A stretch of 64,000 nucleotides of DNA from Paramoeba atlantica (GCA_977017575.1 CDRNVI010000013.1:1-64000); one strand, 5' to 3'; positions 1 to 64,000 are shown, counted from the first letter of the stretch. Notes: generated by a model from the letters alone, not told the origin. Translations and numbers: made by a program.

Positions 1-510
1 CCTCTTTCCTTCCTCTTTCTTCCTCTTTCTTCCTCTTTCTTCCTCTTTCTTCCTCTTTCTTCCTCTTTCTTCCTCTTTCTTCTTTCCTCTTTCTTCCTCT
101 TTCTTCCTCTTTCTTCCTCTTTCTTCCTCTTTCTTCCTCTTTCTTCCTCTTTCTTCCTCTTTCTTCCTCTTTCTTCCTCTTTCTTCCTTCTCTTTCTTCT
201 TCCCCTCTTTCTTCCTCTTTCTTCCTCTTTCTTCCTCTTTCTTCCTCTTTCTTCCTCTTTCTTCCTCCTTTCTTCCTCTTTCTTCCTCTTTCTTCCTCTT
301 TCTTCCTCTTTCTTCCTCTTTCTTCCCCTCTCTTTCTTCCTCTTTCTTCCTCTTTCTTCCTCTTTCCCTCTTTCTTCCTCTTTCTTCCTCTTTTCTTCCT
401 CTTTCTTCCTCTTTCTTCCTCTTTCTTCCTCTTTCTTCCTCTTTCTTCCTCTTTTCTTCCTCTTTCTTCCTCTTTCTTCCTCTTTCTTCCTCTTTCTTCC
501 TCTTCTTCTT
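1..510 (+). repeat. Pyrimidine-only decamer tandem repeat (CTTCCTCTTT)n
   Basis: About 50 near-perfect 10-bp units with small indels; runs off the left edge of the window. Confidence 0.97.
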
Positions 511-671
511 CTTTTCTTCTCGGCGTAAAGCATCCACCTCATCTCCTTGTTACTAAAGGGCACATTCGAGGCATCATAAAAACTCCCAAGACGCGAGACA
601 AAACCACTTTCAGAAAAACGGAAGAGGCGGACCATAGGGTACACGACAATGAGTTACGCGATAGGGAAGAT

Positions 672-3320
672 TTGCTTGCAATGGAGCTTGATCCATGTTT
701 GACGCAACTAACGACAACCCAAATACAGACTGCGTCCGCTGGATCCACGATTCACGACCAAGCTGCCCCCTATCCCCCACCATCGCAACAAAGAGGAATG
801 CCCCCAGCAACCAATTCTGCAGAGAACGCTGTCTCAGCAGAATTGAGTCAAGGACAACGGGAAGATGGGTACTCCGGCTCACAAGGCGCATCTTTTCCTC
901 TCAACGGAGACGATTCTCGACAGTGCCCGGCTCAGGGATGTTCATGGCGGAGCTTGCCACATGGCGGGTCGTGGCAAGCTTTTTACAACCACGTCGCTTG
1001 CCGGCACGGAAGCAGCATTCCCGCAGAGTGGTGGGATGGAGAAGGTCGCTTCCTTTGTTCTTCTTGCGGGCGAAACTACGACAAAAACAAACGTTCATAT
1101 CACTCCCATAGCTTCAAAGCAACAAAGGCCTCTCCGCCATCCGAGCTTCATGCGCAAACCCTTCCTGACGCGGAGATCCCAGGACGGAGAGCCGGAATCA
1201 CTCAGTTTGAGCTTCCATCTTTATCAACTATCTGCTCGCTACCGCTTAGTACATGCAAGGACGTACCACATCGATGCCGCCAGCTGTGGGGTGAAATTCT
1301 TACGGAGACCATGGATAACGCCGTCAAAGACAATTCACTGCAGTCGTGGACCTTGCTGGCCATGCTACCCAAATGTGTCCTCCCCGCCCCACGCCGTGGA
1401 GGTCGCAAAGGCCACATGGCATATGCTTCCCACGCCTACAGTTGCATGCAGCGTTGGCTTGCGTTGGATTATTCCCTCCTCTGGAAAGAGGCCTTGACGA
1501 CCTACCGCAAAAAGGAAGCAACACCTACCGAGGTTAGTGATGAAGAAGAGAAAGCCACACTAAGGGCAGAACTCCTCGTTCGGCATGGGGAATATTCCAG
1601 AGGCTTGGCTGCTCTAACGTCGGATCCCATGGCTCCGGACGATGATGACACGTTCTCTAAGCTACAAGAAAAACACCCCTGCCGTCTGCTCATCCCTGGG
1701 AGCGTCAACCACTTCCCCGCTGCAGCACCACTGGAGTTGGATGAATCCGAAATTGAGAAGGCGGTAAAGGGTTTTCACCGAGGCTCCTCCGCGGGCACAA
1801 TGGGACTGCGCCCCGAGCACTTACAAGCGGCGATACTTACCCACGGAGGCAAGAACGTTAATTCACTCCAGTCTCTAACGAAGCTGGCGAATCACCTCCT
1901 AGCGGGAAAAGCACCAGTGGAAGTACAGAGCCACTTTGCTGGAGCCCGGCTGTGCGCTTTAGAGAAAGGCGAAAACGACGTCCGCCCAATTGCCGCATGA
2001 GAAACTGTGAGACGGTTGGTGAGCAAGGCTGCGTGCAACGCGGTTCGGTCCAAAGCTAGTACTCTTTTCGCTGGTCGGCAATATGGTGTAGCTACACCAG
2101 CAGGGGATGAGCGCATAATCCACATGTGCCGCTTGGCTATTTCATCGAACATGGGTTGCCCCAATTTTGTACTATGCAAAGTTGACCTCCGAAACGCGTT
2201 CAACAACGTGAGCAGAGCTTGCTTTCTACCTCTAGTCCAGGAACATTTCCCTGAGCTATTCCCATGGATAAACTGGTGCTACGCAAATCCCAGCTCCCTT
2301 ACCTACGGACTCCGATCACTTTCTTCCGAAGAAGGAGTGCAGCAGGGCGACCCTTTAGGACCACTACTCTTCTCATTAGTGTCCTTAGCGCTCTCAGAAG
2401 CAATCGATCTTCAGGCGGACCTCTTCGCCCAGCTATGGTACCTCGACGACGGTGTCCTCATTGGCCAGGCGCAAGACGTCAGGAACGCCCTCGACACGAT
2501 TGCCAGAGTAGGTCCGCAATGGGGCTTATTCCTTAACATGTCTAAATGTGAGATCATTACACCCCCGACCTCGGCACACCACGCCTCTGAATTTCCAGAC
2601 ATACCCGTCAATAAGATCAACGTCCATGGCAATTTCGACATCCTTGGAAGCCCGGTGGGATCGCCCGAACATTGCTCAGAGTATCTCGCGATCCACGCCA
2701 TAGGCCCCGCTGAGGATACGCTCGACGCGATCGCCACCATTCGGGACCCACAGGTCGCACTTGCTCTTATCAGGCAGTGTGCCGGTTTCTGCCAGATGGT
2801 CTACGCCCTGAGAAGCACACCACCCCAAACCATAGCCCATCTCTGCGCCCGACTCGACGATTTTCTTATGACCGCCACCGAAGCTATAATTTGCCCCCTG
2901 GACCCCTACGCCCGATCTCAGGCACAACGTTTGAAGCGGCATGGCGGTTTTGGGTTAAGATCCGCAGCGTTACACGCCACTGCCGCATACGTATCTTCCG
3001 TCGCCTTCTCTGCGGATAAAGATTCATGGAACCCCTCTGATGCGGATGGATTTGTGGAAGCTGTCAGGGACATCAATCAGAAAGCTGGAACATCTTTACT
3101 TGATCCCCGAGGTCGGATCCTTACAACGCCGAACGCCCCTTGCGAAAAAGCAGTGAGTAGTCCCTTCTTTTACCGAAAAAGGAAACGTACGCTAAGTATC
3201 AACGATGACCCTCCCTCAGAGAACTCCCTACCACCCGCGCTCCGTACAACTTCCCGCACCATGCACATCCCTGAAGATATCCACTTATCTACAACCAACC
3301 AACCAACCAACCAACACTGA
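672..3320 (+). pseudogene. CRE-clade (Cnl1/MoTeR-like) non-LTR retrotransposon ORF, interrupted and 3'-truncated
   Basis: ORFs 672-2000 and 2007-3320 are in one frame, split by TGA at 1998-2000 where Gly is expected (RPIAA*ETVRR). Motifs: Cys/His finger (CPAQGC..HVACRH), WTLLAMLPKCVL..PRRGG, DLRNAFN, GVQQGDPLGPLLF, WYLDDG, LNMSKCE. No REL domain is seen, and similarity appears to end near 3140. Confidence 0.88.
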
Positions 3321-3635
3321 GATGTTAGCCCAGTTAAAGGATTCAAAAATTTCCCCTAAATATTTCCACCCTCAAAATATCAACACAGAACACACTTACA
3401 GAAAATTTTTCAAAAACAAACAGACTTTCAATTTCAAGCCTCCTAATCAATCGATCTCTATGAACCATTAGTACTTAGCTTTTGAACACTATAAGACAAC
3501 TCACCGTCGCAATCACGTCAGCGAACGTAATTCTTTAATTCACCAAATCTGATGGTAATTAACTTAAATATAACAGAAGCATAGGCTCCAATAGCATCTC
3601 TCAAAGTTAAGTCAAGGAAAGTTAATGTCGTAAGG

Positions 3636-6600
3636 CTAATTCTCCCGCTTATTTCCATGCTTTTTTACATCAATTATACTCTTGTCTTTTCCTTTAGCTG
3701 TAAAACAAGGTTTTTTCTTTGATGTCCTTTTCACTCTCTTTTGTGACTCCTTTTCTTTTTCTGGTTCACTCTTTGTCTGGGATGATGATAAGTCCAAACT
3801 TGTATCTTTTAGACGCTTCATTTGCGGTTTATTTCGTTTCACCTCAATGCTTACGTTCGAATTGGTTATCTGTGGGGGGCTGGAAATTAAGTTGATACCC
3901 TTTGTCTTCTTATGTAAAGAAGCTTTGCGTATGGGAGATTTCGTCCTCTTTTCATTTATTCGAATGCTCCGTTTGGGTTGTTTCGTTGAACGTGAATCGT
4001 TTGAGTTTTCCGACAAAGGGGGCCCCGTAGATACAGGTACTGCTCTTTGGTTTGTGCCTTTTCTAGTCCTCTGAGTTTTAAGACATCTTGAGGTATTATT
4101 TTGCTCTGATTTCCTCTTTGCATTGCCGTGCAATATATCCCCATAGTATTTTATAGCTAGTTCATTTCCTTCCAGCTTGCACGCCTTTTTGGCTAAATAA
4201 TCTGCGGTATCGTTGTACATATTTTCATTGTGTGATTTGACCTTGATACAGTAGAATTTTTTAGTATGTTTTGTACTGTAGTAAGCGTTTTGAAGGGATC
4301 GCATTGCTTCGCACCCTTTGAATGAGTGGAACCCAATGAGCCGATACCGATGCACAGTTTCGTGGAAGAAATCCCATATGTACTCTGAATCCGTGTGAAG
4401 TATTACATCTCCCTCGTAGTTGCTAGCCAGAGAAATTGCCTCGACAACAGCATATGCCTCTATAGATTGTATGGAATCACAGAATTTTTCCGGAGGTCTT
4501 GTCCCGTAGAATAATGTACGTTCGTTGTTTCGTATTATTACTATGCCGCATCCTTGGAGTTGTTTCTTTGTACCCGGAATGAGCGACCCATCCGTATATA
4601 AGTGTGTTTCCGAGTCGCTTATGGGAAAAGGGGTGCTACTTTCTTCCACGTACTGTAGAGTTTGATAGTCCTTGTTTTCCAATATCTTTTTAATACTTTT
4701 TTCCCAAGCAGGAGAACAAGACTTTGTGTAAGAAGGCCGTGGTTCCAGCTCCACCTGTAGTTTTTCCAGTTTCTTCCGCCATGTGGGGCGATCTTGTCCA
4801 AGTTGTAGAATTTCAGTAACATCAGAGTGTAGTTCGTGGGCACACCGTTCGGACAATGTTGGTTTAGAGGCCTCATCATTTGTTCTCCATAGTACTGCTG
4901 TAGTAAACGGTGTAGGATGGCGCACAAGATGCCCTATTAAGGAAGCTCTCTGTGTCTTAATTACTGTTTCCGGTTTTAAGTCAGTAGGATAAAGCGATTC
5001 CGTTCTGAGATGAGAGTCACAAGCACTTTTTACGCCAAATACAATTCTGCGCATTCTATTTACTTGAACTTGAATATCGTGAAGTTCTGTCTGATTGACA
5101 TTCCATGTGCCAGGGTTGTAGTACACGACGGATTGAACGAGTGTTTTGAAAATTTGAAATTTGCAATGAGAGGAGATAGAGGACTTCCATATGGCGCGAA
5201 GCTTGTGAATTACACCCCATCCTAGTCGCAGTCTTTCCTTGGTGGACGTACAGGTATCCTCGGTGTTCTGCGTGCTGCCAAGATATCTGTACTTTTGTAC
5301 TCTAGGAATTTCCCCTAATCCGTCTATTTCTAGTGCGGTATTATCATCCTTCACCTTTCCAAGTGTCATCCAAGCCGTTTTCTGTGGACCAACATTGATT
5401 TTAAGGTTTGCCTTTTCTGCTGAAGCACATAAATTGGTAAGCATGATTTTTAATTCAGGTTTCGTTGCAGCAAACAATACAATATCATCCGCGTAATCAA
5501 TGTCAGAAATTCTCAGTTCTTTGAGTCCTCGACTTTTTGTCCCGGATGTGTGCGTTACCAGCCCGAGCTTGTTCATGTCAATAGCCTCTACCAAAATTCG
5601 GTCCAGAACCATAACAAATAAGTAAGGAGCTAGAACATCTCCTTGAAGAGTGCCGCTTACAATAGGAAAATCTTCCGTTGTTCCGTAAGGGGTCCGTACA
5701 TGAGATCGAAGATTTTTGTAAATTGACATCACAGCTGCACTCAGTTTTGGAGGTATTTCAAAAGCTCGGAGAGCCTCTTTTATGGAGTCGAACGATATTG
5801 ATGGAAAGGCTTGCTTGAAGTCTACGAAACATGCGTACACGCCTGTTCCTCTGTGCGATTTGCTTGCAATCTCCATAAATGTTGCCTGCGCGCCTGCTGT
5901 AGATCGATTCGGGCGGAAACCAAATTGGTTCCCACGGAGAGACTTCTCTACTGCTGGTTGGATGCGGTTTAGGATCATTCTGTTCAACACTTTAACCACA
6001 TGGTTGACAAGGCATATTGGTCTCCAATTTCCCAGTGATTGCAAGTTTCCCTTTTTTGGCAGCGGTACCTGTAATATGGACTTCCAAGATTGTTCCGCGT
6101 TCCCAGATTCATGAACATCGTTCATTATATCAAGCAAAACAGTTCTCAACTCGCTGTCATCTGAAATTGCTCTGAGCGCCTCGATAGGTATGCTATCAGC
6201 CCCAGGAGATTTTCCCGATTTGACCATTTGAAGAGCTGAAGACAATTCTTCTGGGCGAAATTTTCCGTCGTCAATCTGTTCTAAGCGTTTCGGTGCCTTT
6301 GGAAATCGAATGGTGCCTTTTTCAGCCACTGTCTCGTGTCCGACTTTCGAAAAATGATTTCTAACTGCTTCGAGACTTTCTTTGGCAGTTCTCCCAAATA
6401 TTGCAAATTCACTTCTATTATCCCCAACAATATTTCGTATGGTTCTATACGCTGATTTAGGCGTCGATTTTAGTTCCTTTTCCAAAATTTCACACTCAGT
6501 TAAAATAGATGTCTCAATTCGATCAGAAAATATCTTAGTCGCATGTTTAAATTCACTTTTGCTGGCAACTACTTTCATAATATTCTTTAAGTTTAACACA

Positions 6601-7946
6601 TCTGGGTCAATTTCCGAAAGAGCCGCATTATCCGCATTTTTGGGAAGCCTTTTTGGAAGAGTATTTGAGGTGGAATGGATTGCCTCGGCTAGTTTTTCCC
6701 AACTTACTTTGATGTTTTCGACTTCAAGATGAGGAGTAGTTGCAGTTGCAGTTTCGTTTGTTGAACGTATTCTTTTCGGAGCATGTTTCAGGGCTTTCTT
6801 AACTCCGGTTGCAAAATTGCTCTTAATGTCATCATTCCTAAGCGCAGACCAGAAGGGCGGCTGTAGTTTCTTTTCTTGTTTTTTCCAACGAAAATTAAAG
6901 TTTGAAGATAGTACGCAGTGTCTGGTTGGAATAGGGGGGATGCAAACCTTTTGTTTACGTATCGACGAGAAAAATCGACGATTTACAATTATATGATCTA
7001 GTTGTTTTGTCAATCCTTCTGGATATTTTTTGGACTTTGGAAAGCGATATGTCCACTTGCGCCGCGCACAGCACCCTTCATGTGCAGACTGGGCGCCCAT
7101 TGAATGCAACAAACTGCGTAGCGCCTTAGTCCGCTTAGTGCGGCATTTCCAGCCTCGTACTGTAAGAAGAGGTGCATTTAAATCTCCGCAAATGATTTTC
7201 ACAGGGCTTTTATCATCATACCAGGCATCAAACAAATTTTCATCAAAGGTACCTTGGATCGATGTGTTAGCTGTTGCAGTGGGGGAGTACACATTGAACA
7301 AGCATGCCTTGGTATTCTCCAGAAGAAGGTTAGCCTTCATTATTCGATCACTAACTTTCTCAACATTGAGAGGGTATCTGCTGATTATTGCCATTCCGTT
7401 GTATCCGTTAACAGCACTCATCAGATAAAGGTGAATAAGAATTCCGTTAAGAAAAAGCTTACGATGTAAGATGGGATCGTCACCTTGGAACGTCAGCCTC
7501 GTTTCCTGCAGATTCATAATGTCAGCACATTGACTCTTCATGAAGCCTACGATCTGATGTAGTCTAATTGACTTTCTGAGCGTAAATGTATCCGTTGCCT
7601 TTACCTTTAGGGTATCAACATTTAGAGTACTAATCGTGAACCCCCCTCTCATAGCGCTCATCTTGGGCTGCTCTCGGTAGCCACCTCGAGAACAGTATTT
7701 GCGTTTCTTGTTTTTCTTTTCCTTTCTCGCTTTCCCTAAAAACCCAACTCTACCACCTGATACAAGTATCCGTGGATCTTTCGGAGGAAAGGGAAACAGA
7801 CGATCTTTTATTACATCGTACTTAACAAGGCGGGTACCATCATCAAGAACAGATATAACAACCCCCTCCCATAACCTCGTACGTTCATCATACGACTTGC
7901 ACCAAGTAATAGCGAAACGTTTAGTAGGGACCATAAGATTGGTCAT
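3636..7946 (-). CDS. APE endonuclease-RT-RNase H polyprotein of an ingi/RTE-like non-LTR retrotransposon (about 1436 aa from ATG 7946)
   Basis: APE: TLNVDTL, LQETR, NVYSPT, GDLNA, QLDHI. RT: PKKGNL..NWRPICL, QFGFRP, FVDFKQAF, GTLQGDVLAPYLF, YADD, YRYLG. RNase H: LYTDGS, EAYA, HTDS, VKSH, NDTAD. The track ORF start at 8282 runs through satellite and YR-repeat DNA and is not the true start. Confidence 0.92.
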   Translation of the reverse strand: MTNLMVPTKRFAITWCKSYDERTRLWEGVVISVLDDGTRLVKYDVIKDRLFPFPPKDPRILVSGGRVGFLGKARKEKKNKKRKYCSRGGYREQPKMSAMRGGFTISTLNVDTLKVKATDTFTLRKSIRLHQIVGFMKSQCADIMNLQETRLTFQGDDPILHRKLFLNGILIHLYLMSAVNGYNGMAIISRYPLNVEKVSDRIMKANLLLENTKACLFNVYSPTATANTSIQGTFDENLFDAWYDDKSPVKIICGDLNAPLLTVRGWKCRTKRTKALRSLLHSMGAQSAHEGCCARRKWTYRFPKSKKYPEGLTKQLDHIIVNRRFFSSIRKQKVCIPPIPTRHCVLSSNFNFRWKKQEKKLQPPFWSALRNDDIKSNFATGVKKALKHAPKRIRSTNETATATTPHLEVENIKVSWEKLAEAIHSTSNTLPKRLPKNADNAALSEIDPDVLNLKNIMKVVASKSEFKHATKIFSDRIETSILTECEILEKELKSTPKSAYRTIRNIVGDNRSEFAIFGRTAKESLEAVRNHFSKVGHETVAEKGTIRFPKAPKRLEQIDDGKFRPEELSSALQMVKSGKSPGADSIPIEALRAISDDSELRTVLLDIMNDVHESGNAEQSWKSILQVPLPKKGNLQSLGNWRPICLVNHVVKVLNRMILNRIQPAVEKSLRGNQFGFRPNRSTAGAQATFMEIASKSHRGTGVYACFVDFKQAFPSISFDSIKEALRAFEIPPKLSAAVMSIYKNLRSHVRTPYGTTEDFPIVSGTLQGDVLAPYLFVMVLDRILVEAIDMNKLGLVTHTSGTKSRGLKELRISDIDYADDIVLFAATKPELKIMLTNLCASAEKANLKINVGPQKTAWMTLGKVKDDNTALEIDGLGEIPRVQKYRYLGSTQNTEDTCTSTKERLRLGWGVIHKLRAIWKSSISSHCKFQIFKTLVQSVVYYNPGTWNVNQTELHDIQVQVNRMRRIVFGVKSACDSHLRTESLYPTDLKPETVIKTQRASLIGHLVRHPTPFTTAVLWRTNDEASKPTLSERCAHELHSDVTEILQLGQDRPTWRKKLEKLQVELEPRPSYTKSCSPAWEKSIKKILENKDYQTLQYVEESSTPFPISDSETHLYTDGSLIPGTKKQLQGCGIVIIRNNERTLFYGTRPPEKFCDSIQSIEAYAVVEAISLASNYEGDVILHTDSEYIWDFFHETVHRYRLIGFHSFKGCEAMRSLQNAYYSTKHTKKFYCIKVKSHNENMYNDTADYLAKKACKLEGNELAIKYYGDILHGNAKRKSEQNNTSRCLKTQRTRKGTNQRAVPVSTGPPLSENSNDSRSTKQPKRSIRINEKRTKSPIRKASLHKKTKGINLISSPPQITNSNVSIEVKRNKPQMKRLKDTSLDLSSSQTKSEPEKEKESQKRVKRTSKKKPCFTAKGKDKSIIDVKKHGNKREN

Positions 7947-8107
7947 TCGAAACAGGGCACGCGGTCGGAGTTTGGCTACTCCCCATTCCCGCTTCGGGGG
8001 CAAGAACAGGTTTCCTCGACAACACGTGGCCGATCGAAGTCTTTGTTTGACCGCCAACAAAGCCCCGAACGGTCCGAACGCCTCCGGCCATTCTTTATTA
8101 AAATGCA

Positions 8108-8132
8108 TTAATAAAAAACGTTGTCTTAATAA
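8108..8132 (+). repeat. Remnant (about 1.4 units) of the 18-bp satellite between the ingi-like 5' end and a YR element 3' end
   Basis: TTAATAAAAAACGTTGTCTTAATAA. Confidence 0.9.
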
Positions 8133-9367
8133 GAAATCCACGCCGAGGGGGCTCCATGAAACATATAAGTAACAAACAAATATAAGCAAATACCTATGAC
8201 TAATATAATCACACTTCCAAATCGTCCCAAAATCAAAGAACGCATAATACGATATATAGATAGAATTCACATGCACAAACATAGTTCAAAAGAAAGCCTG
8301 CATAAAACAAATAATCATGTGTCACGTTGTTAACGGGATTCCCCCCCACCGGAACCCTCGGCCAAATGGCTGGGGGCTTGGTGGGTGGGCACAAAAACTT
8401 AAAGCGAAGTAAATAACAACCTAACAAGGATATATAAGATAATAGTAAATACCCAGCCCATGTAAAATTCGGAATACAAATCATAATTCGAAGAAACTAT
8501 GTGCCCCTAAGGGCCAGCAGGCAAATACATAACAGCCCCTCGGCTAAATTTCAAAACGTGGACTATTAGAAATCCACGCCGAGGGGGCTCCATGAAACAT
8601 ATAAGTAACAAACAAATATAAGCAAATACCTATGACTAATATAATCACACTTCCAAATCGTCCCAAAATCAAAGAACGCATAATACGATATATAGATAGA
8701 ATTCACATGCACAAACATAGTTCAAAAGAAAGCCTGCATAAAACAAATAATCATGTGTCACGTTGTTAACGGGATTCCCCCCCACCGGAACCCTCGGCCA
8801 ACCTGCCCACACACACGTCACACAATCAATATAAATAACAAAGAAATGCCCAATCACATAGTAAAATAATTTTTCATATACCATCCCAGAACTCACAAAA
8901 GGATAACGATAGCAATAGATGACCAGTCCACTGCCACGCCCTTTACAAGCTCACACGAGCTACGCAGGTTACGCTTTTAACCTCTGCCCTAGGCCAACTT
9001 GTGTACCTAGAAGTGTGGAGCAACTAGGCGTGATGCGTAGGGCCGTGTCAACAGTGACGCGGCTAAAAAACATTAAGGCGCTAACCGCAGAGCAAAGGAA
9101 ATCTTTACCCATCTCTACCTCACATTGGGGAACCTTGCTTCTGAAAAAACAAGGCGTGAGAATAAAGAGCTGTTAACCGATTAACATCCATAACCTTCCA
9201 AAATTATAGGGACAACCTCCAAACCCCAGGACCCCGTCCGCTTATTTTTTTTTTTTTTTTTTGTCTTTGTTTTTTTGTCTTTGTTTTTTTTTCTTTTTTT
9301 CTTGTCTTTGTTTTTTTTCTTTTTTTCTTGTCTTGTTTTTTTTTTTTGTATTTGGTGATCCTGTCCC

Positions 9368-12319
9368 TTAGGGCTTTCTCTGAATATGACTGCCTACCTT
9401 ACTAATGTCTCTCTCGATCTTACCTTCGTATCTCTCCACCTTCTCCATCTCAATCTCCTTCCCGCGACTGACAGCATCCGCCGGGTTCTCATCCGTGGAT
9501 ATATACGCTGCCTTGACACAAATACCTTTCTCCTCTGTCAGTCGCAGGACTTCGCGCAATTCCATTGAAACCCCCTCTGACTTGGAGATCCTCCTGTTCA
9601 GTGCAGCCTGACAGGAGGTGTTGTCAACAAAAACATCCAAGCAGGTTCCACGGGGGCAATGCGCGGAAAACTTCTCGAGGGCTAAGCGGACTGCTGCAGC
9701 TTCCGCACGATTCACCTCATACGAGGAGGACTCAGGCCACGCCTCTCCCGTAATCAAAACCTCTCCGCTGTCTAAATACATAATCGCTCCCCACCCTTTC
9801 ACCGAGGCATCGGTGTAGAGACGATGCTTGTGTGGAACAACATCGGGATGGGGAGGTGGAGACCGTGGAACATTCTCCAACAACTCGTTTCTCCACTCTG
9901 CTAGCATGGAGCGAGTGACGACAGGGAGTGCGACCGGACGGTCACATAACTTCGGGCAACGGTTCAACAAGTTGATACGCCGTTGCGCCACCTTCAAAGC
10001 GAAATAAAATCGCGGCATATTGAGCCGGAGAACTGCGGAGCCATAAATGAGGCGCCCCACCACCGCCTCTAGGTCAACAAAGGAAATGTTGAAGAAAGAG
10101 TCGGCTCGCAGTTTCCTGATCACTCGCGGTCCCAGGCAGACCGTATGCGCGTTATGGTCGAACGCCACCCCATTGAACACGTACTGTGCTACAGGGGGCT
10201 GACCCCGATCTTTGAAAAGACCGTTCGCTTTGTCGCAACGCTCGTCAATGAACTGAGCGTACGTGGTGGCCTCGGAGTCGGTTCCTGCAAACCGAACTCC
10301 GTCAACATAAACGTCGATAGCGCCTCGGTGAAACGAGTAGCGCTGAGAACAAATCGACGCCTCGCCAGCAATCGAGGCGGTAACCGTGTGCATAACCTCC
10401 GGTGCACACCTATGGCCCATCGGGAGGACGTTCATCTCATACACGTCTCCACTGGTCGTTCTAAGGCGGAATTTGGGCCGCGCCCTCTTCGGGATACCAA
10501 TCTGGTAAAACCCGCATGTGAAGTCCCGCTTCACAGCCATCGGCTCGTGCGCCTTATGAAGATACTTGGAGGGATGATATAATGGGACCTTTGGTTCATA
10601 TGATTTTAATCTATCGTTATCGTCCCTTGTCCATGAAATAAATCTTCTGCGCTGATTGCCCTCATCATCGGTCTCCACAACCGTGAAGTGAATCACGAAC
10701 TGCATCGATGGGCGCTTTCTCAACTCCTGCTCCGGGACCTTAGAGATTATGCCTGCGTCCTCCAACAATCGGACGTCCGCCTCAGGCAATGAACCTTTCA
10801 CACTAGGTTCGGGGTACGGGGCTTTAGGTACCCATAATAATTCATCCACTACCTTGCGAAAACGAGTGGCAGCTGACATACTCATCCACTCCTTAACCTG
10901 ATCCAAATGGATAACAGGTATAGACTTCTTAACGTGCAAAGGTAGGTGTGCGTCGCGTGCCTTGGCTAGCCGTGAAGAGCGGCGTGCACAAACAACGGAG
11001 TGCCTGCGAAGGTAAGGCACTTCCTCGAAGCACTTTGCCACGTGCTCCGAGGTTACAGCACTGGGAGACGTGCTGAGACTCTCTGCGTCCCGAGAGCCCT
11101 TGCCGTTGTAATACTGCTTGCGTTGTAGCGCAACAGTGATTCGACGTTGAGGTGTTTCGTGAGGTTCTGGACGTCCTCCATCCTGAGATTCCCGAGGGAG
11201 ATCTCGTGGAATAGGTAAGTAATTGCACCTCTTTTTATGGAATGTGTTCCATACCCCGGACCGAGAAGTTGATTCATCCTGTGGTCCATCTCCCGGACCG
11301 TCGTGTAACACAGGCGTTGGCCTGGCCTCAAACTTCCCACAAACTGAGCCAGTTCGGGTGTCCCCGGGCCAGTCACTATCGCGTAGAGGTACGGCCGGTA
11401 AGGATTCAGACGGGTTATCTTGGTCCCCCTGCCCCAATAGATGATTACCTCGTGACTGGCCACACCCACGAACTGCTCCCGCCTCAGGTCGGCGGTCTCG
11501 GTCCATCTCGCAGCGGCTTTCCAACACAGGAGGCAACACATGCTCTCCTTTACGTCGAGATGACGTCTCAGCTTCTTTAGAAGAAGTGGCGTGATTGGTA
11601 GCATCTGCCGCGTGGGTTCTAGCCCCCCCTGCGCCTGCAGGGCCTTTACGTAGAGACTCAATGGGGTACCTTCGATTCCCATGAGCTCGAACAGAGTCCT
11701 CAATGCCCCTGCGTACCCCATGCGCGTCGAGGTAGCGAGAGGCAGAGTCTCCAGGAAGAGCACCGCGTTTGCAGGATTCGCGGTGATTCCCTTCGCCTGG
11801 CAATACTCGCGCAGGCGGAACCAAAGTCGCTCCCTTGTGGCCCACGTGGCCGTTGCCCACATGGGCTGGAGCGCCTCGCCCAACTGGGTGGCGCGAGGAT
11901 CGTCGGCGGGCATCCTCAGAATGGCCTCGAGCAGCTGCTTGCGGTGTTTTCCTGGCGGCTGTAGAGCGTCGGCGGTTACGACGGCGGCGGTTTGGGCGGC
12001 GGCGGTTTGGGCGGCGGCGGTTTGGGCGGCGGCGTAAACGGGAACAGGGAACCGAGGTAGAGGTCGGGCCGGGAGGGAGACACTTCTGCGCTTCAGACGT
12101 AACGGGGAGAGAGGGCGGGGAGGAGGAGTAGTGCCACGCACGCGTGGCCGTCTTTCGCGCTGGCGGAGGGACGGAGAGGAAGCAGGGGTAAGAATATCCA
12201 CCCGTCGTCGCCTGGGACGACGGGCACGAGCAGTAGTTGGGGTGGGGGGCATTTCCTAGTGGAAAGCCCGTGTTGCGCCGTAACGGTTGGCGCCGCCCAC
12301 CACCCCGCCGCGAAAATCC
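9368..12319 (-). CDS. Family 1 pol (RT + RNase H); frame is open back to the slippery heptamer at 12313-12319
   Basis: KRDFTCGFYQI, PMGHRCAP, YVDGVR, LYTDAS, VNRAEA, VDNTS, NPADAVSR. Manual translation upstream of the GTG at 11860 shows no stop up to the GGATTTT site. Confidence 0.88.
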   Translation of the reverse strand, partial: GFSRRGGGRRQPLRRNTGFPLGNAPHPNYCSCPSSQATTGGYSYPCFLSVPPPARKTATRAWHYSSSPPSLPVTSEAQKCLPPGPTSTSVPCSRLRRRPNRRRPNRRRPNRRRRNRRRSTAARKTPQAAARGHSEDARRRSSRHPVGRGAPAHVGNGHVGHKGATLVPPARVLPGEGNHRESCKRGALPGDSASRYLDAHGVRRGIEDSVRAHGNRRYPIESLRKGPAGAGGARTHAADATNHATSSKEAETSSRRKGEHVLPPVLESRCEMDRDRRPEAGAVRGCGQSRGNHLLGQGDQDNPSESLPAVPLRDSDWPGDTRTGSVCGKFEARPTPVLHDGPGDGPQDESTSRSGVWNTFHKKRCNYLPIPRDLPRESQDGGRPEPHETPQRRITVALQRKQYYNGKGSRDAESLSTSPSAVTSEHVAKCFEEVPYLRRHSVVCARRSSRLAKARDAHLPLHVKKSIPVIHLDQVKEWMSMSAATRFRKVVDELLWVPKAPYPEPSVKGSLPEADVRLLEDAGIISKVPEQELRKRPSMQFVIHFTVVETDDEGNQRRRFISWTRDDNDRLKSYEPKVPLYHPSKYLHKAHEPMAVKRDFTCGFYQIGIPKRARPKFRLRTTSGDVYEMNVLPMGHRCAPEVMHTVTASIAGEASICSQRYSFHRGAIDVYVDGVRFAGTDSEATTYAQFIDERCDKANGLFKDRGQPPVAQYVFNGVAFDHNAHTVCLGPRVIRKLRADSFFNISFVDLEAVVGRLIYGSAVLRLNMPRFYFALKVAQRRINLLNRCPKLCDRPVALPVVTRSMLAEWRNELLENVPRSPPPHPDVVPHKHRLYTDASVKGWGAIMYLDSGEVLITGEAWPESSSYEVNRAEAAAVRLALEKFSAHCPRGTCLDVFVDNTSCQAALNRRISKSEGVSMELREVLRLTEEKGICVKAAYISTDENPADAVSRGKEIEMEKVERYEGKIERDISKVGSHIQRKP
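11053..12252 (-). CDS. Family 1 tyrosine recombinase
   Basis: WKAAARWTE (R), GTKIT (K), GTHSIKRGA (H..R), TKHLNVESLLRY (H..Y). It is in frame with gag, 3 nt after the gag TAG. Confidence 0.92.
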   Translation of the reverse strand: MPPTPTTARARRPRRRRVDILTPASSPSLRQRERRPRVRGTTPPPRPLSPLRLKRRSVSLPARPLPRFPVPVYAAAQTAAAQTAAAQTAAVVTADALQPPGKHRKQLLEAILRMPADDPRATQLGEALQPMWATATWATRERLWFRLREYCQAKGITANPANAVLFLETLPLATSTRMGYAGALRTLFELMGIEGTPLSLYVKALQAQGGLEPTRQMLPITPLLLKKLRRHLDVKESMCCLLCWKAAARWTETADLRREQFVGVASHEVIIYWGRGTKITRLNPYRPYLYAIVTGPGTPELAQFVGSLRPGQRLCYTTVREMDHRMNQLLGPGYGTHSIKRGAITYLFHEISLGNLRMEDVQNLTKHLNVESLLRYNASSITTARALGTQRVSARLPVL

Positions 12320-13262
12320 TGTTGCGGGGTGCGCTGGGTACGGAACTGCCCCCCCTGCTGTTGGGACGATTGGGGGCAGTTCGATCGTAGGTGGCCTGGC
12401 TGATGGCAGCCAAAACAGAAAGGTCCTTGGCTGCGTCGTCGGGGAGCACGCGTAGCGGTTCGGCCCCTTAGTTGCTCATCCACAACGAGCTGACCGTAAC
12501 GGTCCTGAGGATCGTCGTCGCGGTGCAACCGCTGTTGCACACGTTCGACAGCAACGCCCGCCGCAGCCCAATAATGGTTGCGAAGCTCTTCGATGATGAG
12601 AAGGGCTACGGCGAGGTTGTCCTTCTCTAGCCAACCCTCTGTGTTGCGCGCAGCGTAAACCCATTCAGTCAACATTTTGAACAGGCGCTCACGCTGCGGC
12701 GGAGGGTTGAAGCGTACCCAAGCTGCGGAGCTTCGCGCAGCTCACGGATGAGTTCACGTGGCTTGAACAAATCATCCGTGTCGATCCACGGTTGCCAAGT
12801 AACCGGATCGTAGGGGGAGAAGCCTTTCGGGTCCGTAATACGGACGCGTTCAAACGTGGGGATCAGATCTTCAACTGGTTTCCCACCCGGCATCTGCGCC
12901 CGAACATGGGCCAGTTCCAAAGAGTGGTAGTTGATCTCGGGATGGGGAAAACGGTAGGCAGTGTTCTTGTCCCCATCCCACTCGGCGAACAACTCAGTTG
13001 AGTTAGGGTCCTTTGGATGCGTCATATGCACCAACCCTATAACCGTCTGCCGTAGGCCATCCCGGGGAAGAGACCATACAGCTTCAACGGTGACCTCGTA
13101 GTCTTTGCGCAGAAGCTCAATCACTTTCGTGATGAATTCTTCTTTGCTAGATTGTGTCATGATCCCACGCGCATCACAGCGTGAACGCTGAGGCATCCCG
13201 ACGTGGTCAAGGTCGAGGGCCTCGTAACGGCGCGGCGAGCGAGAAGCCTCAACCTGGTCGGG
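12256..13262 (-). pseudogene. Family 1 gag-like ORF with CCHC knuckle, frameshifted near 12710 and 5'-truncated
   Basis: ORFs 12669-13196 and 12256-12675 join into a homologue of the family 2 gag if 1 nt is restored (FNPPPQRERLFKMLTEW). The knuckle is CFGCHQPGHLRSNC. Confidence 0.85.
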
Positions 13263-14006
13263 GTTGTCTTAATAAAAAACGTTGTCTTAATAAAAAACGT
13301 TGTCTTAATAAAAAACGTTGTCTTAATAAAAAACGTTGTCTTAATAAAAAACGTTGTCTTAATAAAAAACGTTGTCTTAATAAAAAACGTTGTCTTAATA
13401 AAAAACGTTGTCTTAATAAAAAACGTTGTCTTAATAAAAAACGTTGTCTTAATAAAAAACGTTGTCTTAATAAAAAACGTTGTCTTAATAAAAAACGTTG
13501 TCTTAATAAAAAACGTTGTCTTAATAAAAAACGTTGTCTTAATAAAAAACATTGTCTTAATAAAAAACGTTGTCTTAATAAAAAACGTTGTCTTAATAAA
13601 AAACGTTGTCTTAATAAAAAACGTTGTCTTAATAAAAAACGTTGTCTTAATAAAAAACGTTGTCTTAATAAAAAACGTTGTCTTAATAAAAAACGTTGTC
13701 TTAATAAAAAACGTTGTCTTAATAAAAAACGTTGTCTTAATAAAAAACGTTGTCTTAATAAAAAACGTTGTCTTAATAAAAAACGTTGTCTTAATAAAAA
13801 ACGTTGTCTTAATAAAAAACGTTGTCTTAATAAAAAACGTTGTCTTAATAAAAAACGTTGTCTTAATAAAAAACGTTGTCTTAATAAAAAACGTTGTCTT
13901 AATAAAAAACGTTGTCTTAATAAAAAACGTTGTCTTAATAAAAAACGTTGTCTTAATAAAAAACGTTGCCTTAATAAAAAACGTTGTCTTAATAAAAAAC
14001 GTTGTC
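13263..14006 (+). repeat. 18-bp satellite array (AATAAAAAACGTTGTCTT)n, about 41 units
   Basis: Near-perfect tandem units with no spacers. Confidence 0.98.
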
Positions 14007-14119
14007 TGTAAACTTGAGAAAGTAATTTTGATTACGTCTTATATCGAAAACGTATGGCATTATTATCATTATTGTTGTACGTGTTAGAACATTTCCGCTA
14101 TTTGAAAAGAAAAAGTTTT

Positions 14120-15433
14120 ATGCCGACAACTCGATCTCAGGCCGCTGCGCAAGCCGCAATACGCCCAGAGCATGCTATTTCTCCTGAAGAGGACACAGAG
14201 GAGCCAATTCCAATTTATCCAAATCTGAACAAGCGCAGAGCGACGCGTCAACGATCCCGTTCTGTACCGAGACTCGCGAACCCCTTTAGCCGTGTAGTAG
14301 AAGAAGAAACGAGTTCGCAAACTGCGGCAAGCGCACAAAATGGTGCTGTTGATCCGCGAGTCCAATCTGCCAACCATATGCTGGAAGTATTTGGTGGACT
14401 ATCAAGACAACTTGAGACACTTCTGAAAGCCCAACAGGAGCAGCAGTCATTTTGGGAGCGCCGTACTACACAGTCAGATGAACGATTAGAGGCGCTTATT
14501 CAAAACCTACGCGTCAGCCCTTTAGCTTCTGGGAACGACCGTTCCACTCCGGTACCCACCTCTCAGACTTCGGTGAGAAACATAACCCGAAACCCAGCGA
14601 TGTCCGCGCAACCTCTTTCAGAGGACGAAGTGCAAGAGAAGGTTTTACGCATTACAGCACTACTGGAAGAAAATGAGGTTGAAATCGAAGTAACCTGGTA
14701 CCTCGAGAAAAACGGCCCACTTACCGCAATAACATGGCGAGGCAACCCAAAGGCGGGTAACGATGATGATGGAAATCCCAATTTGATTGTTAAATACGAA
14801 AAAGGGGACTTTCCTTTCCCAAAGGATGGTGTCATCTACACAAGAGTTCACGTCGTTAACCAGATTCCAATAATGCCTGGGAAGATTGAGGACGCATCAG
14901 AATTTGAACCGTGCGAAGAAGTGCCTGGGAAGTTTGTGTTTCACGATGTTCGGACGTGGAATGAGTACCTCCGATCGGTCGATCAGCACAGTGTCGATTT
15001 ACTAGAGCATCGTATTCGTATCGACCTAGAATTGCCAGCAATAATGACGGAAGATTCGGCCTTTCATTGGAGCCTATTGCGAGAATGGATGCTCGATGCG
15101 TTCCGTCGGGGAGGTATTGACTTGGAGGATCCACATCAAGCAAGCATAGGACAAAAGTTACTTGACAAAGTGCGTATAACACAAGGCGTCCTTCGTGGGG
15201 CTGATTCAACGTACGTAAGGACTCGCTACGAAACTCAACGCAGCGATGATACATTGGGAAATACGATACGTCAGAGCATTTCCTATGGTTCGCGCGGACG
15301 AGGTCGAGGGCGTGGTGGACATGTTTCTTATCGAGGATCGTTTCGTGGAGGATACGGCGCCACGTCGAGCACTACAGCAGGAAGCTATGGAAGAGCGGGT
15401 TTTCGCGGGAGGGGGTCTGGCCCGCGAAGTTGA
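14120..15433 (+). CDS. Family 3 gag-like protein with RGG-rich C-terminus
   Basis: ATG lies 1 nt after A1 (MPTTRSQ...). Position and partial similarity match the family 1/2 gags. It ends GRGRGRGG..RGSFRGG..GFRGRGSGPRS*. Confidence 0.85.
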   Translation: MPTTRSQAAAQAAIRPEHAISPEEDTEEPIPIYPNLNKRRATRQRSRSVPRLANPFSRVVEEETSSQTAASAQNGAVDPRVQSANHMLEVFGGLSRQLETLLKAQQEQQSFWERRTTQSDERLEALIQNLRVSPLASGNDRSTPVPTSQTSVRNITRNPAMSAQPLSEDEVQEKVLRITALLEENEVEIEVTWYLEKNGPLTAITWRGNPKAGNDDDGNPNLIVKYEKGDFPFPKDGVIYTRVHVVNQIPIMPGKIEDASEFEPCEEVPGKFVFHDVRTWNEYLRSVDQHSVDLLEHRIRIDLELPAIMTEDSAFHWSLLREWMLDAFRRGGIDLEDPHQASIGQKLLDKVRITQGVLRGADSTYVRTRYETQRSDDTLGNTIRQSISYGSRGRGRGRGGHVSYRGSFRGGYGATSSTTAGSYGRAGFRGRGSGPRS

Positions 15434-18360
15434 CTCTCCGAAGTCCGCCCCCGTGGCAAAAGCCAGTCAAAAATAGGTTTAAAAGTTCTTTCTACAATAA
15501 ATCAAAACCAGAATATGAAAAAAGTTTTAAAACAATCACAGTCCAGCAAGTTTCATTCCGACCATCAAATTACATTAAGTCAAAAAAGCAAGTTAGTTTC
15601 TCTACCGCAACGTCGCACCCGTTCGGTAAAAACGATCAAAATAAGTACAAATCCATCTCAACCAATAAAATTCCAGAGCGAAAAGAGGATAACTCCGGTT
15701 CACGGACAATTGAAGACAATTACATTAAGTCAAAAAAGCAAGCTAGTTTCTTTACCGCAACGTCGCACCCTAGCAAGAGCAGCATTCCAAAGAAGATCTT
15801 ACAGCGAGGAAGTTCAATTTGTAATGGAAGTCATGGGCATAAGAAAATGGACGACACAACAAGCATTAGTTCCAATGTGGTGTCAGACAACATGGTTAAC
15901 GCGTGCCCGCCTGCTACGAATGTTGCATTCCCGCCGTCTCAAATTATTCGACGACGATGTCGTAAAACTAATAAACGACATGTCCTTGTCACTCCAAACG
16001 AAAGAAACGTATCTGAAGCACCTTATAGCATTGATGGTACAGTCCGGGAAGCTAGCAACGCATTCCCGTCTTCTGCTAAAGTCACTAATTCGACGCGGAT
16101 CGCAAATTCCATTTCAACAAGCCCAGCCTTTGACCAAGGCACAACTGAACAAGTTGCTACCATTTATGACGTCAGAAATGGCAGCTACAGTACTGATTGC
16201 CTACAAAACCGCATCTCGTGCGGGGGAAGTCGCGCTTTTGAAACGAAGGGATTTCATAGTGGCACGACCGGACTGCATCATCCTGTACTGGGGGCACAAG
16301 ACGAAAACAACCAAAGCTCACCCTTTTCGCCCGGACACAATGGTAGTTATAGAAGGGGCCTACACGAACCAAATATATCAATACCTACGTTGCCTTTCCC
16401 CCAACACTCATATTTCTACCCTGAGCTCAATGGAAATCACTCGTTTCTTTCGGCGCCATCTGGGCAGAGGATACTCCTCCCATTCCATCAAACGGGGGGC
16501 TATTCACCAGTTGATGGAACATGTAGCCGGCAAACGTATCACATTGGAGGAGGTGATGCGTATCGCGAACCACCGCCAGCTCCCTTCCCTGCTACGATAC
16601 TCGGGGGTGAACGAGCACACCGCGCGAGCTTTAGGAACACAGAGTACGACAAGGCTCCTTTGAAAGCTCGATTTCTCACCGATCTAAATTTAAGCTGGGA
16701 TACACTAGACAAAGATGCCCAATTTTCCACCCGGAGAGTATGGTCTCGCCCCCATCGAATGATGCAGCCACCCACCCCTGACGAAATGAAACTTCCTCTT
16801 CATGCCCCATCAGTGCCTTCTTTGGATACTGCTCGCATAAGAAGCTGGATGCAACCGGAAATGAAGTGTCGTTTTGACGAGGTATGGAAGTTACTAACCA
16901 ATCCTCAGTGTTTAGAGACAAATGTAAATTTGTGTTCCGTAAAGAGCTCAACTCTGTCACAAAATGATATCAGTAAACTTCTGAAGTCGGAAATAATACG
17001 GCGCGTGACTTATGAAGAATTGGAAAGCCATCCAACGAAGGCTCAGATAATACCGTTTACGACTTTTGAAGAAAGAGACAGTGGTGCCCGACGTCGATTT
17101 ATATGCTGGCCAAAAAGTCATAATCTAGCTTTAGAACATAAATACAAAGCCGATGTCCCGATCGGACAACCAGTATCTTACGTAAACAGAGTACGTTACG
17201 AAAGGGGTATGAAAAGAGATTTAAAGGCCGGTTTCTTTCAAGTCGAACTACCAGCAGCAACACGGGCCTACTATCGGTTTTGTTATGGCGCTGCAACATA
17301 CGAAATGACGCGAATGCCCATGGGGCATGCATGCGCACCGGAAATCCAACAAATTCTAACGGCAACTCTTGCGGGGCACGCGAATTACAGCGCACAAACC
17401 GCGGATTCTCAGGGTTTTCGCACGGACCAACTTGATGTTTACCTTGACGGTATAAGATACTGCGGATCGAAAATCGAAGTGACCGCCTACGAACGTTTCG
17501 TTGACGAGCGAGCAAACATGACACATATGACTTTCAAAGAAGAAGATACGTGTAATGCAACGAAGTACGATTTTCTCGGTGTTCGCTATGATCACGACAA
17601 AAAGTGCTATAATTTGAGCGATCGCTTCATCAAAAAAATACCTCACGAAATTGCTTCACACGCTCCCTTACATGCGTATGAATCATTATGTGCCAGGCTC
17701 GTATATGCATCTGCAGTTCTTGGTGTTATTATGCCCAGATACTACTGGGCTATAAAATTCATTCGACGTCAAATATCGAAGCTAAACAAAGGCATGATAC
17801 GAGAGCATGATACCGTAAAATTGTCGTATGTGGTGAGCGTACAACTCAACCGGTGGATTCAAGAGGTGAAAAATAATCAACCTCAACTGTATTCCATAGC
17901 TGAGTCGTCAAAATTTGCTACTCTCTACACCGACGCTTCCCTAGATGGTTGGGGTGCAGTTCTTTTTCTACCCGACGGTACTGTTTATGGCACCGGGGCA
18001 GCTTGGGACAAAGATATTGAGATTAATCACGGGGAAGCCTTGGCGATCGAAAATGCTCTGATAGCCTTTGCAGAGCATTGGAACCAGGTAAAATTTATAC
18101 GACTTCGTGTAGATAACACAAGTGTTGAAGCCGCCATGAGGAAACGATGGGCGGATTCGTACAATATATCCGATGTACTAACCCGAATCCTGTCTTATTT
18201 ACACCTGAATCATATGCTGGTCTTTCCGGAGTATGTCACCACGCAAGAAAATCAGGCTGATGCGTGGAGTCGTAATCGCTATGATACTTGGCGAGATGGA
18301 GGAGTACACAAACTTGCGACTGGGTGGGTGCCGCCGACACCCAGTCGTGAGTTCTTTTAG
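15397..18360 (+). CDS. Family 3 pol (RT + RNase H) in the -1 frame from slippery site 15397-15403
   Basis: KRDLKAGFFQV, PMGHACAP, YLDGIR, FLGV, LYTDAS, GEALA, VDNTS, NQADAWSR. The frame is open from 15250 and has no ATG upstream of the overlap with YR. Confidence 0.9.
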   Translation, partial: GFSREGVWPAKLTLRSPPPWQKPVKNRFKSSFYNKSKPEYEKSFKTITVQQVSFRPSNYIKSKKQVSFSTATSHPFGKNDQNKYKSISTNKIPERKEDNSGSRTIEDNYIKSKKQASFFTATSHPSKSSIPKKILQRGSSICNGSHGHKKMDDTTSISSNVVSDNMVNACPPATNVAFPPSQIIRRRCRKTNKRHVLVTPNERNVSEAPYSIDGTVREASNAFPSSAKVTNSTRIANSISTSPAFDQGTTEQVATIYDVRNGSYSTDCLQNRISCGGSRAFETKGFHSGTTGLHHPVLGAQDENNQSSPFSPGHNGSYRRGLHEPNISIPTLPFPQHSYFYPELNGNHSFLSAPSGQRILLPFHQTGGYSPVDGTCSRQTYHIGGGDAYREPPPAPFPATILGGERAHRASFRNTEYDKAPLKARFLTDLNLSWDTLDKDAQFSTRRVWSRPHRMMQPPTPDEMKLPLHAPSVPSLDTARIRSWMQPEMKCRFDEVWKLLTNPQCLETNVNLCSVKSSTLSQNDISKLLKSEIIRRVTYEELESHPTKAQIIPFTTFEERDSGARRRFICWPKSHNLALEHKYKADVPIGQPVSYVNRVRYERGMKRDLKAGFFQVELPAATRAYYRFCYGAATYEMTRMPMGHACAPEIQQILTATLAGHANYSAQTADSQGFRTDQLDVYLDGIRYCGSKIEVTAYERFVDERANMTHMTFKEEDTCNATKYDFLGVRYDHDKKCYNLSDRFIKKIPHEIASHAPLHAYESLCARLVYASAVLGVIMPRYYWAIKFIRRQISKLNKGMIREHDTVKLSYVVSVQLNRWIQEVKNNQPQLYSIAESSKFATLYTDASLDGWGAVLFLPDGTVYGTGAAWDKDIEINHGEALAIENALIAFAEHWNQVKFIRLRVDNTSVEAAMRKRWADSYNISDVLTRILSYLHLNHMLVFPEYVTTQENQADAWSRNRYDTWRDGGVHKLATGWVPPTPSREFF
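15515..16663 (+). CDS. Family 3 tyrosine recombinase (frame is open from the gag TGA at 15431-15433)
   Basis: YKTASRAGE, TKTTK, SSHSIKRGA, ANHRQLPSLLRY. There are 27 open codons between the gag stop and ATG 15515. Confidence 0.92.
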   Translation: MKKVLKQSQSSKFHSDHQITLSQKSKLVSLPQRRTRSVKTIKISTNPSQPIKFQSEKRITPVHGQLKTITLSQKSKLVSLPQRRTLARAAFQRRSYSEEVQFVMEVMGIRKWTTQQALVPMWCQTTWLTRARLLRMLHSRRLKLFDDDVVKLINDMSLSLQTKETYLKHLIALMVQSGKLATHSRLLLKSLIRRGSQIPFQQAQPLTKAQLNKLLPFMTSEMAATVLIAYKTASRAGEVALLKRRDFIVARPDCIILYWGHKTKTTKAHPFRPDTMVVIEGAYTNQIYQYLRCLSPNTHISTLSSMEITRFFRRHLGRGYSSHSIKRGAIHQLMEHVAGKRITLEEVMRIANHRQLPSLLRYSGVNEHTARALGTQSTTRLL

Positions 18361-18851
18361 CAAGTTAGTTTTGTTTTCTACTATGTGACATTCTTTCGCG
18401 AATCCTAAATAGAATAGTTTATAGTATCCTTATATTTCTTACGTCACGAGTTCACCAATAACATTCTGGTTTTAAATTTGTGTTACTTCGCTTTCATTCA
18501 CAATGATGCGGAATCGAAATTATGTAAACTTGAGAAAGTAATTTTGATTACGTCTTATATCGAAAACATATGGCATTATTATCATTATTGTTGTACGTGT
18601 TAGAACATTTCCGCTATTTGAAAAGAAAAAGTTTCCCGCCCGCCTCCCCACGCCACGTGCCGCCGACACCCAGTCGTGAGTTCTTTTAGCAAGTTAGTTT
18701 TGTTTTCTACTATGTGACATTCTTTCGCGAATCCTAAATAGAATAGTTTATAGTATCCTTATATTTCTTACGTCACGAGTTCACCAATAACATTCTGGTT
18801 TTAAATTTGTGTTACTTCGCTTTCATTCACAATGATGCGGAATCGAAATTA

Positions 18852-19038
18852 TTAATAAAAAACGTTGTCTTAATAAAAAACGTTGTCTTAATAAAAAACG
18901 TTGTCTTAATAAAAAACGTTGTCTTAATAAAAAACGTTGTCTTAATAAAAAACGTTGTCTTAATAAAAAACGTTGTCTTAATAAAAAACGTTGTCTTAAT
19001 AAAAAACGTTGTCTTAATAAAAAACGTTGTCTTAATAA
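18852..19038 (+). repeat. 18-bp satellite array, about 10 units
   Basis: Perfect units lying between the 3' ends of the family 3 and family 2 elements. Confidence 0.98.
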
Positions 19039-19503
19039 GAAATCAGCGTCTTCTTTCTCACACATAATGAACAAGAATAAATAAAATGAAACCAATTCCT
19101 AAATCATGTAATATCTTTCTTCATAAAGCAATTCAAAGAATTCAACTGGTTTAGTATCCTCACCACCTATCCATGAAAAGAAATTAAGGTACCTGGCCAT
19201 TTCAATCAAACTTACAGTATTTGAAACAAATCCACAACAAACTCCTTTACTTACGAACGGGCATCCCGTCCGCCAACTCCGCGAAGTGGTTGGGGGTTGG
19301 TGGGCGGGCGCAATAAAAAGGTTAGAGAAGGAGTGTCACTATACCAAACTAAATAAATGAAATCTCTAAACAAAACAAACAAATCATATCTCATAATATA
19401 AATATTATGTGCCCCCAAGGGCCATTATATCAATCATCCTAAATTTCTAAACGTACACTTATATAAACAAAACAAACAAATCATATCTCATAATATATAT
19501 ATT

Positions 19504-19940
19504 GATGATGATGATGTATTGGGCCTTTTGACTCCGAAAAGTTATGGCCCCTCAACTCCCCAAACGGGCAGTCCGAATACGTCTTGCGACGTATCCGGAG
19601 AGCCAGCCATAGCAAGCTACGGCTGACCTCCGCTTGGAGAGGAGTTAGGTTACAGCTAGGGAGGTGGGGTGCGCTATACCCCTGCGCCTTAGGTAATGCA
19701 AATAAGGCGCCCCTTGACCAAAAAAACCACTCTATCTTTTGAGGGTGGATAAAAAAAACACAAACACATTCCAAAGATTAGCCCGAATGGCACCCACCCT
19801 AGTTTCTTAGTACCTTGTTATATTCGGTACCGGGCGGTGCCACCCATTCTACGTTGCCAGAATGACATCCACCCTAATTATTTAGTGCCTCGTTTTACTG
19901 GCACCGGGTAGTGTCATCCATATTGTATTCATCGTATTTA
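19504..19940 (-). mobile_element. 437-bp SINE-like short retroposon with (ATC)n tail and 14-bp TSD
   Basis: TSD ATAATATATATATT at 19490-19503 and 19941-19954. The insert is absent from A1 (24566-24817) and from copy 2. GATGATGATGAT at the left end; non-coding. Confidence 0.85.
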
Positions 19941-22006
19941 ATAATATATATATTATGTGCCCCGAAGGGCCATTATATCAATCATCCTAAATTTCTAAAC
20001 GTATACTTATAGAAATCAGCGTCTTCTTTCTCACACATAATGAACAAGAATAAATAAAATGAAACCAATTCCTAAATCATGTAATATCTTTCTTCATAAA
20101 GCAATTCAAAGAATTCAACTGCTTTAGTATCCTCACCACCTATCCATGAAAAGAAATTAAGGTACCTGGCCATTTCAATCAAACTTACAGTATTTGAAAC
20201 AAATCCACAACAAACTCCTTTACTTACGAACGGGCATCCCGTCCGCCAACTCCGCGAACCAGCCCGCTCGCACGTAATACTACCACCCGAGCGCATGTGT
20301 TTTCAGCAAATGGTGGCGGCCACCTACTGAAACACCTAAATATATAGCCTACATATATAGTATATTATTTTTTTTTTTTTGAGTACTACATTATTTCTGA
20401 TTTGAATACTTTCATAACCGGCTAATCGGGTCCGCGGGGTTATCGGCAGATTTTATGTAGCGAGCCATAATGCATACGCCAAGATTCTGATTCTTTTTGA
20501 GTATATGTTTGAGCTCCCCCGCAATGCTATCTGATTTTGCAACTTTACGATTAAGGGCAGCTTTGCACGACGTATTATCTATAAAGAGGTCCACACAAGT
20601 CCCCTTTTGAAAGTGGTGGCCCAGTTTTTCAAATGCCAGTCGAACTGCCATAGCCTCCGCATGATTAACTTCATATTTAAATTCCGGTTCCCACGAGTCC
20701 CCCACAATGATCACTTGACCATCGTCCCGGTACAGAACTGCCCCCCATCCTTTAGCGGACGCGTCCGTGTAAAGACTATGCCTATGAGGAACGACATCCG
20801 GGTGTGGTGGCGGTGCGATTGGTTCGTTCCGTAAAATGATATTCCTCCAGTCCGCCAGGATAGAACGAGTTGCTGTCGGAAGCGGAACAGGATACTCCGC
20901 CAGTTTGGGATTTCTATTGAGCTCATTGATCCGTCGTCGAACAATCTTTAAAGGAAAATGATACTCAGGAATGATATGTCCCAAGACCGCTGCCGCGTAG
21001 AGGAGGCGCCCCACCGCCGTCTCCAGTTGAGAAAACGTTATGTTACGATAGCGATCGCGCGACATTTTTTGTAAAACCCTAGGTCCCAGGCTGACCTTGT
21101 GGGTTTCATGATTGTACAGGACTCCATTGAACACATATTCCTTGGAAGGGTCGGATCCGGTCTCCTTAAATAAGCCACCGACTTGAGCACACCGTCCGTC
21201 AACAAAGTTAACAAATTTGATGCATTCTTCACGGGTTCCGGCAAATCGAATACCGTCTATGTAAATATCCACGAAGCCAATACAGGAGCCCAGTGTGGGC
21301 TTGCATACAGCGGAGTCGCACGCGATAGCTGCTGTCAGTTTGTGCATAATTTCCGGGGCGCATCGGTGCCCCATGGGCATAACTTTCATCTGGTGCAAGA
21401 CTCCATCTTGGTCACGAAAACGAAATTTGGCACGTGCCGCGCGCGGAACTCCGATTTGGTAGAACCCGCAACGTAAGTCGCGCTTAACGCCTGCTTCTTC
21501 CTCAGCCTTATGCAGATACCAAGAAGGGTGCAATAAAGGAACGTCGGGCTTATAGTCCTTTAATCTGATATTGTCGTCCTTGGTCCAGGATATGAATCGG
21601 CGCCGGGCGTTCCCCTCCTCATCGGATTCAACTACGGTAAAAGGAATAACGTATTGTAAAGTCGGATGCTGATGGAGTTCTTTCTGTTCGACTGTTTCAA
21701 TCACTCCAGCGTCAAGCAAACCAACGACATCAGCTTCCGAAAGATTACCTTTGATTGCTGGTTCGGTCTGCGCTGCAAGTCGCGTGTCAAATAAGTGTCT
21801 CATCACGGTTTCCAGGCGGTGAAGCGCACCAGGGGACATCCAAGTCTTCACTTTCTGCACGTCCATTACGGGTATTCCAGCCTTAACGTGTAGGGGGAGG
21901 TTCATGTCTTCGGGACGTGCAAGACGGGAAGTGCGCCGCGCGCAAATAACACTGTATCGCCTAACGTGCGGTATTTGATCGAAACAAAGGTTGACATCCT
22001 CTTGAG

Positions 22007-23520
22007 TTATAGGGTTGGTAGGAGAACCGAAGCTCGCTGCGTACCGAGCGCCTTTGCCGTTGTTATCAGGTTCCCGTTGTATCGTAATAGGGAGTTGATG
22101 CATTGATGTTTGGCTATGTTTTGCACGTCTGAGAGAGCGACGCGTCCGAGCGCCACCTCGTTGAAGAGATACGTTATCGCGCCCCGCTTCAGGGAGTGTG
22201 TCCCGTAGCCGGGGCCCAGAATTTTCTTCATTTTCACGTCCATTTCCCGAACCGTTGTGCTTGTCACCTGCTGACCCTTCCTCATAAACCGGACGTATTC
22301 CGCAATCTCTAGAGTTCCTTCCCCTTGTATGGCTGTGCACATCGATAACCTGCTGGCCCTTCGGGGCACATAGTTTCTTCGAATTATGATTTGTATTCAG
22401 AATTTTACATGGGATGGGTATTTACTATTATCTTATATATCCTTGTTAGGTTGTTATTTTACTTCGCTTTAAGTTTTTGTGTGTGACGTGTGTGTGGGCA
22501 GGTTGGCCGAGGGTTCCGGTGGGGGGGAATCCCTTTAACAACGTGACACATTATTATTGGTTTTATGCAGGCTTTCTTTTGAACTATTTTTGTGCATGTG
22601 AATTCTATCTATATATCGTATTATGTGTTCTTTGATTTTGGGACGATTTGGAAGTGTGATTATATTAGTCATAGGTATTTACTTATATTTGTTTGTTACT
22701 TATAAGTTTCATGGAGCCCCCTCGGCGTGGATTTCGATTTGGTGTTCCGTCCCCAATAGACTATGACTTCGTTCGGTTGATTTCGCACGAATCTTTCGAG
22801 GGTTAGTTCTGCGACTTCTGTCCATCTGGCTGCGGCCTTCCAACAGATCAACGCGGCGATCCCTTCGCTTAACGATAATTTTGTCCTTAGCCGGCGTAGT
22901 TGCCACGGAGTGATTGGCTCCATCTGACGCGTTGGTTCGAGAGCGCCTCTTGCCTGTAGAGCTTTTGCAAACATTTCGAGAGGGGTAGGATCGGTTTGAC
23001 TCAGCTGAAATACGGTTTGAAGATTGCGAGTGTAGCTCAACAGTGTCGCGGGTGCCAGATCCATTTGCTGAAGGAACAAAACGGCGTGTATTGGATCTGG
23101 TGGTACCCCTCTTTCCCGACAAAAAAGTTCGAGCCTTCCCCACAGTCGTGCCCTTGAGAGCCAAGTAGCATTCGTCCACATGGGATTTATCGCGGTTCTC
23201 ATTTGGTGTGCTAGCGGGCTCGTACTTGGTAGATTCAAAATTGTGCATGTTAGCTTGTCCTGGGCAGACTGCACGTCCAGTTTCCTGATTTTGTTTCCGG
23301 CGGGATATACTGCTAGAGATCGTTTGGCCTGACCCGCCCTTGAGTACGTCCTTACTTCCGCCACCCGATGCTGTGGCTTCTGCAGTCCCGTTCCGTGACA
23401 TGCCACAAAGGCATGCACCTTCCCTGCAGAGTGCAAATATGAGCTGAATGATAGACCTGGACAAATCACCCGCCGCTTTTTCAGCGGACAGGCACGAGCG
23501 ATGTAAGGGGTGGGGAGCAC
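22007..23520 (-). pseudogene. Family 2 copy 1 tyrosine recombinase, split by the mini-element
   Basis: ORF halves 22696-23520 and 22007-22369 match the intact 382-aa YR at 58070-59218. Confidence 0.9.
22349..22735 (+). mobile_element. 387-bp non-autonomous derivative of YR family 1 (part of A + 22 nt of 3'UTR + B), SIRE-like
   Basis: Reverse-complement match to 8390-8524 and 8569-8823. It ends GTGGATTTC and replaces 22 bp that are present at 58412-58433 in the uninterrupted copy. Confidence 0.9.
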
Positions 23521-23523
23521 TAC

Positions 23524-24564
23524 CTAGTGACTCCTCTTTGCACTCGAAGTGCCGCTCGTCACCCCTCCGCGAAAACCCGGGGTCAAGCGAGTAGACGATT
23601 GATTTAACGGGCAGTTCGCTCGGAAATGACCTGGTTTGTGGCAGCGATAGCAGAGAAAGGCCGGGCGATTCGTCGATTGTTTAGATACCGTCATGTTCCG
23701 TAGCTTTTCTTCTGCAACTGCCTTGGAGTACGCGTCCTTCGTTTCGTCATCTTTGTGCAGTTTTAACTGAACGCGCTCTACCTGAATTCCAGATGAGGCC
23801 CAATAATTATTCCGAAGTTCTTCAATTGCCGTACGTACGATTTCCATGAAATGTTCTTCGCGCCAGAAAGGATAGATTCGGGCTGCCTGGATCCACTCCT
23901 GTACTATTTTAAACAGCCGTTCACGAATTGGAGGTGCATTCAGCAAGAGGCCAAACTCGGGATGGGCCCGCAAATCACGTATGAGATCCCGGACGCGGAG
24001 CTCATCCTCCGACTCCAGCCATGGTCCCCACGTGAGGGGGTCGTTCGCGGTGAATCGGGCCGGGTCAGTAATGGGTGCATTAGGAGTCTTAGGTTCCTCG
24101 TCCGCCTTTCGGCCACCAGGCATCTTAGCACGTACTCGAACAATTTCTAAGGAGTAGTACTCGATGTCCGGAAAAGGGAAGTCGTACGCCATTCCGGGAT
24201 CGTCAGTCCACACAGCTTCCATGGTACCTGACCCGTCCGATTTCAAGCGTACATTCCCAGTGACAGTATCGCGCACTGCATCGCCTTGATGGCCCCAAAC
24301 CGCCTCTACCGACACGTCGTAACCTTTCGCAATCAAAGTCTGAACCTTCTGTGCGAATTCCGCCTTAGCTTCCCCCGACATTGCCGCCGAACCTGTTCCC
24401 CCCCGAAGCAAAGCCGCCACTTGCTCCGGGTTAAGCGTGGTACGTTGCTCCCCATACTGCAAACTTGGGTCAACCGGATTAGGGGAAGAAGGATCTTCTC
24501 GAACAGGACTCTGTTGCCTCCCCATTGACAACGTACGGCGAACAGTATTCAAAATGCCGGACAT
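23524..24564 (-). CDS. Family 2 gag-like protein with CCHC knuckle
   Basis: ATG lies 1 nt after A1 (MSGILNTV...). Knuckle CYRCHKPGHFRANC; homologous to the family 1 gag. Confidence 0.88.
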   Translation of the reverse strand: MSGILNTVRRTLSMGRQQSPVREDPSSPNPVDPSLQYGEQRTTLNPEQVAALLRGGTGSAAMSGEAKAEFAQKVQTLIAKGYDVSVEAVWGHQGDAVRDTVTGNVRLKSDGSGTMEAVWTDDPGMAYDFPFPDIEYYSLEIVRVRAKMPGGRKADEEPKTPNAPITDPARFTANDPLTWGPWLESEDELRVRDLIRDLRAHPEFGLLLNAPPIRERLFKIVQEWIQAARIYPFWREEHFMEIVRTAIEELRNNYWASSGIQVERVQLKLHKDDETKDAYSKAVAEEKLRNMTVSKQSTNRPAFLCYRCHKPGHFRANCPLNQSSTRLTPGFRGGVTSGTSSAKRSH

Positions 24565-24817
24565 TCGCAATAAAAAGGTTAGAGAAGGAGTGTCACTATA
24601 CCAAACTAAATAAATGAAATCTCTAAACAAAACAAACAAATCATATCTCATAATATAAATATTATGTGCCCCCAAGGGCCATTATATCAATCATCCTAAA
24701 TTTCTAAACGTACACTTATATAAACAAAACAAACAAATCATATCTCATAATATATATATTATGTGCCCCGAAGGGCCATTATATCAATCATCCTAAATTT
24801 CTAAACGTATACTTATA

Positions 24818-25803
24818 TGATGCGTCCTCAATCTTCCCAGGCATTATTGGAATCTGGTTAACGACGTGAACTCTTGTGTAGGTGACACCATCCTTTGGGA
24901 AAGGAAAGTCCCCTTTTTCGTATTTAACAATCAAATTGGGATTTCCATCATCATCGTTACCCGCCTTTGGGTTGCCTCGCCATGTTATTGCGGTAAGTGG
25001 GCCGTTTTTCTCGAGGTACCAGGTTACTTCGATTTCAACCTCATTTTCTTCCAGTAGTGCTGTAATGCGTAAAACCTTCTCTTGCACTTCGTCCTCTGAA
25101 AGAGGTTGCGCGGACATCGCTGGGTTTCGGGTTATGTTTCTCACCGAAGTCTGAGAGGTGGGTACCGGAGTGGAACGGTCGTTCCCAGAAGCTAAAGGGC
25201 TGACGCGTAGGTTTTGAATAAGCGCCTCTAATGGTTTAGAGTAGAAGCGTTGGGGCTTAGCGCACCTCGCCACCCGAGCTGCAAACTTCCATTGAAGCGA
25301 TAAAATTACAAAACAAAATATATAAAGTCCATATTTCATCATCATAAAGAATGAAACAAAAAGATCGAGCTGAATATATGTTGGACCACATAAAACAGCA
25401 TAAAACAGCATGGATGACACTTGTCCCCTCGAAACCAGCAAAGCCTCAAAGTAAAAAAGAACAGTTCCCGGATCAATTATTGTATACGCGCCAATTGTTG
25501 TCAAACGTGATGAAGAATCAATGCAGAAGTAGCAGTATCTAATATATTCGAAAGGACCTAATATATTCGAAGGCAACTAATCAATCCTCTAATCGTTCAT
25601 CTGACTGTGTAGTACGGCGCTCCCAAAATGACTGCTGCTCCTGTTGGGCTTTCAGAAGTGTCTCAAGTTGTCTTGATAGTCCACCAAATACTTCCAGCAT
25701 CTGGTTGGCAGATTGGACTCGCGGATCAACAGCACCATTTTGTGCGCTTGCCGCAGTTTGCGAACTCGTTTCTTCTTCTACTACACGGCTAAAGGGGTTC
25801 GCG
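24818..25803 (-). pseudogene. Inverted fragment of family 3 gag (matches 14275-14899) carrying a 353-bp insertion
   Basis: Near-identical reverse complement of 14275-14899. Confidence 0.93.
25233..25585. mobile_element. 353-bp non-coding insertion with 8-bp TSD
   Basis: CCTCTAAT at 25225-25232 and 25586-25593; the empty site is at about 14495-14502. An internal 131 bp recurs at 53590-53720. Confidence 0.82.
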
Positions 25804-25849
25804 GGTCAAGGGGCGCCTTATTTGCATTACCTAAGGTGCAGGGGTAGCT

Positions 25850-27233
25850 TTCCAAACGGCTTCAAGAAACAATTAGTAGTCATATAGTAGTTAACCGACG
25901 CTTTGCGTCAGCTGTGCGCCGCCACCGAGTCGTCAAGGCACCGGTCCACACACGACATAGCGCTGTTGACGCGAACATTAAGATAAAATGGAAAACAGTA
26001 AAACGATCAACTAAAACCCGTGTTCCATGGTTTCTCTTACGCAATACGGATTTTCGAAAACTGTTCACGGATATTGCTTCACAAACATTCCTGAAATTTA
26101 CTGATGGCTTAGAAAGGAAAGCGGAAAATATAGAGCAAATCGAAGATCTTTGGAAAACCATCAAATCGACGATTACTACAGCACAACAATGCCTTGTGGC
26201 GAATCCGAAAGGCAAAGACTTTCTCTCTTTCGACACACCACTTAACGAGGAGGAACCGCTTAATTTACAGTCATTGTATCATATTGCACGAAATAAGAGA
26301 GCCTTTAAGGAGATTTTGGATTCGCATGAGAGCAAAGTACTGGATATGGTACACCAGGAATGCGTTAGTTTGGAGAAAAACTTTAAGAAGAAACCACGAG
26401 GAGCCTGGAGAATGATAAGGGATGTTATTGGTGACGAAAGGAGAAATTTGCACGTTGAAGGAAACTCAACAGCTGAAAGGTTACGCAGCGTACAAAAACA
26501 TTTTCAGACCACATACAACAGAACAGAAGAAGACGTGGAATTTCAGGAGGTTGAAGGAGCTCAAATTTCAGACCTTTTATTTTCCAAGGAGGAGCTTACC
26601 ATAGCTGAGGGCCAACTGGCAAAAGGAAAGGCTTCTGGATCAGACGGAATGCCAATTGAAGCGTATTGTGCTCTGGCTGAAAACGATGAATTCTGCAATT
26701 GCCTGCTTGCTCTTATAAATGGAGTTTTTCGCACGGGACATATGCCTATTATTTGGAAAGAAATTGTACATATCCCTATCCCCAAGAAGGGCGATCTTTC
26801 AGAGCTAAAGAACTGGAGGGCAATATGTTTGATAAATCATGTAGTCAAGCTTATGAATCGGATGATACTGAATCGACTGCAACCAGAGATTGAACCCCGC
26901 TTACGCAATACTCAATTCGGGTTCAGACCATTACGATCAGCTGTAGGAGCACAAGCGATACTTACCGAGATACTACATAAAGCATTGCGCGGACCCCAAA
27001 ATGTGTACATTGGCTATATAGACTACAAGAGTGCATTCCCGTCAGTATCGCATCGAGCTATTGAGGCTGCACTGAAAGCCTTTTCAGTCCCGCCTGGGCT
27101 AAGTAAGCTCATAATGGCTTCTTACGCGTCACCCACAGGATTTGTTAGAACCCCGTTTGGAAATACGGAAAATTTTGAGATAACATCAGGGGTACTTCAA
27201 GGTGACGTGTTGGCCCCGTTCCTTTTCATTATG
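25850..27233 (+). pseudogene. ingi/RTE-like non-LTR fragment, second subfamily (end of APE + RT N-terminal half)
   Basis: FPNGFKKQL/HIVVNRRF (frameshifted), PKKGDL..NWRAICL, QFGFRP, YIDYKSAF, GVLQGDVLAPFLFIM. It is cut by the 3' end of a YR family 1 element. Confidence 0.88.
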
Positions 27234-30182
27234 GAAATCCACGCCGAGGGGCTCCCTGGAAACATATACACTGATAACATATATGAATAAATGAACAACT
27301 ATGAATAGCTCAATCGTAATTCAAAATGACACAACATATCATTCATTCATTTCACACGCACAAAGATGGAAAAGAAACAAGCCTGCATAAAACAACACAA
27401 TCAATGTCACTCTGTTAACGGGGTTCCCCCCCACCGGAACCCTCGGCCAAATGGCTGGGGGCTCGGTGGGTGGGCACAAAACTTTAAACGTAACAAAATA
27501 ACAACCTAACAAGAATATAACAAACGAGTAAACACCCCCCTCCATGCAATTAGAGAATACTACATCATAATTTGAGAAAATTATGTGCCCCGAAGGGCCA
27601 GCAGGCAAATATATAGCCGCCCCTCGGCTAAATTTCAAAACGTGAACTATTAGAAATCCACGCCGAGGGGCTCCCTGGAAACATATACACTGATAACATA
27701 TATGAATAAATGAACAACTATGAATAGCTCAATCGTAATTCAAAATGACACAACATATCATTCATTCATTTCACACGCACAAAGATGGAAAAGAAACAAG
27801 CCTGCATAAAACAACACAATCAATGTCACTCTGTTAACGGGGTTCCCCCCCACCGGAACCCTCGGCCAACCTGCCCACACACACGTCACAATAAACGCAA
27901 AATGCCCAATCACGTAGTCAAATATTAATAGATAGAAAATATCAAAATATGCAGAGCTCACAAAAGGATAACGATAGCAATAGATGACCAGTCCATTACC
28001 ACGCCCTTTACAAGCTCACACGAGCTACACAGGTTACGCTTTCAACCTCTGCCCATATACCAACTTGGGACCTAGAAGTGTGGAGCAACTAGGCGTGGTG
28101 TACGGCCGTGTCAACAATGACGCGGTTAAAAACATTAAGGCGCTAATCGCAGAGTAAAGAAAACTTTACTCACCTTTATCTCACATTGGGAACCTTGTTT
28201 TTTCGAAAACCAAGGCGTGAGGATAAAGTTTGTCAACCGATTAACATCCATAACCTTCCAAAATTATAGGGACAACCTCCAAACCCCAGGACCCCGTCCG
28301 CTCTCTTTTTTTCTTGTCTTTTTTTTTTTTTTTTTGTATTTGGTGATCCTGTCCCCTAGGGTTTTCCTTCAATATGACTGTCTAGCTTACCAATATGATG
28401 ATGCTGATTATCGCTGTATTTGTCGATGTTGCCTTTATATTTCTCAACCTTCTCTCTCTCAATCTCCTTCCCGCGACTGACAGCATCCGCCGGGTTCTCA
28501 TCCGTGGATATGTACGCTGCCTTGACACAAATACCTTTGTCCTCTGTCAGTCGCAGGACTTCGCGCAATTCCATTGAAACCCCCTCTGACTTGGAGATCC
28601 TCCTGTTCAGTGCAGCCTGACAGGAGGTGTTGTCAACAAAAACATCCAAGCAGGTTCCACGGGGGCAATGCGCGGAAAACTTCTCGAGGGCTAAGCGGAC
28701 TGCTGCAGCTTCCGCACGGTTCACCTCATACGAGGATGACTCAGGCCACGCCTCACCCGTAATCAAAACCTCTCCGCTGTCTAAATACATAATCGCTCCC
28801 CATCCTTTCACCGAGGCATCGGTGTAGAGACGATGCTTGTGTGGAACAACATCGGGATGGGGAGGTGGAGACCGTGGAACATTCTCCAGCAACTCGTTTC
28901 TCCATTCTGCTAGCATGGAGCGAGTGACGACAGGGAGTGCGACCGGACGGTCACATAACTTCGGGCAACGGTTCAACAAGTTGATACGCCGTTGCGCCAC
29001 CTTCAAAGCGAAATAAAATCGCGGCATATTGAGCCGGAGAACTGCGGAGCCATAAATGAGGCGCCCCACCACCGCCTCTAGGTCAACAAAGGAAATGTTG
29101 AAGAAAGAGTCGGCTCGCAGTTTCCTGATCACTCGCGGTCCCAGGCAGACCGTATGCGCGTTATGGTCGAACGCCACCCCATTGAACACGTACTGTGCTA
29201 CAGGGGGCTGACCCCGATCTTTGAAAAGACCGTTCGCTTTGTCGCAACGCTCGTCAATGAACTGAGCGTACGTGGTGGCCTCGGAGTGGGTTCCTGCAAA
29301 CCGAACTCCGTCAACATAAACGTCGATAGCGCCTCGGTGAAACGAGTAGCGCTGAGAACAAATCGACGCCTCGCCAGCAATCGCGGCGGTAACCGTGTGC
29401 ATAACCTCCGGTGCACACCTATGGCCCATCGGGAGGACGTTCATCTCAAACACGTCTCCACTGTTCGTTCTAAGGCGGAATTTGGGCCGCGCCCTCTTTG
29501 GGATACCAATCTGGTAAAATCCACACGTGAAGTCCCGCTTCACAGCCATCGGCTCGTGCGCCTTATGAAGATACTTGGAGGGATGATATAATGGGACCTT
29601 TGGTTCATATGATTTTAATCTATCGTTATCGTCCCTTGTCCATGAAATAAATCTTCTGCGCTGATTGCCCTCATCATCGGTCTCCACAACCGTGAAGGGA
29701 ATCATGAACTGCATCGATGGGCGCTTTCTCAACTCCTGCGCCGGGACCTTGGAGATTATGCCTGCGTCCTCCAACAATCGGACGTCCGCCTCAGGCAATG
29801 AACCTTTCACACTAGGTTCGGAGTACGGGGCTTTAGGTACCCATAATAATTCATCCACTACCTTGCGAAAACGAGTGGCAGCTGACATACTCATCCACTC
29901 CTTAACCTGATCCAAATGGATAACAGGTATCGACTTCTTAACGTGCAAAGGTAGGTGAGCGTCGTGTGCCTTGGCTAGCCGTGAAGAGCGGCGTGCACAA
30001 ACAACGGAGTGCCTGCGAAGGTAAGGCACTTCCTCGAAGCACTTTGCCACGTGCTCCGAGGTTACAGCACTGGGAGACGTGCTGAGACTCTCTGCGTCCC
30101 GAGAGCCCTTGCCGTTGTAATACTGCTTGCGTTGTAGCGCAACAGTGATTCGACGTTGAGGTGTTTCGTGAGGTTCTGGACG
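27234..30182 (-). mobile_element. YR family 1 copy 2 (3' half: pol and split repeats)
   Basis: B2 27234-27450, spacer 27451-27474, A2 to 27652, B1 27653-27869. RT/RNaseH ORF 28356-30050 and beyond is highly similar to copy 1. Truncated by satellite at 30183. Confidence 0.93.
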
Positions 30183-32390
30183 AAACGTTGTCTTAATAAA
30201 AAACGTTGTCTTAATAAAAAACGTTGTCTTAATAAAAAACGTTGTCTTAATAAAAAACGTTGTCTTAATAAAAAACGTTGTCTTAATAAAAAACGTTGTC
30301 TTAATAAAAAACGTTGTCTTAATAAAAAACGTTGTCTTAATAAAAAACGTTGTCTTAATAAAAAACGTTGTCTTAATAAAAAACGTTGTCTTAATAAAAA
30401 ACGTTGTCTTAATAAAAAACGTTGTCTTAATAAAAAACGTTGTCTTAATAAAAAACGTTGTCTTAATAAAAAACGTTGTCTTAATAAAAAACGTTGTCTT
30501 AATAAAAAACGTTGTCTTAATAAAAAACGTTGTCTTAATAAAAAACGTTGTCTTAATAAAAAACGTTGTCTTAATAAAAAACGTTGTCTTAATAAAAAAC
30601 GTTGTCTTAATAAAAAACGTTGTCTTAATAAAAAACGTTGTCTTAATAAAAAACGTTGTCTTAATAAAAAACGATGTCTTAATAAAAAACGTTGTCTTAA
30701 TAAAAAACGTTGTCTTAATAAAAAACGGTGTCTTAATAAAAAACGTTGTCTTAATAAAAAACGTTGTCTTAATAAAAAACGTTGTCTTAATAAAAAACGT
30801 TGTCTTAATAAAAAACGTTGTCTTAATAAAAAACGTTGTCTTAATAAAAAACGTTGTCTTAATAAAAAACGTTGTCTTAATAAAAAACGATGTCTTTATA
30901 AAAAACGATGTCTTAATAAAAAACGTTGTCTTAATAAAAAACGTTGTCTTAATAAAAAACGTTGTCTTAATAAAAAACGTTGTCTTAATAAAAAACGTTG
31001 TCTTAATAAAAAACGTTGTCTTAATAAAAAACGATGTCTTAATAAAAAACGTTGTCTTAATAAAAAACGTTGTCTTAATAAAAAACGGTGTCTTAATAAA
31101 AAACGTTGTCTTAATAAAAAACGTTGTCTTAATAAAAAACGTTGTCTTAATAAAAAACGTTGTCTTAATAAAAAACGTTGTCTTAATAAAAAACGTTGTC
31201 TTAATAAAAAACGTTGTCTTAATAAAAAACGTTGTCTTAATAAAAAACGATGTCTTTATAAAAAACGATGTCTTAATAAAAAACGTTGTCTTAATAAAAA
31301 ACGTTGTCTTAATAAAAAACGTTGTCTTAATAAAAAACGTTGTCTTAATAAAAAACGTTGTCTTAATAAAAAACGTTGTCTTAATAAAAAACGTTGTCTT
31401 AATAAAAAACGTTGTCTTAATAAAAAACGTTGTCTTAATAAAAAACGTTGTCTTAATAAAAAACGTTGTCTTAATAAAAAACGTTGTCTTAATAAAAAAC
31501 GTTGTCTTAATAAAAAACGTTGTCTTAATAAAAAACGTTGTCTTAATAAAAAACGTTGTCTTAATAAAAAACGTTGTCTTAATAAAAAACGTTGTCTTAA
31601 TAAAAAACGTTGTCTTAATAAAAAACGTTGTCTTAATAAAAAACGTTGTCTTAATAAAAAACGTTTTCTTAATAAAAAACGTTTTCTTAATAAAAAACGT
31701 TTTCTTAATAAAAAACGTTGTCTTAATAAAAAACGTTGTCTTAATAAAAAACGTTGTCTTAATAAAAAACGTTGTCTTAATAAAAAACGTTGTCTTAATA
31801 AAAAACGTTGTCTTAATAAAAAACGTTGTCTTAATAAAAAACGTTGTCTTAATAAAAAACGTTGTCTTAATAAAAAACGTTGTCTTAATAAAAAACGTTG
31901 TCTTAATAAAAAACGTTGTCTTAATAAAAAACGTTGTCTTAATAAAAAACGTTGTCTTAATAAAAAACGTTGTCTTAATAAAAAACGTTGTCTTAATAAA
32001 AAACGTTGTCTTAATAAAAAACGTTGTCTTAATAAAAAACGTTGTCTTAATAAAAAACGTTGTCTTAATAAAAAACGTTGTCTTAATAAAAAACGTTGTC
32101 TTAATAAAAAACGTTGTCTTAATAAAAAACGTTGTCTTAATAAAAAACGTTGTCTTAATAAAAAACGTTGTCTTAATAAAAAACGTTGTCTTAATAAAAA
32201 ACGTTGTCTTAATAAAAAACGTTGTCTTAATAAAAAACGTTGTCTTAATAAAAAACGTTGTCTTAATAAAAAACGTTGTCTTAATAAAAAACGTTGTCTT
32301 AATAAAAAACGTTGTCTTAATAAAAAACGTTTTCTTAATAAAAAACGTTGTCTTAATAAAAAACGTTGTCTTAATAAAAAACGTTGTCTT
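30183..32390 (+). repeat. 18-bp satellite array, about 122 units
   Basis: Tandem AATAAAAAACGTTGTCTT with rare variant units. Confidence 0.99.
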
Positions 32391-34029
32391 AATAATAATA
32401 ATAATAATAATATACCACTTAGTTCTTAAAAGTGGTTAGGAATCTTTCTGCCATGACTTTGAATGCTACTTTCTTTCTCTTATTCTTTGGACTGACGCAA
32501 ATGCCTTTTGCAGCATTTATGTCCGCATGCTTCCTTGTCTTTACACCGATGAGCACACTCCTTCGATTCATGCCTAACTGCCTCGTTACTATTCTGTGCA
32601 TTTTCACAAGCAGGTGGAGGGGCAATCTCTTGTATTAGTAGAAAGGATACGATACCTTCTGCTGCTTTGTAGGCTACTCTGTCCGCCAAATCGTTTCGTG
32701 CATTTTCGCAGTGCGCCCTTACCTTGACGACATGTACATTTGCCGTCTCAAATATACATTGCGCCTTATCACCAATTTTCTTTAATAGATCCGCATTTTC
32801 GAGTGTTGTATAACCATCTAGTTGAAAACTGATGCGATGTCGATGCCAAAACTGCCATACGTGCTCGGAGTCTACATGCACCACGAAGTCTCCTTCTCGT
32901 TGATGTCCGATTGTCAAGGCTTGCAGAAAAGCACGTAGTTCTGCTCGTATGGGGGTTCGATCTTGTTTTGAGAGTTCTTGTTGCTCTATAAATGTACATC
33001 TTTCATTCTCAAAGAGCACAACCGATATTCCTGCACAAAGCGCTTCTTTACTTCCCCTAACAGAACCGTCACAGTATAAATGACGCAGATCTTTCTCTGG
33101 CCAGCTTACAGGACCCTCCTCATAGAATTGTAGTGCAGACCATTTTTCTGAAGCTGATCGCTCAGAACGGAAAATGTTTTCAACTTCTGAACGACATGAT
33201 TGACTCGAGTGTGACTTGTAGGTCGCTGTAGGTTCTAATCGAGTCCGTAAACGCTCAACTTTTAATTTCCATTCCTCACGGTTCTTCGCTAAATCAAACA
33301 TTTCTGCAACATCTATCCCCAAATCTTCTGCTGTAGCCTCGGACAGAGACTTTATGCGCGCTTTGTCATTTTCGTTCCAGAGCATGACGTCGGCAAACGA
33401 GGAATCGTGTCTCAACAAATGACCGACAAGCTTGGCTCTGTTTACTCGCAGTTGTGTTGAAAACAGTGATTCTCCGCGATACAATGCAGCTGTAGGCGTT
33501 CGTTTCCTTCCATCCCAGAGTGGCATTCCCGTCGCCATACGTCGCATCTTGTTTACTTCGATGTCCACCTCCTTCAATTCCTTCTTCGTGGCGACGAGAG
33601 ATGCAGAACCGTATATTAAAACACTGTTTACCAGCGCGCTGAAAATCCTCAGGCGAAGCGCAATGCTTAAGCTAGAATTCCAAAGCGGCTTAAGACGATG
33701 AAACGCTTTCCAAGATAAAGCAACTCGTTCTTGCAGTGTCAAAGATATTTGCTGTGAATTCTTCTTGTGTCCAAGATATCGATATTCTACTACTTCTGGT
33801 ATTGCTCCAAATTTAGTTACAAGCGCACTCTCTTGACAACCTCCTTTAAGTCCTTTGCCCACTGCCATCCAAGCAGTTTTGGTCACGCCTATGTTTATAT
33901 GCAAACCAGCCTTTTCCGATTCTGCGCATAGTGCTTCTATCATATCCCTCAGAATATTTCGAGATTCTGCAAAAAATGCAATATCGTCGGCGTAATTTAG
34001 ATCGGTAATGCGAGTTTTCTTCACTCCTC
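32391..34029 (-). mobile_element. 5'-truncated ingi/RTE-like element (RT C-terminal half + RNase H) with (TTA)7 tail, inserted in the satellite
   Basis: YADDIAFF, YRYLGH, LYCDGS, AELRA, HVDS, VRAH, NDLAD. (AAT)7 at 32391-32411; satellite on both sides. Confidence 0.9.
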
Positions 34030-34415
34030 TTAATAAAAAACGTTGTCTTAATAAAAAACGTTGTCTTAATAAAAAACGTTGTCTTAATAAAAAACGTTGT
34101 CTTAATAAAAAACGTTGTCTTAATAAAAAACGTTGTCTTAATAAAAAACGTTGTCTTAATACAAACGTTGTCTTAATAAAAAACGTTGTCTTAATAAAAA
34201 ACGTTGTCTTAATAAAAAACGTTGTCTTAATAAAAAACGTTGTCTTAATAAAAAACGTTGTCTTAATAAAAAACGTTGTCTTAATAAAAAACGTTGTCTT
34301 AATAAAAAACGTTGTCTTAATAAAAAACGTTGTCTTAATAAAAAACGTTGTCTTAATAAAAAACGTTGTCTTAATAAAAAACGTTGTCTTAATAAAAAAC
34401 GTTGTCTTAATAAAA
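34030..34415 (+). repeat. 18-bp satellite array, about 21 units
   Basis: Tandem units with one variant (AATACAAACG). Confidence 0.98.
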
Positions 34416-35075
34416 CCGACCTTTGCAGCAGAGCCAAACTGGCCCCACAACGAGAAAAAAGTCTTGGCAACAGAGGCCCAGGGGGCTGTGCCTTCACCGC
34501 CATGGTGGTGGAGAGCTACGGTGCGTGGAGCAGCGGTGCATCCGCAGTACTCCGTAAAGTTGGAGAACGGCTTTCGCACGCCTCGTGCGGGTTATTGACA
34601 GAAGGGGGGGCGACGAGCAGAATCTTCACGGAGTTAAACGTGACCCTCATGCGCCTTCAGGCCCGCATGATGGTTAATCGCCTTCTCACTGATGACCCGT
34701 TTTCTTGCTTGGGGGAGTAAACGTTTCCTGACCGGACGGCAGTCAGCACAGACCCACGTTTGCGCCCTCATAGATGGCTGGCCTGGATGCTGGTCGATGC
34801 CGACAGGGTCTATGCTCACGCCTAGCCCTCAAGGGCTAGGTACTCCAAGTGAGGTAGGACATGGGTCGGGAACTAAAACTTCCTCCCCGTCGGCCAGCAC
34901 CCTGTTTCGCGACCGTGCCGCTGTCGGCACAAGCCCGCGCCTGCGCCCTCCCATATAACAAGGGAAGAGTTCACAAGTCAGGCCGAGGAGTGGTCGAAAG
35001 ACCCAGTCCGGAACGCGCGAATGAATTGGGCATAAATTGCTTCTTTTTATTATTATTGTTATCAAAATCATAAAT
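34416..35075 (+). mobile_element. 3' fragment of a CRE-clade non-LTR element (REL endonuclease C-terminus + 3'UTR)
   Basis: FTAMVVESYGAWSSGASAVL resembles the F-x-P-x-x-x-E-x-x-G-x-W motif after the REL core; stop at 34720. Confidence 0.65.
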
Positions 35076-35494
35076 ACTGTAACTTAAGGCAGGTTGAATT
35101 ATTAGTTTTGGGCTACAACATGTGAAATTGCTAATTTGATTGCTTGTTTACAAATCATATACCCCCCCAATGGACCTACTTGGTTCGTCTACTGAGTAAA
35201 AATATAGAGGCAATGCCGCGTTTTATACTTAAAAAAAAAAAAAAAACTTCTCGTCCCATCATCCCCCTGCGCCGTATCCCCCCACCTCGACCTTAAAAAA
35301 AAAAAAAAAACTATATATATACGTTCTTTAGTTATTCATGCACACGTGTACGACGAAAACACGTGTTTGACGAGTGAAAGGGTGCTGTACTGTGGTTAGT
35401 TGCGTTGGGTTGTCGTGAGGGGATGGGAGGGAGAGTGAGGGAGTGAAGGGTGCGAGGAGAGTGGGGGTGTGTAACGAGACTTGGTGTGCGTGGT

Positions 35495-35870
35495 GACGTG
35501 CGAACGGGTTGGTTCGCGACGTGGTGGGCATAACGCCCGTTCGTAAGTTACAGGGAATGTTTGCTAGGTTAAAGAGCTCTATTTGGTGATACTTGTGATA
35601 CTTAGTATATTTTATTGATTACAAAGGAAATGGGTATAGCGGGATAAATCTTCTATTTATACATGGGAAATATTGATTTCTTTGTTTACCTTATTTTACG
35701 AAGTTTATGGCAGAAGAAAGGGTCCGTTGATTTCTATAAGTTTACGATAAGAAATTTAGGAGACTTTATTTTGTTGATATTGCAGATGGTGCCCCGAAAG
35801 GGGTCTAAACTGTTTTCAAATTCTACCCCGAAATGGGTCTAAACTATTTATCTATGTACCAGGGATAGAT
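35495..35870 (+). mobile_element. Relic 3' end (B1|A2 junction) of a further YR family related to family 2
   Basis: ACGTGCGAACGGGTTGGTTCGCG and GCCCGTTCGTAAGT match the start of family 2 B1. TTGATTTCTATAAGTTTACGATAAGAAATTTAGGA matches the family 2 junction GATTTC|TATAAGTATACGTTTAGAAATTTAGGA. Confidence 0.7.
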
Positions 35871-35896
35871 TGAGGTAATTATAAATATACGATATA

Positions 35897-35931
35897 TTTA
35901 ACGATAAAGATACAGTTTCTGTACCTTGTTG
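35897..35931 (+). other. Spliced-leader-like exon sequence TTTAACGATAAAGATACAGTTTCTGTACCTTGTTG
   Basis: The CAGTTTCTGTAC core and TTG end are typical of kinetoplastid/diplonemid SL exons. Identical 35-mers at 61843-61877 (-) and 63465-63499 (+). Confidence 0.82.
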
Positions 35932-35959
35932 ATTTATTTTCTATTACTTTCTCACTTTC

Positions 35960-36595
35960 ATGGGCATGATCACGCGGAGCCGGGCGAAAGAAACGGGAGT
36001 AGCTCCCGTCGTACAGCCTCTACCTCCGACCCGTCGCAGGAAGAAAACAATTGAGGAGAAACCGCCTGAGGCTCCGTCCGAACCGAGCGCTTCTCCTTCG
36101 CCGCCCCCGCCGCCCCCGCCGCCCCCGCCGCCCTCACCACCCACGACTTTGTCCACTGAAACTCCGTCTCTTCCATCGCCCGTCCCCGCCGCATCGCGGT
36201 CACCTACTTCACCGCCACTTCCGCCGCCACTACCGCCGCCATCACCACCATCAACGCCATCTGCGTGTCCACAATCTCCTCCTCCGTCGATGCGTCGATC
36301 GCCGACCCCACTGCCGAAAAGTGACTGCAAAGTCACAATTAAGAACGCACTGCTGTCTTCAAATTTCTTCAATCGGCGAAACAAACAACTCAACCTTCTT
36401 CAGACAAGAGCTGACAAAGTGTCGCAAGACGAGAGCCCAACCATTCGTCACCCAGAAGGAAATCAGCTCGGATTAGCGCGGGATTACGTGATCCAAGATT
36501 TTACACTTCGATTACAAGAATTCAACGGATGGGTTGTTCTCTCGCAACTTGGCAAATTTCTAGTGCCGCAGAGCCGAGAAGATACGGCGATTTAA
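35960..36595 (+). pseudogene. 5' fragment of a CRE/SLACS-like ORF (Pro-rich N-terminus)
   Basis: MGMITRSRAKETGVAPVVQPLPPTRRRKK matches the N-termini of ORFs 40761 and 61820; truncated before RT. Confidence 0.8.
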
Positions 36596-36859
36596 TCAAC
36601 CATTCTTTATTAATTATGAAAACTTGAGAAAGTAATTTTGGTTCCGGCTCAACACATGAGAGAAAATCATATTTTTCATTATCTGAAAAGACCGGTCATA
36701 TTATGTAAAAAAAAAAAAAACTAATGTTGGATGCCCGCCTTGAGTCTTTTGGATATTGATTGGATTCTGGTCCTAATATAATTATTTGGTAGGTAAAAAA
36801 AAAAATTTTCCTTTGTTAGTAATGAATAAATTTAGGTTAGATGGGTTAAAAAAAAAGCT

Positions 36860-37468
36860 CGGATCGACAACGCGGTGCCATCACACCCGTCTATTCCTAA
36901 GAACTCGACAATGAAAGTCATACCAGTGGACGAAAAAGCTTCCACCAGCATTCATCGTCGAAGTATTGAAAGAGTTGCAAACGGATCCCGACATTAAGCA
37001 CATTCTACAAGCCACATCCTTCAAAGGAAACAGCGACTGGATCCTTTCCAACGCGAAGTACATCCCTTCCCATCTCTTCAAACTCGCGATTATGCCACGA
37101 CTAAATGCCCAACACCCAGATCTACCTACCAGTCTATTGTTTCCAGGGTGCGGTATTCTCCTCAATAACCGAAACGCCCTCACCCATATCCCAGGCTGTG
37201 CTCAATCGCCATCGCTCGGAAGCATGCGAAATATGTAAAATCAACTATGTTGCGAAATGATCAATTTCAATGCCTCCCTATATTGTCCTGCGGGGCTCTC
37301 CACAATAACACAAAATCTCTACTACAGCTCCTGGCGGAAAAGGTCTACCGCGAACCCAAGGCGATTCTGAATGATTTTGTGCTTCTTCAACAGGAATTGA
37401 ATGGAGCGATAGTCCAGGCGCAATTGCGTAGCTACTTACCGGATCCGAAAGATGAGTATGCTTATTAG
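36860..37468 (+). pseudogene. Degraded, internally deleted CRE/SLACS-like 3' fragment
   Basis: YIPSHLFKLAIMPRL..HIPGC, then QCLPILSCGALHNNTK; poly(A) near 37555. Confidence 0.82.
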
Positions 37469-37699
37469 AGTCGAGTCCGAGTCTGGACTTATTTGGTGGA
37501 TAAGGTAGTAATAGGAAGAAGTGGAAAAGGTAGGAGGATAAATTAGGAATACGAAAAAAAAAAAGCTTAAGGATCTACACCCGGAGGGATAACGTCAAAA
37601 AAAAAAAGCTATCGGAATTCTACAGAAAAATGCCTTCCGAAAGATATATATATATTTTTAGAACGCTTTCGTTTTCGGAAAACAAAAAAAAAAAAATGC

Positions 37700-38285
37700 T
37701 CAATGTTCAGGTATAAATACGACCGTGAAACATAACTCACTTGTCGGATTTTTACATCGTCTATGCGTGAAAGCAGGCATCCCATGTGAAACGGAACCTA
37801 GAAACTTTTCTACGTGGAAGTGCATCGCTTGCCGATCTACAATCAGTCCGGAAAACCAGTTGGTACATCAGAAGACTTGTGCAGGAAAAAAACTTTGTCG
37901 GTCTGGCCCCGATCTCGTGATCTATTGGAACACGGGTGCGGTCTTCTATGATCTGACAGTTATTCACGAACTCTCAATGTCTAATCGTGGAAAGAAATGC
38001 ACACAGCTCATGAATGACGCGCTGCAGCGAAAGTCCAACACATATGTACGTACGAACTTAATTCGTGAAGACTCATTTCAATGTTTACCCGTACTGGCAG
38101 GAGGCGCTTTGCACCGCAATACGCAGAATTTGGTACACTCGCTAGCAGACGCGGCCATGCTAAACAGGAAACAGGTCGAACTCGAAATGAAGCTGACGAT
38201 TCAGGAGCTTAATGGATTAGGGATTTATGCGCAGCTAAAGAAATACTTAGACGGCTGCACGCAAACTCAAGAATATAGTATATAA
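37700..38285 (+). pseudogene. CRE/SLACS-like 3' fragment (Zn finger + REL endonuclease)
   Basis: KHNSLVGFL, CIAC..H..C, RSGPDLVIYW..YDLTVIH; poly(A) near 38446-38458. Confidence 0.87.
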
Positions 38286-38473
38286 GTTCTAAACACAATA
38301 TCACTATAAGCTGAGTCAGCTTATAAAATTATATAGATTTCATTTTCGGGATAGTTTCTCTTTGAAAATTGAGAGAAGGGGGGAAGGTGAACATGTCTCA
38401 TAAAGATTTCACACTTGTGGAAGTTTATTTCCAGGTTCAGGTCCAAAAAAAAAAAAAAACCTAACAAGAACCT

Positions 38474-38489
38474 TTTCTGTACCTTGTTG
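38474..38489 (+). other. Truncated SL-like remnant (TTTCTGTACCTTGTTG)
   Basis: The 3' 16 nt of the 35-mer, 29 nt before ATG 38519. Confidence 0.75.
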
Positions 38490-38518
38490 ATTTTTACTAC
38501 TTTGCTTTTCTTTCTTTT

Positions 38519-40648
38519 ATGTCAGAACCTCCCCCGAGGGCGGCGCAAGGCACGCCGTCGCATCAGCAGCAGAACACTGCAGCAGTGAGGTCCACTGGCG
38601 TAAAGGAGCACAACTTGAACTTTACGGAACAAGCGAATAGACACGAGATTGGATCATGGGACCAGTTTGAGGCAAACAAGAAACTCATCCAAGACGCTAG
38701 CACGTACGACGACCTCATGTACACAACCCCCATTCCACAGCATATTCCCCTCAACTGGCAAAAGAAGATGGAACACAAAGCGCAAAGCATCGAGAAAAAC
38801 CCAACGTCAGACCACGGCCGCCACAACACGAAAGACGAGGAAACCGCTTTTGCCAGTGTTCGGAGAAATGAAATTCTACGAAGAAGTCAAACTGGAGAGT
38901 CATCCTTGAAAATTAAGATCAGAAAAGAGACACGACTGAAGAAAACTCCGAAAAAGGTAAAAGTGATACTCCGTAGCTCTGATCTAACGAAGGCGAACCT
39001 CGGACAAGCGGACATGTCACATGACGAAGGATCGGAGAGCTCATCTGCATCAGGATCAGACATCTCGGAGGACGATCGGGTGGCCGAGGTCGCTGGCCGA
39101 GGTCGGCTGGCCGAGGTCCATGCTTACGTCGACGACGTTAATCTTGTATCAAATGACGCAGTTCAACTTTCGAAAGCATTTACCCGGCTCCAAGCCCTGT
39201 TGAAAGACTTTAGCCTCGTAGTATCAACGCACAAATGCTTGTGGTTTGGAGGGATGGGAAAAGTACCTATGCCTCAAGAGTTATGCGATGCAGAGGTAAG
39301 AAATGCGGAACACACATTGAAGACTTTAGGCGCATTCATTGGGGAGGACTCTAAGATCAGTGAGCAACTTCTTACTTCTCTCCAGAAACACAACGACATT
39401 TTCCGTCGTCTGAAACTCATGGGGTTAAACAATACTTCTGCGAAATTGTTGTCAAAATGCGTTAACGTCCGACAAAGATATCAAATGCGGGTGCACCATC
39501 CCGATGCATCGGAGGCATTGACAGAACGTTTTGATAAAGAGGTGGAACACGTTCTACAATCCTGGTTCGGATCACTCACAAAGGAGCAAATAACGCAAAT
39601 CAGGCTACCGGTGAAGAAAGGCGGGTTAGGTTTAACAGCGTGCCTTCCAACGAGACATGCCGCTTTTGAATCTTCATGGTTTTCGGTTTTTGAGCGCCCA
39701 AAAAATCTTTCAGCTCGGACTGAACAACGTGAAGTAAACACAAGCGACAGCGCCCACAGCGACAAGGACACAAACGTGCCATTCGACGAACACACAGTAG
39801 CGGCAAAACTACATACGCAGGCGTGGGAATCTTTAACATCATCGACAGCGAATAGTGCCTCCATCCTGGAAGCGGTAAGTTACACGGGTAATGCAGAATG
39901 GGTTATGTCCAATGCAAAATTTGTGCCCTCGCATTTGTTCTCGCTTGCAATGATGCCGAGATTGGGTATTGCTCATCCGAGTCTACCTAAGCAATTGCTC
40001 TGCCCGGGTTGCAAAATGCTACTAGAATCGCAAACAATTTTAACACACATCCCCGGGTGTTCGAAGTGCCCAGGCTTAAACGCAACTACAAAACATAATT
40101 CGCTAGTCAATTTTCTTTACGAGCTCTGTTTGAAGGCAGGCATTCCATGCGAAAAAGAACCGCGTAATTTCTCGACATTTGCGTGCACGCAGTGTAACCA
40201 GAAAGTGGACTCTGATTACCGGCGGACGCATGAAAAGGTATGCGGTGGTCGTTCTTTTCGAAGATCAGGACCTGACCTTGTCGTTTTTTGGAATACAGGG
40301 GAAATTTTTTATGATTTCACCGTAATTCATGAATTAGCGGCATCGAACCTAGGTACAAACTGTGCAAAGCTGTTTCGTGATGCCATCAAACGAAAGCATG
40401 ACACTTACGTCCGACCCGGCACAATTCCTGAGGACATGTTCAGATGCATTCCAATGCTGTCAGGGGGGGCGCTTCACCACAACACGAAGTCCCTTCTGAG
40501 TGCTCTAGCAGATGCGTGCTGTCTCCCCCGGAAGCAAGTACACCTCGAATTTCAGCTCCACCTGCAAGAGTTAAATGGGGCCGTTGTGCATTCACAGCTG
40601 CGGTCTTTTCTGGAGAAGGATAAGGGTGCCGCAGAGTTGGGAATTTAG
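38519..40648 (+). CDS. Chimeric ORF: LsmAD-like (ataxin-2/Pbp1-type) host segment fused in frame to a CRE-like RT C-terminal half, Zn finger and REL
   Basis: WDQFEANKKL..STYDDLMYTT resembles LsmAD. From about 39110: HAYVDD, GGLGL, CPGC..H..C, GPDLVVFW..YDFTVIH. Confidence 0.8.
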   Translation: MSEPPPRAAQGTPSHQQQNTAAVRSTGVKEHNLNFTEQANRHEIGSWDQFEANKKLIQDASTYDDLMYTTPIPQHIPLNWQKKMEHKAQSIEKNPTSDHGRHNTKDEETAFASVRRNEILRRSQTGESSLKIKIRKETRLKKTPKKVKVILRSSDLTKANLGQADMSHDEGSESSSASGSDISEDDRVAEVAGRGRLAEVHAYVDDVNLVSNDAVQLSKAFTRLQALLKDFSLVVSTHKCLWFGGMGKVPMPQELCDAEVRNAEHTLKTLGAFIGEDSKISEQLLTSLQKHNDIFRRLKLMGLNNTSAKLLSKCVNVRQRYQMRVHHPDASEALTERFDKEVEHVLQSWFGSLTKEQITQIRLPVKKGGLGLTACLPTRHAAFESSWFSVFERPKNLSARTEQREVNTSDSAHSDKDTNVPFDEHTVAAKLHTQAWESLTSSTANSASILEAVSYTGNAEWVMSNAKFVPSHLFSLAMMPRLGIAHPSLPKQLLCPGCKMLLESQTILTHIPGCSKCPGLNATTKHNSLVNFLYELCLKAGIPCEKEPRNFSTFACTQCNQKVDSDYRRTHEKVCGGRSFRRSGPDLVVFWNTGEIFYDFTVIHELAASNLGTNCAKLFRDAIKRKHDTYVRPGTIPEDMFRCIPMLSGGALHHNTKSLLSALADACCLPRKQVHLEFQLHLQELNGAVVHSQLRSFLEKDKGAAELGI

Positions 40649-40760
40649 AGTTGGAGATCCATGGTCAAAAGAGAATCCGAACTTCTAATCGATATTAGAA
40701 GCTAAGTCAGACTGCATAATTTACAAAAATTGTTTTTCTTTCCTACTCTTTTTCTTTGAA

Positions 40761-43700
40761 ATGGGCATGCTCACGCGTGCCAAAGCGAAGGAGACGGGGG
40801 TAGCTCCCGTCGTCCAGTCGCTTCCCCCCACACGCCGGAAGAAGAGACTCCCCGCGGAAAAGCCAACGCTACTACCGCCGCCATCGCCACCACCGCCCCA
40901 GAAGTCGCCACCGCCGCAGCAACGATCGCCACCACCACCACAGCCACCACTGCAGCCACCACCGCAACGACCGGACCAATCGTCAATCAATTTCACGGCC
41001 CCGAAGTCGCGTGAGCCATCATGCAACAGAACGGAGAAAGGCAGCGCGAGTTGCGAAACAAGCGTATCAACAAAGAACACCTCCCTAACCTCTTACCCTT
41101 CAATAGGCAAAGCGTCGCCCGGTAAAATCGTCATCCGTCGACGCGGCACTCGTTATAGATCCTTCCAGCACCTGCTTGATACAATGAAAGAACAGGAGGC
41201 TGTCGCAAAAGAAACCGCCACGAAGGAAGCTGCCGCGAAAGAAGCCGCCGCGCAGGAAGCTGCCGCGAAAGCGATAACAGCGAAACAGGCTTCACAAGAA
41301 GGACTCGAAAAAGTAACTCCAAACCGGGTAGCGGTAAATCAGACAAATCGGCTGGCGGCCTTCGGGAAAGTGGCCGGTTTTGTCGGGAAAACAGTCTGGA
41401 AGGGACTTCAAACCCTCAACGGAGCTCATTTATTGAAGAGAGATGAAAGCCCACTAAAAAAACAATACGTCAACGGCTACTCAAATCATGGGGAGGGATG
41501 GTTTCACGACGTGCGAGGTTTCGACATCTTCTCCGACGCGCCCGAAGGGGATACACCTGATACGTATTTCACGCCTGTAAAACCCGATTATCGGACTCCC
41601 AACGATGATGAAACACCACCTACATGTACATCGCGTGCATCACAATCGGAGCAGGATGAAAATGAAACGGCGGGAGACTTCCACGATTGCGAATCTCCTC
41701 CACCCTTTTCCACCACCAAGGCAGAGGCCGCCGTCTCGAATGCACAGGCTGGACACGCAGAAACAAGAACTCTTTCTCCGCAATATCCTCCCCTCCCAGC
41801 ACCTCTTCCGGTAGACAACGAAAACAACCCGTCGATCCCACTACCGATCGGTGAACTTTACACTGCCGGAGTGGTTGAAAGAGAGGATGATTATAGCATA
41901 GGGGAGATAATTCAACCCACCGAAAATCAGGAAGGTACGACAGAAGGAGGACACGAGCCCGACAAGGTCAACTCGATCGATCCGCACGCAAGACACGACG
42001 ACTTAGAAAGAATTTGCTTCGACGAAGAAGTCGATTCTGGACGGATATGCACTGAGCTTGGGTCTATGTCACCGCAGTCTCACTATCCGATTCCCGCCGA
42101 TCATTTGTGGAATGCCTCGAAACATGTCAAAAAGGGAGCGATGTGCACCATCGCATGGACATTCGATAACCGAGACCAGATCAATATATCTATTGGCAAA
42201 GTTACCAGCGTGAATAGGAGAAAAGGTGCCGCCAAATTGAACTTGCAATACAAAGGTATTGCAGGCCACAAGATCGATGAAGAATTTTTCGGAACGCTGC
42301 CACCACAAGAAACGGTTAGAGTGTACAAAATTATATGGCACTGTACTCCACCGCCCCCAGAAACCTGTCCACCGAAGCTGAACCAGTCGATCCCGCACAT
42401 TCCCAATGCAGCCCTTCCCGTCCCTGATTGGACTGACGACGACCTGGACCGCGCACCTATCCCAACATCACGAGTTATGAGGCCTGAGTTAATACCAGGC
42501 GTCATCGTCACTTACCGAGAAATAATGAGTGACTACGCGAACAGCCCTTACCCACAAAGACATAAAATCTGGCACGCGGTCCTCTCGGCCATGAAAACAT
42601 CCTTAGCTACACTTCGACAACAATCCAATCGCAACAGACGTCGGCGACCATTCCCGCCGGAGGAAACAGCGCGAGACTCAGCCCAACAGAATATGAAAGA
42701 TGGGAAAGCACTTTTGGATCGTTCGAATGGAAAAGAAGACAATGGAGACGAACTTTCGGAGAACAAGGGAGACCTCACGGCTTCTGATAAACGAGCCATT
42801 AAAAGAGCAACACGGCTCGTGATAGAAGGATATGCCAGGAAAGGAGCTCAAGTGCTTGACCGCAAAATTGAGAAGCAATACTTATCCGAAGAAGAGACAT
42901 TCAAGAAACTTCAAGACTTACACCCACAAAACCCATACGAACTTGATCTTCCATGTGACGCCCCCCTAATAGGCGGACTCACCCCTACTGAACTCCGCTC
43001 TGCTGGGTTGCGCCTCGCCAAAGGAGCTAGCCCCGGACCAACTGGTACGACGGACACGATAGTACGCATACTCATCGATGACCCTGTATGCTGCGGGAGT
43101 CTTTGCCACATGATTCAGGACCTGATCAATGGATTTCTCACTAAAGAACTGATGCGCCGATTAACACGAGCAAGGTTAATTGGTATTCCCAAGCCTGATG
43201 GAGGCATCCGCCCGATCGCAATTGGTGAAGTCCTAATGAAACTTTCTGGCTTGGTCCTTGTTCAGCGATTTGAACCCACCCTGCAACCGCTATTTGCGCC
43301 GCTCCAACAAGGAGTTCTATCTAAGTCAGGCTGCGAGAAGATTGTACATCGGCTAAACTCCCTATATCGCGACGGCTCGTGCATCCTATCCGTAGATGTA
43401 AAAAACGCCTTCAACTCCCCATCGCGACCAGCCCTGGCGAAAGCCGTATATGGTCTTGCTACATTGAAACCCTTCCAGAGGTTTTTCCATGCTGAATACG
43501 CAACGGCATCTGAGTTGCTATACTACGGAAATCAAGGTCACCATGTAGGAACAATTCCAAGCACAAATGGTGTCCGACAAGGGTCCACACTTTCATCGGT
43601 TTATTTCTGTGCCCTATTGCAACCAATACTTGAAACTCTGTCTGCAGAGCACCCTGATATCACAATCAACGCTTATTTCGATGATGTAACTATTGCGTCA

Positions 43701-45197
43701 AAAAACCCCGAGCGATTGGCCAGTGCCTTCTCCCGACTAAAAACGCTTCTAGAGGAACAAAATCTAATAGTTGCTCCCAAAAAATGTGTCTGGTTTGGCG
43801 GACTGGAAGAAGAACCATTACCACAAGAATTAGAAAGCGCCGGGGTAATCACCAAAAAAAAAGCAACGAAAATCCTTGGGGCTTTCATCGGGGACGACAA
43901 ATCGGTCAGCGAACGCCTAATACAGTCACTGACGAAGCACAACGACAGCTTCCGACGGCTCAAATTGATGGGGGTTAACAATGTATCGTGCAATCTGCTT
44001 TCCAGATGTATAAACGTTAGACAGGCCTACCACCTCCGTGCACACAACCCCACCGCTTCAGCTGAACTAGCGACCCGATTCGACAAAGAGGTAGAAAACG
44101 TTCTTACATCATGGTTCGGACATCTCTCGGATGAACAAATCGCGTTGCTGCGAATGCCCACAAAAAAAGGAGGACTTGGCTTGACAGACTGCTCTTCCAC
44201 GCGAGAGGCCGCGTACCGCTCCTCATGCCACTCTGTTCTTGAGCGCCCCATAAACAATTCAGCTCGGACAGATGGAATCAGGGAGCGAAATGTTGGATCA
44301 GCGGACCACCTTCAGAGCAACATACCTCCGGTAGACGAAACCACGACGGCGGCTCAAAAGCACATCAAAATTTGGAAAAAGATGACCCGCGAGCAATCAA
44401 ACATAGCGAAGGTACTCGAAAAAGTAACACACAAAGGCAATAACGGATGGACGCACTCTGACGCGCGACTCATACCATCACACCTGTTCAGTCTCGCCGT
44501 CATGCCCCGATTGGGAATCGCTCACCCAGATCTGCCATCACACATCACATGCCCCGGCTGCAGAATTCTTCTTGACTCCGATTCAATCTTGACACACATC
44601 ATGGGCTGTACAAAATGCAGTGGTCTCAATGCCACGACTAAACACAACACTCTGGTCAACTTCATTTACGAACTCTGCATGAAAACAGGCATTCCGTGCG
44701 AAAAGGAGCCCCGTGCACTGTCAACTTTCCGCTGCACACAATGTAACGAGATCGTTAACCCCAATCACCGAAAACTTCACGAGAAAACGTGTGGTGGGCG
44801 GTCGTTTCATCGGTCCGGTCCTGACATTGTTATATATTGGGCAACCGGCGAGATATACTACGATCTAACAGTCATCCACGAATTGGCACCCTCAAACCTT
44901 GACACAAAGTGTGCACATTTATTCCGCGACGCCTGTCGACGAAAACATGACACATACGTCAAGACCGGGAAGATCATGGCTGAAAGCTTTCAATGTATAC
45001 CTGTCCTCTCAGGGGGTGCAATGCATTCAAACACGAAGGCTCTTATGGATGCTCTCGCAGATGCCTGTGGAATGCAGCGCAAACGCGTTTATGCCGAATT
45101 TCAGCTATTGTTGCAGGAGCTTAATGGGGCGGTAGCATATTCACAGCTGAGTCGATACCTTCGCAAGGAGGACAAAAGTCGGGAATATGCCTTCTAA
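40761..45197 (+). CDS. Full-length CRE/SLACS-like non-LTR polyprotein (1478 aa): Pro-rich N-terminus, RT, CCHC, REL endonuclease
   Basis: GASPGPTG, IPKPDGGIRPIAIGE, VDVKNAFN, GVRQGSTLS, YFDD, ILGAFIG, CPGC..H..C, RSGPDIVIYW..YDLTVIH, KHDTY; poly(A) at 45288-45301. Confidence 0.95.
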   Translation: MGMLTRAKAKETGVAPVVQSLPPTRRKKRLPAEKPTLLPPPSPPPPQKSPPPQQRSPPPPQPPLQPPPQRPDQSSINFTAPKSREPSCNRTEKGSASCETSVSTKNTSLTSYPSIGKASPGKIVIRRRGTRYRSFQHLLDTMKEQEAVAKETATKEAAAKEAAAQEAAAKAITAKQASQEGLEKVTPNRVAVNQTNRLAAFGKVAGFVGKTVWKGLQTLNGAHLLKRDESPLKKQYVNGYSNHGEGWFHDVRGFDIFSDAPEGDTPDTYFTPVKPDYRTPNDDETPPTCTSRASQSEQDENETAGDFHDCESPPPFSTTKAEAAVSNAQAGHAETRTLSPQYPPLPAPLPVDNENNPSIPLPIGELYTAGVVEREDDYSIGEIIQPTENQEGTTEGGHEPDKVNSIDPHARHDDLERICFDEEVDSGRICTELGSMSPQSHYPIPADHLWNASKHVKKGAMCTIAWTFDNRDQINISIGKVTSVNRRKGAAKLNLQYKGIAGHKIDEEFFGTLPPQETVRVYKIIWHCTPPPPETCPPKLNQSIPHIPNAALPVPDWTDDDLDRAPIPTSRVMRPELIPGVIVTYREIMSDYANSPYPQRHKIWHAVLSAMKTSLATLRQQSNRNRRRRPFPPEETARDSAQQNMKDGKALLDRSNGKEDNGDELSENKGDLTASDKRAIKRATRLVIEGYARKGAQVLDRKIEKQYLSEEETFKKLQDLHPQNPYELDLPCDAPLIGGLTPTELRSAGLRLAKGASPGPTGTTDTIVRILIDDPVCCGSLCHMIQDLINGFLTKELMRRLTRARLIGIPKPDGGIRPIAIGEVLMKLSGLVLVQRFEPTLQPLFAPLQQGVLSKSGCEKIVHRLNSLYRDGSCILSVDVKNAFNSPSRPALAKAVYGLATLKPFQRFFHAEYATASELLYYGNQGHHVGTIPSTNGVRQGSTLSSVYFCALLQPILETLSAEHPDITINAYFDDVTIASKNPERLASAFSRLKTLLEEQNLIVAPKKCVWFGGLEEEPLPQELESAGVITKKKATKILGAFIGDDKSVSERLIQSLTKHNDSFRRLKLMGVNNVSCNLLSRCINVRQAYHLRAHNPTASAELATRFDKEVENVLTSWFGHLSDEQIALLRMPTKKGGLGLTDCSSTREAAYRSSCHSVLERPINNSARTDGIRERNVGSADHLQSNIPPVDETTTAAQKHIKIWKKMTREQSNIAKVLEKVTHKGNNGWTHSDARLIPSHLFSLAVMPRLGIAHPDLPSHITCPGCRILLDSDSILTHIMGCTKCSGLNATTKHNTLVNFIYELCMKTGIPCEKEPRALSTFRCTQCNEIVNPNHRKLHEKTCGGRSFHRSGPDIVIYWATGEIYYDLTVIHELAPSNLDTKCAHLFRDACRRKHDTYVKTGKIMAESFQCIPVLSGGAMHSNTKALMDALADACGMQRKRVYAEFQLLLQELNGAVAYSQLSRYLRKEDKSREYAF

Positions 45198-45419
45198 AGC
45201 ACGGAACAATGCGCCTTCGCCAGTGCACTGATTTCAATTCGCTGAGAATCTAACGCTGAGAATCTAAGAACATATAATATAAGAATGAAAAAAAAAAAAA
45301 ACTATAAAAGTTTACGAAAAAAAATCATCGGTGCGTACCCAAAAGCCAAGACAGAATTAGAAAAATCCATCATTCGGCACAAGCTTTTAAATGCACCCAG
45401 AGACTCCTTGGCCACGATT

Positions 45420-45560
45420 CGGAAAAGCTGAGCGGTGCTACGTCCAACATTTGATTGCGATAGCTCGTGGACGATGGTGAAATCGTAGTATACATCTCCG
45501 CTTGCCCAATGAATCACGATATCTGGGCCCGAATGATAAAAAGATCCGGATCCGCAGGTT
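45420..45560 (-). pseudogene. Small REL endonuclease fragment of a CRE-like element
   Basis: HSGPDIVIHWASGDVYYDFTIVHELSQSN. Confidence 0.8.
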
Positions 45561-46190
45561 CTTTGGTGATTTTTTTTTTTTTTTTTAATTCGGGGGGAGA
45601 TTTGTTTCGGGGGGAAAACCCCCGGTAGGGGGCATCCTGAATAATGAGGTCCCATCTCCTTTGATCAATTCTTATCGTAAACTTTTAGAGCCTTGACGAA
45701 CACCTGCATTGCTCTTTTTTTTTCGGTTTTCAGAAAAATCATATTATATTTCGGGGACAATAATTCGTATATATGCATTTGGGGATTTAATCCTTTTGTT
45801 TAGTGTCACTGTCTGTGAACATTCATCTCAGTTTCTTTTCATAGACTTTCAGTGTTTACGAATAGCCTTCACACAACACAAAATCAACAAACAGAACAAT
45901 ATTTCTACCAGAAACAATACATACAAGTTCTCACGATTCTGCATAGGCGGAAGAGGGGGAAGAGTAGTAGTATTAATGAGAAACCTAAACAACGGTACGA
46001 TCATCAAGGAAACTAGCAACATTCGTAACTCTCAATGAAATCTAATATTAGGATTAGGATTCGTAGGAGGAGGAAAGGGGGGAGAGCTCGCTGAGGTCTT
46101 TCTCTAGGCAAGAGAAAGAGTAAAGAAAAGAGAGAGAAGGGAAGGGAGAAAGACAGAAAGCTTTGTTCGCATTTGAGGAACATTTTTGAC

Positions 46191-49100
46191 CTAAGATCGA
46201 AGTCCTCCGATCCAGTTCTCCTTCGGGATGTAATGACGAAGTTGCGAAACAACCGTGTATGCCGTCATCTTTTCGATTTCGAGCTGAAGGGCTTGCCGTA
46301 CGTTTTCGTATTTTAACTGGGCTCGGTTCGCCAACGCCTTCAACAGCACTTTCGTGTCGTTATGTAGTAGGCCACAATCAGTTGTGGCCAGGCAACGAAA
46401 AGAATCGCTATCGACGCCTTTTTCTACGACGTATTTCTTGAACTTCTTATCAATAACTTGCTGCATCAGTGCTGTGCTAGTTTGTTTGGCATAGCTGGCG
46501 CAGCAAGTGTGAACAACGGTGAAATCGTACAGGACTTCCCCCATGTGGGGCCACATGATGGCAAGGTCGGGGCCAGAACGAATGCGGCGGGCTTTGCACG
46601 GATGTTGCTCGGAAACCTCGGCTGAGATGGTGCATTTACATTTCGTGCAGAAATAGGAGGAATATATGCGTGGCTCAATGACCGAAGGCAATCCAGCTTT
46701 GGAACACAAATCGGCGAGATAACGGACGATGTGGGAGTGCTTGCGCGTACAGTTCATTCCTGAGCACCGGGAGCATCCTGCGACGTGGGAAATGATACTG
46801 GAAGGCGACTCTTGACTGCAGCAGCCCGGACAAGTAATCTTAGCGGGTGCTTTCGAAAGACCGATTCCCAAGCGCATCATAAGCGTGTAGCGAAAAAGGT
46901 ATGGATTTATATAATTACTAGTGCTCTCGAGATGAAGATTTGCTTCTTTCGTGCGCTTCAAGATGTGTTCTATTCGACCGTTTTTCTTCAACTCTGCCAG
47001 TTGTTTCTCGTGCTCAGTGGTCATTTTCTTCTTCAGTAGCTTTTGAGCAATTTCTCCGCGACTCTGAGCCTTCGCGCTTGTTTTGTTCCCGCCTGTAAGA
47101 TCTACCGGAGCGTAAGTGGGTTGAAAGTGCTCATCAATAGATGTTTGGGAGGATTCAAAAAAGAACTTTTGCTTGAGAACGGAGGAAATCAGACCTAAGC
47201 CACCAAGCTTTTGTGGGAGTGCTGCAAGTTGAAAGGCGGTTTCATCGGCGCCGCACCATTTTTCAACAACCTTGTGAACTTGTTTCTCAAATGCTTCTGC
47301 AAGTCGTCGGGTAGCATGGGGTCGATGTACCCTTAAATGATAGTCTTGCCGGGGGATCATACATCGCCGTAGAATGGCCAGAGATAGGTTACTAGGTCCC
47401 ATGAGCAGGAGGCGACGAAAGAGGCATTGGTGTTTGCTCATTTTCTTGATAAGTAGGTCCTCCACAATCTCATCTCCGCCAATATAAGCCCCGAGAATTT
47501 TTAGTGTATCTGTGCGGAAATTGACGCCTAACCCCTCCAATGAAGATTCGCCAGTGCATGGGGTGTCTTTCTGAAACCATTCACACTTTTCAAACTTAAC
47601 TTGAAGGTTAATCTCTCCGGTGATTTCCCGTAGGTGCAGGAACGCTGCCTCGAGCGATTTCACATTTTTGGAGCTTAGAGTCACGTCGTCTTGATATGCT
47701 CGAATATTGACATCGGGATAGAGGCCGGCAACTTCACGAAGTGGTCCCTGTAAAAGCGCGCAGAAATACATCGAAGATAGAGCAGACCCTTGACGAATTC
47801 CAGAGGTGCTGTCGATGGTTGCGAAAAGGGAGTTATGCGCAAAGAAAAGTAGCTCGGAAGGAAGCCCATACTCTAGAAAGAAAAGCCGCATAAAGGGTTT
47901 GAAAATCGGATTCTCGGTCAGTGACTTTGCAATGGCATCGCGATGTGGCGTGTTATATGCGTTGCTAAAATCCACCGTCAGCAGTGCATGTCCCTCGTCG
48001 TATTCTCGCAACAACTCATGAATAATGGACTCACACGCATTTTTATGGAGCACTCCTCGTTGGATAGGCGCAAAGAAACCCTTTAGATTAGATTCGTGTC
48101 GCTGAAGCAAGATCGATCCGCATATTTTCAAAATGGTGTCACCCATGGCTACCGGTCGTATTCCATTTTGTGGCTTCGGGAGGGCAATTATTCTACATCG
48201 TGTGAGTCGCTTTCGAACGCTAAAAGGAATCTCACCGTTGATGACATCACGGATCATGTGGCATAATGAAAGGCACGCTTCATCGTCATCGGCGAGCAAC
48301 CGCACCATGCTTTCACTTGATCCACTCGGCCCTGGAGAGGCTCCCTTTGCCAATCTTTCGACTGCTAGGCGGAATTCCGATTGTTCGACAACAGCAATCC
48401 TAGGAAAATCAGCTATAGGGATGTCAATGGCGGGGCCTTCTGGATGAAGCTCTTTGAGTTTCCGAACTTTTTCCTCGGCTGTCAGCGGGGAATCTCGATA
48501 AATGTTGTCGAGAATGCGGACCGCTTTACCAGTATTCCCAGCTCGCGCCGTGTTTAAAGCATTGCGAATCGAGCGTTTGTCTATTTGTAGTTCTTCACGT
48601 TCTTCAGGGGTGAGGGAGTTATCCGCGTCAAGATGCTCCATCTTTCTGACATGGCCTACAGTTGTGGTTCGTCTAGCTAAGGTGCGAACTGAAGCCAAGG
48701 AGTCTCGAGGGGCGTTGAGGAATTTGTGCCATATTGCTTCCTTTTCAGAGTCGAGCTTTGCATTTGAGTAACCGCGGATGATGGCACGAAAGATAGCCAC
48801 CACATGGACTGAGAAAGATGGATCAATTCGCGCCATATGTGGCAGAGGTTCGAGATCACTTTGACCATCTTCAGATGAAATTTTAGATGCTTCTTCTTCA
48901 AAGTTCTTTGCCTGCACCTCAACTTTAACAAGTTTAGTCGCCCGAAGACTACAAATTTTGATTTTGCTAGATTGGGGAAGATAAAGAAAACCTTTGGGGC
49001 CGTCGTTCCCAGGAGCTGGCTCATAGGAAATCTTAATTTTCACCTGCCCTTGTCTTGCGGATCGTCCAACTACCGTTCCTTTTGATTTGTATGTCGTAGA

Positions 49101-49676
49101 GCTTTGTCGAAAACCCCATTCCATCACGCATTCCGTACCTTTTCCCCAATGTGCTACAACTTTGTGAACATGATCTGCTGCTTTAAAGTTGTTGCTGTTC
49201 GTCCCCATCAGTCGCTCCACCTCGCTTTCGCTATCCAGTGACATGGTGTCGTCGACTCCAGCGACATCGTGATCGTAGTCCGAGTCGTCATTTTCCATTT
49301 CGTTCCCGTTCGGAATATTGTCTGCTGCCGGATGCTGCGCTGAAGTTTTACAATCAATGGTGGATTTGATCGCGCGATCCAAATTAAATCTCTGCGAAGT
49401 AATTTTAATGATGTTTTTATTGTCGGCTTGAGATGGAGTTTTGTTTTGTTCGTCCAGTGTCATCCCGTGATCGACCCAATTTTTCGACAGGGGCGTAGAC
49501 CCAATGATGCGGATGCGTGGGGTCTTCTTAGGTTTCTCCGACGCCGAAGCCATACTCTTCACCTCGTTGTTCTCATTGTTGTTCTGCTCTTGTTTTCGTA
49601 ATTTTACCGTCAATCTACATGATTTCACACCGAAGCCTTTCGACGTCTGAGAAGTTCCACGGGCAAGGCGTGCCAT
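46191..49676 (-). CDS. Full-length CRE/SLACS-like polyprotein, divergent family (1161 aa)
   Basis: GASPGPSG, LPKPQNGIRPVAMGD, VDFSNAYN, GIRQGSALS, YQDD, CPGC..H..C, RSGPDLAIMW..YDFTVVH; SL remnant upstream. Confidence 0.94.
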   Translation of the reverse strand: MARLARGTSQTSKGFGVKSCRLTVKLRKQEQNNNENNEVKSMASASEKPKKTPRIRIIGSTPLSKNWVDHGMTLDEQNKTPSQADNKNIIKITSQRFNLDRAIKSTIDCKTSAQHPAADNIPNGNEMENDDSDYDHDVAGVDDTMSLDSESEVERLMGTNSNNFKAADHVHKVVAHWGKGTECVMEWGFRQSSTTYKSKGTVVGRSARQGQVKIKISYEPAPGNDGPKGFLYLPQSSKIKICSLRATKLVKVEVQAKNFEEEASKISSEDGQSDLEPLPHMARIDPSFSVHVVAIFRAIIRGYSNAKLDSEKEAIWHKFLNAPRDSLASVRTLARRTTTVGHVRKMEHLDADNSLTPEEREELQIDKRSIRNALNTARAGNTGKAVRILDNIYRDSPLTAEEKVRKLKELHPEGPAIDIPIADFPRIAVVEQSEFRLAVERLAKGASPGPSGSSESMVRLLADDDEACLSLCHMIRDVINGEIPFSVRKRLTRCRIIALPKPQNGIRPVAMGDTILKICGSILLQRHESNLKGFFAPIQRGVLHKNACESIIHELLREYDEGHALLTVDFSNAYNTPHRDAIAKSLTENPIFKPFMRLFFLEYGLPSELLFFAHNSLFATIDSTSGIRQGSALSSMYFCALLQGPLREVAGLYPDVNIRAYQDDVTLSSKNVKSLEAAFLHLREITGEINLQVKFEKCEWFQKDTPCTGESSLEGLGVNFRTDTLKILGAYIGGDEIVEDLLIKKMSKHQCLFRRLLLMGPSNLSLAILRRCMIPRQDYHLRVHRPHATRRLAEAFEKQVHKVVEKWCGADETAFQLAALPQKLGGLGLISSVLKQKFFFESSQTSIDEHFQPTYAPVDLTGGNKTSAKAQSRGEIAQKLLKKKMTTEHEKQLAELKKNGRIEHILKRTKEANLHLESTSNYINPYLFRYTLMMRLGIGLSKAPAKITCPGCCSQESPSSIISHVAGCSRCSGMNCTRKHSHIVRYLADLCSKAGLPSVIEPRIYSSYFCTKCKCTISAEVSEQHPCKARRIRSGPDLAIMWPHMGEVLYDFTVVHTCCASYAKQTSTALMQQVIDKKFKKYVVEKGVDSDSFRCLATTDCGLLHNDTKVLLKALANRAQLKYENVRQALQLEIEKMTAYTVVSQLRHYIPKENWIGGLRS

Positions 49677-49713
49677 GAAGCGATTAAAAAAGAGTAGAAA
49701 AAGAAAAATAATT

Positions 49714-49726
49714 CAACAAGGTACAG
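49714..49726 (-). other. Truncated SL-like remnant (CTGTACCTTGTTG)
   Basis: The 3' 13 nt of the 35-mer, 37 nt before ATG 49676. Confidence 0.68.
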
Positions 49727-51000
49727 GTTGGTGATGGGATTTGCCGTCGCCATCCACGCTTGCTCCACATTTTGCGCAAGTATAGGTGGAGAACTGTCTG
49801 GGTTCCAGCTCACAGGGCAGACCTGATTTTATGCATAATTCATAAATATTCCGAACCATCCTGTTGTGCTTTGCCGTTGCGTTATTGCCTGAACATTTGA
49901 CGCACCCGGACACGTGCGTGAGCGCTGTACGGGGGGTAAGTAATGCATGGCACCCTGGACACTGTAAATTGGAGGGGAGGCTCGGATGTGCAATCCCAAT
50001 GCATGGCATAACTGCTAACTTGAAAAGTCGCGTAGGTACAAGTCTAGAATTTGAGGTGAGCCATGAATAGTTACCTTTGGAGCTAGCTGCTCGTATTATG
50101 TGGGCTTGCGTTTTGTCTGTCATTAATTTGTCCCGTATGTCGTTGTGGTAGAGTTCCTCGGTGACTTCTTCTTCCTCCGTAGGGGCGTGCTGGCTGAGTT
50201 GAGGTTGGCTCTGCACTACGCCTAAACGAGCGGCGGGAGCTGAAAGGTGAGATGGTCGCTCCGTTGCTGCAAGTTTCGAACGAGTGTAGGCTGCCTCTCG
50301 AAGAGGTTCTGAGGGAGTAAGTCCAAGCCCGCCTTTTTTGAGGGGAAGGCGTGCCCAAGAAAGTTGTTCTGCTGTGAGTTCTCCAAACCACGTCTGTAGC
50401 GTATCTGATACCCTGGAGTCGAATTGTCGCGTAAGGTGCAATGATGAATTGCACTTCCGGAAGAAAAACATATAGTCAATCAGATATAGTAAGCGTATGT
50501 AAACTGTAATGTTTAATCTGTAGAACTACAGAGCTACCGAAATATAACATCCATCATGGACAACAGAGTAAAAGACATTATCTTCACCAGTACTGTAATA
50601 TCAACTTCGCGAAGTATCAAATCTATTTTATATACCTCATGAACTTTTTCCTGGAGAGAACTCCCTTCCCTCCCTTTCTCGAACGGGTGTCCGACGTAGA
50701 CGACGGAAGATAGTTTGGTGCTTTTCGAGCTTTTGCAGAAGCTTCTCACTTACGATGTCTGGTTCTCCAACAAAAGCCCCCAGAACCTTTATCGCTTGTG
50801 CTTCAGTTGCCACGCCAGCTCCTTGTAATGGATTCGGAAGAGGGATTTTTTGTGTTCCTTCGAACCAGACACACTTTTGAGGGGCCATATCCACTCGTTT
50901 CTCGAGCAGCAGTTCCCTTAGGCGGAAGTAAGCTTTTGCGATAAGTTCCGGCTCGGTTGACGCAATGCTGATATCGTCAATGTAGGCATAGATCCGTGGG
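49727..51000 (-). pseudogene. CRE/SLACS-like RT C-terminal/Zn-finger fragment with an internal foreign segment (about 50470-50695)
   Basis: YPRIYAYIDD, PQKCVWF, VLGAFVG, KHQTIFRRL, then FDSRV..GGLGL..CPGC..HVSGC. Confidence 0.82.
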
Positions 51001-51002
51001 TA

Positions 51003-52067
51003 GGGGGGACCTTCGATGAATCTTCATCGAAGGTGTTTTTGACATTTTTTTTATTTTTTTAAATCTTCACGCAAACGGTTTTCGCGGATCCATATAGACA
51101 TTTTGACTTTTTTGGTGCATCATCGAAGTGTTTTGTGAAGGCTCGTAGAGGAATTTCACCGTTTCTTCAGTTTATCTTCATCGAAGCGTTTTTGACTGAT
51201 CCATATACATATTTTGAGCGACAATCCTGCGGAAGGGGTAAACACAGCATTTTCGTTGAGTACTCAACGAAGTGCCGGATTTTCGTTGAGTACTCAACGA
51301 ACGGAAATTCACGGTGGAAATCAAGGACTTTTGCATAAGTCAAGGACTTTTGTGGAACATCCAAGAATTTTTTTTTGATTTTCATTTTCCGTGCGTTCAG
51401 TATCCTACACTTCGCTATATACGTTGACAACGCCTGCGTAGCGAAAACTACGAAATTCAGTGAGCTTCGCAAATTGCTTCCCACTAACGACGCACAGGGG
51501 AACCCTACGCGGGGTACGGCTCAGGCCCGCTCACGCGGGCCCTCGCCGTTTCGCGGCCGCGCGCACCCCCGCTCACGCGGGGGCCCCCGCGCGGCCAAAA
51601 TGGGTACTAAAATTTGTTATCAAGGTAGTTGGGCTTCGCAAATTGCTTCCCACGAATGGGTACTAAAATTTGTTATCAAGGTAGTTGGTCAAGATTATCA
51701 AGATTATCAAGTAGTTATCAGTTGGGCCTTTCTTCCTCCTCCCTCTAAGGTCCTGCAGATTTTTTACGGTCACAGGGTACGTTCGTTGAGAAATCAACGA
51801 ACGTACCCCCAAGCCAAAATGTGAAAGAAAACGGAAAGTCAGAATTCAGACAAAAAAACAAAAAATTATTGAAATTAAAATGAAATTATATGTTTCATGC
51901 AACGTGTTTTCAACAGCCAATGGAAAAATTCGTTCAAAAACAAAAAGTTAAAAAAGTCAAAAAAAGTCAAAAACACCTTCGATGAAGATTCATCGAAAGT
52001 GTACAACTTTCGATGTGCTTCATCGAAAGTGTACAACTTTCGATGAAGATTCATCGAAGGTCCCCCC
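51003..52067. mobile_element. About 1.07-kb MITE-like element with perfect terminal inverted repeats, flanked by TA
   Basis: TAGGGGGGACCTTCGATGAATCTTCATCGAA (51001-51031) is the exact reverse complement of 52039-52069. Non-coding, with many internal palindromes. Confidence 0.82.
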
Positions 52068-52074
52068 TAGCCCT

Positions 52075-53345
52075 CCGATTGTGATGCACGCGATGTACAT
52101 GTAGGTGGTGTTTCATCATCGTTGGGAGTCCGATAATCGGGTTTTACAGGCGTGAAATACGTATCAGGTGTGATAGTGATAGTGATAGTGATTACAGGCG
52201 GTTACCCTAGTACAAGGATGTCGCCTCCCCTGAGAAAGCAGGGGAACTTGGGGGAAGGAGCCTGGTCGCTGGATCATCGAAACTCTTGCGAGTTTCGAAT
52301 AGGGTATGCAAATCGGTGAGCGATTTGCTGCCTCCGCAGATCCTAGGACTTCCTTCCCCGGGCACGTGGAGAGCTAAGCCCTCGCTATTCGGCGAACTGG
52401 GTGTTAGCCCTGATTCATTCCGAATGCCCCACGTCTCCCGAAGGAGAAACTAGTGCCATATTCGGGAGTATCAAGTCTCAGCTTCAACGGTTTTTGGCTC
52501 CTCAGCTTCAACGGACCAGACGTATCAGGTGTATCCCCTTCGGGCGCGTCGGAGAAGATGTCGAAACCTCGCACGTCGTGAAACCATCCCTCCCCATGAT
52601 TTGAGTAGCCGTTGACGTATTGTTTTTTTAGTGGGCTTTCATCTCTCTTCAATAAATGAGCTCCGTTGAGGGTTTGAAGTCCCTTCCAGACTGTTTTCCC
52701 GACAAAACCGGCCACTTTCCCGATGGCCGCCAGCCGATTTGTCTGATTTACCGCTACCCGGTTTGGAGTTACTTTTTCGAGTCCTTCTTGTGAAGCCTGT
52801 TTCGCTGTTATCGCTTTCGCGGCAGCTTCCTGCGCGGCGCCTTCTTTCGCGGCAGCTTCCTTCGTGGCGGTTTCTTTTGCGACAGCCTCCTGTTCTTTCA
52901 TTGTATCAAGCAGGTGCTGGAAGGATCTATAACGAGTGCCGCGTCGACGGATGACGATTTTACCGGGCGACGCTTTGCCTATTGAAGGGTAAGAGGTTAG
53001 GGAGGTGTTCTTTGTTGATACGCTTGTTTCGCAACTCGCGCTGCCTTTCTCCGGTCTGTTGCATGATGGCTCACGCGACTTCGGGGCCGTGAAATTGATT
53101 GACGATTGGTCCGGTCGTTGCGGTGGTGGCTGCAGTGGTGGCTGTGGTGGTGGTGGCGATCGTTGCTGCGGCGGTGGCGACTGCTGGGGCGGTGGTGGCG
53201 ATGGCGGCGGTAGTAGCGTTGGCTTTTCCGCGGGGAGTCTCTTCTTCCGGCGTGTGGGGGGAAGCGACTGGACGACGGGAGCTACCCCCGTCTCCTTCGC
53301 TTTGGCACGCGTGAGCATGCCCATTTCAAAGAAAAAGAGTAGGAA
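52075..53345 (-). pseudogene. 5' fragment of the same CRE-like family as 40761-45197
   Basis: Near-identical reverse complement of about 40740-41650, interrupted at 52172-52519. Confidence 0.93.
52172..52519 (-). mobile_element. 348-bp SINE-like short retroposon with (ACTATC)n tail and 13-bp TSD
   Basis: TSD ACGTATCAGGTGT at 52159-52171 and 52520-52532; the empty site is at about 41552-41564. Confidence 0.86.
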
Positions 53346-53424
53346 CGATGGTCTTACAAAAAACGATGGTCTTTTTTTTTTGTCTTAATAAAAAACGTTG
53401 TCTTAATAAAAAACGTTGTCTTAA
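53345..53424 (+). repeat. Short 18-bp satellite with degenerate units
   Basis: ACGATGGTCTTACAAAAAACGATGGTCTT, then about 2.5 canonical units. Confidence 0.85.
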
Positions 53425-53480
53425 GAATTTCATTTTGTGTGAATATCGTACTTTGTAGAGATCCTATATAAAGTATACGG

Positions 53481-53553
53481 TCTTCAAAAAAACAAAGGTC
53501 TTCAAAAAAACAAAGGTCTTCAAAAAAACAAAGGTCTTCAAAAAAACAAAGGA
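53481..53553 (+). repeat. 18-bp variant array (GGTCTTCAAAAAAACAAA)x4
   Basis: Four tandem units. Confidence 0.92.
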
Positions 53554-53735
53554 ATATGGCCTATCCTCCTGTTCTCTGGCCTTGGTTTTGAATGAAACAA
53601 AAAGATCGAGCTGAATATATGTTGGACCACATAAAACAGCATAAAACAGCATGGATGACACTTGTCCCCTCGAAACCAGCAAAGCCTCAAAGTAAAAAAG
53701 AACAGTTCCCGGATCAATTAGGAAAGAAAAAGAAA

Positions 53736-54557
53736 TCAACAACAAAAGAAACACAACAAATTTCGTCGCTGAAGAGGTCCGGTCTGACGAAAAGGTACTG
53801 GATTTGGGCGTGAAACTTGCGTTCCTGAAGTAGAAAACGATTGGACTCGGGCGTACAGTTGTTGTCGTTCGACTAACTGATCGCTCACATGATGATAAAA
53901 TTTGTCCTCTGGGCGTACATCTTTCTCCATTTTCTGGTGGACGAGATCAACGTCAACTCGGCGCGCCCGACAGTAAGCATCCCGAAGGGTTTGAATTATT
54001 CCGCGTCCCATCTCGAGATAGACCCCTTGGTTCCAATTTGGTATCAACCGAGCAAAAACAATCCACTTGCAAAAAATCGAATTGAACACACGTTCCTGCC
54101 GCTCAACGAAGCTCCGATCATAATAAAATCGGTTACCATGCAAACCAAATTCCGGGGCCTCTCTCAGCTCGCGAATCAAATCTCTGGTACGGAATCCGTC
54201 GTCGTCTAACGCATTAATCCACGGTTCAAAGGTTATCGGTTCATAAGGGTTCAATGCGTTGGGGTCAAGGAGCCTGGGACTGCCCTCCTGTGGGGCCTCC
54301 GGAAGCGTCAAGGAGGGTCCCTCAATCTGTCTCCCCCCTGCCATTTCTTGGGCGCTACTTGGCAGTTCCCCAGACGATCCCACTGGCTCAGAAATAGGGA
54401 CTTGCGAATTAGCAACTGATGACGGCACCTCGCGATCCTCAATAATGTTAATCTCAAAATAGTCCAAATCCGGGTGAGGAAAGGGGTACTCCTTAGACGG
54501 CTTATCTTCCCACACCCCCCATAAGTCAAGACCTTCCTTGCGCAACTTGCCCATCAA
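53736..54557 (-). pseudogene. Orphan gag-like fragment of another YR family
   Basis: YPFPHPDLDY, PYEPITFEPW, RDLIRELREAPEFG, and a truncated knuckle CFFC; homologous to the family 1/2 gags. Confidence 0.82.
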
Positions 54558-54813
54558 CGTTTGTCGAGCAACATTACGATCATCCTTGCGACGGAAACTT
54601 TAACTGTCGCGAATTAACAAAGGAAATAAAGTCTTGAATTTATAATCACCATAGCAAACGTCATATTCGTCTGTATACACATGGGGTTACATCTGGGGGG
54701 TGTATATATCAAATCAGTTGAATTCTTACAACAGGTACAATGCCCCTCGGCCATCACACAATAGATAAACTGGTATAACGTAAATAATTTATTCGCCCAA
54801 TTCTCTCCGTAAA

Positions 54814-55560
54814 CTATGAAAGAATTTTTATGATTTCAAACTCACATCTTATGCCTTGATCGTGTAGTAAATCAGGAAGCTGTATCTTATTCTTCCCTCC
54901 GAACCAGACACATTTCGTGGGCGCAACTTCTAAGCTGTTCGCCGTCAGGAGTGCACGTAACCGGTCGAAGGCTTTCGCCAGGAGGGTACTGTTTGCTGAG
55001 GCCAAGTTGATGTCATCAATGAAGGCAAAGATTTTGATTCCAGGAAATTCTTCTGCCAGCGTCTCGAGTATTGGTTGCATCAAAGCGCAAAAGTAGAGCG
55101 TCAAGAGAGGGGAGCCTTGACGCACGCCAGAGGAACTTTGCACCACTCCTGCAAATTTCCCATCTGCGCCGTAGAAAAGAAGCTCGGATGGATCTGCGTA
55201 CTCAGCTGTGAACATCCTTCTGAAAGGTCTCAGTGTGGAAAAACCGAAAACACATCTTGATATGTCGTCGCGGGACGGCGAGTTAAATGCGTTACGGAGG
55301 TCTACCGAAAGAATCGCATGCCCTAAGCGATGTAAGTCAGTTAATTCGTGTATTACTTTTTCGCAACCGCTCTTCATCATTACCCCGTATTGGTATGGCG
55401 CGAACAGTGGGGGTAAAGACTTTTCATAGCGCTGAAGAAGAAGTATTTCCGCGAGTTTCAAGATTACCTCACCCATTGCAATCGGTCTGACACCATTGTC
55501 CGGTTTCGGAAGCGCTAGGAGCCTGGCTCGTTTAATTCGGTGCATGATATCTTTGGACAG
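54814..55560 (-). pseudogene. C-terminal half of a CRE-like RT, split from 59682-61820 by a YR insertion
   Basis: LSKDIMHRIKRARLLALPKPDNGVRPIAMGE, VDLRNAFN, GVRQGSPL, FIDD. Confidence 0.9.
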
Positions 55561-58500
55561 GAAATCAGCGTCTTCTTTCTCACACATAATGAAAAAGAAT
55601 AAATAAAATGAAACCAATTCCTAATTCATGTAATATCTTTCTTCATAAAGCAATTCAAAGAATTCAACTGCTTTAGTATCCTCACCACCTATCCATGAAA
55701 AGAAATTAAGGTACCTGGCCATTTCAATCAAACTTACAGTATTTGAAACAAATCCACAACAAACTCCTTTACTTACGAACGGGCATCCCGTCCGCCAACT
55801 CCGCGAAGTGGTTGGGGGTTGGTGGGCGGGCGCAATAAAAAGGTTAGAGAAGGAGTGTCACTATACCAAACTAAATAAATGAAATCTCTAAACAAAACAA
55901 ACAAATCATATCTCATAATATAAATATTATGTGCCCCGAAGGGCCATTATATCAATCATCCTAAATTTCTAAACGTACACTTATATAAACAAAACAAACA
56001 AATCATATCTCATAATATAAATATTATGTGCCCCGAAGGGCCATTATATCAATCATCCTAAATTTCTAAACGTATACTTATAGAAATCAGCGTCTTCTTT
56101 CTCACACATAATGAACAAGAATAAATAAAATGAAACCAATTCCTAATTCATGTAATATCTTTCTTCATAAAGCAATTCAAAGAATTCAACTGCTTTAGTA
56201 TCCTCACCACCTATCCATGAAAAGAAATTAAGGTACCTGGCCATTTCAATCAAACTTACAGTATTTGAAACAAATCCACAACAAACTCCTTTACTTACGA
56301 ACGGGCATCCCGTCCGCCAACTCCGCGAACCAGCCCGCTCGCACGTAATACTACCACCCGAGCGCATGTGTTTTCAGCAAATGGTGGCGGCCACCTACTG
56401 AAACACCTACATATATAGCCTACATATATAGTATTTTTTTTTTTTGAGTACTACATTATTTCTGATTTGAATACTTTCATAACCGGCTAATCGGGTCCGC
56501 GGGGTTATCGGCAGATTTTATGTAGCGAGCCATAATGCATACGCCAAGATTCTGATTCTTTTTGAGTATATGTTTGAGCTCCACCGCAATGCTATCTGAT
56601 TTTGCAACTTTACGATTAAGGGCAGCTTTGCACGACGTATTATCTATAAAGAGGTCCACACAAGTCCCCTTTTGAAAGTGGTGGCCCAGTTTTTCAAATG
56701 CCAGTCGAACTGCCATAGCCTCCGCATGATTAACTTCATATTTAAATTCCGGTTCCCACGAGTCCCCCACAATGATCACTTGACCATCGTCCCGGTACAG
56801 AACTGCCCCCCATCCTTTAGCGGACGCGTCCGTGTAAAGACTATGCCTATGAGGAACGACATCCGGGTGTGGTGGCGGTGCGATTGGTTCGTTCCGTAAA
56901 ATGATATTCCTCCAGTCCGCCAGGATAGAACGAGTTGCTGTCGGAAGCGGAACAGGATATTCCGCCAGTTTGGGATTTCTATTGAGCTCATTGATCCGTC
57001 GTCGAACAATCTTTAAAGGAAAATGATACTCAGGAATGATATGTCCCAAGACCGCTGCCGCGTAGAGGAGGCGCCCCACCGCCGTCTCCAGTTGAGAAAA
57101 CGTTATGTTACGATAGCGATCGCGCGATATTTTTTGTAAAACCTTAGGTCCCAGGCTGACCTTGTGGGTTTCATGATTGTACAGGACTCCATTGAACACA
57201 TATTCTTTGGAAGGGTCGGATCCGGTCTCCTTAAATAAGCCACCGACTTGAGCACACCGTCCGTCAACAAATTTAACAAATTTGATGCATTCTTCACGGG
57301 TTCCGGCAAATCGAATACCGTCTATGTAAATATCCACGGAGCCAATACAGGAGCCCAGTGTGGGCTTGTATACAGCGGAGTCGCACGCGATAGCTGCTGT
57401 CAGTTTGTGCATAATTTCCGGGGCGCATCGGTGCCCCATGGGCATAACTTTCATCTGGTGCAAGACTCCATCTTGGTCACGAAAACGAAATTTGGCACGT
57501 GCCGCGCGCGGAACTCCGATTTAGTAGAACCCGCAACGTAAGTCGCGCTTAACGCCTGCTTCTTCCTCAGCCTTATGCAGATACCAAGAAGGGTGCAATA
57601 AAGGAACGTCGGGCTTATAGTCCTTTAATCTGATATTGTCGTCCTTGGTCCAGGATATGAATCGGCGCCGGGCGTTCCCCTCCTCATCGGATTCAACTAC
57701 GGTAAAAGGAATAACGTATTGTAAAGTCGGATGCTGATGGAGTTCTTTCTGTTCGACTGTTTCAATCACTCCAGCGTCAAGCAAACCAACGACATCAGCT
57801 TCCGAAAGATTACCTTTGATTGCTGGTTCGGTCTGCGCTGCAAGTCGCGTGTCAAATAAGTGTCTCATCACGGTTTCCAGGCGGTGAAGCGCACCAGGGG
57901 ACATCCAAGTCTTCACCTTGCACGTCCATTACGGGTATTCCAGCCTTAACGTGTAGGGGGAGGTTCATGTCTTCGGGACGTGCAAGACGGGAAGTGCGCC
58001 GCGCGCAAATAACACTGTATCGCCTAACGTGCGGTATTTGATCGAAACAAAGGTTGACATCCTCTTGAGTTATAGGGTTGGTAGGAGAACCGAAGCTCGC
58101 TGCGTACCGAGCGCCTTTTCCGTAGTTATCAGGTTCCCGTTGTATCGTAATAGGGAGTTGATGCATTGATGTTTGGCTATGTTTTGCACGTCTGAGAGAG
58201 CGACGCGTCCGAGCGCCACCTCGTTGAAGAGATACGTTATCGCGCCCCGCTTCAGGGAGTGTGTCCCGTAGCCGGGGCCCAGAATTTTCTTCATTTTCAC
58301 GTCCATTTCCCGAACCGTTGTGCTTGTCACCTGCTGACCCTTCCTCATAAACCGGACGTATTCCGCAATCTCTAGAGTTCCTTCCCCTTGTATGGCTGTG
58401 CACATCGATAAGCGGTACGGGTTGAGACGAGTCGATTTGGTGTTCCGTCCCCAATAGACTATGACTTCGTTCGGTTGATTCCGCACGAATCTTTCGAGGG

Positions 58501-59681
58501 TTAGTTCTGCGACTTCTGTCCATCTGGCTGCGGCCTTCCAACAGATCAACGCGGCGATCCCTTCGCTTAACGATAATTTTGTCCTTAGCCGGCGTAGTTG
58601 CCACGGAGTGATTGGCTCCATCTGACGCGTTGGTTCGAGAGCGCCTCTTGCCTGTAGAGCTTTTGCAAACATTTTGAGAGGGGTAGGATCGGTTTGACTC
58701 AGCTGAAATACGGTTTGAAGATTGCAAGTGTAGCTCAACAGTGTCGCAGGTGCCAGATCCATTTGCTGAAGGAACAAAACGGCGTGTATTGGATCTGGTG
58801 GTACCCCTCTTTCCCGACAAAAAAGTTCGAGCCTTCCCCACAGTCGTGCCCTTGAGAGCCAAGTAGCATTCGTCCACATGGGATTTATCGGGGTTCTCAT
58901 TTGGTGTGCTAGCGGGCTCGTACTTGGTAGATTCAAAATTGTGCATGTTAGCTTGTCCTTGGCAGACTGCACGTCCAGTTTCCTGATTTTGTTTCCGGCG
59001 GGATATACTTCTAGAGATCGTTTGGCCTGACCCGCCCTTGAGTACGTCCTTACTTCCGCCACCCGATGCTGTGGCTTCTGCAGTCCCGTTCCGTGACATG
59101 CCACAAAGGCATGCACCTTCCCTGCAGAGTGCAAATATGAGCTGAATGATAGACCTGGACAAATCACCCGCCGCTTTTTCAGCGGACAGGCACGAGCGAT
59201 GTAAGGGGTGGGGAGCACTACCTAGTGACTCCTCTTTGCACTCGAAGTGCCGCTCGTCACCCCTCCGCGAAAACCCGGGGTCAAGCGAGTAGACGATTGA
59301 TTTAACGGGCAGTTCGCTCGGAAATGGTTTGTGGCAGCGGTAGCAGAGAAAGGCCGGGCGATTCGTCGATTGTTTAGATACCGTCATGTTCCGTAGCTTT
59401 TCTTCTGCAACTGCCTTGTAGTACGCGTCCGCAATAAAAAGGTTAGAGAAGGAGTGTCACTATACCAAACTAAATAAATGAAATCTCTAAACAAAACAAA
59501 CAAATCATATCTCATAATATAAATATTATGTGCCCCGAAGGGCCATTATATCAATCATCCTAAATTTCTAAACGTACACTTATATAAACAAAACAAACAA
59601 ATCATATCTCATAATATAAATATTATGTGCCCCGAAGGGCCATTATATCAATCATCCTAAATTTCTAAACGTATACTTATA
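55561..59681 (-). mobile_element. YR family 2 copy 2 (gag largely deleted, pol degenerate, YR intact)
   Basis: A1 59430-59681, B1 56083-56329, A2 55831-56082, spacer 55808-55830, B2 55561-55807. About 0.83 kb of gag is missing at 59429; pol has a frameshift near 57915 and a TAA near 57522. Confidence 0.94.
58070..59218 (-). CDS. Family 2 tyrosine recombinase (intact; no ATG until about codon 107)
   Basis: WKAAARWTE, NTKST, GTHSLKRGA, AKHQCINSLLRY; in frame with the gag TAG. Confidence 0.9.
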   Translation of the reverse strand: MLPTPYIARACPLKKRRVICPGLSFSSYLHSAGKVHAFVACHGTGLQKPQHRVAEVRTYSRAGQAKRSLEVYPAGNKIRKLDVQSAKDKLTCTILNLPSTSPLAHQMRTPINPMWTNATWLSRARLWGRLELFCRERGVPPDPIHAVLFLQQMDLAPATLLSYTCNLQTVFQLSQTDPTPLKMFAKALQARGALEPTRQMEPITPWQLRRLRTKLSLSEGIAALICWKAAARWTEVAELTLERFVRNQPNEVIVYWGRNTKSTRLNPYRLSMCTAIQGEGTLEIAEYVRFMRKGQQVTSTTVREMDVKMKKILGPGYGTHSLKRGAITYLFNEVALGRVALSDVQNIAKHQCINSLLRYNGNLITTEKALGTQRASVLLPTL

Positions 59682-61820
59682 ATTTCCATTTACCAAATCC
59701 CTCATCATGTGGCAGAGGCATGAGCAACAGGTCTCGTCATCGAGAAGAATGCGTAGGATACCGTCCGTCATGCCAGAAGGACCTGGAGCAGCCCCCTTTG
59801 CTAGACGTCTGCCTGCTTCTCGCAATTCAACGGATGTGACACATGCGATAGCGGGTGCATCGGTGGGGAGTTGGAAACTGCACGGCAATTGTGGGTGAAG
59901 AGCCTCTAACTTTGCAAGAGTTTCAGCGTCGGATAATCGACCTTTTCTTACCTCTATGTCCAGAACCTTTGTTGCTTTGGAGGTGCAACCCTCCAAAGCA
60001 AGACGGATAGCTTTTTTTGCCGCACGTATATCTGCCTTTTCGAGGTTTTCCTCTGCAGGTGAACACTGGGACACCTCATGGGGATGCGGCTTCCGCCGCC
60101 GCTTCTTGCCTGCAGTTTCTCGGATTGTGGCTAAGGAATGTTTCGTAGCAGACATCAAACGGTGCCATATTCTATTGCGATACTCGTAATTGCTGTCGGG
60201 ATAATCTCGAAGTATGTCTCTAAAAATCATCACTTCTCCGGGAATATATTCGGCAGGTATGGTACGCATGGTGGGCAGCGGCTCGAAATCGAGATCCTGT
60301 TCCGTAGTAGAAGTAGTATTAAGCTGATCTGTGTTATGTAGCTCTTCTTCGACATTCTTTCCGCTCTTCCAGATAATTTTGTAGATACGGACGTTGTTAT
60401 GTGGGGGTAGTTGGCCGGTAAGGCTCTCCCCGGTGCGGTGACCATAAAGTCCGAGATATTCCACAGCTATTTTTGCCGCACCTCCTCTTCCTTTCTTCCC
60501 TAAGACCTTCCCGGATGAAATGTTAAGTTTGTTTTGACGGTCGAAACTCCAAGCCACAACGACCTCTTCGCCCGTTTTCGCCGATTTCGCGTGTTTCAAA
60601 ATTGTTTCTGATGATAGCGGAAAATCATACGAAGGGGATACGTTTGTTATAAGCTCTTTAACGAGGCTGCGATCGTCGAAAGGAATCGTTGGCGGTGGCG
60701 AGGTGAAGTCATGGAATATTTCCTGAGTTCTCGTTGGCGAGCTAGAATTTATCAGATGAGCGTTTCTATGGGGTGTTTCTATGAGATCAGTTTCTGACGA
60801 GGCTGCGTGTATCGCGGGATCTTCCCTTACCAGTTGGTTCTCTTCGATCTCGCACGAGTCATCCTTGCCCGTCATGGGAGTGTGGGGCTCCATCCCGTTG
60901 ACCTTTGACGTATTGGGTGTTTCCACCTGGCTGATCGCGGTCAGTATCGCGGTCGTATCACTTTCCGGGTGTTTTTTTGCGCGGCGACAAAAAATGTTTG
61001 ACAGAAGATCCTTGGAAAACAATTTAGCCGGTATTGTAACCGTGGATTTGATCGCTGGAGTTGGCGAGGGAAGTGGCGGAGGAAGCCGCGGAGGGATCAA
61101 AGGAGGAGTAGATGGGACGGGTGGCTCAGTAGCGCTCTGCGCAACGATGGCCTTTGCAGCTGAATTCTTCGCTATCCTCTCTTTGCGTAGTTTTTCGTGA
61201 TATTCCCATCTAGCTTGTTTGCGTTCTTTCCTTTGGTGGAACAGTTCTTCGTCGGAGAGTATCCGTGCCGTCGGATTCAACGGGCGCAGAACTATGTCGT
61301 CGATTGGTTCCTCTGTCTCCTCTGCTCTAGCTGTGCGTGGCGATCTAGCGGGCGAGCTTGAAAGTGCCTTAGCGTATGAAAGTGTTGTGACCGATATACT
61401 GTGCGCTCCGACTTTTTTTTCCATGTGCGCTCCGACCCTTTGCATTTGGTTTAATATCGGCGAGGGACTAGTCGACATTCGAGACGAGTGCGCCTTCACT
61501 CGCGCTCTCCGAGATAGTGTATGCATGCTCGGCCTTGGGGCCCTCGGCGGGGAAGGCGTAGAATGTGGTGTGGACGGCGCTTGCTGCGAGGACAACTTGC
61601 TTCCCTGGAATTCCACACCCGGTGACTTGATTCGCGTTGACTGTGCGTCGGCAATGCTTGTAGAAACCTTCTCTGGTGTTAACACGGGGGCGGGGGCAGG
61701 GGCGACCGAGAGTGTGGACGGTGACGCTGGGGGTGCTTTCTTCCTCCGCCGAGCTGGAAGGGGCAAAATCATTGGGGTTTCCCCCGATTCTTTTGCCTTG
61801 GCGCGAGTAGTCACGCCCAT
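59682..61820 (-). pseudogene. N-terminal half of a CRE/SLACS-like ORF
   Basis: MGVTTRAKAKESG..., GAAPGPSG, CHMMRDLVNGN, then cut by the YR element. Confidence 0.9.
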
Positions 61821-61842
61821 AAAGGTAAGGAGATAAAAAAAA

Positions 61843-61877
61843 CAACAAGGTACAGAAACTGTATCTTTATCGTTAAA
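61843..61877 (-). other. SL-like 35-mer upstream of the CRE-like ORF
   Basis: Exact reverse complement of 35897-35931. Confidence 0.82.
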
Positions 61878-61915
61878 GGTCTTCTTGCGTGTGGCTGGCA
61901 TTGCTTGCATGAAAG

Positions 61916-62107
61916 TCTTTTGTTAAGACCCTTTCTTTTGTTAAGACCCTTTCTTTTGTTAAGACCCTTTCTTTTGTTAAGACCCTTTCTTTTGTTAAGA
62001 CCCTTTCTTTTGTTAAGACCCTTTCTTTTGTTAAGACCCTTTCTTTTGTTAAGACCCTTTCTTTTGTTAAGACCCTTTCTTTTGTTAAGACCCTTTCTTT
62101 TGTTAAG
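61916..62107 (-). repeat. 18-bp variant array (GGGTCTTAACAAAAGAAA)n, about 10.5 units
   Basis: Perfect tandem TTTCTTTTGTTAAGACCC on the + strand. Confidence 0.96.
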
Positions 62108-62184
62108 TATTTTCTTGCGCTTGGAAAACTCTTATAATAATATGTTTAATACCCACTGAGTAGATCATATGTTTTCCTTTTTGT

Positions 62185-63464
62185 AAATTATGCAGTCTGA
62201 CTTAGCTTCTAATATCGATTAGAAGTTCGGATTCTCTTTTGACCATGGATCTCCAACTCTAAATTCCCAACTCTGCGGCACCCTTATCCTTCTCCAGAAA
62301 AGACCTCAGCTGTGAATGCACAACGGCCCCATTTAACTCTTGCAGGTGGAGCTGAAATTCGAGGTGTACTTGCTTCCGGGGGAGACAGCACGCATCTGCT
62401 AGAGCACTCAGAAGGGACTTCGTGTTGTGGTGAAGCGCCCCCCTGACAGCATTGGAATGCATCTGAACATGTCCTCAGGAATTGTGCCGGGTCGGACGTA
62501 AGTGTCATGCCTTCGTTTGATGGCATCACGAAACAGCTTTGCACAGTTTGTACCTAGGTTCGATGGCGCTAATTCATGAATTACGGTGAAATCATAAAAA
62601 ATTTCCCCTGTATTCCAAAAAACGACAAGGTCAGGTCCTGATCTTCGAAAAGAACGACCACCGCATACCTTTTCATGCGTCCGCCGGTAATCGGAGTCCA
62701 CTTTCTGGTTACACTGCGTGCACGCATATGTCGAGAAATTACGCGGTTCTTTTTCGCATGGAATGCCTGCCTTCAAACAGAGCTCGTAAAGAAAATTGAC
62801 TAGCGAATTATGTTTTGTAGTTGCGTTTAAGCCTGGGCACTTCGAACACCCGGGGATGTGTGTTAAAATTGTTTGCGATTCTAGTAGCATTTTGCAACCA
62901 GGGCAGAGCAATTGCTTAGGTAGACTCGGATGAGCAATACCCAATCTCGGCATCATTGCAAGCGAGAACAAATGCGAGGGCACAAATTTTGCATTGGACA
63001 TAACCCATTCTGCATTACCCGTGTAACTTACCGCTTTCAGGATGGAGGCACTATTCGCTGTCGATGATGTTAAAGATTCCCACGCCTGCGTATGTAGTTT
63101 TGCCGCTACTGTGTGTTCGTCGAATGGCACGTTTTTGTCCTTGTCGCTGTGGGCGCTGTCCCTTGCGTTTACTTCACGTTGTTCAGTCCGAGCTGAAAGA
63201 TTTTTTGGGCGCTCAAAAACCGAAAACCATGAAGATTCAAAAGCGGCATGTCTCGTTGGAAGGCACGCTGTTAAACCTAACCCGCCTTTCTTCACCGGTA
63301 GCCTGATTTGCGTTATTTGCTCCTTTGTGAGTGATCCGAACCAGGATTGTAGAACGTCTTCCACCTCTTTATCAAAACGTTCTGTCAATGCCTCCGAAGC
63401 ATCGGGATGGTGCACCCGCATTTGATATCTTTGTCGGACGTTAACGCATTTTGACAACAATTTC
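62185..63464 (-). pseudogene. 5'-truncated CRE-like copy, near-identical to about 39441-40728
   Basis: Same protein and 3'UTR; a 1-nt shift near 62440 breaks the ORF. Confidence 0.93.
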
Positions 63465-63499
63465 TTTAACGATAAAGATACAGTTTCTGTACCTTGTTG
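63465..63499 (+). other. SL-like 35-mer
   Basis: Identical to 35897-35931; followed by a T-rich UTR and ATG. Confidence 0.82.
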
Positions 63500-63534
63500 A
63501 TTTTTTTTTTCTTATTCTGACAACCTTCACTTTT

Positions 63535-64000
63535 ATGTACCTGGGCGCTGGGGCGCCGCAAGCGACGATCGGAGTGCGTGGAGGATTTCGAGGAAGTAGA
63601 GTGCCTTCGGACACGTCAACGTGGGAATTGTTCGACGAAATCCATGGAGTTGTTGCACAATTTGTGTGGATCGGTCATTGGAATGACATCAAGTTTATGT
63701 TTCTTTCGAGCGCCAAAAGTCCTTTTTTGCTCAGGAAACAGAATGCGTTGGTGTATTCTCGGTGGGCAGGTTCGCATATCTCGGCAACGGATGTGTCGCA
63801 AATAGTTCTTGAGCCTTTAAAATCTCTTTCTGCTCGGACCATGTGCCAAATCATTCTTTGCGGGGTTCTTTGCGCTATGATTTCAACGGATGTCGAAGTG
63901 CCGAGGGACAAGTCGACGTGCGTGACGACAGGTACAATTCGTAAAGCTGCTGCGCAGAGTTTGCGTATGGGACGTTGGGTTAACATCATGTTTGCGTTTC
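63535..64000 (+). CDS. Unidentified ORF downstream of the SL, open to the window edge (possible retrocopied mRNA)
   Basis: ATG lies 35 nt after the SL, with 155 open codons by manual translation. No recognisable motif. Confidence 0.35.
   Translation, partial: MYLGAGAPQATIGVRGGFRGSRVPSDTSTWELFDEIHGVVAQFVWIGHWNDIKFMFLSSAKSPFLLRKQNALVYSRWAGSHISATDVSQIVLEPLKSLSARTMCQIILCGVLCAMISTDVEVPRDKSTCVTTGTIRKAAAQSLRMGRWVNIMFAF

Follow-up and report, generated by a model that had tools for sequence, protein, structure and literature searches.

We think it probable that four sites in the window (the whole stretch of 64,000 nt analyzed here) are copies of one conserved translational control cassette, located at the 3' end of gag in VIPER-type elements, which are tyrosine-recombinase retrotransposons, of Euglenozoa. 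Judged from sequence comparison, this conserved gag-end signal most likely makes ribosomes slip back by one base, giving a Gag-Pol fusion. Programmed -1 frameshifting to Gag-Pol, as proposed in a preliminary description of this DNA, is well supported by computation, because the heptamers are in phase, a predicted helix stands at canonical spacing with arms that differ between lineages, and the pol frame is free of stops and of AUG. The strong support for this part of the description comes from the comparison of lineages (heptamers, helix spacing and open pol frame).

Slippery Heptamers and gag ORFs in the Window

The slippery heptamer of family 1 is G_GAU_UUU (DNA G_GAT_TTT) at 12313-12319 on the minus strand, and that of family 3 is G_GGU_UUU (DNA G_GGT_TTT) at 15397-15403 on the plus strand, both in gag phase. 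Family 2 is represented by two cassettes on the minus strand: copy 1 (23505..23578) has G_GGU_UUU at 23572-23578, a 5' arm at 23560-23567, the UAG stop at 23524-23526 and a 3' arm at 23505-23512; copy 2 (59203..59276) has G_GGT_TTT at 59270-59276, with the corresponding arms at 59258-59265 and 59203-59210 and UAG at 59222-59224. CGCGG stands directly 3' of the heptamer in all four copies. A pattern scan of the 64,000-nt window with GGRTTTTCGCGG gave four matches versus 0.02 expected; every match keeps the X_XXY_YYZ phase and lies 11-20 codons ahead of the gag stop, and the four coordinates and the phase reported earlier for an in-phase heptamer plus CGCGG near the gag 3' end of three families were thereby found again. 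The family 3 junction showed zero letter differences from contigs of independent public runs with the same organism label and is therefore not an assembly indel. The runs found consist of assembled contigs, and the single presumed RNA run was empty. Upstream, the family 1 gag is a remnant with a CCHC knuckle (12256..12741, minus strand) in which only 161 codons are open (483 in the 95%-identical L001 copy), and the family 3 gag (14054..15433, plus strand) encodes 459 aa counted from its ATG.

The pol Frame

Pol, the RT/RNase H ORF, is in the -1 frame with respect to gag in 4/4 window copies and is open from 34-60 codons upstream of the heptamer. Counted from the heptamer, it runs for 983 codons in family 1 (9368..12319, minus strand; open upstream to 12475; first ATG 271 codons past the heptamer) and for 987 codons in family 3 (15397..18360, plus strand; open upstream to 15250). 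The preliminary description had pol open from the site in families 1 and 3 and in family 2 copy 2, and cut in family 2 copy 1. This holds for families 1 and 3 and for the cut copy 1, which is interrupted after 289 codons, but copy 2 is interrupted too, after 474 codons. Pol and the tyrosine recombinase (YR) ORF overlap in two frames over 374-409 codons in the uninterrupted copies, in agreement with the "about 1 kb" given previously.

Across 270-409 overlap codons the pol frame has no stop, versus 17-42 stops in the third frame. Ahead of its first ATG the pol frame also has zero stops, where shuffling of YR codons predicts 4-9, and in six lineages none of 3000 shuffles reached zero. The AUG-free stretch of the pol frame is 59-271 codons, counted from the heptamer, in the window families and extends up to 353 codons, counted from the gag stop, in L007. 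Between family 1 and L001 every indel is a multiple of three, and changes are enriched for synonymous ones in the YR frame (17/28 in the core and 25/52 in the linker), with no such enrichment in the pol frame (4/28 and 13/52, respectively). The synonymous excess in the YR frame but not in the pol frame indicates that pol is a translated spacer where it lies over YR.

Conservation of the Cassette Across Lineages

The comparison set comprised 12 lineages, drawn from several assemblies and sequencing runs. A slippery heptamer in gag phase was found in 11 of them (families 1, 1c, 2 and 3; L002b, L003, L005-L008 and L010), always within the final 7-21 gag codons, as GGAUUUU, GGGUUUU, GGAUUUC, GGGAAAC or AAAAAAC; such heptamers have a background rate of 0.0029 per codon, which amounts to 0.07 for a window of 25 codons. 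P-site pairing is non-canonical for GGAUUUU and GGAUUUC. The heptamer of L006 is the exact point at which the -1 frame opens. L009 has no good shift site at the gag end, its sole candidate being the poor G_GGG_GGA.

Published VIPER copies were inspected by eye. That of T. cruzi has TCA AAA AAC, a 6-nt spacer, pol in the -1 frame and a perfect 10-bp helix (GGGGCUGCCG/CGGCAGCCCC) enclosing UGA AUG; Crithidia fasciculata has A_AAA_AAA and a gag stop placed in the loop of a hairpin, and Bodo saltans has G_GGA_AAC. A scan of other copies had been suggested in the preliminary description, and both the -1 relation of pol and the heptamer recur in the copies compared here, the latter in 11/12 lineages and, by eye, in the published VIPERs.

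A Predicted Helix Around the gag Stop

In family 1 (minus strand throughout) the heptamer is followed by a 6-nt spacer, CGCGGC (12307-12312), which leads to the G-rich 5' arm of a long-range helix (12295..12306, beginning 6 nt past the heptamer), a predicted inner hairpin (GGCGCC...GGCGC, 12275..12294), a second inner hairpin (12247..12269) whose apical loop contains the gag stop UAG (12256-12258), with the YR AUG at 12250-12252, and the C-rich 3' arm (12239..12250). The pairing of 12295-12306 with 12239-12250 over 11 of 12 bp, first noted in the preliminary description, was reproduced. The family 3 structure (15404..15452, plus strand) has GGGGGU at 15411-15416 and GCCCCC at 15447-15452 flanking the UGA stop at 15431-15433, with an alternative local hairpin between CGCGGG (15404-15409) and CCCGCG (15421-15426).

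In 9/11 lineages tested the best helix opened with a 5' arm at +4 to +7 and closed with a 3' arm 8-16 nt past the stop; in L002b and L005 the best pairing lay farther out than in the other lineages. A slid-window control of helix placement over the 11 lineages gave a Fisher combined p of 4e-8, to be read with the reservation that the lineages are kin and that binomial and Fisher figures overstate their independence. The arms vary by lineage (GGGGUGG/CCACCCC, GGGGGA/UCCCCC, CGGGACG/CGUCCCG, GGCCGGCAAG/UUUGCCGGCC and UCGGGGGU/GCCCCCGG; differences listed by hand). A three-way-junction topology recurred in the minimum-energy folds of 6 of the 10 cassettes folded, and a small hairpin at the gag stop was predicted in most lineages. 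Fold energies were modestly below those of dinucleotide shuffles in four lineages (z = -2.1 to -2.9) and indistinguishable from them in family 3, L003 and L002b (z ~0). Arm pairing was mostly not significant against composition-preserving arm shuffles, as a G-rich arm pairs with a C-rich one whatever the order of its letters, and the divergent arms were not alignable by MAFFT and RNAalifold. Of the suggestion that a single structure may serve both frameshifting and stop readthrough, the anatomical part is borne out, in that shift site and stop are both bracketed. With the 5' arm left out, folding predicted no stable structure on the 3' side of the stop.

Element Identity

The gag zinc knuckle CX2CX4HX4C gave weak Pfam matches in family 1; the gag translations of L002b and L007 contain knuckle-like sequences shortly before the heptamer, and for families 1 and 2 the C-terminal part alone was visible. 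The YR alignment contains the tyrosine recombinase motifs WKxAxRW, HSIKRGA and LRY, and its profile matched the integrases 5dor and 5c6k in PDB (E 0.002-0.008); 2/10 members matched Pfam PF00589 at 1e-6. Pol gave weak RVT_1 and RT_RNaseH matches and has a conserved RT/RH block with LYTDAS and VDNTS, found in 666 representatives at E<=1e-30; none of the 5396 representatives in the RT/RH profile search carried a trypanosomatid name. A resemblance to the published T. cruzi and C. fasciculata VIPERs was seen by eye only (ITRRxxxTRxA...PLxx, FxVVEEK and RRRxIxWP). An 18-nt tandem array flanks family 3.

Translation of the Recombinase

In the window copies YR lies in the gag frame behind a single stop, and all three stop contexts are as originally described: TAG GAA ATG in family 1 (stop 12256-12258), TAG GTA GTG in family 2 (stops 23524-23526 and 59222-59224) and TGA CTC in family 3 (stop 15431-15433). 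The family 1 YR ORF (11053..12255, minus strand) follows immediately, with its first in-frame ATG at codon 2; that of family 3 (15434..16663, plus strand) begins behind UGA CUC, with its first ATG at codon 28. In family 2 copy 2 (58070-59221, minus strand) codon 2 is GTG and the first in-frame ATG is codon 108, which bears out the late start, at about codon 107, noticed before. Both family 2 window copies are damaged, and the GTG may be a dead-copy mutation. Among the 12 lineages the stop context is UGA-C in eight (UGA CUG/CUC/CUA in seven and UGA CAA in L003) and UAG-G in families 1 and 2, and UGA-A occurs in L002b and the published VIPERs. In lineages with a UGA stop, NUG is invariably the -1 codon that overlaps it (AUG in L006), and this may allow stop-restart into pol.

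Strict dual recoding, in which one mRNA would yield Gag, Gag-Pol by -1 frameshifting and Gag-YR by readthrough of the single stop, is a tentative reading, and its readthrough part, already proposed in the preliminary description, is only partly supported. In every lineage no stop interrupts the YR frame between the gag stop and its first ATG, a stretch of up to 107 codons in family 2, of 73-80 in L005 and L006 and of 58 in L008, with a product of chance probabilities of ~1e-10 when the null is the stop density of the third frame and of ~3e-5 under a conservative codon-shuffle null. The commonest stop context, UGA-C in 8/12 lineages, is of a known leaky type, the linker that follows the stop in family 1 shows mild purifying selection when read in the YR frame, and family 2, L006 and L008 have out-of-frame ATGs before the first YR-frame ATG, an arrangement unfavorable for scanning or reinitiation. 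However, the UAG-G of families 1 and 2, earlier regarded as leaky, is not an established leaky context, and an AUG lies 0-3 nt past the stop in families 1, 1b and 1c, L003 and T. cruzi VIPER. The sequence 3' of the stop, folded with the 5' arm excluded and with the stop and 3 nt kept single-stranded, did no better than shuffles (z ~0), and its folds begin at varying distances. For family 2 the argument is weakened by the damaged copies and their possibly mutated codon 2, and the in-frame relation of gag and YR is no independent evidence, since an uninterrupted pol frame admits only indels in multiples of three and so freezes it. Stop-proximal AUGs, together with first AUGs in the YR frame, suggest termination-reinitiation, which they fit at least as well as readthrough. 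It is possible, and we hold this only provisionally, that the frameshift to pol is accompanied by a separate YR protein made either by termination-reinitiation or by ribosomes that scan on to the next AUG once gag has terminated, the structure at the stop serving to retain the ribosome. An AUG stands next to the stop in three separate clades (UAG GAA AUG in family 1, UGA CAA AUG in L003, UGA AUG in T. cruzi VIPER), in family 2 the position of the family 1 AUG is taken by GUG, the first AUG of any frame past the stop is in the YR frame in 8/12 lineages, and in most lineages the stop is predicted to lie in or beside a small hairpin within the larger helix; victoriviruses use an upstream pseudoknot for stop-restart. 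Against a restart, no such codon lies within a few nt of the stop in family 3, L002b and L005-L010, the first YR-frame AUG of L005, L006, L008 and family 2 is 58-107 codons downstream, far past usual reinitiation distances, with out-of-frame AUGs coming earlier in three of these four, and the model needs no open YR frame from the stop, yet that frame is always open. Lineages may differ in which of the two routes they use. The widest claim, that a hub of 60-90 nt decodes one mRNA in three ways, as Gag by termination, Gag-Pol by -1 frameshifting across the YR gene and Gag-YR by stop readthrough inside the helix, and that this is ancestral across the VIPER-type elements of Euglenozoa including T. 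cruzi, appears rather unlikely to hold in full.

Two further explanations would dispense with ribosomal slippage. It is improbable that pol and YR are made from separate, internally trans-spliced mRNAs, with heptamer and helix kept for dual coding or packaging. Internal trans-splicing is usual in kinetoplastid polycistrons, other retroelements in the window begin with a spliced-leader-like sequence and their RNAs are therefore trans-spliced, the C-rich arm followed by AG is a possible polypyrimidine acceptor (sequence inspection only), and the motif is coding in two frames (GFRGG in gag, GFSRRG in pol), which by itself would slow nucleotide change. A separate mRNA, however, would not require a stop-free pol frame without AUG for 59-271 codons in the window families and 353 in L007; amino-acid constraint does not account for heptamers that vary yet stay in phase and slippery; and no spliced-leader-like contig or loose ends were found inside family 3, a weak point as the runs are probably DNA. 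Slippage during transcription, which would fuse gag and pol in one frame in a subset of mRNAs, is very improbable. Some lineages do have homopolymers there (A8 in the C. fasciculata VIPER; A6 in L010 and in the VIPER of T. cruzi), but most sites have only U4 (GGAUUUU, GGGUUUU) or A3 (GGGAAAC), too short for such slippage and ideal for tandem tRNA slippage, and the strict codon phase and the structure 4-7 nt downstream are features of ribosomal slippage.

Proposed Mechanism

We infer slippage, and readthrough or reinitiation, from the anatomy, the conservation, the differences between arms and the frame statistics observed. Most ribosomes would translate gag and terminate. Some would pause on the in-phase heptamer, because the helix starts 4-7 nt downstream and has its other arm 8-16 nt past the gag stop, and slip back one base; they would then cross ~400-450 codons of stop-free, sequence-unconstrained spacer over the YR gene and produce a Gag-spacer-RT/RNase H fusion. 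YR would be decoded in the gag frame, starting at or just behind the gag stop, so that its synthesis would be coupled to gag translation, by readthrough or by reinitiation.

Our literature search found no paper describing this cassette in VIPER-type elements. To our knowledge, the expression of the heavily overlapping ORFs in DIRS, Ngaro, VIPER and TATE has never been explained; a conserved -1 frameshift cassette offers a concrete and testable answer, and frameshifting would explain ~1.2 kb of open pol frame over the YR gene despite its unconstrained sequence. If true, this would be the first programmed -1 frameshift known to us in a chromosomal element of kinetoplastids. As T. cruzi VIPER shows the cassette too, ribosome-profiling and proteome data already existing for that species could put it to a direct test. 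If readthrough also makes YR as a Gag fusion, a single RNA structure would serve two recoding events, for which we know of no described precedent; were the three-way decoding true, both enzymes would reach particles as separate Gag fusions at set ratios.

Comparison with Known Systems

As in retroviruses and LTR retrotransposons (HIV-1, RSV and many Drosophila elements), pol is in the -1 frame and an X_XXY_YYZ heptamer follows a CCHC knuckle, with a spacer of ~6 nt and then RNA structure, here a predicted one; the arrangement presumably serves to fix the Gag:Gag-Pol ratio. The elements here differ in having a tyrosine recombinase in place of an integrase and no visible protease, in the ~400-450 codons, running out of frame over the whole of a second gene, that would be read before RT is reached, and in a gag stop predicted to lie within the stimulatory helix. 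GGGUUUU of BYDV, GGAUUUU of RCNMV, GGGAAAC of BWYV/PEMV and AAAAAAC of human astrovirus are -1 frameshift sites, and identical heptamers occur in the different lineages here. These RNA viruses of plants and animals have as stimulators either compact pseudoknots or stem-loops that are bulged and pair over kilobase distances, whereas the helix predicted here encloses a loop of 19-61 nt, often with two hairpins.

Stop readthrough is exemplified by UAG plus a pseudoknot at MuLV gag-pol, UGA-C in alphaviruses and UGA-CUAG in mammals. The likeness lies in a single in-frame stop between gag and an enzyme ORF and in UGA-C, often with U as the next letter, in 8/12 lineages. Unlike the known cases, the elements here have no conserved structure ~8 nt 3' of the stop and have UAG-G in families 1 and 2, and several lineages have an AUG directly past the stop. 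We know of no case in which readthrough and frameshifting start from the same ORF end. Termination-reinitiation is known from calicivirus TURBS, UAAUG of influenza B, AUGA plus an upstream pseudoknot in victoriviruses, and the coupling of ORF1 and ORF2 in SART1; stop-start gaps of 0-3 nt (family 1, L003 and T. cruzi VIPER) and a predicted structure around the stop are shared with them, but restart here would be in the frame of the terminated ORF itself, and many lineages lack a nearby AUG.

The published papers on VIPER and TATE describe three ORFs and their overlap and nothing on translation (PMC6681497, PMC12278014), and a review of recoding leaves tyrosine-recombinase elements and kinetoplastid retroelements unmentioned (PMC5009743). 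In layout the present elements resemble VIPER, TATE and DIRS-order elements, with a gag-like ORF, YR and RT/RNase H and an extensive YR/RT overlap (PMC6681497, PMC12278014). In contrast to the known VIPER/TATE hosts, the host here has a different spliced-leader-like sequence; it is probably no trypanosomatid. The -1 frame past gag leads, in L. braziliensis TATE, to a protease-like and YR ORF instead of RT.

Frame relations and the slippery heptamer in the window

The window has a G+C content of 46% and consists almost entirely of retroelements, among them several non-LTR RT/APE/RNase H ORFs and four copies, in three diverged families, of elements with gag, tyrosine recombinase (YR) and RT/RNase H (pol) ORFs. 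The preliminary description proposed that ribosomes leave gag by a -1 frameshift into pol and by stop codon readthrough into YR, and it placed a slippery heptamer followed by CGCGG in all three families. A pattern search of the window found GGRTTTTCGCGG exactly four times against 0.02 expected, at 12308-12319(-), 15397-15408(+), 23567-23578(-), and 59265-59276(-). Relative to gag, the first 7 bases of each occurrence fall in X_XXY_YYZ phase, and the gag stop follows 11-20 codons downstream. As claimed, pol lies in frame -1 with respect to gag in all four copies, and YR follows in the gag frame behind one stop, reading UAG GAA AUG in family 1, UAG GUA GUG in family 2, and UGA CUC in family 3; the first AUG in the YR frame is codon 2, 108, and 28, respectively. 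In family 2 copy 2, the pol frame, described as open, is open at the site and is interrupted after 474 codons. The gag of family 1 (12256-13268(-)) is broken into 161 open codons and a shifted upstream piece; an intact 483-codon gag frame is present at 4160-5611 of L001, a fetched copy 95% identical to family 1.

The family 3 junction is identical throughout in contigs of other public runs with the same organism label; therefore the cassettes (heptamer plus downstream helix bracketing the gag stop) are not assembly indels. Assembly error and pseudogene frameshift were both rejected as the source of the frame relations. Reassigned stop codons were also rejected, because long stop-free ORFs elsewhere in the window indicate that the standard code is in use.

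Other elements in the window carry spliced-leader-like sequences (…ACAGTTTCTGTACCTTGTTG) at their heads. The occurrence of TTTAACGATAAAGATACAGTTTCTGTACCTTGTTG at retroelement 5' ends (35897-35931, 63465-63499, 61843-61877(-), and partially at 38474-38490) implies retrotransposition of trans-spliced RNAs. The sequence differs from the trypanosomatid leader. Given the spliced-leader-like element heads, we take the host to be a euglenozoan, kinetoplastid or diplonemid. An 18-nt tandem array (GTTGTCTTAATAAAAAAC) is found in 41 copies directly 5' of family 3 gag (13263-14007) and in 10.6 copies 3' of family 3 pol (18852-19042), and might be part of the element termini or an insertion target. No Rfam family matched anywhere in the window.

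Conservation in relatives

Eight further lineages were fetched as DNA and added to the comparison: L001, L002 (with a second element, L002b), and L003 from the window's own assembly (also in ENA as ERZ24900291), L005 and L006 from two other ENA assemblies, and L007-L010 from Logan assemblies of four different runs. A Diplonema locus (L004) with a microsatellite and a different ORF layout was set aside. All 12 distinct lineages share one layout, in which pol lies in the -1 frame and YR resumes the frame of gag past a single stop, and in 11 of the 12 the last 7-21 gag codons contain a slippery heptamer in phase. The background rate of such heptamers in the ORFs compared is 0.0029 per codon, equal to 0.07 per 25-codon window. 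The heptamer is GGAUUUU in family 1, L002b, L007, L008, and a further lineage, 1c; GGGUUUU in families 2 and 3; GGAUUUC in L003; GGGAAAC in L005 and L006; and AAAAAAC in L010. The gag end of L009 has only GGGGGGA. The heptamer of L006 is the exact point from which its -1 frame is open. L002b is a more distant YR element (L002 10462-11764), 3 kb downstream of the first L002 element, with truncated gag and pol; its cassette consists of G_GAU_UUU, arms GGGUGG/CCACCC, and UGA in a hairpin loop. The original observation is thus confirmed and extends beyond the window.

Predicted RNA structure at the gag end

A predicted helix of the proposed kind, with a 5' arm that starts at +4-7 nt from the heptamer and a 3' arm 8-16 nt past the gag stop, was found in 9 of 11 lineages tested; in family 1 the pairing of 12295-12306 with 12239-12250 is indeed 11/12 bp. 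The arm sequences vary by lineage (GGGGUGG/CCACCCC, GGGGGA/UCCCCC, CGGGACG/CGUCCCG, GGCCGGCAAG/UUUGCCGGCC, and UCGGGGGU/GCCCCCGG). Shuffling the arms with their composition preserved gave mostly non-significant results, since a G-rich arm pairs with a C-rich one whatever the order of the bases, and this test was replaced by a slid-window control in which the same window pair was moved along each element. Equal or better helices were rare (Fisher combined p = 4e-8). A three-way junction is common to 6 of 10 folded cassettes, with the gag stop in the loop or 5' arm of the second inner hairpin. Folding-energy z scores were only -2.1 to -2.9 in four lineages and ∼0 in family 3, L003, and L002b. 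With MAFFT, the 3' arms of divergent lineages came out misaligned, and the RNAalifold consensus from that alignment had no meaning.

The pol frame over the recombinase gene

Within the YR overlap of 270-409 codons, every lineage has 0 stops in the pol frame, against 17-42 in the third frame. The first pol-frame AUG lies 59-271 codons past the heptamer in the window families, and among the fetched relatives the pol frame is without AUG for up to 353 codons past the gag stop (L007). Shuffling of YR codons predicted 4-9 stops upstream of the first pol-frame AUG where none was observed; in six lineages, 0 of 3000 shuffles were stop-free. All indels between family 1 and L001 are multiples of three. 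Changes between the two are enriched for synonymous ones in the YR frame (core 17/28, p 3e-4; linker 25/52, p 0.01) and show no such enrichment in the pol frame (core 4/28; linker 13/52). The first ∼450 pol residues would thus form a translated but sequence-free spacer. Ribosomes that reach pol from gag after a -1 shift would need such a spacer, and pol with an initiation site of its own could do without it. In L003, L005, L007, and L008, gene callers place the pol start at a GTG or TTG overlapping the gag UGA, and produce spurious 'MT...' N-termini. The ATGA overlap of the gag stop and a pol-frame start codon in L006 is genuine.

Routes to pol and YR

Separate trans-spliced mRNAs for pol and YR leave the AUG-less, stop-free pol frame unexplained. 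Contigs of unknown library type, probably from DNA, showed neither transcript ends nor spliced-leader joints nor any informative loose end over family 3, and one small presumed RNA run gave no contigs matching the elements. Transcriptional slippage is an implausible origin of a gag-pol fusion at the U4 or A3 sites, where the codon phase is strict. Stop-restart into pol at an NUG overlapping the terminator is possible where the stop is UGA and impossible in families 1 and 2, in which the overlapping codon is CUA. A -1 frameshift to Gag-Pol is well supported computationally by the heptamers (11/12), the helix (9/11), and the stop-free pol frame. This half of the proposed dual recoding is probable; the readthrough half stays conjectural. 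We infer every mechanistic step of both events from sequence.

Programmed readthrough of the gag stop to give Gag-YR is a tentative reading that we would rate below an even chance. The YR frame is open from the gag stop to the first AUG in every lineage, with a product of chance probabilities of ∼1e-10 under a third-frame density null and ∼3e-5 under a conservative codon-shuffle null; the stop is UGA followed by C in 8 of 12 lineages (mostly CUG, CUC, or CUA); and in family 2, L006, and L008 the first YR AUG comes only after AUGs in other frames. On the other side, three separate clades (family 1, L003, and Trypanosoma cruzi) have an AUG 0-3 nt past the stop, and family 2 a GUG; in 8 of 12 lineages the AUG nearest past the stop, whatever its frame, belongs to the YR frame; and a search 3' of the stop, with the 5' arm excluded, gave no stable structure. 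UAG-G, cited for families 1 and 2 as a leaky context, is not a recognised one. The in-frame relation of gag and YR carries no independent weight because it is frozen by pol continuity, and total ATG counts past the gag stop equal those of shuffles, giving no sign of AUG depletion. Termination-reinitiation would account for YR about as probably as readthrough, and lineages may differ.

Identity of YR and pol

Pfam matches of single sequences were weak. The catalytic signature (WKxAxRW, HSIKRGA, and LRY) is seen when ten YR ORFs are aligned, and the profile of this alignment matches PDB integrases; PF00589 matches two of the ten at 1e-6. The RT/RNase H block is well conserved among pol sequences, and its profile matched 5396 representatives in an exhaustive library search (666 at E<=1e-30), Diplonema papillatum proteins among them. 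A word-indexed protein search with family 1 pol returned only two proteins, both from the window's own assembly. All pol sequences have YVDG (YIDG or WIDN in relatives) in place of YxDD at the RT active site, including those at 9371-10960(-), 16777-18357(+), and 20415-22001(-) of the window and in L001 and L002. Two relative proteins, P0087 (D. papillatum) and P0015, carry the YR C-terminus and RT/RNase H in a single ORF without a frame change.

Comparison with published VIPER and TATE elements

Full-text literature searches, whose results did not include the original complete-VIPER paper (Lorenzi et al. 2006), gave no match for VIPER or tyrosine-recombinase retrotransposons together with frameshifting. 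Two surveys of VIPER/TATE describe three ORFs and the YR/RT overlap and never mention frameshifting, readthrough, or slippery sites (PMC6681497, PMC12278014), and a large recoding review has no mention of DIRS, tyrosine recombinases, or kinetoplastid retroelements (PMC5009743).

We read published copies by eye in supplements 10 and 11 of PMC6681497, tracking frames via the 60-nt lines. In T. cruzi Dm28c VIPER, the knuckle CQRCHIFGHEASTC is followed by an in-phase TCA AAA AAC, and a spacer of 6 nt separates this from a perfect 10-bp helix (GGGGCUGCCG/CGGCAGCCCC) around UCA UGA AUG; YR shares the frame of gag, and pol lies in the -1 frame. The same frame relations were read in C. fasciculata VIPER, which has A_AAA_AAA and a CUCGA/UCGAG hairpin with UGA in its loop. 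In B. saltans VIPER, G_GGA_AAC lies eight codons upstream of UGA. The TTTT(C)CGCGGAGG motif is retained in the gag tail of L. braziliensis TATE, where A_AAA_AAC abuts the stop UAA; this element differs in that the -1 frame is ORF2, which is protease-like plus YR and not RT. By eye, the recombinase in ORF2 is preceded by a protease motif of Ulp1/C48-like type (KHWIAGLL...DDCGLYM). The cassette occurs in published copies as well, and is therefore a property of the element group and not of the window's genome.
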